The notes under the pieces were generated by a model. It was not told where the DNA came from, did no database searches, and saw nothing but the letters and a program-made list of their open reading frames with translations. DNA of 32,000 nucleotides from Alkalilimnicola ehrlichii MLHE-1 (GTDB taxonomy: Bacteria; Pseudomonadota; Gammaproteobacteria; Nitrococcales; Halorhodospiraceae): positions 1,830,001-1,862,000 of the forward strand of contig NC_008340.1 of the NCBI RefSeq assembly GCF_000014785.1. Direction: 5' to 3'. The position numbers and the translations under genes are program-made. Positions 1-32,000 of the stretch are shown in pieces; within the stretch, counting starts at the first letter, position 1, and the number at the start of each line of letters is the position of its first letter.

Positions 1-734
1 CGGCGCAGGTCCGCAAGGATCGCCGCCAGCCCCTCCGGCGCGAGCGCCTCCAGGGCATCGAGTAGCGCCTCCAGGCCGTAGAGCGGCGGGTCGAAACCCT
101 CCTCGGCCGGGGTGAAGTCCACGGCCACCACCGCCACCGGCCCCCGGCCGGGCAGGGCCTGAAAGGCGCGGGCCTGCTCGTACCGGCACCGCTGTAGGTC
201 CTCCAGACCGGGCGTCCGATCCAGCGCCGGGTAGGGTGGGTGATCGCGGCCGGCGGGATAGCCCTCATGGAGGCAGGTCTGGACCAGTAGCACCGGCCAG
301 TCGGGGTGGGCACGGCGCACCTGACGCAGAGGCTCGAGCACCGCTTCCTGCTGCAGGTCCATGGCGCGCGCAACGGCCAGAACCACGTGGGCCTGGCCGC
401 TGAGGGCGGCGAGGTCCTCGGCCGGATCATAGTCGGCCTCGCCCAGGCCCCGGCTATCGAGAAACCGCAGCAGCGGGGCATCGGGGGGGAAGTCGTAAAC
501 CCGGGCCGAGCGGGTACAGCTTTGGAAGCCGGTGCCCACCGTGGCCGCCGGATCGCCGGTGAGGGCGCGCACCAGAGAGGTCTTTCCCGATTGCACCTTC
601 CCCACCAGCCAGAGCACGGGCGCCGCCTCCCGCGCCTTCCGGGCCAGCTCCGCCTGGTCCACCCCGACCCGCTCCGGGCGCAGCGCGGCATCGATCAGGC
701 GCTGCCAGGCGCGGGCAAGGCGGGGGCCGGTCAC
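1..734 (-). CDS. P-loop small GTPase (MMR_HSR1/YfjP-like), 3' end beyond window edge
   Basis: Absent from the ORF track because it runs off the window. My own translation of the reverse strand is open from 734 to 1 (244 codons, no stop): VTGPRLARAWQRLIDAAL...APVLWLVGKVQSGKTSLVRALTG...RFLDSRGLGEADYD... It has a Walker A/G1 motif GxxxxGKT/S (576..602) and a DxxG G3 motif. The GTG start at 734..732 overlaps the TGA of the upstream gene (GTGA). Confidence 0.6.
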   Translation of the reverse strand, partial: MTGPRLARAWQRLIDAALRPERVGVDQAELARKAREAAPVLWLVGKVQSGKTSLVRALTGDPAATVGTGFQSCTRSARVYDFPPDAPLLRFLDSRGLGEADYDPAEDLAALSGQAHVVLAVARAMDLQQEAVLEPLRQVRRAHPDWPVLLVQTCLHEGYPAGRDHPPYPALDRTPGLEDLQRCRYEQARAFQALPGRGPVAVVAVDFTPAEEGFDPPLYGLEALLDALEALAPEGLAAILADLR

Positions 735-3394
735 GACCGCGGGGATCCCGGCTCCAGCGCCGCCACTTCGTCGTGGATCAGCCGGGCAATGGCGTGCTCG
801 TCATCGCCCAGGGCCTTCAGGCGCTCGGCGCTGATCGGTTCGCCCACCACCACCGTGGCACGGCCGAATCGGGGCAGCCGGCGCCCCTTGGGCATGAGCT
901 CACGGGTGCCCTCGACCCAGACCGGCACCACGGGGACCGGCCAGGCGCGCAAGAGCAGGCCGACACCGGGCTGGAAGGGCTGCAGGCGGCCATCTGGTGA
1001 GCGCGCGCCCTCGGGGAACCAGACCAGGCTGTCCTGCCGCTGCAGGGTCATGGCCGCCAGGGCCAGGCTGCGCCGTGGCGCGGAGGCCGGATCCACCGGC
1101 AGGACACCCGCCGCGCGGCTGAACCAGCGACTGACCGGCCCTTGGAACAGCAGCCCGGTCCAGCCGGCCCAGCGTAGGTGCAGCATGCGGCGCAGCCCAA
1201 CGGCGTGGGACAGCACCACCGGGTCGAGCACGCTCAGGTGACGCGGGGCGATCAGCACCGGGCCATCGTCCGGCAGCCGCCCGCGCACCTCCACCCGCAC
1301 CCACACACGGGTGAAGAGCGAGGCCAGCGCCCAGAGCAGTCGGGCCGAGACGGCGCTCAGGGCACTGCGCGGCTCGAGCCAGCGCTGCAGATCCTCGGGT
1401 ACATTCGACTCGGGGCGGCGCAATTCCGCCACCAGGTCGCCGGCCCCCTCGGCCGTGCCCTCGCTCTGCCCCGCCCCGGCGGCCTCGCGGAGCAGATCGC
1501 GGACGGTCTCGATGCGCCCGATGGCGTCGTCATCGAACTCGACACCAACCCGGTCGCGCAGGGTCAGGCTGAGGTTGACCCAGGCCAGTGAGTCCAGCCC
1601 CAGGTCCAGGGACAGGCTGGTGTCCGGTGTCAGGCGAAAGTCCGGGTATTTTTCGACCAGGTACTCCCAGGTGGCCTCCGCCGACGGGTCGGTGAGCAGT
1701 TGCTGGTCCTCCGGCGCCATGGACTCCCGGGGGATGGGCTCGGCCTTGGCGGCACTGACCCCGCCCTGTTCCGCCAGGCGGTCGTACAGGTGCTGCAGTT
1801 CGTGGCGGCGAAGCTTGCCCAGCCGGGTCCGCGGCAGCGGGTCCACCGCCACCTGCAGCCGGCCCGGGCGGTGGTGGCTGGGCAGTGCACGGCCGGCCGC
1901 CTGCACCGCACTGATCAGCCGCTCGCGCAGGGCCTCGCCCTGGTGGGCCCGCAGCAGGGCCGGCTCCGGGACCGCCACGCCGACCAGTCGCCCGCCGGAC
2001 TCCAGCACGCCAACCTCACGCACCCCCTCAGCCTGGCTCAGTACGCCCTCCACCCGTTCCGGATCGATATTCTCGCCGCCGGGCAGGACGATCATGGCGG
2101 AACGCCGGCCCTGGAGGTAAAGGTAGCCGTCGCCGTCCAGCTCTCCCAGATCGCCGGTGCGGAACCAGCCGTCCTCCTGCAGCACCTCGCGGGTCTTGTC
2201 GGGACGGCGCCAGTAGCCGTGGAAGACGTTATCGCCCCGGGCCAGTACCTCACCGATCTCCCCCGGCGGGTCGATGGCCAACTCCACCCCCGGCAGGGCC
2301 ATTCCAGCGCTCTCCACGCGCAGCCGCTCAGGCGGGTTGTAGGTCAGGATCGGCGCCGTCTCGCTGAGACCGTAGCCGGTGGCCACCTCCCAGCCCAGGG
2401 CGCGGAGCTTTTCCGTCAGGGTGGGGTCCAGGGCGGCCCCACCGGAGACCACCATCCGCAGCGAGGGCGCCAGCCGCTGATGGAGGCTGCGAAACAGCCG
2501 TCGGCCCAGCCGCAAGCCCCACCGTTTTCGGGCCTGCATGGACAGCGCCAACATGCCGTGAAACAGCTTCTCGGCCACCGCGCCACGTCCGGCCACCCGG
2601 TCCTCCAACGCCGTCCACACCGCGTCGTAGAGCCGTGGCACCCCCAGCATGATGGTCGGCTGACCAAGCTGCAGGGCGCGGACGATCTGCGGCCCGACCA
2701 GCGAGAAGGGCAGGATCAGCGGCGCCCCCAGGCGCAGGGGGACCAGGATGCCGACCGTGAAGGGGTAGACATGGTGGAACGGCAGGGGCACCAGCACCCG
2801 GTCGTCGCTGCCGGCGACATTCTCCTGCACCAGGGACGAGACGTTGCTGGCCAGGTTCTTGTGGGTGAGCGGCACGCCTTTCGGCGCGCCGGTGGTGCCG
2901 GAGGTGTAGAACATGGTGGCCAGATCCTCCGGCGCCACATCGGGCACGATGGGCTCGTCGGCCCAGAGGCTCCGCCAGTGTTCGGGGGCACGCTCGTCAC
3001 CGTCCAGGCGGTAGAGGGTGGGCTCCGGGTCCACCTCCGCCCCGATAACCCGGTCCACCAGCGCCCCGGTGGTGAACACCCAACGGGGCTGGGCATCACG
3101 CAGGACGAAATGGAACTCCTTGAGCGGCATCTGGGTATCCAGGGGCACCACCACGCCGCCGGCCTGCATCACACCCAGGGCGGCGGCCACCCAGTCCACG
3201 CTGTTGTGCGCCACCAGGGCGATCCGGTCACCCTTGTCCAGGCCCGCCGACACCAGGCCGGCGGCAAGCCGGCCAGCCCGTTCCAGCAGCTCGCCCCGGC
3301 TGCACTCCTCCGCCCCGTCGCGAGTTATGGCCACCGCCGCCACCCCGTCGGGCGGGCGGGCGCTGAGCAACTCGGGGACTGTGGCTGCGGTCAT
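731..3394 (-). CDS. Tri-domain fusion: acyl-AMP/CoA ligase + acyl carrier (PP-binding) domain + PlsC/LPLAT-type acyltransferase
   Basis: 887-aa ORF. Adenylate-forming motifs are YTSGTTGAPKG, GYGLSET, WFRTGD and LGKLRR. The central carrier domain has the phosphopantetheine attachment motif LGLDSLAW. The C-terminal acyltransferase has HX4D (PRHLSVLD) and FPEGARS. The ATG is at 3394..3392. Confidence 0.85.
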   Translation of the reverse strand: MTAATVPELLSARPPDGVAAVAITRDGAEECSRGELLERAGRLAAGLVSAGLDKGDRIALVAHNSVDWVAAALGVMQAGGVVVPLDTQMPLKEFHFVLRDAQPRWVFTTGALVDRVIGAEVDPEPTLYRLDGDERAPEHWRSLWADEPIVPDVAPEDLATMFYTSGTTGAPKGVPLTHKNLASNVSSLVQENVAGSDDRVLVPLPFHHVYPFTVGILVPLRLGAPLILPFSLVGPQIVRALQLGQPTIMLGVPRLYDAVWTALEDRVAGRGAVAEKLFHGMLALSMQARKRWGLRLGRRLFRSLHQRLAPSLRMVVSGGAALDPTLTEKLRALGWEVATGYGLSETAPILTYNPPERLRVESAGMALPGVELAIDPPGEIGEVLARGDNVFHGYWRRPDKTREVLQEDGWFRTGDLGELDGDGYLYLQGRRSAMIVLPGGENIDPERVEGVLSQAEGVREVGVLESGGRLVGVAVPEPALLRAHQGEALRERLISAVQAAGRALPSHHRPGRLQVAVDPLPRTRLGKLRRHELQHLYDRLAEQGGVSAAKAEPIPRESMAPEDQQLLTDPSAEATWEYLVEKYPDFRLTPDTSLSLDLGLDSLAWVNLSLTLRDRVGVEFDDDAIGRIETVRDLLREAAGAGQSEGTAEGAGDLVAELRRPESNVPEDLQRWLEPRSALSAVSARLLWALASLFTRVWVRVEVRGRLPDDGPVLIAPRHLSVLDPVVLSHAVGLRRMLHLRWAGWTGLLFQGPVSRWFSRAAGVLPVDPASAPRRSLALAAMTLQRQDSLVWFPEGARSPDGRLQPFQPGVGLLLRAWPVPVVPVWVEGTRELMPKGRRLPRFGRATVVVGEPISAERLKALGDDEHAIARLIHDEVAALEPGSPRS

Positions 3395-3433
3395 CGCTAC
3401 CTCCGTGGGGCGCGGATGAGGGCGGCATCTCTG

Positions 3434-3559
3434 TCAGTCGTCATCCCGCCAGCCAAAGAACAGGGTCTTGATGGCATAACCCAGCATCACCAGCAGCAGG
3501 ATCACCAGCGGCGCCAGGATGAATATCACGCCGTCACCGAGCACTTCAAAGAGGGGCAT
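3434..3559 (-). CDS. 41-aa hydrophobic micropeptide (single TM helix), hypothetical
   Basis: Too short for the ORF track. My translation is MPLFEVLGDGVIFILAPLVILLLVMLGYAIKTLFFGWRDDD*. A GGGAG Shine-Dalgarno lies about 6 nt upstream of the ATG. G/C-ending codons dominate as in neighbouring genes. It ends 39 nt upstream of the ligase gene on the same strand. Confidence 0.4.
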   Translation of the reverse strand: MPLFEVLGDGVIFILAPLVILLLVMLGYAIKTLFFGWRDDD

Positions 3560-3614
3560 AGTCGCTCCCGATTCCAGACATGGACGTCCATAATATCATT
3601 CGAGGAGGCGCACC

Positions 3615-4361
3615 ATGCTGGTATTGCTCGAGTACCTGATCATTACTTTCGTCGCGGTCTTCGTGATCGTCAACCCGTTGACGACCTCGTTCGTCTTCAT
3701 GGCGTTACTGCCCACCGCCTCGGCGCGACGGCGCCGGACCATCGCCCGGCGCGCCACCGTCATCGCCACCGCCCTGTTTTTTCTCTTCGCCACCCTGGGT
3801 GGGCTGATCTTCCAGATCTTCGGCATCACCCTGGCCGCCTTCCGCATCGCCGGCGGGCTCATCCTGTTCGGGGTGGCCATGGCGATGATCCGCCAGACCC
3901 TGCCCTCGGAGGCCGAAACGGCGGAACAGGCACGCAACGACGAAGGGCGGATCACCGATGACATCTCGGTTATCCCGCTGGCCATCCCCTTTATCAGCGG
4001 GCCTGGGGCCATCGCCACGGTCATGATCCTGACCAGTGAGGCCCCCACGCTCTACCACTTGGCGCTGGTCTACCTGGCGGTATTAAGCTGCACGGTCACC
4101 TGCTACTTCGCGATGATTTACTCGCGCCATATCGTCCGCTTTCTCGGCGATACCGGGAAGGAGATCCTGACCAAGATCTTCGGACTGATCCTGGCGGTCC
4201 TGGCCATCCAGTTCGTGATTAATGGCGTGAGCGACGCCGTCACCGGCTACATGCTCGATTACAATCTGCTGGACGGCAGCCAGGTCGAGGACCCGCGGGC
4301 GATCGAGCGCCGGGATCTGCGCGATGAACGCGGCCCGGGCCCCGGGGAGGGCCGCGAATAG
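3615..4361 (+). CDS. MarC-family (UPF0056) integral membrane protein
   Basis: 248 aa and multi-TM. The N-terminus FVAVFVIVNPLTTSFVFMAL and the internal ISVIPLAIPFISGPGAI are typical of the MarC family. GGAGG lies 6 nt upstream of the ATG. The hydrophilic C-terminal tail of about 40 aa is longer than usual. Confidence 0.8.
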   Translation: MLVLLEYLIITFVAVFVIVNPLTTSFVFMALLPTASARRRRTIARRATVIATALFFLFATLGGLIFQIFGITLAAFRIAGGLILFGVAMAMIRQTLPSEAETAEQARNDEGRITDDISVIPLAIPFISGPGAIATVMILTSEAPTLYHLALVYLAVLSCTVTCYFAMIYSRHIVRFLGDTGKEILTKIFGLILAVLAIQFVINGVSDAVTGYMLDYNLLDGSQVEDPRAIERRDLRDERGPGPGEGRE

Positions 4362-4367
4362 CCGGCC

Positions 4368-4586
4368 TCAGGCAGGCTGTAGCAACAACTCGAACTGCCG
4401 CGTGCAGGCGTCCCAGCCGAAGCTCAGAGCCGCCCGCCGGACCTCCCCGCGATCCAGCCGCAATGCGCACAGCGCCGCCGCGCGCAGATCGCAGTCCAGC
4501 ACCCCGGTCACCCCTGGGGCGACGACATCCACCGGGCCGGTCACCGGGAAGGTGGCCACGGGCAGACCAAACGTCAATGCCCGCAC
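4368..4586 (-). pseudogene. 3'-terminal remnant of a family-1 (GT-B) glycosyltransferase gene
   Basis: The 72-aa product ...TFGLPVATFPVTGPVDVVAPGVTGVLDCDLRAAALCAL...ALSFGWDACTRQFELLL matches only the last ~70 residues of GT1 enzymes (typical ...G.PV.A.PV.G..DV...G..G.L...). No upstream reading frame supplies the ~300 missing N-terminal residues. Confidence 0.45.
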
Positions 4587-4993
4587 CCCGCCCCCTCGCC
4601 CGATTCGACAGCGTGGAGATCCTGCTCTGCCGGACGCTCAACCAGTCGACCCGCCACCAGACCATTCGACGGTTCTTTGCCGGGGTGAGCAGGCTGGGTG
4701 ATGGCCCCGTCTGGTACACGCTCATGGGCGCGTTGGTGCTTAACCCGGGTTGGAAGGGAGCGGTGGCCTCGCTGCAGATGGGGCTCACCGCCCTGGTGGG
4801 GATCGCCCTGGCCTGGTTACCCGGCCTCAGCCCGCTCCTGCTTCCGCTCGTCCTGTTGATCGCCCTGTCACGGGTGGTCCTGGGGCTGCACTATCCGTCC
4901 GACGGGCTGGTCGGGGGGATCATCGGTTACGGGCTGGCCCGCCTCTCGCTCTGGCTCTATCCGGCCGCGACACCGCTACAGATGGCGTCTTAG
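4577..4993 (+). CDS. PAP2-superfamily membrane protein, internally shortened; probably inactive or a pseudogene
   Basis: It retains the family N-terminus (FFAGVSRLGDGPVWYTLM) and the C3 motif (SRVVLGLHYPSD). The segment that normally carries the C1 (KxxxxxxRP) and C2 (PSGH) motifs is missing between ...LTALVGIALAW and LPGLSPLLLPLVLL... I prefer the ATG at 4577; the ORF-track start at 4463 adds an Arg/Pro-rich junk extension. Confidence 0.5.
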   Translation: MPAPRPLARFDSVEILLCRTLNQSTRHQTIRRFFAGVSRLGDGPVWYTLMGALVLNPGWKGAVASLQMGLTALVGIALAWLPGLSPLLLPLVLLIALSRVVLGLHYPSDGLVGGIIGYGLARLSLWLYPAATPLQMAS

Positions 4994-5530
4994 AAAATCG
5001 GCCACGGCCTCCGGGTCGTTCAGCGGCAGGGTGATGTGGCCCGGCGCTACCGCGGCCGGCTCATCGGTGGCCACGGCGATGATGGCCGGGTCGTCCGGGT
5101 GCAGGGGCCGTTCACTGAACCGCGGTCGGTAGACCTCGATCTTGGGGAAGCGCTCGTGGCGAAAGCCCTCCACCACGATCAGGTCGAGCCGGCTCTGGTC
5201 CAGCCGCGCCAGCTCCTCGCTCAGCAGCGGGTCGGATTGCGTCGCCGGCCGTTCCACCATCAGGGCGAAGCGCCGCCCGGAGGTCAGCAGGACCTGCCCG
5301 GCACCGGCCTCGCGCAGGCGGTAGCTGTCCTTACCCGGCTTGTCCACGTCGAAACGATGGTGGGCATGCTTGACCAGGCCCACCCGCAGCCCGGTCGCCG
5401 ACAGCGAGCGGATCACGCCCTCCAGCAGGGTGGTCTTGCCGGCGCCGCTCCACCCGGCGACACCCACCACCGGAATCCGGGCGCCGTCGGGCCAAAGCGG
5501 GCCCCAGGGGTGGTCAGGGGATAATCTCAT
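4976..5530 (-). CDS. mobB: Molybdopterin-guanine dinucleotide biosynthesis adapter protein MobB
   Basis: 184 aa. The sequence VVGVAGWSGAGKTTLLEGVIRSL...GLRVGLVKHAHHRFDVDKPGKDSYRLREAGA is a textbook MobB P-loop plus signature. The start lies 3 nt after the stop of the upstream gene. Confidence 0.9.
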   Translation of the reverse strand: MRLSPDHPWGPLWPDGARIPVVGVAGWSGAGKTTLLEGVIRSLSATGLRVGLVKHAHHRFDVDKPGKDSYRLREAGAGQVLLTSGRRFALMVERPATQSDPLLSEELARLDQSRLDLIVVEGFRHERFPKIEVYRPRFSERPLHPDDPAIIAVATDEPAAVAPGHITLPLNDPEAVADFLRRHL

Positions 5531-5533
5531 GCG

Positions 5534-6607
5534 TCAGTCATCCTCGAATGGCGGGGTCAACAGTGCTCGCCAGGCCGGTTCCAGGCGCGGCGCCAGCCAG
5601 CCGGAGACATCCGGTGCCGGCGGGGGGCCATCACGAAGCCAGCCATACAGGCGTTCCACCAGGGCCCGGTGGTCACCGCCCGGGTAACGGTGCGCGGGCG
5701 GATACTGCTCCGGGTAGCAGAGCGCGTCAGGGGCCAACGGGCAGGCCCCGGCGCTTACCGCCTCCAACATGGCCAGCCCCTGAAACTCATGCTCCGCGGT
5801 ACTGACCACCACCCCGGCCCGGGCCAGCAGGTGACGGTATTCTGCCCGATCCACCCGACCATCGGCCACGATACGTTCAGGCAATGCCTGGCGCAGCCGG
5901 CGCAGGGGTTCCGGTGCCGGCTCCGGCCGCGCGCCCAGCAGGGCCAGGCGGAAGTCGGCACCGCGGCGATGCAACGCCAGCATGGCATCCGCGAACAGAT
6001 CCGGTCGCTTGTCGTATTCCCACCGGTGGTTCCAAAGGATCAGGCGCGGGTCCCGCTGCCCGGGGGGCAGCGGCTCCACCGGCACCGGCAGGACCGCGGC
6101 CCGGGCTGCCAGGGCCTCCACGATGCCGCCGGGTACGGCATCCGGCATCTTACGCAACAGGGTCCGCACCCCCGACAGGAAGCTGTCCCGGTTGAACGCG
6201 GAGTTAAACAGCAGCCGCTGCGCGGCGAGGGCGCCGTAGAGTTGCACCATCTGCGGCTCAACGCTCTTCACCTGGCGGGGACTGACCGGGTAAGCGAACT
6301 GGTTCTCATGAAAATAGTAATAGGCCGGGACCCGCGCCAGGCGGGGGTTGAGCCCCCGCAGGGTGGCCAAATCCACCATCGACGTGGCCAGGATGAGGTC
6401 CGGTCGGTCTTCCGGCAGGCCGCCCAGCCAGGAGAGCGGATTGCCGCGGATCCGCCAGCGAAAGAAGCGCCCGGGCAGCTCCCGCCGTGCCCAGTCCACC
6501 CCACTCTGGCTGCGCACCAGCCCGTCGGCCCAGGCTCGATGGCTGTCGGCGCGATAGGCCGAGAGCAGCCAGACCCGTGGCCTCTCTGGCGCCTCCCCCG
6601 CCGTCAC
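5534..6607 (-). CDS. DUF3524 + GT1 glycosyltransferase, homologue of eukaryotic GTDC1 (tRNA-queuosine alpha-mannosyltransferase family)
   Basis: Motifs VWLLSAYRADSHRAW, YYYFHENQFAYPV, LLFNSAFNRDSFL, LILWNHRWEYDKRPDLF and VVVSTAEHEFQGLAMLEAVSAGACPL match the GTDC1/DUF3524 family as I recall it. I prefer the GTG at 6607..6605, which overlaps the upstream TGA (GTGA). The ORF-track start at 6655 would overlap the upstream gene by 52 nt. Confidence 0.8.
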   Translation of the reverse strand: MTAGEAPERPRVWLLSAYRADSHRAWADGLVRSQSGVDWARRELPGRFFRWRIRGNPLSWLGGLPEDRPDLILATSMVDLATLRGLNPRLARVPAYYYFHENQFAYPVSPRQVKSVEPQMVQLYGALAAQRLLFNSAFNRDSFLSGVRTLLRKMPDAVPGGIVEALAARAAVLPVPVEPLPPGQRDPRLILWNHRWEYDKRPDLFADAMLALHRRGADFRLALLGARPEPAPEPLRRLRQALPERIVADGRVDRAEYRHLLARAGVVVSTAEHEFQGLAMLEAVSAGACPLAPDALCYPEQYPPAHRYPGGDHRALVERLYGWLRDGPPPAPDVSGWLAPRLEPAWRALLTPPFEDD

Positions 6608-7380
6608 GCCGAGGCGGCGGGGTTGGCCTGCCGGCGCTCCCCGCACAGCGCCCACGCCGCAGCCAGCGCCCCGAACCGGGGCAATAACCGGCTGGCAGCC
6701 GGGGTGGCCCGGACCTCATGGAGCAGGCGGTCAGGGTCCTGATCCTCCATCTGCAACTGAGGGGTGACGAATTCGATGTAGCGCCGCATCACCTCGGGCG
6801 AGAACTCCGGATGGAACTGCACCCCCCAGGCCCGTGCCCCGATGCGAAAGGCGTGATGCGGTTCCACACCGCTGCGGGCGAGCACGACCGCACCACGGGG
6901 CAGATGCCGGACAAACTGGCGATGGACCACCTGTGCTGGAAAGGCCTGCGGCAGCGTTCGGAACAACGGATCGGCCCGCGCCGGTTCGGTGCGGTGCACC
7001 GTCGCCGTCCCGATCTCAATGCCACGCTCCCGGTAGTCGACGGCGCCGCCCATCGCCCGGGCCAGGAGTTGGTGGCCGTAGCAGATCCCCAATACCGGGA
7101 CCTCCCCCGCCACCAGCGCGCGCAACCACTGCTCGGCAGTGGGCAACCAGGGCTCACCCTCGGTCACCATGCCGTGGGACCCGGTGATGATCACCCCCGC
7201 CAGTCGGGTGGGCTCCGGCAGGCCGGCCTGCGCCCTCGGGTCCACCACCCGCACCGGCAGCTCCAACTCACCGAGACCGTGGCGGATCCAGTCCTCGAAA
7301 TTCCCCTCGTCCTCCGCCAATGCCGGAAAGGTGGAGCCGGCTTTGAGAATAATCAACGGCTTGTCGAGGTTATCGTCCAT
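6604..7380 (-). CDS. Class-I glutamine amidotransferase (GuaA-like GATase1 domain protein)
   Basis: 258 aa. The nucleophile elbow is VLGICYGHQLLARAMGG and the His/Glu pair lies in WGVQFHPEFSPE. The start is an ATG (MDDNLDKPLIILKAG...). Confidence 0.85.
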   Translation of the reverse strand: MDDNLDKPLIILKAGSTFPALAEDEGNFEDWIRHGLGELELPVRVVDPRAQAGLPEPTRLAGVIITGSHGMVTEGEPWLPTAEQWLRALVAGEVPVLGICYGHQLLARAMGGAVDYRERGIEIGTATVHRTEPARADPLFRTLPQAFPAQVVHRQFVRHLPRGAVVLARSGVEPHHAFRIGARAWGVQFHPEFSPEVMRRYIEFVTPQLQMEDQDPDRLLHEVRATPAASRLLPRFGALAAAWALCGERRQANPAASA

Positions 7381-7511
7381 GCACCACCACCCGAAGGTTC
7401 ACGTTGTCCCAGGCTGATCATAGAACAGCCAAAACCCGTATGCTGCGCACCGCTTATACCACGGCCCTTGACTGATAAGCTAGTGATCCACTGGGTTGAT
7501 ATCGGCGGATC

Positions 7512-7766
7512 ATGGCGAAGATTAAGATCGACCTGCACGACTGCTTCAACGACGGGCGCCGCATCGACCGGGCCCTGCACGACGCCATTGACCAGGCCTG
7601 CCGCAAAGGGATCAGGCAGGTGGAGATCATCCATGGCCGGGGCAGCGGGCAATTAAAGAAACGGGTGCTCAAATTCCTGGAGCAACCGGAGATCAAGGCC
7701 CGCTACCACCGCGTGGAGAAGGACACCAAGAACCCCGGTCGCCTCTTCGTCCATTTCCGGCACTGA
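7512..7766 (+). CDS. Stand-alone Smr (small MutS-related) domain protein
   Basis: 84 aa. IDLHDC (DxH motif) and VEIIHGRGSGQLKKRV (HGxG motif) are the two conserved Smr nuclease signatures. There is no N-terminal extension. Confidence 0.8.
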   Translation: MAKIKIDLHDCFNDGRRIDRALHDAIDQACRKGIRQVEIIHGRGSGQLKKRVLKFLEQPEIKARYHRVEKDTKNPGRLFVHFRH

Positions 7767-7767
7767 T

Positions 7768-8187
7768 TCAGTCATCGCCGGCCGGCCGGTTGCGCAATCG
7801 CTTGACCCGGCCGCGCCGCTTTTTGCCCTCCATCCGCCGCTGTCGCGCCGCCCGGGTCGGCTGGGTGGGACGGCGCCGGCGGACCGGCCGGGCCGCCTCC
7901 CGGATCAGCGCCCGCAGGCGCTCCAGGGCATCCTGCCGGTTCTGCTCCAGGGTCCGGTATTGTTGGGCCTTGATGACCACCATCCCCTCTTTGCTGATGC
8001 GGTGATCGGAGACCGCCAGCAGCCGCTGCTTATAGTAGGCCGGCAGGGTGGAGCGCCGGATATCAAAACGCAGGTGCACGGCAGTGGCCACCTTGTTGAC
8101 GTTCTGCCCGCCGGCGCCTTGGGCACGGATCGGCTGGATCTGGATCTCCCAGTCGGCGAGGGTGACACTGTTGGATATCCGGAGCAT
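7768..8187 (-). CDS. arfB: Alternative ribosome-rescue factor ArfB (YaeJ), peptidyl-tRNA hydrolase
   Basis: IRAQGAGGQNVNKVATAVHLRFDI (GGQ motif), LPAYYKQRLL, and a basic C-terminal tail RRRRPTQPTRAARQRRMEGKKRRG are colinear with E. coli ArfB. I chose the ATG at 8187 (MLRISNSV...) by homology. The ORF-track start at 8220 would overlap the upstream gene. Confidence 0.9.
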   Translation of the reverse strand: MLRISNSVTLADWEIQIQPIRAQGAGGQNVNKVATAVHLRFDIRRSTLPAYYKQRLLAVSDHRISKEGMVVIKAQQYRTLEQNRQDALERLRALIREAARPVRRRRPTQPTRAARQRRMEGKKRRGRVKRLRNRPAGDD

Positions 8188-8200
8188 GGCGGGTGATCGC

Positions 8201-8668
8201 TCAGAGCCAGAATCGGCCACCGGCGCCCACGGCGACCGTGACCAGGCCGAGCGCTAGGTTGAAGGCCACCGTGCTGCGGATGGTGGCCAGGTCCTTGGCC
8301 CCCGCGCTCCAGTCCTCCTGGGCCACCGCCCGCCGGAACCGCTGCCAGGGACGGAAAAACAGGTAGGCGAACACGCCGGTCATCACCAGGCCAAGCACGT
8401 GCATCAGGTGGATGTGCATGCCCGATCCGGCGAAGCCGCCGAACACCCCGAAGAGCAGGTAATAACCGGTCGCGAGCAGCACCAGGATCGAGGCCCAGAC
8501 CAGCGGGAAGAAACGGGCGAAGACACCACGCCAGAGCGTCTGCCGGGCCGGCCCCTCCAACGTCTCGGCCGCCACCGGGCGCAGAATGCCCCAGGCGAAG
8601 GCCATGCCGCCCACCCAGAGGACGGCGGCGAGGGCGTGCAGGGCCAGGGCGGTGCTGACGTAGGGCAT
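8201..8668 (-). CDS. Small four-TM membrane protein, CopD-family-like
   Basis: 155 aa with four hydrophobic helices. The N-terminal LHALAAVLWVGGMAF motif resembles CopD-type proteins. GGAGA lies 5 nt upstream of the ATG. It ends 13 nt before arfB on the same strand. The functional assignment is weak. Confidence 0.5.
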   Translation of the reverse strand: MPYVSTALALHALAAVLWVGGMAFAWGILRPVAAETLEGPARQTLWRGVFARFFPLVWASILVLLATGYYLLFGVFGGFAGSGMHIHLMHVLGLVMTGVFAYLFFRPWQRFRRAVAQEDWSAGAKDLATIRSTVAFNLALGLVTVAVGAGGRFWL

Positions 8669-8749
8669 GGCGGTCTCCGGCGGTCGGGTGCGGTCACGGG
8701 GTGCCCTTCCAGCCTAGCAGGCTGCCCTGGGTCCTGGCACGCCGGCCGG

Positions 8750-9622
8750 TCAGTCTCGGCGCGCGCTGATACACCAGGAGCTGGAGGGCATTACCACCTT
8801 GCCTTGATCCAGGTAGGGGCGCAGCGCCTCAGCCAGCGCCTGCTCGATCTCGTCACGTCGCTGCGCCGCGACCTCCCCCGCCTCGCGGAAGACCTCACCC
8901 GCCGGCCCGATGGCCAGCTGAAAGGCGATGGCGTCGTCCAACGAGTCACCCACGGTCACCGGGCCATCAATGCGCTCGAAACCGATATCGCCAAAGCCGG
9001 CGATCTCCAGCTGCCGGGTCACCACCTCCGGATTGGCCATGGAGAACGGTCCCGGACCACAGGTCCGCGCGTCCTCTCCCGGGGGCGGCAGGTAGTCGAG
9101 GACCACCTCCTTCGGCAACCCCAGCCAGGGGTTATCCTCCACGTCGCGCCAGACGATGAACATCAGCTCGCCGCCGGGTCGCAGCGCCGAGCGCACGTTC
9201 CGCATGGCCGCCACGGGATTCTCAAAGAACATCATGCCGAAGCGAGAGAAGGCCATATCGAAGGCAGGCTGGAAGGGATAACGCTCCACGTCCGCCGCCA
9301 CAAAGTCCACGTTATGCAACGCCCGCCGCCGGGCCTCCTCGCGAGCACGCTCCAGGAAGTCGTCGACACAGTCGATCCCCAGCACATAGCCCTGCGCTCC
9401 GGTCTTTTCCGCCAGGGCGAGGGCGGTGTCCCCCCAGCCGCAGCCCACGTCCACCACCCGCGCCCCGGGCGCCAAGGCCAGATTGCCCAGCGGCACGCGG
9501 CTGTGGTAGCTCAACCCGTCCATCAGGATATGGCGAAAGCGGTTGAACTTCACCGCCAGGGTGTCGTTCCAGAACTGGACGTACTCGGTGGGATCTGTCA
9601 CCCCATGCGTGATCTCAGCCAT
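8750..9622 (-). CDS. Class I SAM-dependent methyltransferase
   Basis: The SAM-binding motif is RVVDVGCGWGDTALALAEK, with downstream FDMAFSRFGMMFF and LRPGGELMFIVW. I chose the ATG at 9622 (MAEITHGV...), which has GGAGG 8 nt upstream. The ORF-track start at 9745 adds a Cys/Ser/Ala junk leader. Confidence 0.85.
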   Translation of the reverse strand: MAEITHGVTDPTEYVQFWNDTLAVKFNRFRHILMDGLSYHSRVPLGNLALAPGARVVDVGCGWGDTALALAEKTGAQGYVLGIDCVDDFLERAREEARRRALHNVDFVAADVERYPFQPAFDMAFSRFGMMFFENPVAAMRNVRSALRPGGELMFIVWRDVEDNPWLGLPKEVVLDYLPPPGEDARTCGPGPFSMANPEVVTRQLEIAGFGDIGFERIDGPVTVGDSLDDAIAFQLAIGPAGEVFREAGEVAAQRRDEIEQALAEALRPYLDQGKVVMPSSSWCISARRD

Positions 9623-9919
9623 GGCAGCCGCCCTCCTATACCAGCACAGCCTACTGCTCGACGGCGAATGCATCGCCGCCGCTGATGCGCTGCAGCAGTC
9701 GTGCCTGCCGCATAGCGTCAGGACAGGGGCCAGTCCGCAGGGCAAGGCAAGCCTGCCACCGCAAGAGTGTACGGGGAGTATAGGTTCGCAAGCCCACGAC
9801 TTCTGCGCCGGAGGCCCTGCGGTTTTGCGTGGGCCATCGCCCGTGTGTCGATGGGGAAAGGCAGGTCATCTGCCGCCTGTTCCACACCTACTTCTTCGTG
9901 CGGCCACAGGGGCTTGCCG

Positions 9920-10366
9920 TCAGCGATTCGCCGTCAGGAACCGATCAAGCTCATTGGCGAAGGCCTGGCGGTCGCGCTGGCTCATGGCCGGGGCGCCGCC
10001 CGTGTCCACCCCGCTGGCCCGCAGGGTGTCCATGAAATCGCGCATGTTCAGACGCGCCTTGATATTACTGGTGGTGTAGCGCTCACCACGGGGATTGAGG
10101 GCATGGGCCCCTTTTGCAATCACCTCGGCGGCCAGGGGGATATCGGCGGTAATCACCAGATCCCCCGGCTCGACGCAGCGGACGATTTCGTTGTCCGCCA
10201 CATCGAAACCGGGGGCCACCTGGACCCGGCGAACATACCGCGAGCGTGGCACCCGCACGGGCTGGTTGGCCACCAGGATCAGCGGCGTCCGGGTGCGCTC
10301 CGCCGCCCGGAACAGGAGCTCCTTGATGACACCCGGACAGGCATCGGCGTCCACCCAGATACTCAT
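9920..10366 (-). CDS. YaiI/YqxD family protein (UPF0178/DUF188)
   Basis: [25 protein letters not shown]...LVANQPV...[30 protein letters not shown] is characteristic of the family. The ATG at 10366 has GGAGG upstream. Confidence 0.85.
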
Positions 10367-10433
10367 CCAGAGGCCTCCTCCAGCGCCAGTCCAGGCGCTG
10401 GGTAACGGCCTGCCCGGCGGCACTGCGGCATGA

Positions 10434-11717
10434 TCAGCCCTGGCGGGCCGACTGGCCCGGACGGCCACCGCGGCGCCGGCCGCCTTGCGGGCGGTTGCCG
10501 GCCGGCGCGCCGTTGGGCCGCCGGCCGCCGCCGGCACCGCGTCCGGCCGGCTTCTTGAACAACGGTTGCGGCCGCTCGCTGGGATCCGGTTCGAAGCCTG
10601 GCACGATATGCTGATCGATGGGCCGCTTCAGCAGCTTGTGGATACCGTCCAGCAGCTTGTGCTCGTCCACGCAGACCAGCGACAACGCCTCGCCACCCCG
10701 TCCGGCCCGGCCGGTGCGGCCGATGCGGTGGACATAGTCCTCCGGCACGTTGGGCAACTCGTAGTTGACCACATGGGGCAGCTGGTCGATATCCAGCCCG
10801 CGGGCGGCGATGTCCGTGGCCACCAACACCCGGACCCGGCCCTGCTTAAACTGGGCCAGCGCCTTGGTACGGGCGCTCTGGCTCTTGTTGCCATGGATGG
10901 CCGCCGAGCTCAGACCGTCCTGGTCCAGTTGCCGGGCCAACCGATCGGCGCCGTGCTTGGTCCGGGTGAAGACCAGCACCTGCCGCCAGTCACCATCCTG
11001 AATCAGGTTGCTGAGCAGGGCGCGCTTCTCACCGCGGCTGACCGGGTGCACCCGCTGGTTCACGTTCTCGGCGGCGGTGTTGCGGGCGGCCACCTCGATC
11101 TGCGTGGGGTTACGCAGCATGCCCTCGGCCAGTTGGCGGATCTCCTTCGAGAAGGTGGCCGAGAACATCAGGGTCTGGCGCTGCTTCGGCACGGCGGCGA
11201 TCACCCGGCGGATGTCGCGGATGAAGCCCATGTCCAGCATGCGGTCGGCCTCGTCCAGGACCAGCATCTCGACCCCGGAAAGGTCCACGGTGCCCTGGCC
11301 CATGTGGTCCAGCAGCCGGCCGGGGGTGGCCACCACGATGTCGACGCCGCGGCGCAGGGTCTGGATCTGCGGGTTCATGCCCACGCCGCCGAAGATCACT
11401 GCGGTCTTCAACGGCAGCTTGCCACCATAGGTCTTCACACTGTCCCGCACCTGGGCGGCCAGCTCGCGGGTGGGGGTCAGGATAAGGGCGCGCACCCGGC
11501 GACGCCCGCCCTCCGGGCGGTTCTGGCTGAGCCGCTCCAGCATGGGCAGGGTGAACCCGGCCGTCTTGCCGGTACCGGTCTGGGCGGCCGCCATCACGTC
11601 GCCCCCCTGCAGAATGGCCGGGATGGCCTGGGCCTGCACCGGGGTGGGTTTGCTGTAACCCTGTTCAGCGACAGCACGAAGCAGCACGGCCGACAGACCG
11701 AGAGAATCAAATGACAT
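10434..11717 (-). CDS. rhlE: DEAD-box ATP-dependent RNA helicase RhlE
   Basis: The Q-motif and motif I are [14 protein letters not shown]...[16 protein letters not shown]. Also present are DEAD ([13 protein letters not shown]), [13 protein letters not shown] and an Arg/Gly-rich C-terminal tail. The ATG at 11717 (MSFDSLGL...) matches RhlE N-termini. Confidence 0.9.
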
Positions 11718-12015
11718 AGAAAGGATGACTCCTGGGGTGCCTACCCGCACGGCCTTGCGACACAACAGCGGGGCCCGGTCCAGGCAAAAAAAAGGGGTGA
11801 ATTCGGGGAGGCCCTGTGAGGGGGTGACCGCGAACGCGTGACGCCGACCGGAGCGCGCCAACGCCGGGGACTATACCAGTTATCGCGCCTTTCCACACCC
11901 TTTCGCGTGAGATCAGTCGGCCATGGCACAGTCCGGCTGCGGCGGGATTATGGTAATAGTGAGCCTGAGGGCCCCAAAACGACCGTCGTCAGGTAAGAGC
12001 GAGGACCGATCCGGC

Positions 12016-14019
12016 ATGAACGAAGACGCCTCAGCGGCATTGCAGCAGGCCCTGGAATCGAAGGGCGCCGACAACCTGGTGGCGGCCCTGCGCCCAATCA
12101 TCAACTGGTTGCGCCCGGCCGACCCCGCCCAACCGCTGACGGCCGAGCAGCGGGTCTCCACCCTGGCCGAGACCCTGACCCGGCGGGAAGACTTGCGGAC
12201 GCCACTTCAGGCGTTGCTGCGGGCATCGCTCTCCCAGGCCACCCACCTGCCGCTCCACACCGAGATCGGACTCTTCTCCCGGCGCGGTTTCATCGGCGAG
12301 TTCGGCCAGCGCTTCTACGAGCGCCTGAACCCGCGCCCACGCGACCCCGGTAACCTGCGCGACCTGCTTGACCAGCTCTTCGACCGCCCGGACGACCCCG
12401 AGTGGGTGACGGCCGTGCCGGACGCGGCCTGGCTGACCCTGTTCGATGCCCTGGGCCCGTCGGCCGGGGCGACGGACCCGGCCTGTGAGCGGGCCCGCGA
12501 GCAAGCCCTGTACGCGGTGGAGATGCTCTCGCTCTGGGTGGCCGCGGAGGAGCTGGAACCCGAGTTGCTACGCTTGGACCCCGGGCTGGCCGAGCGGGAC
12601 TCCCCCTTCGTGGCCCAGGAACGCGAGGTGGCCGGCTATATCCGCGCTTACAACCAGTGGCTGGAGGAAGCCGATGCGCCCTGCCCCGACGACGGCCATG
12701 CGCGGGCGCTCCTGGAGCAATGCCGCGAACAGCTCGACCACTTCCACCGGCGCGCGGTTACCCTGGGGAGCACGATCGGCCTGACGCACCTGCTGGCGCG
12801 GTTGGAACAGACCCTGGAGCGCATCGTCACCCTGCTCGACATCCTCTCCCCGGCCAGCGGCGCACAGCGGCGCCAGGTAGCGGTCAGGCTGTTCAAGAGC
12901 CTGGTCCGCGAGAATGCGCGCCAAACCAGCCTGCGCGCGCTCTGGCAGGACAACACCCACCTGGTGGCGCGCAGCATCACCGAGCAGGCCAGCAAGACCG
13001 GCGAGCATTACATCACCGAGGACCGTCGCGACTACCTGGGCATGCTCCGGGCCGGGGCCGGCGCCGGACTGATCATCGGTTTCATGGCCTTGATCAAGAT
13101 CCGGCTGGTGGAGATGGGCCTCTCCCCCGGTTGGGAGACCGTCTGGGTCAGTCTCAACTACGGCCTGGGCTTCGTCCTCATCCACATCCTGCACTTCACG
13201 GTGGCCACCAAACAGCCGGCCATGACCGCGGCACGGCTAGCGGCGGTGATCGAGACCGGCGACCAGGGGGCCGCCGACCGCCGGAAACTCGCCCAACTGC
13301 TGCTGCAGGTCGGGCGCTCCCAGTTCGCGGCCGTTGTGGGCAATGTCAGCGTCGCTCTGCCGATAGCGCTGCTGGTGGGGTGGCTAAGCATCAGCGCCTT
13401 CAACACCCCTGCGCTCAGCCCCGGACAGGCCGACTACCTGATGGAGGGGCTGCGTCCGCTGATGGGACTGGCCCTGCTGCACGCCGCCATCGCCGGGGTA
13501 TGGCTGTTCGTGGCCGGGCTGATCGCGGGCTTTTTCGACAACCGGGCGGCCTACCTGGACCTGGCGCGCCGGCTGCGTGGCAACCCCCACCTGGCACGGG
13601 TCCTGCCCGACGGCCCGCGAGCGCGGATCGCCGACTACCTGGACCAGCATTATGGAGCGCTGGCCGGCAACTTCCTGTTCGGCGTCCTGCTCGGCACCAC
13701 CGGCTACGCCGGCTACCTGATCGGCCTGCCGCTGGACATCCAGCACGTCGCCTTCGGCTCGGCCAACCTGGGCTATGCCGCCACCGTGCTGGACCCCGGT
13801 CCGGCGCTCTTTCTGCTCTACCTGGGCTTTGTGCTGTTGATCGGCGCGGTAAACCTCTGGGTGAGCTTCGGGCTGGCGCTGCATGTGGCCCTGCGCGCCC
13901 GCGGCGTGCGTCTGGGCAACCTGAGGGCGCTGGCACGGGCCTACGGCCAGGCGCTGCGCGAGGCGCCCCGGACATTCCTCTTTCCCCCGGGCGATGCACC
14001 AGACCATCCCCGGGACTAG
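12016..14019 (+). CDS. Membrane protein of the family annotated as site-specific recombinase (Gcr / SpecificRecomb family)
   Basis: A soluble N-terminal half of ~350 aa is followed by about 6-8 hydrophobic helices (GAGLIIGFMALIKIRLV, LNYGLGFVLIHILHFTV, ALPIALLVGWLSISAF, AAIAGVWLFVAGLIAGFF, FLFGVLLGTTGYAGYLIGL, LFLLYLGFVLLIGAVNLWVSFGLAL). Size and architecture fit that proteobacterial family as I recall it. I prefer the ATG at 12016 (GAGGA about 10 nt upstream) over the ORF-track ATG at 11923, which has no SD. Confidence 0.6.
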   Translation: MNEDASAALQQALESKGADNLVAALRPIINWLRPADPAQPLTAEQRVSTLAETLTRREDLRTPLQALLRASLSQATHLPLHTEIGLFSRRGFIGEFGQRFYERLNPRPRDPGNLRDLLDQLFDRPDDPEWVTAVPDAAWLTLFDALGPSAGATDPACERAREQALYAVEMLSLWVAAEELEPELLRLDPGLAERDSPFVAQEREVAGYIRAYNQWLEEADAPCPDDGHARALLEQCREQLDHFHRRAVTLGSTIGLTHLLARLEQTLERIVTLLDILSPASGAQRRQVAVRLFKSLVRENARQTSLRALWQDNTHLVARSITEQASKTGEHYITEDRRDYLGMLRAGAGAGLIIGFMALIKIRLVEMGLSPGWETVWVSLNYGLGFVLIHILHFTVATKQPAMTAARLAAVIETGDQGAADRRKLAQLLLQVGRSQFAAVVGNVSVALPIALLVGWLSISAFNTPALSPGQADYLMEGLRPLMGLALLHAAIAGVWLFVAGLIAGFFDNRAAYLDLARRLRGNPHLARVLPDGPRARIADYLDQHYGALAGNFLFGVLLGTTGYAGYLIGLPLDIQHVAFGSANLGYAATVLDPGPALFLLYLGFVLLIGAVNLWVSFGLALHVALRARGVRLGNLRALARAYGQALREAPRTFLFPPGDAPDHPRD

Positions 14020-14101
14020 GGGTCCTTTATCCGTCCGCCCGTGGCGGGCTACCCTGAGGCACCAACACTGCAATAGAAAACGCCGCCGGAGGAGTTATGC
14101 C

Positions 14102-15283
14102 ATGACCGATGACCGCCACCATTTCGGCACCCGAGCGCTCTGGGCCGGCGAGTCCGAGGACCCGCACTGCCGGGACGTGGCCCTGCCGATTCACCACAGT
14201 GTCACCTTCGCCTACGAGGACGTCGACGAGTGGTTCGATGTGGCACTGGACCAGAAGCCCGGCTATATCTATTCGCGCAACAAGAATCCGACCGTCCGCC
14301 CCTTGGAACTGACCATGCGGGCGCTGGAGGGGGCCGAGGAGGCCATCAGCTTCTCCACCGGCATGGCCGCCATCAGCAACACCCTCTATACCCTGCTGGC
14401 CCCCGGCGACCGGGCAGTGGCGATCAAGGATACCTACGGCGGCACCAACAAGATTTTCATCGAGTTCCTGCCCCGGGCCGGGGTGGATGTGGCGATGTGC
14501 GACACCCTCGACTTCGACGGTATCGAGGCGGAGATCCGTAAGGGCTGCAAGCTGCTCTACCTGGAAACGCCCACCAACCCGACCCTGAAGGTGGTCGACA
14601 TCGCCCGGCTCTCCCGGGTGGCCCACGAGCACGGCGCCAAGGTGATTGTGGATAACACCTTCGCCACGCCCATCAACCAGCGGCCGCTGGAACTAGGTGC
14701 AGACCTGGTGGTGTACAGTGCCACCAAGTACCTGAACGGCCACTCCGACGCCATGGGCGGTATCCTCTGCGGCCCCAAGGGGATCGTTGACCAGGTTTAC
14801 CACTACCGGGAGATCAACGGCGCCACCCTCCACGCCAACACCGCCTACATGATCCTGCGCGGGCTGAAGACCCTGGAGCTGCGTATTCAACGCCACAACG
14901 AGAACGCCCAGCGCATCGCCGAGTACTTGCACGATCACCCCAAGGTGGACCACGTCTTCTACCCGGGCCTACCGGATCACCACAACCACGCCATCGCCAA
15001 GGCGCAGATGGACGGTTACGGCGGTATGCTCAGCTTTGCGCTGACCGGCGACTTCGACCAAGTGAAGCGCTTTCTGCCGCGCCTGCACCTGGCCCACAAG
15101 GCCGCCAGCCTGGGCTCCGTTACCACCCTGGTGGGCCCTCCCAGGGTGACCAGCCACGTGGAGCTGACCGCAGAGGAGCGTCGGGCGGCGGGCATTCCGG
15201 AGAGCCTGATCCGCTACTCGGCCGGCATCGAAAACGCCGAAGACTTGATTGCCGACCTGGAGCAGGCCCTGGCCGGCCTCTGA
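14102..15283 (+). CDS. Cys/Met-metabolism PLP-dependent enzyme (cystathionine gamma-synthase / beta-lyase / sulfhydrylase family)
   Basis: 393 aa. The PLP-lysine motif is VVYSATKYLNGHSDAMGG, with YSRNKNPT and VDNTFATP also present. The ATG at 14102 has GGAGG about 8 nt upstream. The exact reaction cannot be assigned from sequence. Confidence 0.9.
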   Translation: MTDDRHHFGTRALWAGESEDPHCRDVALPIHHSVTFAYEDVDEWFDVALDQKPGYIYSRNKNPTVRPLELTMRALEGAEEAISFSTGMAAISNTLYTLLAPGDRAVAIKDTYGGTNKIFIEFLPRAGVDVAMCDTLDFDGIEAEIRKGCKLLYLETPTNPTLKVVDIARLSRVAHEHGAKVIVDNTFATPINQRPLELGADLVVYSATKYLNGHSDAMGGILCGPKGIVDQVYHYREINGATLHANTAYMILRGLKTLELRIQRHNENAQRIAEYLHDHPKVDHVFYPGLPDHHNHAIAKAQMDGYGGMLSFALTGDFDQVKRFLPRLHLAHKAASLGSVTTLVGPPRVTSHVELTAEERRAAGIPESLIRYSAGIENAEDLIADLEQALAGL

Positions 15284-15372
15284 CCCGGCAACGGGTCCGG
15301 GCGACAACCCGGCCGCGCCGTGCGGCGCCATCAGCGTCGCCGGCCCGGCGCCGGGCCCGCCCGGGTCACCGC

Positions 15373-15852
15373 TCAGTCGCGCTGGTAGGTGCCCACCAAC
15401 CGGTTCATACCGATGATCTTCGGCTCAATCCGCTCGAGCAGTTGCCAAAGGCTCAGCCCCGACGGCAGTTGCTCGTCGTCGTTGAGCGCCAGCACCCAGA
15501 AGTAGTACCGGTGCAGGCCGTGCCCCTCCGGGGGCATCGGGCCGCCATAGCCCACATTACCGAAGTCGTTCTTGCCCGGTGTGTACTGGTCCGTCCCCTC
15601 GGCCAGTTCGACCACATCGTTGGGGATGTTATAGAGCACCCAATGCACGAAACCGTAGGTGCCATTGGGGCTGACCAGCGGCGCATCGGGATCGTGGCAG
15701 ATGACCGCGAAGGCGCGAGTGCCATCGGGCACATTGGACCAGGCCAGGGCCGGCGAGACGTCCTCCCCTTCACCGGTATGGCGGGTCGGAATGGCGCCGT
15801 TCTCCTGGAACGCGCCACTGGTGAGTGTGAGATCCGACAATGCAAAGCCCAT
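15373..15852 (-). CDS. YbhB/YbcL family Raf-kinase-inhibitor-like (PEBP) protein
   Basis: 159 aa. HDPDAP, FVHWVLYNIP and GYGGPMPPEGHGLHRYYFWVLAL are PEBP signatures. GGAGG lies upstream of the ATG. Confidence 0.9.
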   Translation of the reverse strand: MGFALSDLTLTSGAFQENGAIPTRHTGEGEDVSPALAWSNVPDGTRAFAVICHDPDAPLVSPNGTYGFVHWVLYNIPNDVVELAEGTDQYTPGKNDFGNVGYGGPMPPEGHGLHRYYFWVLALNDDEQLPSGLSLWQLLERIEPKIIGMNRLVGTYQRD

Positions 15853-15929
15853 GAGCCGCCTCCTTTGGGTTATGGGTTATCGTCTGACCTGCCCTAGCCT
15901 ACCGCGACGGCTCCACCCATTGCATCCAT

Positions 15930-15958
15930 TTGGGCCGCGGCCAAAGCTCGATTATACT
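15930..15958 (+). promoter_or_regulatory. Candidate sigma-70 promoter for kaiB
   Basis: TTGGGC (15930..15935), a 17-nt spacer, then TATACT (15953..15958). It sits in the only AT-rich patch of the PEBP/kaiB divergent intergenic region, 53 nt upstream of the kaiB ATG. This is pattern match only. Confidence 0.25.
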
Positions 15959-16010
15959 AATCCGATTGTGGGATTCGTTGCGTCGGGGACTTGGTGACAG
16001 GGTGGGGACT

Positions 16011-16307
16011 ATGGCCGAACGCGCTCTATTACGGTTGTTCATCTCGGACCACACCGATCGTTCGCGCCGGGCGCTGGCGAACCTGGAGCGCATCTGCGCG
16101 GAGGAGCTGCGCGGCCGCTACGAGATTGAGATCGTCGACGTGCTGCTCGACCCCCAGGCAGCGGAGAACGAACAGGTCCTCGCAACACCCACACTGATTC
16201 GCGAGCTGCCCCGCCCGATGCGCCGCATCATCGGGGACCTCGCCGATCACGACCAAGTGCTCCGGGATCTGGAGATCCAGCCCCTGGTAGCGGGCGACGG
16301 CGATTGA
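16011..16307 (+). CDS. kaiB: KaiB-family (circadian clock protein KaiB-like, thioredoxin-like fold) protein
   Basis: 98 aa. LLRLFISDHTDRSRRALANLERICAEEL.GRYEIEIVDVLLDPQAAENEQVLATPTLIRELPRPMRRIIGDLADHDQVL is colinear with cyanobacterial KaiB (...[64 protein letters not shown].VL). I chose the ATG at 16011. The ORF-track start at 15930 lies in the promoter region. Confidence 0.9.
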   Translation: MAERALLRLFISDHTDRSRRALANLERICAEELRGRYEIEIVDVLLDPQAAENEQVLATPTLIRELPRPMRRIIGDLADHDQVLRDLEIQPLVAGDGD

Positions 16308-16371
16308 GCCGCCAGCCCAACGGCACCAGGCCACCACACTACGTCAACCCTACCGCTAATTAGACACCCGA

Positions 16372-17319
16372 ATGCAGATCAAACAGACCCCCGCCACCCC
16401 CTCCGGCCGGTCGGTGGCCGGCACCCTCTGCGGCGGCGCCGCACGGCGCTGGCTGTCCGTGCATGAGCATCAGGGCCCCGACCCTGAGCCCGGGGACAGC
16501 GAACTGTTCCGGAATATCGTGCGCTATTCCAGCGATGCCATCGTGGTCATCGACGAGGCGGGCACGGTGCGCTACGCCAACCCGGCGGCCGGACGGCTTT
16601 TCGGGCGCGCAGTGAATGCCCTGGTCGGCCGCCCGTTTGCGCTGTCGCTCGGTGGCAAGCGGGCGGAGGTGGACATCGTCCGCCCCAAGGGCGATCTGGT
16701 GGTGGCCGAAATGCACACCGCCCGCATCCCCTGGGGTGATCAGGTGGCCCAGCTTGCGATACTTCGGGACATCACTGAGTGGCGGGAGACCCTCTCGCGG
16801 CTGGACCACCTGGCCCGCTTCGATGCCCTCACCGACCTACCGAACCGCTCGGAATTACAGCGTCAACTGCGCAAGGCGCTGGCCCGGGCCAGTCGACGCA
16901 GCGCACCGCTGGCGGTGCTGTTCCTGGACCTGGACGGCTTCAAGGTGGTGAATGACACCCTGGGCCATTCCGCCGGCGACCGCCTGCTGCGGGAGGTGGC
17001 CATCCGCCTGCATGCCGCCACCCGAACCGGCGATCTCCTGGCGCGCATCGGAGGCGATGAGTTTGTCCTGGTACTTGAGGATTTCCACTGTGCCGAGGAC
17101 GCGGGCCAGGTGGCCAGGAAGCTCATCCGCACCCTGGAGCGCCCGTTCAAACTGGACGGCACCGAGCTGCGTCTGGGTGCCAGCATTGGTATCGCGCGCT
17201 ATCCGGACGATGGCAGCGGCCCGGCAGAGCTGGTCCGGGCGGCGGACCACGCCATGTACCGGGCCAAGGCCGGCGGCCGGGGCACCTACCGCTACGCCAA
17301 TGCACCCCATGAAGACTAG
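16372..17319 (+). CDS. PAS-GGDEF diguanylate cyclase
   Basis: The PAS domain is LFRNIVRYSSDAIVVIDEAGTVRYANPAA. The GGDEF domain has an intact active site RIGGDEF (17050..17064) and an I-site RTGD exactly 5 residues upstream. There is no obvious SD at the ATG, so the start is uncertain (alternative GTG at 16459). Confidence 0.85.
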   Translation: MQIKQTPATPSGRSVAGTLCGGAARRWLSVHEHQGPDPEPGDSELFRNIVRYSSDAIVVIDEAGTVRYANPAAGRLFGRAVNALVGRPFALSLGGKRAEVDIVRPKGDLVVAEMHTARIPWGDQVAQLAILRDITEWRETLSRLDHLARFDALTDLPNRSELQRQLRKALARASRRSAPLAVLFLDLDGFKVVNDTLGHSAGDRLLREVAIRLHAATRTGDLLARIGGDEFVLVLEDFHCAEDAGQVARKLIRTLERPFKLDGTELRLGASIGIARYPDDGSGPAELVRAADHAMYRAKAGGRGTYRYANAPHED

Positions 17320-17341
17320 CCCCGGGCCGGACACGGGACCG

Positions 17342-17375
17342 GCAAGCCGTTGTCGGCTTGCGGCTGGGGTTTTCC
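17342..17375 (+). terminator. Candidate intrinsic terminator after the first GGDEF gene
   Basis: Perfect 8-bp stem GCAAGCCG/CGGCTTGC (17342..17349 and 17354..17361) with loop TTGT, 23 nt after the TAG stop. A TTTT run follows at 17370..17373, but it is 8 nt from the stem, further than canonical. Confidence 0.4.
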
Positions 17376-17466
17376 ACATTAGACTTTCTGAATAGCCCAT
17401 ACTGCCCGCAGGCCGCTCCGAAGGTGTCCAACACCCGTATTCTCACTCTGGTTGCTCCCGGTACTG

Positions 17467-19365
17467 ATGGCCAGCACCCTGCTCGTTATCGGGCTGATCG
17501 CCACGGTCCGGTTCAGGGCCCGTCACGACGCTGGCCGTGACGTGGGCAACCAACCCCAGGCACTTCCCGATGAACCCGCGCTCTTTCAGAGACTTGCCGG
17601 GAACACCTCGGCCGGACTCTTCCTGGCCCGGGCAGATCGCCTGATCGCGGTCAACCCCGCGCTCTGCCGTATCCTGCGGTGCCCGCCAGAGCAGCTGACC
17701 GGGGCTGAATGGCGGCCGCTGATCCATTCCGACCACGCCGATGAGGTCGAGACCCACGTCAGCGCCCGCCTGCGCGGGCAACCGGCCAGCCCACTGCACC
17801 CGATCAGGGTCCAGCGGGGTGATGGCACCACCCGCTGGGTGGAGCTGAGCCTGGAACCGGTGGCCCTGGGCGGGGATCCCGCCATGGTTGGCACCCTCGT
17901 CGACATTGACCGCCACTGCGCGCTACAACAAGAGCTCCTGCTGAGTGAGAGGAAATACCGACAACTCGTTGAAAACGTAAATGATATAATCTATACATTG
18001 ACACCGGATGGACGCCTGAGTTACGTCTCCCCCAACTGGCCGGAGCTCCTCGGCCACCCGGTCGATCAGGTCATCGGCCGGCCCATTGCCCGGTTCGTGC
18101 ACCCGGACGACCTCCCCGGCTGCGAGGAGTTTCTCAGGCGCCTGTTCCTCACCGGCAAGAAGCAAAGCGGCATTGAATACCGGGTGCGGCACAGTGACGG
18201 TCACTGGCGCTGGCACACCGCCAATGCTTCACCCATCACCGGCGACGACGGCACCGTCATCGCCTTTGTGGGTATCGCCCGCGATATCACCGCCAGGAAG
18301 GGCATGGAGGCCGAACTGGTCTACCAGCTTCGGTTTAACGAGCTGGTCGCTGAACTCTCCACCCGGTTCGTGCGCAGCCCTGCCGAGGAGACCGATGCCC
18401 GGATCGACGATCTGCTTCGGCGGGCGGGCACCCTGTTCAATGCGGATCGGGCCTACCTCTACCTCTTCTCCGACGATGGCGAGACCATGAGCAACACCCA
18501 CGAGTGGTGTGCGCCCGCGGTCCCCTCGCTGTTGGAGGACAGTCAGCGGATGCCCGTCGCCCGCTACCCGTGGTGGCAGCGACACATGACGGCGCTGCGC
18601 GACCAGCACCAGGTGTTGTTCATCAATGACGTCTCAGCGCTGCCCGCCGAAGCAGCGGCGGAGCGGGCGCTGCTGGAGGGGCAGCAGGTGCGCACCCTGG
18701 TCTGTGCCCCGGTGGCGACGCCGGATCGGGTCATCGGTTTTTTGGGGTTCGACTCGCTGCGTCCCAAGGAGTGGCGGAAGGATCAGGGCGACCTGTTGGT
18801 CGTCCTCGGCAATCTCCTGGCCGCGGCACTGGTGCGACGGCAACTGGAGTTGGATCTGCGCAACCTGTCGGTGACCGACCCGCTCACCGGCCTGTTCAAC
18901 CGGCGCTTCCTGCGGGCGCGCCTGCTGGCGCTCATTGAGGAGTATGAGCGCCACGGACACCGGTTCTGTGTCAGCCTGGTGGACCTGGATCACTTCAAGG
19001 CCCTGAACGACCGTCATGGCCATCTGGCCGGTGACCGGATCCTGCAGGGCTTCGCCAACATCCTGCGGGACAATCACCGGGTGTTCGACATCGTCGCCCG
19101 CTACGGCGGTGAGGAGTTCGTGGTGATCCTGGTGGGAACCGAAATCGGGCAGGCGCGACGGGTGACTCGCCGCGCCCTGACAACCACCCGCAACCATGAC
19201 TTCCGTTTCAACGAGACCCCGCTGTCGATCACCGCCAGCGCCGGTCTCGCTGATATCGCGGAGTTGCCCGAAGACCACCGCACCGTGGAGCATCTCCTGC
19301 AACTCGCGGACCACCGCCTCTATCGGGCCAAGCAGCAGGGCCGCGACTGCCTGGTGGCCGACTAG
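17467..19365 (+). CDS. Membrane-anchored PAS-PAS-GAF-GGDEF diguanylate cyclase
   Basis: N-terminal TM helix (MASTLLVIGLIATVRF), two PAS domains (second: YRQLVENVNDIIYTLTPDGRLSYVSPNW...GIARDITARK), a GAF domain (...LFNADRAYLYLFSDDG...VIGFLGFDS) and a GGDEF domain. The active site is RYGGEEF (19105..19119), with I-site RVFD 5 residues upstream. The start is ATG 17467 or TTG 17452. Confidence 0.9.
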   Translation: MASTLLVIGLIATVRFRARHDAGRDVGNQPQALPDEPALFQRLAGNTSAGLFLARADRLIAVNPALCRILRCPPEQLTGAEWRPLIHSDHADEVETHVSARLRGQPASPLHPIRVQRGDGTTRWVELSLEPVALGGDPAMVGTLVDIDRHCALQQELLLSERKYRQLVENVNDIIYTLTPDGRLSYVSPNWPELLGHPVDQVIGRPIARFVHPDDLPGCEEFLRRLFLTGKKQSGIEYRVRHSDGHWRWHTANASPITGDDGTVIAFVGIARDITARKGMEAELVYQLRFNELVAELSTRFVRSPAEETDARIDDLLRRAGTLFNADRAYLYLFSDDGETMSNTHEWCAPAVPSLLEDSQRMPVARYPWWQRHMTALRDQHQVLFINDVSALPAEAAAERALLEGQQVRTLVCAPVATPDRVIGFLGFDSLRPKEWRKDQGDLLVVLGNLLAAALVRRQLELDLRNLSVTDPLTGLFNRRFLRARLLALIEEYERHGHRFCVSLVDLDHFKALNDRHGHLAGDRILQGFANILRDNHRVFDIVARYGGEEFVVILVGTEIGQARRVTRRALTTTRNHDFRFNETPLSITASAGLADIAELPEDHRTVEHLLQLADHRLYRAKQQGRDCLVAD

Positions 19366-19445
19366 GGGTTATCACGCATTACCCGCGCCCCGGCCGCCCC
19401 GTCATACTGTCAGCCACAGACCATGGCGAATCCCGGGGGAGCGTA

Positions 19446-21125
19446 GTGGCGCGTCCACTGAACCACACCATCACCGCGCGCCCCGGCCGGCCGTCCACCG
19501 CCGGCTGGGCCCGCCTGATGCTGCTCAGCGGCTCATTGGTCGGCCTCTACCTCCTGGTTGCCGTCTGGGGGTTTGCCTTCACCCCCGACCAATACGGAAT
19601 CCCGCTGGTCTGGCCGGCCACCGGCGTGGGGCTGGCCTTTGTCTTCCTCTACGGCTATCGCCTGGTGCCCGCCGTCGGGCTGGCGGCGGCGCTGGTCGGT
19701 GTCTGGTTCACCGGCGATCTCGTCGCCCCGCTGGAACAGGCCTTCACGGTGGTAGTCACGATGCTGGCCACGGCCTTGGGCACGGCAATCCTGCGCTACT
19801 GCCGCTTCGATCCCAGGATGGAACGGCTGCGCGACCTGGGCCTGCTGCTAGCGGCCGGCGGCGGCGTCAGCTCCGGGCTCGCCGCCACCGTCGGGGCCTA
19901 CAGCCTGGCGGCCAGTCCCGGCCCCCTGAGCCTCGCCCAAACCTGGTGGGTCTGCTGGAGCGCGGACCTGATGGGGCTGGTACTGATCTCGCCGTTCCTG
20001 TTCACCCTGCTGGGCGGACGCCTGGTCATGCCCTCAGGCGCGGACCTGCGCATTGGAATGATGCTGGTCACCGCCACCCTGGCCACCGGCGCGGTGGCTT
20101 ACCTGTTGGCGCTCGACCTGACCCTGGCGTTGCCCCTCTCCTACGCCGTCTTCCCGCTCGTCATGTATGCAGCATTGCGCTGCCCGGCGCCCATCACCAG
20201 TGGCCTCATCCTGGTGTTCGGGGGGCTGGCGCTGACCGCCACCGGGCTGGGTCACGGCCCCTACGCCGCGCTGGGGCTGGAGCGGAGCCTGTTGGCACTC
20301 AATGCCCAGTTGGGGTTGCTGGTCCTCACCGGCCTTTCGCTGACCGCGATCAGCGCGGAACGGGAGGCCGCTGAAAGTCGGGCGCGCCAACACCTGGAGG
20401 ATCTGGCACGCGCCGGGCGCATCAACCTGATGGGTCAGCTCTCGACCACTCTCGCCCACGAACTCAACCAACCGCTGTGCGCGCTGAGCACCTACGCCCA
20501 GGCCAGCCGCCGGCTGTTGGCCCGGGGTGATACCGAAGGCCTCGGCACCGCCCTGGAGCGACTGGAACAGAACGCCCACCGAGCCGCCCATACGGTCCGG
20601 CAAATCCGCGACTTCGCCGCGCGGCAGGACCTGGCGCATCAGGTGGTGGCCCCCGCCCACCTGATTGCCGGGGTGGAACGCCTGATGGCGCCCGAGTTCA
20701 CGCGCCGCGGGATCCATCTGAAGGTCAACGTCCAGCCCGGCCTGCCCCCGATACGCATCGCCCCCATGCAGATCGAGCAGGTGCTGGTCAACCTGCTGCG
20801 CAACGCGACGGAAGCCCTCGCCGGCCGCGCCGACGGGCGGGTGCGCCTGGCGGTCTACCGCCGCCGGCGGGAGTTGGTGCTGGAGGTCATCGACAACGGC
20901 CCAGGCATCCCGCCGGAGCGGCTGTCGCTGCTGTTCGAGCCCTTTACCAGCTGGAAGCGGGGCGGCATGGGACTGGGCCTTGCCCTTTCCCGTTCCTTGG
21001 TCGAATCTCATGGGGGCACATTCACCGCCCGCAACGGCAACGCCGGCGGGGCGGAATTCCGTTTCACTCTGCCATTGGAGGACGACCATGGCGACACCGC
21101 GACCTACGGTACATCTGGTGGATGA
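19446..21125 (+). CDS. MASE1-domain sensor histidine kinase
   Basis: A polytopic N-terminal membrane domain of ~300 aa resembles MASE1 (about 8 helices, ...PLVWPATGVGLAFVFLYG...). It is followed by the H-box STTLAHELNQPL (His codon 20457..20459), N-box LLRNATEAL, G1 DNGPGIP and G2 GGMGLGLALS. The start is GTG 19446 or ATG 19518. Confidence 0.85.
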   Translation: MARPLNHTITARPGRPSTAGWARLMLLSGSLVGLYLLVAVWGFAFTPDQYGIPLVWPATGVGLAFVFLYGYRLVPAVGLAAALVGVWFTGDLVAPLEQAFTVVVTMLATALGTAILRYCRFDPRMERLRDLGLLLAAGGGVSSGLAATVGAYSLAASPGPLSLAQTWWVCWSADLMGLVLISPFLFTLLGGRLVMPSGADLRIGMMLVTATLATGAVAYLLALDLTLALPLSYAVFPLVMYAALRCPAPITSGLILVFGGLALTATGLGHGPYAALGLERSLLALNAQLGLLVLTGLSLTAISAEREAAESRARQHLEDLARAGRINLMGQLSTTLAHELNQPLCALSTYAQASRRLLARGDTEGLGTALERLEQNAHRAAHTVRQIRDFAARQDLAHQVVAPAHLIAGVERLMAPEFTRRGIHLKVNVQPGLPPIRIAPMQIEQVLVNLLRNATEALAGRADGRVRLAVYRRRRELVLEVIDNGPGIPPERLSLLFEPFTSWKRGGMGLGLALSRSLVESHGGTFTARNGNAGGAEFRFTLPLEDDHGDTATYGTSGG

Positions 21126-21723
21126 CGATGAGGACATTCGCGAGGCCATCACCTTCCTATTGGTCGCCGAGGGGATCATGGTGCGCCCCTATGAGGATGC
21201 CGGCGGTCTGCTCGAGCGGCTGACCCCCAAGCACACCGGCTGCCTGATCCTCGACGTGCGGTTGCCGGACATGGATGGCCTCACCCTGCAACGGGAGCTG
21301 CGTCAGCGCGGTATCGACCTGCCGGTGATCTTTATCACCGGCCATGGCGACATCCCCATGGCGGTCCGTGCCGTCAACGACGGCGCGCTGGACTTTCTGG
21401 AGAAGCCCTTCCGTGACGATGCCCTGCTCGAGGCGGTGGAACAGGCCCTAGAGGTGGAGGCGGCCCACCGCGAGGACCAGCAACGCCGCGCAGAGATCGA
21501 ACAGCGCCTGGCGCAACTGACGCCGCGCGAGCGCCAGGTGTTGGAAGGGCTGCTGGACGGCAAACCGAACAAGCTCATCGCACGGGACCTGGATGTCAGC
21601 GTACGCACGGTGGAGATCCACCGGGGCAACCTGATGCAGAAAATGCAGGCCCGGAGCGCCTCCCACTTGGCCCGGCTCGCCCTGGTTTGTGACGCCTACC
21701 GGGAGCGACTGCCCAACGAGTGA
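21088..21723 (+). CDS. FixJ/LuxR-family response regulator (REC + LuxR-type HTH)
   Basis: The receiver domain is VHLVDDDEDIREAI...CLILDVRLPDMDG...VIFITGHGD. The HTH is LTPRERQVLEGLLDGKPNKLIARDLDVSVRTVEIHRGNLMQKM. The ATG at 21088 has GGAGGA 5 nt upstream. It overlaps the kinase 3' end by 38 nt. Confidence 0.9.
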   Translation: MATPRPTVHLVDDDEDIREAITFLLVAEGIMVRPYEDAGGLLERLTPKHTGCLILDVRLPDMDGLTLQRELRQRGIDLPVIFITGHGDIPMAVRAVNDGALDFLEKPFRDDALLEAVEQALEVEAAHREDQQRRAEIEQRLAQLTPRERQVLEGLLDGKPNKLIARDLDVSVRTVEIHRGNLMQKMQARSASHLARLALVCDAYRERLPNE

Positions 21724-21866
21724 CCGGGCACCCCGGCGAGGTCCGGCGCGGGTGCGTAATACCCCGTATTCCTGTGGTTGCGGCATTCCTGCATGCTGGC
21801 AGGCAAGTCCCCTGCCGGCCGAGCCCCGGCCGGGGCCACTCATCGCGCAGCCCAGGAAGGCCGAGC

Positions 21867-24341
21867 ATGCATACGGGCAACCCAGCGATCGCCCATCCGG
21901 CGCACACAGCCCCCCGAGGATGCCGGGTATGCCGGCGCATCACCGCTGTGGTCTTCGTGTCCATTATCGCCATTGAGGCCATTATCCTCTTCCCTTCCTA
22001 TCGGAACCACGAGGCGACACTGCTGGCGAACATTGAAGCCCAAGGGCTCGCCGCAGCCCGAGCGGGCCTGCCCTCCGGTCCTCACGACCGGCCGGCAATG
22101 GTCCATCTCCTGGACAACACCCCGATCGCCGGTATCGAGTGGCGGGAAGAGGAGGGACGCGCATCTTCTGTAGGTGCGCCCCTTGCGGCGACCGATGCCC
22201 GGCCGGAGGGTCGCCTGCCTGAGCCCCGCGAAGGGGGCCGGAACGGGGCCCTGATGGTCCACTGGACCCCGGAACAGCTCAACCGCGACTACGGCGTCCG
22301 GGCACGGCTGGACACGACCGGGATTGACGCCGAGCTGCGCGCCTTCCTGCTGCGCATCGCCGCCCTCGTCCTGCTGATCGCCTTGTTCGTCACCGCCGTC
22401 ACGCTGGCGGTGCTGGACCGGCTGGTATTCCGCCCCTCGCGCCGTTTGTACCGCCACATGTTGGCCGCTGGCGCCGACCCCGACCACCCCCTGGCCTACC
22501 GCCTCAACAGCAACAGGGACGATGAGCTGGGGGCCGCCAGCCAGGCCTTTGACCACATGCTGGAACGCCTGGCCAGGGACCGCACCGCACTCCGCCAGCG
22601 GGAACGGGACCTGCAGACCATGAACACCACTCTGGAGGCCCAGGTGACCAGGCGGACCGCCGCCCTCACCGAAGCCAATCACCGACTGCAACAGGAGGCG
22701 AAGGAGCGCCAGGCCGCTGAACAACAGGCCCGACGCCTGGCCCGGTTCCCCGATGAGAACAGCAACCCGGTGCTGCGGGTGAACCCCGATGGGGAGATCC
22801 TTTACGCCAACCCGGCCGCAATCCCCCTGCTCCGCCACTGGGAGGACGAACAACGGCTGCCCGCCGACTGGCAGCCCCGGCTCACGGCAGCTACGACGGC
22901 CGGCCGGGTCACGTACGAAGAGGTCGCTGTCCAGGGCCGCTGGTACCTGATGGCCATCAATCCGATCCCTGAAGAGGGTTATCTCAACCTCTACGGGGTC
23001 GATATCACCGACCGCAAGCGCTTTGAGGCGGAGCTGGCAAAGCGCAATACCGAGGACGCGCTGACCGGTCTGCCCAACCGTCAGGTGTTCCGTGACCGGG
23101 TCGGTCAGGCCCTCCGTGAGAGGGCGTCGGACCGCGGTCGGGCCGCCGTACTGCTCATCCGGATCGAGAACATGGACCTCATAAACGGCCTGGGAGGCCA
23201 CCAGGCCGGCGATCTCGTGCTTACCGCGCTGGCCCGACGCCTACGGCAAGCAGTTGCCCCCGATCAGACCCTGGCCCGTCTGGGCGAGGAGGTGTTCGCC
23301 CTGCTCATCCCCAAGGTGGCCTCGGTGGATGAGCTGGCACGGCTGTCCGAGCAACTGCTTGGGGTCCTCAACAGCAGTGTCACCTCCCAGGGCCATGAGT
23401 TCGCCAGTCGCGCTTCTGGTGGCTGGGCCATCTACCCCCATGACGGTGCCGACACCGCCACCCTGCTCCGGAATGCCCAGTTGGCCGCCCACCGGGCCAG
23501 CCGCCAGGGCGAGCGCCAGCGCTACCTGTTCTTCGTGGAGGGGCTGAACGAGGCGGTGGAGAGCCGCCAGCGGCGGCTGCGCGAACTCCGGAACGCGATC
23601 GATGACGGGGGGCTGACCCTCTGGTTTCAGCCCCAGCTCAGCAGCGACCGGAGGAGGCTGAGCGGCCTGGAGGCACTGGTCCGTTGGCCCCATCCCAGCG
23701 ATGGCCTCCTCGCCCCCGATGCCTTCATCCCGCTCGCGGAGGAGCATGACCTGATCATCCCCCTGGGCGAGTGGGTGCTCAAGGCTGCCTGCAGGCAACT
23801 CCACGAATGGCAGCAGTTGGGCCTGCCCGTACCACGACTGGCGGTCAACCTCGGGGCCCGTCACCTGCTCGACAGCCGCCTGCCGGGGTTCGTCGCGGAT
23901 CTGCTGCGCGACTACGAGCTGCCCGGTCACTGCCTGGAGGTGGAGGTGACGGAAAGCACGGTGATGGAGGACATCACCCGGAGCGAGGAGGTCCTCTCCC
24001 GGCTGGTGCGCCTGGGGGTCCAGGTGGCGGTGGATGACTTTGGTACCGGCCACTCCTCCCTGGCCTATCTCAAACGCCTGCCGATTCAACGCATCAAGAT
24101 CGACCGCTCCTTCATCGCCGGGCTCCCCGACGATGCCCAGGACCGGGCCATCTGCCGGACCATCGCCGACCTCAGCCACAGCCTGGGCTTGCAGGTCGTC
24201 GCCGAGGGGGTGGAGACAACCGCTCAGGCAGCGGCCCTGCAGCAGATGGGTTGCAATGACCTGCAGGGCTTCCTCCTTGCCCGCCCCGGCCCGATCACCC
24301 GGATCACCCATTGGCTGCGCCACGAGGCCCCCAGACCATGA
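21867..24341 (+). CDS. TM-periplasmic loop-TM-HAMP-PAS-GGDEF(degenerate)-EAL c-di-GMP phosphodiesterase
   Basis: Two TM helices (ITAVVFVSIIAIEAIILF and LLRIAALVLLIALFVTAVTLAVL) bracket a loop of ~110 aa. A HAMP domain, coiled coil and PAS-like domain (FPDENSNPVLRVNPDGEILYANPAA) follow. In the GGDEF domain the signature reads GEEVF (23283..23297) and there is no RxxD I-site. The EAL domain has intact motifs EALVRW (23670..), DDFGTGHSSLAYLKRLP, KIDRSFI, VVAEGVET and QGFLLARP. I prefer the ATG at 21867 (GGAAGG upstream). The ORF track starts at GTG 21720, overlapping the regulator stop. Confidence 0.85.
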   Translation: MHTGNPAIAHPAHTAPRGCRVCRRITAVVFVSIIAIEAIILFPSYRNHEATLLANIEAQGLAAARAGLPSGPHDRPAMVHLLDNTPIAGIEWREEEGRASSVGAPLAATDARPEGRLPEPREGGRNGALMVHWTPEQLNRDYGVRARLDTTGIDAELRAFLLRIAALVLLIALFVTAVTLAVLDRLVFRPSRRLYRHMLAAGADPDHPLAYRLNSNRDDELGAASQAFDHMLERLARDRTALRQRERDLQTMNTTLEAQVTRRTAALTEANHRLQQEAKERQAAEQQARRLARFPDENSNPVLRVNPDGEILYANPAAIPLLRHWEDEQRLPADWQPRLTAATTAGRVTYEEVAVQGRWYLMAINPIPEEGYLNLYGVDITDRKRFEAELAKRNTEDALTGLPNRQVFRDRVGQALRERASDRGRAAVLLIRIENMDLINGLGGHQAGDLVLTALARRLRQAVAPDQTLARLGEEVFALLIPKVASVDELARLSEQLLGVLNSSVTSQGHEFASRASGGWAIYPHDGADTATLLRNAQLAAHRASRQGERQRYLFFVEGLNEAVESRQRRLRELRNAIDDGGLTLWFQPQLSSDRRRLSGLEALVRWPHPSDGLLAPDAFIPLAEEHDLIIPLGEWVLKAACRQLHEWQQLGLPVPRLAVNLGARHLLDSRLPGFVADLLRDYELPGHCLEVEVTESTVMEDITRSEEVLSRLVRLGVQVAVDDFGTGHSSLAYLKRLPIQRIKIDRSFIAGLPDDAQDRAICRTIADLSHSLGLQVVAEGVETTAQAAALQQMGCNDLQGFLLARPGPITRITHWLRHEAPRP

Positions 24342-25738
24342 GCGATGGCTTCACCCACCTCCCCATGACCGGCCTGGTGATCGCCCTGGCGGCGGTGGCG
24401 CTGGTTACCTTGCTGATCGCCCCCCGGGTCAGTACCGCCAACGGGTTCTTCCGCGGTTTCGCCGACGCGGGCCAGCCGCCCGGCGTGCTCACGCTCACCC
24501 TCTCCCAGGTCACCACCTGGATCTTTGCCCGCTCATTGCTCAATGCGGCCATCCTGGGTTATTTCTTTGGCATCGCCGGTGTGCTCGCCTACACCGCCTA
24601 CTACGGCTCCTTTGTCACCGGCTGGCTGATCATCGATCGCCTTCGCTTCCGCTACGGCGCCTCCAATCTGCAGGGTTTCATGAGGGCCCAGTATGGCGGG
24701 GTGGGGACCTTCTGCCTGAACGGACTCCTGGCGCTGCGCCTGGTCAGCGAGGTGTTCGCCAACCTGCTGGTCGTCGGGATCGTCTTCGGCGCCGCCGGCA
24801 GCGCCGGCAACACCACCGCCATGCTGTCGGTGGCCGCCCTGACCCTGGTCTATTCCCTCACCGGCGGGCTCCGGGCGTCGCTGCGAACCGATGTCCTGCA
24901 GATGGTGCTTTTGATCGGTCTGCTCGCCGCCCTCGTGGTGGTCATGCTCCTGCATCCGCTCTTTGACCCCGGGGCGCTGGCGGTCAGCAGCCCCGGGATC
25001 GACAACCCGGGCTGGATCCTGCTGGCGGTCGCGGGTCTCCAGGTGCTCAGCTACCCCATGCATGACCCCGTCATGATGGACCGCGGGTTCCTCGCCGACC
25101 GCCGCACCACACGGCGCAGTTTTCTGCACGCCTTCTGGCTCTCGGCGGTGTGTATCCTGGCCTTCGGGCTGCTGGGGGTTTTCGCGGGCCTGCATCGCCT
25201 GGAGGGCGAAACCGTGCTGCTGACGCTGGACCGGCTGATGGGTACCCCCGTGATGTTTCTCCTGGCGGTGGCGCTGGTCCTGTCGGCCGCCTCGACCCTG
25301 GACTCGACCTTCTCCAGCGCGGCCAAACTCAGCATCGCCGACATGGGACTGGCCCGGACCACACCCCGCAACGGCCGGATCGCAATGCTCCTGTTCTGCC
25401 TGGGCGGGCTGCTACTGGTGCTGTTCGGCACCGACGACCTGTTCGCCGCCGTGGCCGTCAGTGGAACCGCGTCGCTGGCGCTCACACCGGTCATCGCCTT
25501 CTCCCTACTGGCCGGCTGGCGGCTTAGCCGGGCCAGTCTGCTGACCTCCTTTACGCTGGCCTTCACGGGCGCTGTCGTCTACTTCCTGGAGACCTCCGGG
25601 CATATCGACCTGCTGACCCCCCTGACCGGGCTGGAGCACGACTACAGTAAGCTGCTGGCGATCACGGTCACCATCCTGGTTCTTGCCACCGCGGCGGCCT
25701 GGCTTGGCCGCCAGGGCCGCATGGAGGTCGTGAAATGA
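24338..25738 (+). CDS. Sodium:solute symporter (SSS) family-like transporter, substrate unknown
   Basis: 466 aa with about 12-13 hydrophobic segments. The SSS-type signature is LVYSLTGGLRASLRTDVLQ. The ATG at 24338 overlaps the EAL gene stop (ATGA). Confidence 0.75.
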   Translation: MSDGFTHLPMTGLVIALAAVALVTLLIAPRVSTANGFFRGFADAGQPPGVLTLTLSQVTTWIFARSLLNAAILGYFFGIAGVLAYTAYYGSFVTGWLIIDRLRFRYGASNLQGFMRAQYGGVGTFCLNGLLALRLVSEVFANLLVVGIVFGAAGSAGNTTAMLSVAALTLVYSLTGGLRASLRTDVLQMVLLIGLLAALVVVMLLHPLFDPGALAVSSPGIDNPGWILLAVAGLQVLSYPMHDPVMMDRGFLADRRTTRRSFLHAFWLSAVCILAFGLLGVFAGLHRLEGETVLLTLDRLMGTPVMFLLAVALVLSAASTLDSTFSSAAKLSIADMGLARTTPRNGRIAMLLFCLGGLLLVLFGTDDLFAAVAVSGTASLALTPVIAFSLLAGWRLSRASLLTSFTLAFTGAVVYFLETSGHIDLLTPLTGLEHDYSKLLAITVTILVLATAAAWLGRQGRMEVVK

Positions 25739-26709
25739 GTCAGCCCGGCCGCCTTTGCCCGCTGCATTACCAGACCGGGCCCGACGCCCTACGGACAGCA
25801 CCGCTGTACCGCTGCCCCACGGTCTACCTGGTGGGCGGGCTTTACGGCAACGATGCGGCGCTGGCCGCGATTCAGGCGTTGGCCCACCGGGAGCGGGCCG
25901 CCGGCCACCCGGAGCCGCTGTTGGTGTTCAACGGCGACTTCCACTGGCTGGATGCCGACCCGGCGGTATTCCGGCACATTCAGGAGGCGGTGCTCAATCA
26001 GGCCGCCATTCTCGGCAATGTCGAGGCCGAACTGGCCCAACCCACACCGGGCATCGGCTGCGGATGCGCCTATCCGGAAACGGTGGACGATGCGACGGTC
26101 ATGCACTCCAACCGGATCATGGCACGGCTGCAGCGGATGGTGGCGGAGACGCCGGCACTGCACGATGTCACCCGCCAACTGTCGGGCCTGCCCCGTCAGA
26201 TCAGGTTGGCGGTCGGCGATCTCCGCGTCGGCGTGATCCACGGCGATCCGGAGTCGCTCGCCGGCTGGCGCCTGGCCCTGGAGCAAATGCCGGCCCCGGG
26301 GCGCACCACGTCCCGCATCCGGCGCTGGTTCGAGGTCAGTGAGGTGGACCTCTTCGCCTGCAGCCACACCTGCCTGCCCTTCGCCCAGCGCTTCACCTGG
26401 GAGCGGCGGCAGGCCCTGATCTTCAACAACGGCGCGGCGGGACTCCCGAACTTCCGCGGTGACCGCCGGGGCGTGATCACCCGTATTGCCGAGACCCCGG
26501 CCCCGGTTCCGGCGCTGTATGGCGGTGTGCTGCGGGGGGTTCACTGCGATGCGGTGCCGGTCGCCTACGACACGGCCGCCTGGGCCCGCCGGTTCCGCGC
26601 GATCTGGCCCGAGGGGTCCGCGGCCTGCCACAACTATGCCCGCCGGCTCGCCCACGGCACCGGGCTGACACCGCAGGCGGCAAACCGGCTGGGCGACCGC
26701 CGGCCCTAG
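25735..26709 (+). CDS. Divergent metallophosphoesterase-fold (calcineurin-like) protein with substituted metal-ligand motifs
   Basis: 324 aa. The order and spacing of blocks fit the MPP fold: VYLVGGLYGN (motif I position), LLVFNGDFHW (GD motif), ILGNVEAEL (GNHE position), VGVIHGDPES, LFACSHTCLPF (GHTH position) and IFNNGAAG. GGAGG lies 7 nt upstream. The ATG overlaps the transporter stop (ATGA). The fold call is from motif pattern only. Confidence 0.55.
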   Translation: MSQPGRLCPLHYQTGPDALRTAPLYRCPTVYLVGGLYGNDAALAAIQALAHRERAAGHPEPLLVFNGDFHWLDADPAVFRHIQEAVLNQAAILGNVEAELAQPTPGIGCGCAYPETVDDATVMHSNRIMARLQRMVAETPALHDVTRQLSGLPRQIRLAVGDLRVGVIHGDPESLAGWRLALEQMPAPGRTTSRIRRWFEVSEVDLFACSHTCLPFAQRFTWERRQALIFNNGAAGLPNFRGDRRGVITRIAETPAPVPALYGGVLRGVHCDAVPVAYDTAAWARRFRAIWPEGSAACHNYARRLAHGTGLTPQAANRLGDRRP

Positions 26710-26730
26710 GGGCCGCGCGGTGGAATTGGA

Positions 26731-27300
26731 TCAGGGCCGCCAAATGCGGCTTTGGAAGGCGGCATCCACCTCGGGCCCAAAGAGGTGGTTGGAGTAATTG
26801 CTGAGGGTCTTGACCGCCAGTGCCAGGATCACGCCAAGGATGTGCTTCTCTTCGTAGCCAGCCTCGAGAAAGGCGTTTACATCGGCCGTGTCCGGCCGGC
26901 CGCGGGTGTCACGCATCACCTCGGTGAACCGACGCAGGGCCTCCAGCCGCTCATCCGGCAACGGCTCGCCGTCGCGCAGCGCATCCGTGACCTCGGTGGG
27001 CACGCCGGACATGCTGTCGGCAATGACACTGTGGGCGGCCATGCAGTAATCGCAGCCGTTGCCGCGGCTGATGGTCAGGAAGATGACCTCCTGCTCCTGG
27101 GGTGAGAAACCGGCTTCGGCGCGAAACCGCTCGTAGCCGGTCATGTAGGTCTCCAGCAGGGCGGGGAGATTCGCCATGCCGGCGTACATATTGGGCACGA
27201 AGCCCAGGTTCTCCCGGGCCTTTTTCAGGGGGGCGGCGACCGCCGGATCGCTATCCTCCGTCGTCCGGAGGGGCAGGTTCATTTGATAGGGCGCACGCAT
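26731..27300 (-). CDS. Carboxymuconolactone decarboxylase / AhpD-like peroxidase-related protein
   Basis: 189 aa. The CxxC-type core is ISRGNGCDYCMAAHS, with FVPNMYAGMANLPALLE and the family-typical C-terminal NYSNH. GAGGAG lies upstream of the ATG. Confidence 0.85.
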   Translation of the reverse strand: MRAPYQMNLPLRTTEDSDPAVAAPLKKARENLGFVPNMYAGMANLPALLETYMTGYERFRAEAGFSPQEQEVIFLTISRGNGCDYCMAAHSVIADSMSGVPTEVTDALRDGEPLPDERLEALRRFTEVMRDTRGRPDTADVNAFLEAGYEEKHILGVILALAVKTLSNYSNHLFGPEVDAAFQSRIWRP

Positions 27301-27483
27301 AGAAAGGACTCCTCGGTGATGGCCAGGGGTAAAGATCCAGCCCTGTCAACTCTAGGCGCGGGGAGGCCCCGGAGCCATACGCAGGACTACGTAGCCGCGG
27401 TGGCCACCGCCGGTGGTGTCCCCCGGCGGCCGCTGACGCCCCTGCGCGGCAACGGCCCCGGGTTTCGATACCCTCATGACGGG

Positions 27484-27873
27484 TCACCCTTCGAGGATCC
27501 GCGGTCCATGCTCCAGCACACTGTGCCGGCCGTGGCGCGGGCCGGAGCGGGCCTGCTCGCCCTGACGGTCCAGGCTGGCCGCCTTGCGGGCCTCGGTACG
27601 CTCCCGCACGTCGTTCAGGTGGCGCTGATAGTTCTCACCGACCAGCACCTGGCCCTCGGAACGCACCTCAGCGCCATTGGCGCGGATATACCGCAGGTAG
27701 GTCTGGTAGTTCTCGCCCACCCGGGCGCCGTCGCTGGCAAACTGGGCCGACGGCGCATTGGCCACCACCTGGAAGGTGTGCGTGGTCCAGTTCTCGGCGG
27801 AGGCCACACCACTGAGGGCCAGGCCGGCGCCGAGGGTCAGGGCGGTCGTGGTTTTCAGGATCAAGGTTTTCAT
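27484..27873 (-). CDS. Small secreted protein with internal duplication, hypothetical
   Basis: I chose the ATG at 27873, which has GGAG 7 nt upstream. The signal peptide is MKTLILKTTTALTLGAGLALSGVASA/EN. There are two copies of VGENYQ(T/R)(Y/H)L.....R. I recognise no homologue. Confidence 0.55.
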   Translation of the reverse strand: MKTLILKTTTALTLGAGLALSGVASAENWTTHTFQVVANAPSAQFASDGARVGENYQTYLRYIRANGAEVRSEGQVLVGENYQRHLNDVRERTEARKAASLDRQGEQARSGPRHGRHSVLEHGPRILEG

Positions 27874-28084
27874 GGTCTTCTCCTTCCGCTGTGTCAAAGG
27901 TGGATCACCGATCCGGGATCCCTGCCTTGTATCCGGACCAGGCGACTGGCCCGTCGCGTCCGGGCCCCTGTTGGGCTTTCCCCGAACGCACCTTCAGCTT
28001 AGGGAGAAGACCCCTTGTGCGTAATTCGTCGGAATACCTAGCGGTTAACACATAGAAAGGCAACGACCGCGCACCGGCGGCCGC

Positions 28085-31000
28085 TCAGGCCACCTCCTTC
28101 CAGGCCGCCTTCAAGCGCTTCTCTGACACCTTTTCCCGGGCCCCCACCTCTTGCGCAAAGAGCGAGACGCGGTACTCCTCCAGCAGCCAGCGGAAGCGCT
28201 CTAGGGCAGGGTCGGGTTTGCCTTGGGCCTCCCGGCGACTCTGGCGCTCACGCCAGCGCTCCCACCAGGGCCGGATACTGCGCAGAGGCGTACGATCCCG
28301 GCCCGGGTCCTGCCGCAGCTTTTCCACCCGCCGCTCCAGGGCCCGCAGGTAGCGGGGCAACTCGGCCAGGTACTCCGGCGGTGTCTGCTGGAGAAAGCCC
28401 GGGTAGACCAGGCATTCCAAGTGCTCCTGCAGGTCCTTGAGGCTGTCCATCAGTGCCAGGGCGTTGAACTGCTTCAGGGCTTTGCGGATGGCCTGGTAGC
28501 GTCCCAGCACCTCCTCCAGCCCCTCCGCCAGCCGTTGGGCGTTCTCCACCAGTCGCGGCCGGCCCCGTTCCAGGCGCTGCCGGAAGGCCGCCTCCGTGCG
28601 CGGCGGGGCGTCGCCGAGGAAGGTCCGGTCGACGGCGGCATGGACCAGCTCCCGCTTCAGATCCTCGTCGGACCCGAGACCGCGGTAGGCCAGACGCAGC
28701 CGGTCCAGGCCCGGCAGCCCCCGGCGGAGATAGCGCACCTGCTGGGGCAGCGCCAGCATATACAGGCGGCGTACGCCGGCCCGGTGCTGGCGCTCCGCCT
28801 CATCGGGACTGTCAGCCAGGGTGAGGCGGACCGAGCTCTCCTCGTCCACCAGACACGGGTATCCGCGGATGGTCAGCCCGTTACGCCCGATCTCAACGGC
28901 CTCCGGCAGATCGCCGAAGTCCCATGTCGTGATGCCCTCGCGGGTCCATTCCGAGGCCCCGCCGCCGGAGGCGGAGAAGCTCTCACTGGCCTGATCCCCC
29001 AGCCCCTGCTGGAGGGCCGCCAAGTCACTGCCCGTACGCAGGGTGTTGCCCTGTTCATCGAGCACGCGGTAGTGCATGCGCAGGTGCTCGGGCAGGGCCA
29101 CCGCATCCAGCGCACCCGGGGGAATGTCCACGCCGGTCATCCGCTTGAGCTGGCGCGCCACCGCATCGGTCAGGGACCCCTCGCCATGGGGAATGGCCTC
29201 GAGCACGGCGCGGGCAAAATCGGGCGCCGGGACGAAGTTGCGCCGGATGGCCTTAGGCAGCCCCCGGATCAGGGCCACCACTTTTTCGTGCACCAGGCCG
29301 GGGACCAGCCACTCGAACGGCTCCGGGCGCAACTGGTTGAGGGCCGCCACCGGCACCCGCGCCACCACCCCGTCCAGCTCGCTGCCCGGCTCCAGGTGGT
29401 ACTCCAGCGGCAGCTCCAAGCCGCCGGGCAGGCGCAGTCGGTCCGGGTAGGCCTCACCGGAGACCGGATCGGCGTCGTCACGCATCAGCGCCTCACGGCT
29501 CATGTGCAGGCGCTTTGGATCATCCCGGCTGACCTCCCCGAGCCAGCGCTCGAAGGCGGCCCCGCTGTAGATGCCCTCGGGGATACGCTGGTCGTAGAAC
29601 CGGAAGCGGGTCTCCTCGTCCACCAGCACATCCCGGCGCCGGGCCTTGGCCTCCAGGCGCTCGATCTCCTCGATCAGCCGCCGGTTGTGCTCCCAGAACG
29701 GGGCCCGGGTGCGGTACTCGCCCTGAACCAGCGCCTCCCGGATGAAGATGGCCCGGGCCACCGGCGGGTCTATGGGGCCGTAGTTGACCCGGCGCTGACT
29801 GGCGAGCACCAGACCGTAGAGGGTGACCTTCTCGTACGCGGCCACCTGGGCGGGTTTCTTCTCCCAGTGGGGCTCGGCATAGCTGCGACTGACCAGGTGG
29901 GCCGCGGTCTGCTCGATCCACTCCGGCTTCACCTCCGCCGCCGTCCGGGCGAACAGCCGACTGGTCTCGACGAACTCCGCGGCCACGATCCACTTGGGGT
30001 TACGCTTGAACTGGCCGGAACCTGGGAAGATCATCAGCTTCACCCCGCGCGGACCGAGATACTCCTTGTTTTCATGGTGTTGTGCGATATTGCTGACCAA
30101 TCCCGCGAGCAGCGCGCGGTGGAGGGCCTCATAGTGGGTATCCAGCCACTCGGCGCACTGCTCCGTGGTCACGGTGTGCGGGCGGGCCAGCGGCGAGGCG
30201 GCCGCCCCTTCGCTCCCGGTGGAGCGCAGGGGCCGGCCCGGCCCGCCCCCTGCGCCCTTGCGGTCCGCGCCGCCGGACAGGCCACTCACCAGCTCTCGGA
30301 TCTGGCGGTGGATATCCAGCCACTCGCGCATCCGGTGCGGGCTCAGGAAGCGCTCGCGACACCATTGGCGAAGCTGGCGGTTACTGAGCCGGCGCTTCTG
30401 GCGGTGGTAGTCCTGCCAGAGCAGCACCAGCGAGAGGAAGTCACTCTTCCCGTGCCGCCACTGGGCGTGCGCCTGATCGGCGGCCTGCTGGGCGTCCAGG
30501 GGCCGCTCACGCGGGTCCTGGACCGAGAGTGCGGCGGCGATCACCAGCACCTCGTCCAGCACCCCCTGCTCGCGGGCAGCCAGCAACATCCGCCCTACCG
30601 GCGGGTCCAGCGGCAGTCTTGCCAGTTGGCGTCCAAGGGCGGTGAGTTCGCGATCCTCCGTCACCGCGCCGAGTTCGTGCAGCAGTTTGAACCCATCGTT
30701 GACGAACTTGTGCTCCGGCGGCTCGACGAAGGGAAACCGCTGGATATCCCCCAGGCCCAGGGCCTTCATCTGCAGGATGACGGCGGCCAGGTTGGTGCGC
30801 TGGATCTCGGGGTCGGTGAACGCCGAACGGCCCGCAAAGTCCTCCTCGCTGTACAGGCGGATGGCCACCCCCGGGGCCTCCCGGCCGCAGCGCCCGGCCC
30901 GCTGATTGGCGGAGGCCTGGCTGATCGGTTCGATGGGCAGACGCGAGACCTTGGTCCGGTAACTGTAGCGGTTAATGCGGGCGTAGCCGGAGTCCACTAC

Positions 31001-32000
31001 GTACCGGATGCCGGGCACGGTGACCGAAGTCTCGGCCACGTTGGTGGCCAGCACCACCCGACGGCCACCCCCCTTAGGGTTGAACACGCGCTGCTGCTCA
31101 GCGGCGGAGAGGCGGGCATACAAGGGCAGGACCTCGGTGTGCGGAGGGTGTTTCTTGCGCAGCGCTTCGGTGCACTCGCGGATCTCCCGCTCACCGGAGA
31201 GGAACACCAGCACGTCCCCCTGCCCCGGCTCCCGGGCCAGCTCATGCACCGCCTCCACCACGGCCCCAGGCAGGTCCTCGTCGCGCTCGTCCTCGTCGTC
31301 CACCATGGGCCGGTAGCGCACCTCCACCGGGTAGGTGCGGCCGCTGACCTCCAGGATCGGCGCCTCATCGAAATGCTTGGAGAAGCGCTCCGGGTCGATG
31401 GTGGCGGAGGTGATGATGACCTTCAGATCCGGCCGGCGGGGCAGCAGGCGCTTGAGGTAGCCGAGGATGAAGTCGATGTTGAGGCTGCGCTCGTGGGCCT
31501 CGTCGATAATCAGGGTGTCGTAGGCGTCCAAATGGCGGTCGCGCTGGATCTCTGCCAGGAGCATGCCGTCGGTGAGCAGTTTGAGGTGGGTACGCTCGCT
31601 CACCTGATCGGTGAAGCGCACCTTGTAGCCCACCGCCTCACCCAGCGCCGTCCCCAGCTCGTCGCTGATCCGCTGAGCGAGCGTGCGCGCCGCCAGGCGC
31701 CGCGGCTGGGTGTGGCCGATCCAACCGTGTACCCCGCGGCCCAGCGCCATGCAGATCTTAGGGATCTGGGTGGATTTCCCTGAGCCGGTGGCCCCGCAGA
31801 TCACCACCACCTGGTGGTCGCGGATCGCCTCACGCAGGTCGTCCAGCCGCTGGTTGACGGGCAGCGACGGGTCAAAGCGGGGGCTGGGCAGGTTCGCCGC
31901 GCGGGTCTCGGCCCGTTGGCAGGCCACGGCGATGTCCCGCTCCAGCTTCACCAACCCCTTGTCGAAGGGCTTGCCGTCGTGGGCACGACGCTCCAGGCCG
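28085..32000 (-). CDS. hrpA: ATP-dependent RNA helicase HrpA (DEAH-box), 5' end beyond window edge
   Basis: Motifs are VVVICGATGSGKSTQIPKI, IIDEAHERSLNIDF, SATID, TNVAETSVTVPGI and QRAGRCGR, with the long HrpA-specific C-terminal region. The reverse frame stays open from 31954 to 32000 (...GLERRAHDGKPFDKGLVKLERDI...). Homologues have ~40 more N-terminal residues, so the true start is outside the window. Confidence 0.95.
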   Translation of the reverse strand, partial: GLERRAHDGKPFDKGLVKLERDIAVACQRAETRAANLPSPRFDPSLPVNQRLDDLREAIRDHQVVVICGATGSGKSTQIPKICMALGRGVHGWIGHTQPRRLAARTLAQRISDELGTALGEAVGYKVRFTDQVSERTHLKLLTDGMLLAEIQRDRHLDAYDTLIIDEAHERSLNIDFILGYLKRLLPRRPDLKVIITSATIDPERFSKHFDEAPILEVSGRTYPVEVRYRPMVDDEDERDEDLPGAVVEAVHELAREPGQGDVLVFLSGEREIRECTEALRKKHPPHTEVLPLYARLSAAEQQRVFNPKGGGRRVVLATNVAETSVTVPGIRYVVDSGYARINRYSYRTKVSRLPIEPISQASANQRAGRCGREAPGVAIRLYSEEDFAGRSAFTDPEIQRTNLAAVILQMKALGLGDIQRFPFVEPPEHKFVNDGFKLLHELGAVTEDRELTALGRQLARLPLDPPVGRMLLAAREQGVLDEVLVIAAALSVQDPRERPLDAQQAADQAHAQWRHGKSDFLSLVLLWQDYHRQKRRLSNRQLRQWCRERFLSPHRMREWLDIHRQIRELVSGLSGGADRKGAGGGPGRPLRSTGSEGAAASPLARPHTVTTEQCAEWLDTHYEALHRALLAGLVSNIAQHHENKEYLGPRGVKLMIFPGSGQFKRNPKWIVAAEFVETSRLFARTAAEVKPEWIEQTAAHLVSRSYAEPHWEKKPAQVAAYEKVTLYGLVLASQRRVNYGPIDPPVARAIFIREALVQGEYRTRAPFWEHNRRLIEEIERLEAKARRRDVLVDEETRFRFYDQRIPEGIYSGAAFERWLGEVSRDDPKRLHMSREALMRDDADPVSGEAYPDRLRLPGGLELPLEYHLEPGSELDGVVARVPVAALNQLRPEPFEWLVPGLVHEKVVALIRGLPKAIRRNFVPAPDFARAVLEAIPHGEGSLTDAVARQLKRMTGVDIPPGALDAVALPEHLRMHYRVLDEQGNTLRTGSDLAALQQGLGDQASESFSASGGGASEWTREGITTWDFGDLPEAVEIGRNGLTIRGYPCLVDEESSVRLTLADSPDEAERQHRAGVRRLYMLALPQQVRYLRRGLPGLDRLRLAYRGLGSDEDLKRELVHAAVDRTFLGDAPPRTEAAFRQRLERGRPRLVENAQRLAEGLEEVLGRYQAIRKALKQFNALALMDSLKDLQEHLECLVYPGFLQQTPPEYLAELPRYLRALERRVEKLRQDPGRDRTPLRSIRPWWERWRERQSRREAQGKPDPALERFRWLLEEYRVSLFAQEVGAREKVSEKRLKAAWKEVA

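Follow-up and report, generated by a model that had tools for sequence, protein, structure and literature searches.

Introduction

KaiB is a textbook metamorphic protein and, to our knowledge, has been given no function to date that does not involve KaiC. In Synechococcus elongatus, as published in 2022, the multi-PAS GGDEF-EAL protein KidA binds fold-switched KaiB directly via its N-terminal PAS domains, and an association of PAS and Kai proteins has been proposed to be general outside the cyanobacteria, for PAS genes that lie beside kai genes (PMC9478674). Clusters in which kaiC and kaiB precede a kinase or GGDEF/EAL gene have been on record since 2011, in the Ramlibacter paper (PMC3164672). 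Coupling of KaiB to a PAS-containing c-di-GMP enzyme is thus not new, and kaiBC beside PAS-kinase or GGDEF genes has already been published. An earlier note on the DNA studied here, which took KaiB to be known solely for its part in the clock as a binder of KaiC and knew of no description of a link to c-di-GMP, is out of date on both counts.

Here we analyse a kaiB gene of Alkalilimnicola ehrlichii MLHE-1 within a 32-kb stretch of DNA, which as a whole we call the window. Immediately downstream of this gene lies dgc1, encoding a PAS-GGDEF diguanylate cyclase. The likeness to the KidA-KaiB pair of S. elongatus (PMC9478674) is that of a PAS-containing c-di-GMP enzyme coupled to KaiB, a coupling that at the window is proposed only. 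By description, KidA has four PAS domains, a GGDEF and an EAL domain, whereas Dgc1 has one short PAS domain and a GGDEF domain and no EAL. The KidA gene does not lie beside kaiB, unlike dgc1, and KidA acts in a complete KaiABC oscillator, whereas the window locus has neither kaiC nor kaiA. Non-cyanobacterial kaiBC operons, such as those of Ramlibacter (PMC3164672), Legionella and Rhodopseudomonas palustris, resemble the locus in that kaiB and kaiC are followed by a PAS output enzyme. The Rhodobacter sphaeroides KaiBC hourglass (PDB 8FWJ) is counted among the same kaiBC gene logic, and in the family of the window organism Thioalkalivibrio and Halorhodospira have exactly kaiB, kaiC and a PAS output enzyme. 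In contrast to these operons, the window locus has no kaiC, a gene that may be absent from the whole genome as well, yet kaiB and the output enzyme have been retained under selection. SasA, with its KaiB-like N-domain, and CikA, with its pseudo-receiver, likewise have a special protein-protein docking module that connects a signalling enzyme with the Kai complex; at the window the proposed module would be the PAS domain of an enzyme meeting a free-standing KaiB, rather than a fused KaiB-like or receiver-like domain.

Results

An intact kaiB without a neighbouring kaiC

The window encodes a full-length KaiB, as the earlier note had stated (Table 1). Its PF07689 score compares with a cut-off of 27 and the match covers profile positions 1-78 of 82, solved KaiB chains in the PDB match it with E values of 1e-20 to 1e-23, and the protein is 100% identical to the NCBI entry 'circadian clock KaiB family protein [Alkalilimnicola ehrlichii MLHE-1]'. 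Its gene begins with the ATG at 16011, whereas position 15930 is just the TTG at which the open frame begins. Strict equivalog profiles are not reached: the protein scores 82.1 on NF006798 (cut-off 110) and 78.8 on TIGR02654 (cut-off 145.3), and the kaiBC-linked KaiB of Thioalkalivibrio scores 109.4 and 105.6 on the same two profiles.

Table 1. Features of the kaiB region, in window coordinates
Feature	Position	Strand	Evidence or remark
PEBP/YbhB-family gene, divergent from kaiB	15373..15852	-	Pfam PBP 143 bits; TIGR00481 102 bits
kaiB, 98 aa	16011..16307	+	PF07689 84.9 bits; adjacent kaiC absent
dgc1, PAS_A-GGDEF diguanylate cyclase, 315 aa	16372..17319	+	GGDEF 165.9 bits
PAS_A domain of dgc1, aa 41-140	16492..16791	+	49% identity to Thioalkalivibrio cyclase PAS 1
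Hairpin and short U run 3' of dgc1	17319..17375	+	Folding, -31.5 kcal/mol
dgc2, PAS-PAS-GAF-GGDEF cyclase	17452..19365	+	Pfam, GGDEF 141 bits
MASE1-HisKA-HATPase kinase	19446..21125	+	Pfam
REC-GerE (FixJ-type) regulator	ORF 20980..21723, likely start 21088	+	Pfam
HAMP-(weak PAS)-GGDEF*-EAL	21720..24341	+	Pfam
SSF-like membrane protein	24311..25738	+	Pfam
Protein of unknown type	25735..26709	+	Pfam

The previously noted absence of KaiC from the 32 kb also held up. No match to PF06745 (KaiC) was found in the 30 large ORFs of the window, a set of 32 candidate genes minus two shadow ORFs (9920..10537 and 28223..31783), and when KaiCs of two types were compared with the complete window by tblastn, the best E was only 0.14. 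Remnants of kaiC were found neither in the spacer between kaiB and dgc1 nor across the whole window. In other genomes, kaiC directly adjoins kaiB in all 57 evaluable KaiB loci, which were drawn from 60 distant loci that do not include A. ehrlichii, Alkalispirillum or Thioalkalivibrio. The best 120 relatives of Thioalkalivibrio KaiC, reaching down to 64% identity, include named proteins of Thioalkalivibrio and of Halorhodospira (same family, 75-80% identity) and none of Alkalilimnicola or Alkalispirillum, and no second A. ehrlichii KaiB was present among the KaiB matches listed. The literature yielded nothing usable linking Alkalilimnicola to KaiC or circadian timing, or Thioalkalivibrio to KaiC, and neither genus is listed in the text supplements of Schmelling 2017.

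Strong purifying selection acts on the orphan kaiB. Across three kaiC-less lineages its dN/dS is 0.05-0.12, with synonymous divergence saturated (dS > 1.3), and the frame is intact and of equal length in all three. The dN/dS of dgc1 in kaiC-less lineages is higher, at 0.27-0.30, and in the selection analysis KaiB was better conserved than its neighbours. Alignment with other KaiBs showed that the C-terminal half is nearly unchanged. In a neighbour-joining tree, the clade of the window KaiB has as its sister group the KaiBs of Thioalkalivibrio and Halorhodospira that are linked to kaiBC, the closest KaiB outside the kaiC-less clade being that of Thioalkalivibrio, at 63% identity. A redox role of the thioredoxin kind was considered for KaiB and rejected, the protein having no CxxC motif and only the family-conserved Cys29.

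In Thermosynechococcus elongatus KaiB the prolines P63, P70 and P72 isomerise and thereby limit fold switching (PMC11665890). The switch prolines are kept in the window KaiB as P60, P67 and P69, at alignment positions where 178-182 of 182 KaiBs have proline. At positions K57, G88 and D90 of what we take to be the S. elongatus KaiB numbering, the protein has Q, D and E, respectively. These three residues are proposed switch regulators in S. elongatus KaiB, as cited in PMC5520375. An aspartate at position 88 occurs in none of the 182 other KaiBs, making G88->D specific to the kaiC-less clade, which also has the rare changes G15->D and S80->A; each of the latter is seen singly in kaiC-linked KaiBs, and the two do not prove that KaiC binding has been lost. 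Given a full alignment, AlphaFold2 is known to favour the fold-switched state for KaiB generally, and because of this bias the model obtained here tells little about the protein's own fold equilibrium. It is a prediction with the thioredoxin-like topology, that is, the fold-switched, partner-binding one (pLDDT 84), for which Foldseek gave TM values of 0.83-0.92 to 4KUN and 0.77-0.89 to 5JWR/5JWO.

The conserved unit is kaiB with two cyclase genes

The neighbours of kaiB and the domain architectures encoded downstream were confirmed by Pfam as previously described (Table 1). The dgc1 gene begins 64 nt past the kaiB stop; its product is 68% identical to the Alkalispirillum orthologue and has an intact RTGD I-site and GGDEF motif (RTGDLLARIGGDEF). 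The catalytic motifs of dgc2, RxxD and GGEEF, are intact as well (RVFDIVARYGGEEF). In the HAMP-GGDEF*-EAL protein the GGDEF domain is degenerate (GEEVF), and the EAL (EALVR) and DDFGTG motifs are intact.

As the earlier idea of a KaiB-cyclase link implied, the adjacency of kaiB to a PAS-GGDEF gene is conserved in related genomes, being present in all three kaiC-less relatives (L001, L002 and L008). In Alkalispirillum mobile, assembly GCA_003664325.1 (L001), a divergent PEBP gene and kaiB->dgc1->dgc2 are followed directly by hrpA, and none of the MASE1 kinase, FixJ regulator and HAMP-GGDEF-EAL genes is found at its kaiB locus. L008, a second Alkalilimnicola-like contig, keeps the gene order of the 10.7-kb block, the kinase/regulator/EAL part included. 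Downstream of dgc1 in both L001 and L008, dgc2 is the third conserved gene of the module. PEBP adjoins kaiB in the same three relatives and not in Thioalkalivibrio, and is a conserved kaiB neighbour within the kaiC-less clade only. Since Alkalispirillum has this core without the kinase/FixJ/EAL part, the conserved unit is the divergent PEBP gene with kaiB->dgc1->dgc2, not the 10.7-kb block, and 19446..26709 lies outside the conserved module.

In a sister strain (99% identical; assembly GCA_049200435.1), kaiB carries a frameshifting internal deletion and dgc1 and dgc2 are mostly lost. PEBP is intact there, and of the MASE1 kinase gene this locus (L149) covers the first 100 nt, which are undisturbed. 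The joint breakage of the three genes is consistent with a single functional unit, an argument weakened by the deletions that the sister strain also has in unrelated nearby genes. The loss also shows that the sister strain, at any rate, can do without the module.

A terminator had been suggested near 17342. The hairpin with its short U run is real, but it is not strong: the segment 17319..17370 gave z = -2.04, with 7 of 200 shuffles folding equally well, and a consensus terminator scanner made no call for it. It is a possible weak intrinsic terminator.

A PAS subfamily tied to kai genes

The PAS domain of Dgc1 belongs to a short PAS subtype that we define in the present analysis as the subfamily PAS_A. 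By tblastn, the Dgc1 PAS_A shares 36-49% identity with PAS domains encoded next to kaiBC in four phyla, including those of Gemmatimonadaceae, Sphaerisporangium and Legionella, and it adjoins kaiB->kaiC operons in 15 of the 16 loci examined (12 distinct, as four Thioalkalivibrio loci share one identical KaiB). In the reverse test, kaiB and/or kaiC was adjacent in 53 of the best 80 PAS_A metagenome loci, and a kai gene was adjacent in 42 of the 51 metagenome loci with sufficient flank. Scores on the PAS_A HMM were bimodal, with independent metagenome members at 80-149 bits and other PAS domains of the same loci at no more than 33 bits; the window PAS_A scores 141 bits by construction, as a member of the seed alignment. 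PAS_A is a discrete PAS subfamily, closely linked with kai genes in several phyla. Profile searches of the MASE1 kinase and the REC-GerE regulator found neither PAS_A nor a KaiB-like domain.

Further kaiB->PAS_A pairs whose available flank shows no kaiC are found in L099, with GGDEF, in L126 and L128, with a histidine kinase, and in L098. At two other loci (L121 and L151), a pair of a kaiB paralogue and PAS_A lies beside a normal kaiBC, so kaiB-PAS_A pairs can work within KaiC systems.

The operon of Thioalkalivibrio consists of overlapping kaiB-kaiC-PAS-PAS-GGDEF genes, and Dgc1 matches its cyclase in two parts, the first PAS (49%) and the GGDEF domain (~51%). Because of the PAS match, the window resembles the Thioalkalivibrio operon minus kaiC. 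In Halorhodospira the order is kaiB-kaiC-multiPAS-GAF-GGDEF; this cyclase shows no clear orthology to either Dgc1 or Dgc2, with 33-35% identity in the GGDEF domain only and no PAS_A.

Discussion

Since kaiB->PAS-GGDEF is conserved and its PAS subfamily is tightly linked to kai genes, the most plausible role for KaiB is that of partnering a diguanylate cyclase by protein-protein contact. The adaptor role suggested for it in the earlier note is to that extent retained, with the likely docking surface moved from a receiver or kinase to the PAS domain. The reading that we favour, at a probability of roughly 0.55, is that the locus is the remnant of a kaiB-kaiC-(PAS-cyclase) operon and that KaiB docks on the PAS_A of Dgc1 without a cis-encoded KaiC. 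An ancestral Ectothiorhodospiraceae operon of this kind would have had its kaiC removed in the Alkalilimnicola/Alkalispirillum lineage, with KaiB and the output enzyme retained under strong selection after the removal. Fold-switched, thioredoxin-like KaiB would dock on the N-terminal PAS_A of Dgc1, and this docking would set the activity of the cyclase and local c-di-GMP synthesis, dgc2 being a probable co-inherited second cyclase. In relatives with KaiC, the phosphorylation/ATPase state of KaiC would govern how much of the KaiB is available to PAS_A, which would give a timed or energy-dependent output. In Alkalilimnicola the KaiB-PAS_A contact would be made without a cis-encoded KaiC, and the signal would be the abundance of KaiB or its slow fold equilibrium. 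The model is built on what was observed of gene content, synteny and selection, on the linkage of PAS_A to kai genes and on the catalytic motifs; we infer the physical binding of KaiB to PAS_A, the direction of its effect on the cyclase and the independence from any KaiC.

A split locus, in which KaiB cycles on a functional kaiC elsewhere in the A. ehrlichii chromosome and dgc1 is its PAS output enzyme, is the rival that deserves most weight, unlikely as we consider it. It agrees with the generalisation in the literature that KaiB occurs only with full-length KaiC, with the coexistence of kaiB paralogue-PAS_A pairs and kaiBC in L121 and L151, and with the almost unchanged C-terminal half of KaiB, as expected if KaiC binding were still selected. 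However, kaiC adjoined kaiB in every one of the 57 evaluable loci, the best 120 relatives of Thioalkalivibrio KaiC lack Alkalilimnicola and Alkalispirillum though Halorhodospira is present at 75-80%, and the KaiB matches listed hold no second A. ehrlichii KaiB. The clade furthermore has the otherwise unseen G88->D and the rare G15->D and S80->A, and the tree makes KaiB an orthologue of operon-linked KaiB, so that deletion of kaiC is more parsimonious than its translocation.

The earlier note had placed KaiB at the head of one 10.7-kb unit, in which it would gate the MASE1 kinase/FixJ receiver and the cyclases in a CikA/SasA-like manner. The genes do all share one strand and are separated by short gaps, in an order that is identical in L008, but Alkalispirillum has kaiB-dgc1-dgc2 without the kinase, regulator and EAL genes, a hairpin lies 3' of dgc1, neither PAS_A nor a KaiB-like domain is present in the kinase or the regulator, and the loss seen in the sister strain took kaiB, dgc1 and dgc2 and left the start of the kinase gene undisturbed. 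We consider a single unit of this extent improbable. Less probable still, to the point of being hardly credible, is that kaiB became functionless after kaiC loss and merely persists as a decaying relic. Such decay is what the sister strain displays, with its frameshifted kaiB and mostly missing dgc1 and dgc2, and KaiB does score under the NCBIfam equivalog cut-offs; it is contradicted by the dN/dS of 0.05-0.12 over three lineages with saturated dS, by the intact frame of the same length in all three and by the better conservation of KaiB than of its neighbours.

The favoured reading, that of a remnant operon with KaiB docking on PAS_A, can be taken a step further. KaiB may be a KaiC-independent regulatory subunit of PAS_A enzymes in a cell with no KaiC at all, PAS_A being a general KaiB-docking domain of non-cyanobacterial Kai systems; we offer this stronger form tentatively and at somewhat less than even odds. 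If it is true, Alkalilimnicola, Alkalispirillum and the orphan kaiB->PAS_A pairs of metagenomes would be natural cases in which KaiB, a metamorphic clock protein, acts by itself to switch c-di-GMP or two-component output. PAS_A provides a sequence handle for tracing, in genomic and metagenomic data, the enzymes through which kaiB->kaiC-type systems give their output, and the window pair would offer a two-protein system (98 aa and 315 aa) for studying how a Kai timer talks to its output outside the cyanobacteria. A lineage that discarded kaiC while strong selection maintained kaiB beside a PAS-cyclase gene would show that KaiB-PAS contact of the KidA type has a long history and a wide distribution and can operate by itself.

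Results

The kaiB locus and its relatives

Of the 32 candidate genes in the window (GC about 68%), 30 were scanned with Pfam. The gene and domain map agrees with the earlier note and the search of the window for KaiC was empty, which confirms what that note had observed. The KaiB is genuine, and is 100% identical to NCBI's 'circadian clock KaiB family protein [Alkalilimnicola ehrlichii MLHE-1]', encoded on a contig of 3,275,944 bp. No scanned ORF (30 large ORFs) matched the KaiC family, and tblastn of two KaiC types against the whole window gave a best E of only 0.14. The sole correction concerns 15930, where the range in the earlier note begins: the open frame starts there, and the gene itself does not. 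RxxD and GG(D/E)EF motifs are intact in both cyclase genes, dgc1 and dgc2, while the third GGDEF domain is degenerate (GEEVF) and adjoins an intact EAL domain.

Annotated features of the locus (window coordinates)
Feature	Position	Strand	Basis
PF10136 'site-specific recombinase', 698 aa	11923..14019		796 bits
PEBP	15373..15852	-	Pfam
KaiB	16011..16307		Pfam, 84.9 bits (cut-off 27)
dgc1, PAS-GGDEF	16372..17319	+	Pfam
dgc2, PAS-PAS-GAF-GGDEF	17452..19365	+	Pfam
MASE1 histidine kinase	19446..21125		Pfam
REC-GerE regulator	likely start 21088		Pfam
HAMP-GGDEF-EAL protein	21720..24341		Pfam
SSF-like membrane protein, after HAMP-GGDEF-EAL gene	start 24311		Pfam
324-aa protein	25735..26709		no Pfam family above threshold; Metallophos_2 weak, 19.5 bits (cut-off 27)

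The nearest KaiB homologues split into two groups, without and with kaiC at the locus. The kaiC-less group comprises an Alkalilimnicola-like Logan contig (L008; KaiB 87% identical to that of the window) and Alkalispirillum mobile (L001; 77%), both of which keep the kaiB/GGDEF adjacency; all three loci share a divergent PEBP gene followed by kaiB->PAS-GGDEF->PAS-PAS-GAF-GGDEF. Beyond dgc2, L008 continues with the MASE1 kinase, regulator and EAL protein as in the window. In Alkalispirillum, hrpA lies directly after dgc2, so the 10.7-kb block of the earlier note is not a single conserved unit, and the conserved core is kaiB-dgc1-dgc2 plus the divergent PEBP gene. Gene ends overlap at three places (kinase/regulator, 38 nt, 21088..21125; EAL protein/SSF-like, 31 nt, 24311..24341; SSF-like/324-aa protein, 4 nt, 25735..25738), which suggests translational coupling within two sub-operons, the kinase-regulator pair and the last three genes, that stand apart from kaiB-dgc1. 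The gene for the 324-aa protein is also kept after the SSF-like gene in L008.

Among the kaiC-bearing loci, that of Thioalkalivibrio (KaiB 63% identical) reads kaiB-kaiC-(PAS-PAS-GGDEF), all three genes overlapping, and Halorhodospira halophila has kaiB-kaiC-(multi-PAS-GAF-GGDEF); three more close homologues show kaiB-kaiC-PAS-GAF-kinase, kaiB-kaiC-PAS...GGDEF-EAL and kaiC-kaiB-PAS-kinase. Two parts of the dgc1 product align with the Thioalkalivibrio cyclase: the single PAS domain is 49% identical to the first PAS there, and the GGDEF domain about 51% identical. Neighbour-joining places the three kaiC-less KaiBs in one clade, with the KaiBs of Thioalkalivibrio and Halorhodospira as sister group. 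The simplest reading of these sequences would be an ancestral kaiB-kaiC-cyclase operon from which kaiC has since been deleted.

A kaiB with no kaiC beside it is unusual. When the window KaiB was searched against one genome per species (60 loci, 39-58% identity, source organism not among them), kaiC lay immediately beside kaiB in 57 of 57 judgeable loci; two of the other three were cut off upstream and one was a partial match. The order was kaiB->kaiC (KaiC 51-64% identical to Thioalkalivibrio KaiC) or kaiC->kaiB (28-40%), and 13 loci of the latter order, from Betaproteobacteria and Legionella, carried a GGDEF-EAL gene just downstream, in accord with De Luca et al. 2011 (PMC3164672). At one locus (L023, about 8280..9700) the KaiC by kaiB is broken into three tblastn pieces in different frames, and is either a pseudogene or affected by indel errors of a long-read MAG. 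Named proteins of Thioalkalivibrio and four Halorhodospira species (75-80%) stand among the top 120 relatives of the Thioalkalivibrio KaiC, which reach down to 64% identity, and none of these is named from Alkalilimnicola or Alkalispirillum; no second A. ehrlichii KaiB appears among the listed homologues of the window KaiB. On this indirect evidence, A. ehrlichii probably has no cognate KaiC.

Constraint and natural loss

Among the three kaiC-less lineages, where dS is saturated (1.3-2.7), dN/dS was 0.05-0.12 for kaiB, 0.27-0.30 for dgc1, 0.18-0.24 for dgc2 and 0.11 for the housekeeping neighbour metC. The orphan kaiB is under strong constraint and is not decaying in MLHE-1. Its product scores 82 against a cut-off of 110 in the NCBI KaiB equivalog model, with Thioalkalivibrio KaiB at threshold (109.4). 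The predicted structure (AlphaFold2) best matched 4KUN, a KaiB from Legionella, and the fold-switched KaiB of complexes with KaiC CI; AlphaFold2 tends towards the fold-switched state for KaiB generally, and the model was therefore not used to infer the fold equilibrium.

Numbered by what we take to be the S. elongatus KaiB sequence, the kaiC-less clade has unusual residues at sites that are conserved elsewhere: G15->D, S80->A, G88->D, K57->Q and D90->E. Of 182 other KaiBs, 176 have G at position 15, 161 have S at position 80 and none has D at position 88. Since G15->D and S80->A each also occur singly in kaiC-linked KaiBs, they are no proof of lost KaiC binding. K57, G88 and D90 are proposed regulators of fold switching (PMC5520375), and in the study of KidA, a KaiB-binding multi-PAS GGDEF-EAL protein of Synechococcus elongatus, the combination of G88A and D90R holds KaiB in its active fold (PMC9478674). 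The fold-switching C-terminal half is nearly unchanged in the window, including the three prolines that limit the switch through their isomerisation (PMC11665890).

A complete sister chromosome (GCA_049200435.1, CP184336.1; 3,194,001 bp), found by look-up of the window's AMP-binding protein, has flanks 99.0-99.6% identical to the window. There, kaiB has a frame-shifting internal deletion of about 130 nt (window 16058->16189), dgc1 lacks 16331->17152 and dgc2 most of its length, with 5-11 nt of microhomology at each junction; the PEBP gene is whole, and the part of the MASE1 kinase gene that the locus covers, its first 100 nt, carries no deletion. This co-loss fits a view of kaiB, dgc1 and dgc2 as a single functional unit that can be dispensed with, an argument of only moderate weight because unrelated genes (window 7.6-14 kb) also carry deletions.

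Overall, about ten separate deletions, all with 5-11 nt of microhomology, cluster in 12 kb (7635..19315). Lost with them are the RF-1-domain, CopD and methyltransferase genes, the recombinase gene (PF10136), most of dgc1 and dgc2, and part of kaiB; the 7.6 kb next to this stretch are colinear at 99.6%, and identity falls to about 96.5% across 14.0-17.3 kb. Gene content between the DEAD helicase and metC varies, since the PF10136 gene is missing in the sister strain and replaced by HDOD and REC-PAS-GGDEF-EAL genes in Alkalispirillum.

A kai-linked PAS subfamily

As a tblastn query, the PAS domain of dgc1 (aa 41-140; PAS_A) matched, at many loci, one place per kai locus, at the N-terminal end of the signalling gene next to kaiBC, and left the other PAS domains of the window and of these loci unmatched. 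Matches included Thioalkalivibrio (49% identity, output GGDEF), six Gemmatimonadaceae MAGs (39-44%, kinase where visible), Sphaerisporangium (40%, kinase) and Legionella (36%, GGDEF-EAL). In the reverse test, an alignment of eleven PAS_A domains was searched against metagenome contigs and the best 80 loci were taken. Both kaiB and kaiC lay beside PAS_A in 35, KaiC was visible at the contig end in 3, and kaiB was adjacent on a contig too short for kaiC to show in 11; four had kaiB directly upstream on the same strand and at least 1.5 kb further upstream without kaiC, nine had no kai gene in at least 2.5 kb upstream, and 18 were not judgeable. A kai gene was thus in view at 53/80 loci, or 42 of the 51 with enough flank to judge.

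The alignment profile gave independent metagenome PAS_A domains 80-149 bits and other PAS domains in those loci at most 33, with nothing between. It also detected PAS_A in three further kaiB->kaiC-linked proteins, and found none in the Halorhodospira cyclase or in one kaiC->kaiB locus. Judged by these linkage counts and bimodal scores, PAS_A is a distinct type of domain that is linked to kaiB->kaiC systems and attached to a range of outputs, the pattern expected of a docking domain. NCBIfam and Pfam hold no dedicated model, and the closest solved PAS domains, WalK and FixL, are weak matches.

The kaiB->PAS_A pair recurs elsewhere, sometimes demonstrably beside KaiC. Locus L099 (citrate synthase, a minus-strand BadF-type ATPase, then kaiB->PAS_A-GGDEF) has the same two-gene module as the window in unrelated surroundings. 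L126 and L128 carry a minus-strand cyanophycin-synthetase-like gene and kaiB->PAS_A-HisKA-HATPase, and kaiC is absent from about 5 kb of each flank. In L121 (1..2914) and L151 (2658..8705), a canonical kaiB-kaiC(-PAS_A-kinase) operon has next to it another, divergent kaiB that is paired with a PAS_A protein of its own, so some organisms have two KaiB/PAS_A pairs with one KaiC.

Discussion

Our results show that kaiB, dgc1 and dgc2 are co-inherited and that kaiC lies between kaiB and the cyclase gene in the nearest relatives. From its sequence dgc1 looks catalytically competent, and its sole sensory domain is assigned to the kai-linked PAS type. Fold-switched KaiB binds the PAS domains at KidA's N-terminus (PMC9478674); given this precedent and the gene linkage, we infer that KaiB in its thioredoxin-like form may bind PAS_A and control the output of dgc1, perhaps also of dgc2. 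In relatives with KaiC, the state of KaiC would set the amount of KaiB available; in Alkalilimnicola the KaiB-PAS_A contact would work without a cis-encoded KaiC. Should G88->D shift the protein towards its active fold, KaiB could be a constitutive subunit that signals through its abundance; if not, the input might be the fold equilibrium itself, which is slow and temperature-sensitive (PMC11665890). We give this overall explanation, an operon minus kaiC with KaiB acting on the PAS_A of dgc1, a probability of roughly 0.55.

Coupling of KaiB to a c-di-GMP enzyme, which the earlier note did not know to have been described, is already published for KaiB, PAS domains and a cyclase in KidA (PMC9478674), as are kaiBC genes beside PAS-kinase or GGDEF genes (PMC3164672), and the generality of PAS-Kai contacts was suggested in the KidA paper (PMC9478674). 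What is new is the delimitation of a discrete PAS subfamily linked to kai genes, the recurrence of kaiB->PAS_A pairs that lack an adjacent kaiC, and a lineage that appears to have dropped kaiC from such an operon while keeping kaiB and the cyclase under purifying selection. If the genome is truly without KaiC, the finding would gain considerably in interest.

Follow-up and report, generated by a model that had tools for sequence, protein, structure and literature searches.

The locus lies in a 32-kb window (the whole stretch of DNA that was analysed) from Alkalilimnicola ehrlichii MLHE-1. Three consecutive genes on the + strand encode a membrane sensor c-di-GMP phosphodiesterase of HAMP-PAS-(degenerate GGDEF)-EAL architecture (21867..24341; assigned from Pfam, alignment and an orthologue in a close relative, locus L081), a divergent SLC5/SSS-fold permease of 466 aa (24338..25738; assigned from Pfam SSF and predicted fold), and an atypical cytoplasmic protein of 324 aa with a predicted metallophosphoesterase (MPP) fold (25735..26709; assigned from the AF2/Foldseek fold and motif conservation). 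The ORFs and their lengths agree with a preliminary description of this DNA, and the gene identities proposed there proved right (by the Pfam EAL match, an SSF score above the Pfam cut-off, and Foldseek for the MPP fold).

Gene order and overlaps

The two ATGA overlaps given in the preliminary description were recovered on the + strand: the EAL gene stop (TGA, 24339-24341) and the permease start (ATG, 24338-24340) share 24338..24341, and the permease stop (TGA, 25736-25738) and the MPP start (ATG, 25735-25737) share 25735..25738. The Shine-Dalgarno-like GGAGG reported ahead of the MPP gene was also found, on the same strand within the permease gene (25723..25727), 7 nt 5' of the ATG. A scan for terminator and promoter consensus sequences found none between the three genes. 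Overlaps of 4 nt of the ATGA type are very common between neighbouring genes of the same strand, and further same-strand ORF pairs of the window overlap too. The MPP start overlaps the preceding gene in 37 homologous loci (by 4 nt in 26, 8 nt in 6 and 1 nt in 5), whichever gene this is, so that the overlaps are not special to the trio and represent ordinary operon-like packing.

The EAL gene is the last of five signalling genes in a row on one strand (16372-24341), which encode a PAS-GGDEF protein, a PAS-GAF-GGDEF protein, a MASE1 histidine kinase (19446..21125, + strand), its paired response regulator with receiver and GerE/LuxR-type HTH domains (21088..21723, + strand; both assigned from Pfam) and the EAL protein. 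On the other side of the trio, a gene for an AhpD/CMD-like protein with a CxxC motif (GCDYC) is found on the - strand (26731..27300), convergent with the MPP gene and separated from it by a 21-nt gap.

The EAL gene is likely to start at 21867, with an ATG preceded by AGGAAGG, a start supported by the 824-aa orthologue in L081. Its product comprises, in order, an N-terminal CxxC, a first transmembrane segment (TM1), a periplasmic loop of about 110 aa, a second transmembrane segment (TM2), HAMP, a coiled coil, PAS, GGDEF and EAL (Pfam matches: EAL 2.6e-74, GGDEF 6e-30, HAMP 1e-5). The EAL domain (PF00563) scores 250 bits for a cut-off of 31.3 and covers profile positions 2-236 of 236. Catalysis and metal binding in EAL domains involve the E of the EAL motif, R, N, ExxE, DD, K, the E of EGVE and Q; in an alignment with sensor-EAL relatives, E602, R606, N661, E693/E696, D723/D724, K744, E780/E783 and Q800 were invariant, and the protein thus appears, as judged from its residues, to be an active c-di-GMP phosphodiesterase. 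The GGDEF domain (PF00990) lacks an intact GG[DE]EF motif (GEEVF here; TEDVF, GGDIF or GADRF in relatives). A degenerate GGDEF followed by an EAL domain with conserved residues is shared with sensor phosphodiesterases of the DibA, DosP and HmsP types, but the window protein falls far under every NCBIfam equivalog cut-off, and its N-terminal CxxC-TM1-periplasmic-TM2 module is rare, with 3 homologues in a word-index search. Kinases with the same N-terminal sensor module adjoin genes for bufferins (metal-stress peptides).

Predicted folds of the permease and the MPP-like protein

The permease matches Pfam SSF with 28.3 bits (cut-off 22.8) over residues 50-203 only, that is the N-terminal third, and TIGR00813 with 28.9 bits, far under the cut-off of 184. 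A sequence and profile search of the PDB gave no match to a solved relative. The best 30 Foldseek matches of its AF2 model (pLDDT 81.7) are all SLC5/SSS structures, with TM of about 0.65-0.74 and CHT1, SGLT1/2, NIS, SMCT1 and SiaT at the top, and the permease is on this basis predicted to have the LeuT-type SLC5 fold. It thus shares its fold with the SLC5/SSS transporters (PutP/ActP being further members), but is very divergent from them in sequence.

Sequence searches with the MPP-like protein gave 19.5 bits against Metallophos_2 (under the cut-off of 27), no match in NCBIfam and, with an MPP profile against the PDB, nothing useful at sequence level. Foldseek returned 109 PDB matches at E <= 1e-3 for its AF2 model (pLDDT 88.6), and the 50 listed were all of the MPP fold, the top ones being SapH/Spr1479 (3QFM/3QFN), 1NNW, 2GJU and 3RQZ (E 2e-11 to 3e-8, TM to the target about 0.7). 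The model thus indicates the metallophosphoesterase beta-sandwich fold, with the five motif positions at predicted strand ends when compared with SapH-type MPPs. Identity to these is 15-20%.

Canonical MPPs carry the motifs DxH / GDxxDR / GNH[DE] / H / GHxH, which provide two metal sites and a catalytic His. The corresponding motifs here are GGLYGN / NGDF / GNVE / HGD / SHTC, with G35-x-Y37, G-D68, G-N95-V96-E, H169 and H211-x-C213 at the canonical positions (DxH to GxY, GNHE to GNVE and GHxH to SHTC relative to SapH-type MPPs), and the protein adds to the SapH type a GCGC loop and an N-terminal GRxCP segment. Across the homologues scored (120 close, 19 diverged) this pattern is maintained, with a complete metal site 2 (D68, N95, H169, H211). 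At metal site 1, Tyr37 and Cys213 replace ligands, three of the four metal-1 ligands of active MPPs are missing, and so is the catalytic GNH[DE] His. Cys8 and the Cys109-Gly-Cys111 loop are invariant in the family; Y37, C109, C111, N231, G233 and G236, together with the four metal-2 ligands, show no variation in the diverged subtype either.

Genomic neighbourhoods of the permease and MPP families

The direct order EAL-SSS-MPP was found in only one close relative, L081 (75% identity), which also keeps the ATGA overlap of the EAL and permease genes; in 80 other genomes MPP is never next to an EAL gene, and the synteny of the three genes is confined to the window and L081. Permease orthologues with 60-70% identity adjoin MPP genes in other loci. 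Of 66 genome loci, 16 have an SSS permease gene immediately 5' of MPP in the same orientation, 14 have PhnC there and 14 the gene of the radical-SAM protein ArsS, the last without a transporter in between. PhnC-preceded loci have a PhnCDE-type ABC transporter upstream, and across 80 MPP loci SSS and PhnDE exclude each other: the permease slot next to MPP is occupied by an SSS permease or by a PhnCDE-type ABC importer, never by both.

A survey from the permease side (65 metagenome loci) found an MPP-like gene nearby in 24 and adjacent in 16. These loci include a strongly diverged MPP subtype, which argues that the pairing is old, and the permease and MPP-like genes form a widely conserved, uncharacterised two-gene pair with coupled translation. 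About 40 of the 65 loci have no MPP-like gene, which rules out an obligate partnership of SSS with MPP and suggests that the permease family also works alone.

Neighbourhood markers, with family identities assigned from NCBIfam, were ArsS, TIGR04282/04283, the DedA-FAD oxidoreductase fusion, TIGR03169, DUF547, DUF3047 and MTAP. Such markers of the ArsS-type ("arsenosugar biosynthesis"/selenium-associated) neighbourhood are carried by 39 of the 56 MPP loci of at least 12 kb. Among the 80 MPP loci, ArsS (TIGR04167) is present in 36 and the glycosyltransferases TIGR04282 and TIGR04283 in 28 each. In most long loci the MPP family belongs to the ArsS/rSAM-selenodomain neighbourhood (TIGR04167, TIGR04282, TIGR04283, TIGR04169, TIGR03169), often right after ArsS. 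Neither the MPP nor the SSS family has an NCBIfam model, and the core genes of the neighbourhood are missing from the window: tblastn searches with representatives of the ArsS-cluster core gave no match in the 32 kb, and none of the markers listed above is found there.

A literature search (ArsS/arsenosugar with metallophosphoesterase, the TIGR accessions, DUF3047) retrieved no paper on the MPP family or on its pairing with a permease, and none placing either family in the ArsS system. To our knowledge, and from the literature searched likewise, the steps adjacent to ArsS (supply of the substrate, reduction, sugar processing at a later stage) are poorly defined, and so is the function of the selenium-linked ArsS neighbourhood that is widespread in Proteobacteria. 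The present comparison shows that this neighbourhood regularly includes two families that lack curation, a divergent permease of the SLC5 type and a protein of the MPP fold in whose metal site Tyr and Cys are substituted. Both families have clear signatures in their sequences and a defined place in the operon. As Alkalilimnicola ehrlichii is a cultivable arsenic-metabolising bacterium, they are concrete targets for genetics and biochemistry.

Possible role of the cassette and its link to c-di-GMP

The reading that we prefer, and to which we give about an even chance, is that permease and MPP-like protein form a conserved cassette, elsewhere part of ArsS-type neighbourhoods, for the uptake and processing of a metalloid or oxyanion, with the EAL sensor loosely tied to it. 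The permease would import a small anion, for which a metalloid oxyanion or an organo-metalloid (As or Se) is the most plausible candidate, and the cytoplasmic MPP-like protein would bind or transform this solute in an oxyanion pocket with thiols on its flanks; the protein would not be a classical two-metal phosphoester hydrolase. The GGDEF*-EAL protein, co-transcribed here, would probably tie the c-di-GMP level to the stimulus of the cassette, this link being looser than that between permease and MPP. The metalloid assignment is suggested by neighbour annotations, which are themselves mostly putative names. Against it we count the lack of ArsS-cluster core genes in the window, the share of SSS-family loci that have no MPP (about 40 of 65), the presence of the specific sensor-EAL family in only 4 of the 80 loci, and a density of c-di-GMP genes in general that appears to be at background there.

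The preliminary description had also offered that a solute handled by the transporter and the phosphoesterase is sensed by the EAL protein, and this idea stands in part: SSS-MPP is a conserved pair, and four distant lineages (L019, L028, L035, L053) encode sensor GGDEF-EAL homologues (33-41% identity, shared CRxC-TM1 motif) no further than 8 kb from MPP. The competing view is that the adjacency is incidental, the EAL gene being co-transcribed without functional meaning, as the last of the five signalling genes, and its sensor being blind to the substrate of the cassette. That row of genes on one strand speaks for this view, and direct EAL-SSS contact is limited to one close relative. The density of c-di-GMP genes around MPP genes (about 0.94 per 100 kb) was moreover judged to be near background, as expected for such genomes, and a generic enrichment was rejected. 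However, the recurrence concerns the same unusual sensor module, which in L035 belongs to a single same-strand string (MerR-SSS-MPP-MFS-ChrA-DedA/FADox-sensorEAL), while a rough estimate for a single-copy gene placed at random gives about 0.3 such loci near MPP, and the ATGA overlap is retained in L081. We regard incidental adjacency as the less probable view, although it is the strongest of the alternatives.

A phosphatase fold may also have been recruited for metalloid chemistry, a possibility that we consider speculative and rather improbable. A dedicated SLC5 or Phn-type importer would supply an anion that resembles arsenate, arsonate or selenate. The retained metal-2/oxyanion pocket would bind this anion, and the invariant thiols C8, C109, C111 and C213, together with Tyr37, would either reduce it or pass it to a further protein such as ArsS. 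The CxxC-sensor EAL protein would couple the signal to c-di-GMP. Known arsenate reductases, which arose from phosphatase folds, offer a parallel.

Slightly less probable still, the MPP-like protein could be catalytically dead and assist the importer from the cytoplasm as a regulator or scaffold, comparable to degenerate MPP-fold proteins such as Vps29. Loss of the metal-1 ligands and of the catalytic His is consistent with this, as is the tight coupling to the transporter gene in front, be it SSS or that of the ABC ATPase PhnC, but the invariance of the metal-2 ligands and of Y37, C109, C111, N231, G233 and G236 is typical of a ligand or catalytic site, and in 14 loci MPP comes directly after ArsS, with no transporter gene between the two.

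A dedicated role of the MPP-fold protein in hydrolysing, as a second step, the pGpG (or c-di-GMP) coming from the EAL phosphodiesterase, as had been proposed, is very improbable: the EAL gene does lie upstream in an overlapping operon and keeps the conserved residues of its family, the order is held in the relative at 75% identity, and SapH, the closest structural neighbour, is a nucleotide (Ap4A) hydrolase, but in none of 80 other genomes is MPP next to an EAL gene (its conserved neighbours being transporters and ArsS-cluster genes), the permease that separates the two is the real conserved partner of MPP, c-di-GMP genes near MPP are apparently at background density, and other residues stand in place of the motif I Asp/His, the GNH[DE] catalytic His and the final His of GHxH. 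With the pGpG nucleases Orn and NrnA/PggH (DEDD, DHH-DHHA1) the protein would have only this proposed function in common; it belongs to another superfamily, bears no sequence or fold relation to them, and gave no Pfam or NCBIfam match to Orn-type DEDD or DHH-DHHA1 domains. This attractive idea of c-di-GMP turnover was removed as unsupported.

The preferred cassette may extend to further genes of the window. The AhpD-like gene (PF02627 CMD, 2e-7, 31.3 bits for a cut-off of 23) is a probable member of the neighbourhood: it weakly resembles TIGR04169, a family of the ArsS neighbourhood, and TIGR01926 (61.6 bits, under the cut-off of 81.8), it occupies the same position in L081, and homologues with 41-55% identity lie near SSS/MPP in six further loci (L018, L032, L035, L041, L054, L095). 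The MASE1 kinase and its response regulator are likewise probable members, with the kinase possibly a linked regulator; in an SSS-MPP neighbourhood of Aquisalimonas (L085), the kinase is 40% identical to that of the window over its full length, and the response regulator 52% identical.

Overlapping genes and the proteins encoded

Three genes of the window lie head to tail on the forward strand and encode an EAL protein (21867..24341), an SLC5/SSS-fold (SSS) permease (24338..25738) and a metallophosphoesterase-fold (MPP) protein (25735..26709). By sequence inspection, the stop of the EAL ORF (24339-24341) overlaps the permease ATG (24338) and the permease stop (25736-25738) overlaps the MPP ATG (25735), both as ATGA; a GGAGG is located 7 nt 5' of the latter ATG, and no terminator or promoter was found between the three genes by consensus scan. 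The chain of ATGA overlaps with its GGAGG, as reported in the preliminary description, is thus confirmed. It is real but ordinary, 4-nt ATGA overlaps being commonplace among same-strand neighbours; in homologous loci, the MPP gene overlaps whichever gene precedes it (4 nt in 26, 8 nt in 6, 1 nt in 5). The ATG at 21867 is most likely the true start of the EAL gene, since it is preceded by AGGAAGG and gives a product of 824 amino acids, as long as the orthologue of L081, the locus of a close relative (75% identity). Within 21740-21866, in the 143-nt gap that precedes the EAL gene, there is a GC-rich inverted repeat, ccggccgagccccggccgg, which could serve as a regulator site or mark where the upstream transcript ends.

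The permease exceeded the Pfam SSF cut-off only across its N-terminal third and remained below that of TIGR00813, and no solved relative was found by sequence. The matches at the top of the list for its AF2 model (pLDDT 81.7) are all SLC5/SSS proteins (CHT1, SGLT1/2, NIS, SMCT1, SiaT; TM about 0.7), and on the basis of this model it is considered a divergent SLC5/SSS permease.

The MPP protein, which has a 100% identical NCBI entry from Alkalilimnicola ehrlichii MLHE-1, scored below the Metallophos_2 cut-off and has no NCBIfam model; its AF2 model (pLDDT 88.6) is clearly of the MPP fold, with SapH, 1NNW, 2GJU and 3RQZ as closest structures. Canonical MPP motifs are DxH, GDxxDR, GNH[DE], H and GHxH; those of this family are G35-x-Y37, G-D68, G-N95-V96-E, H169 and H211-x-C213. 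All four ligands of metal site 2 are invariant. At metal site 1, three of four are substituted, as is the catalytic His; the substituting Tyr (Y37) is invariant and the Cys (C213) is found in 92% of sequences. Two further cysteines (Cys109-Gly-Cys111 loop, after motif III) are invariant; a third, Cys8, belongs to a GRxCP segment at the N-terminus and is shared by 119 of the 120 close homologues. Even a strongly diverged subtype keeps the CGC motif as well as the Tyr and the metal-2 ligands. Judged from these motifs, the site is conserved without being a binuclear hydrolase site of the classical type. Literature searches found no published work on this family.

Genomic context of the permease and MPP genes

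Neighbours of MPP genes were surveyed in 80 loci from different species using tblastn, de novo ORF clustering and NCBIfam. The radical-SAM protein ArsS (TIGR04167), of the "arsenosugar biosynthesis"/selenium-associated neighbourhood, was found in 36 loci, followed by a DedA + FAD-disulfide-oxidoreductase fusion (31), the "arsenosugar biosynthesis glycosyltransferases" TIGR04283 and TIGR04282 (28 each), PhnD, PhnE and PhnC-type ABC importer components (16-21), TIGR03169 (13) and MTAP (11); DUF547, DUF3047 and ECF sigma factors are further recurrent neighbours. At least one ArsS-neighbourhood marker was present in 39 of the 56 loci that span 12 kb or more, and no ArsS-cluster genes were found inside the window itself. 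Directly 5' of the MPP gene were an SSS permease (16 of 66 loci), PhnC (14/66) or ArsS (14/66). SSS and PhnDE never occurred in one locus across the 80, which suggests two importer types filling one role.

The operon ArsS, PhnD, PhnE, PhnC, MPP, MTAP recurs in Burkholderiales (L018, L033, L044, L055, L059, L062 and L080, around 4000-9800), with the MPP start overlapping the PhnC stop. In a Marinobacter locus (L022), SSS-MPP is separated from the DedA-FAD oxidoreductase by a gene (5507-6478) for a 323-aa protein whose CNLACPFC motif is radical-SAM-like; this protein had no match to ArsS at the BLAST threshold used, and a radical-SAM protein of another type may occupy the slot here.

A reciprocal survey covered 80 metagenome loci with SSS homologues (51-66% identity). 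Downstream of SSS, 65 of these loci had room for another gene; 24 of the 65 carry an MPP-like gene, which in 16 follows directly. Most of these genes belong to the diverged subtype, recognised only by profile, and the pairing is therefore considered old and recurrent. The pairing is optional; no conserved partner was seen in the remaining SSS loci. The diverged subtype (motifs FGGxYSN, CTGD, GNCE, CGCGF and GGHSG) lies directly 3' of SSS homologues, mostly on marine contigs (L130 2573-3469, L140 9370-10266, L160 3944-4855 and 16 further metagenome loci); the next gene in L130 and L140 is a convergent GGDEF gene.

The best-supported reading of this synteny is that permease and MPP protein form a conserved importer-plus-cytoplasmic-partner cassette of the ArsS/selenium-associated neighbourhood. 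The permease may carry a metalloid oxyanion or organo-metalloid, which the MPP-like protein would bind or transform. Both the cargo and this role of the MPP-like protein are suggested by the thiol-rich substituted MPP site, by the way in which the SSS permease and a phosphonate/selenate-like ABC importer replace one another, and by neighbours such as MerR, MerA-like, ChrA, ArsR-rhodanese and AhpD-like CxxC proteins. The locus of a further relative, Halospina, reads NirBD, SSS, MPP, methyltransferase, ArsR-rhodanese, DsrE. Its proteins being of known kinds, the cassette is an uncharacterised variant of modest interest, whose comparative-genomic context is well defined.

The EAL protein and its relation to the cassette

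The EAL protein comprises HAMP, PAS, GGDEF and EAL domains. Its EAL domain retains the conserved residues of the family, all invariant in the alignment with homologues, and its GGDEF motif is degenerate (GEEVF); the product is read as a phosphodiesterase, not a cyclase. The N-terminus is a distinctive, unusual sensor module; in the same alignment it shows an invariant C-R-x-C, a conserved TM helix 1, some 110 residues of periplasmic loop, helix 2 and HAMP, in this order. Apart from GGDEF-EAL proteins, the only detectable homologues of the module are two HAMP histidine kinases with a CxxC-TM-periplasmic-TM module (L166 1828-3387 and L167 36-1523; 39-42% identity to the module of the EAL protein). 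The gene of each is immediately followed by genes for BufA1 (bufferin precursor) and MbnB-like proteins; such loci are metal-stress peptide loci. This position is a hint that metal or redox stress is what the module senses.

The preliminary description had alternatively proposed that transporter and esterase process an external phosphoester or solute sensed by the periplasmic loop of the EAL protein, which is partly supported. The pair is conserved; its regulatory link with the EAL gene is plausible, with roughly an even chance of being real, but looser than that between permease and MPP. Against such a link, c-di-GMP genes near MPP genes have a generic density of 0.94 per 100 kb, about what we expect by chance, and the EAL gene is the last of a five-gene signalling run. 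In its favour, degenerate GGDEF-EAL proteins with the CRxC-TM module (33-41% identity over the full length) are encoded within 8 kb of MPP in Nitrincola, in Marinospirillum and in two MAGs of Burkholderiales, whereas chance would, by rough estimate, give about 0.3 such loci if the gene is single-copy; the bufferin-associated kinases also count in favour of a link. In Marinospirillum celere (L035, 4633-15931), MerR, SSS, MPP, MFS, ChrA, DedA-FADox and the sensor GGDEF-EAL follow each other on one strand, with a MerA-like gene divergent from this string; AhpD-like and ECF sigma genes lie about 4 kb 5' of it. In none of the 80 MPP loci is an EAL gene the immediate neighbour of MPP. The favoured proposal of the preliminary description, that the MPP protein is a second-step pGpG nuclease, is not supported: synteny and the chemistry of the active site both speak against it, as does the lack of kinship with known pGpG nucleases.

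The signalling run (16372-24341, forward strand) encodes PAS-GGDEF, PAS-PAS-GAF-GGDEF, a MASE1 histidine kinase, a response regulator of the receiver/GerE type whose gene overlaps that of the kinase by 38 nt, and the degenerate GGDEF-EAL protein. L081 keeps the order of the window (kinase, regulator, GGDEF-EAL, SSS, MPP, a convergent CMD gene, HrpA) and has a KaiB gene just 5' of the run. The Aquisalimonas locus reads CHASE-PAS-GGDEF, SSS, MPP, DUF3047, DedA, Pyr_redox, MASE1 kinase, regulator, the last two being 40% and 52% identical to their counterparts in the window. A large AMP-binding/PP-binding/acyltransferase fusion (731-3394, reverse strand) and a PF10136 site-specific recombinase (11923-14019, forward strand) are unrelated to the cassette. 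Between the AhpD-like gene and HrpA, a 137-aa ORF outside any Pfam family (27484-27897, reverse strand) has a signal-peptide-like N-terminus.
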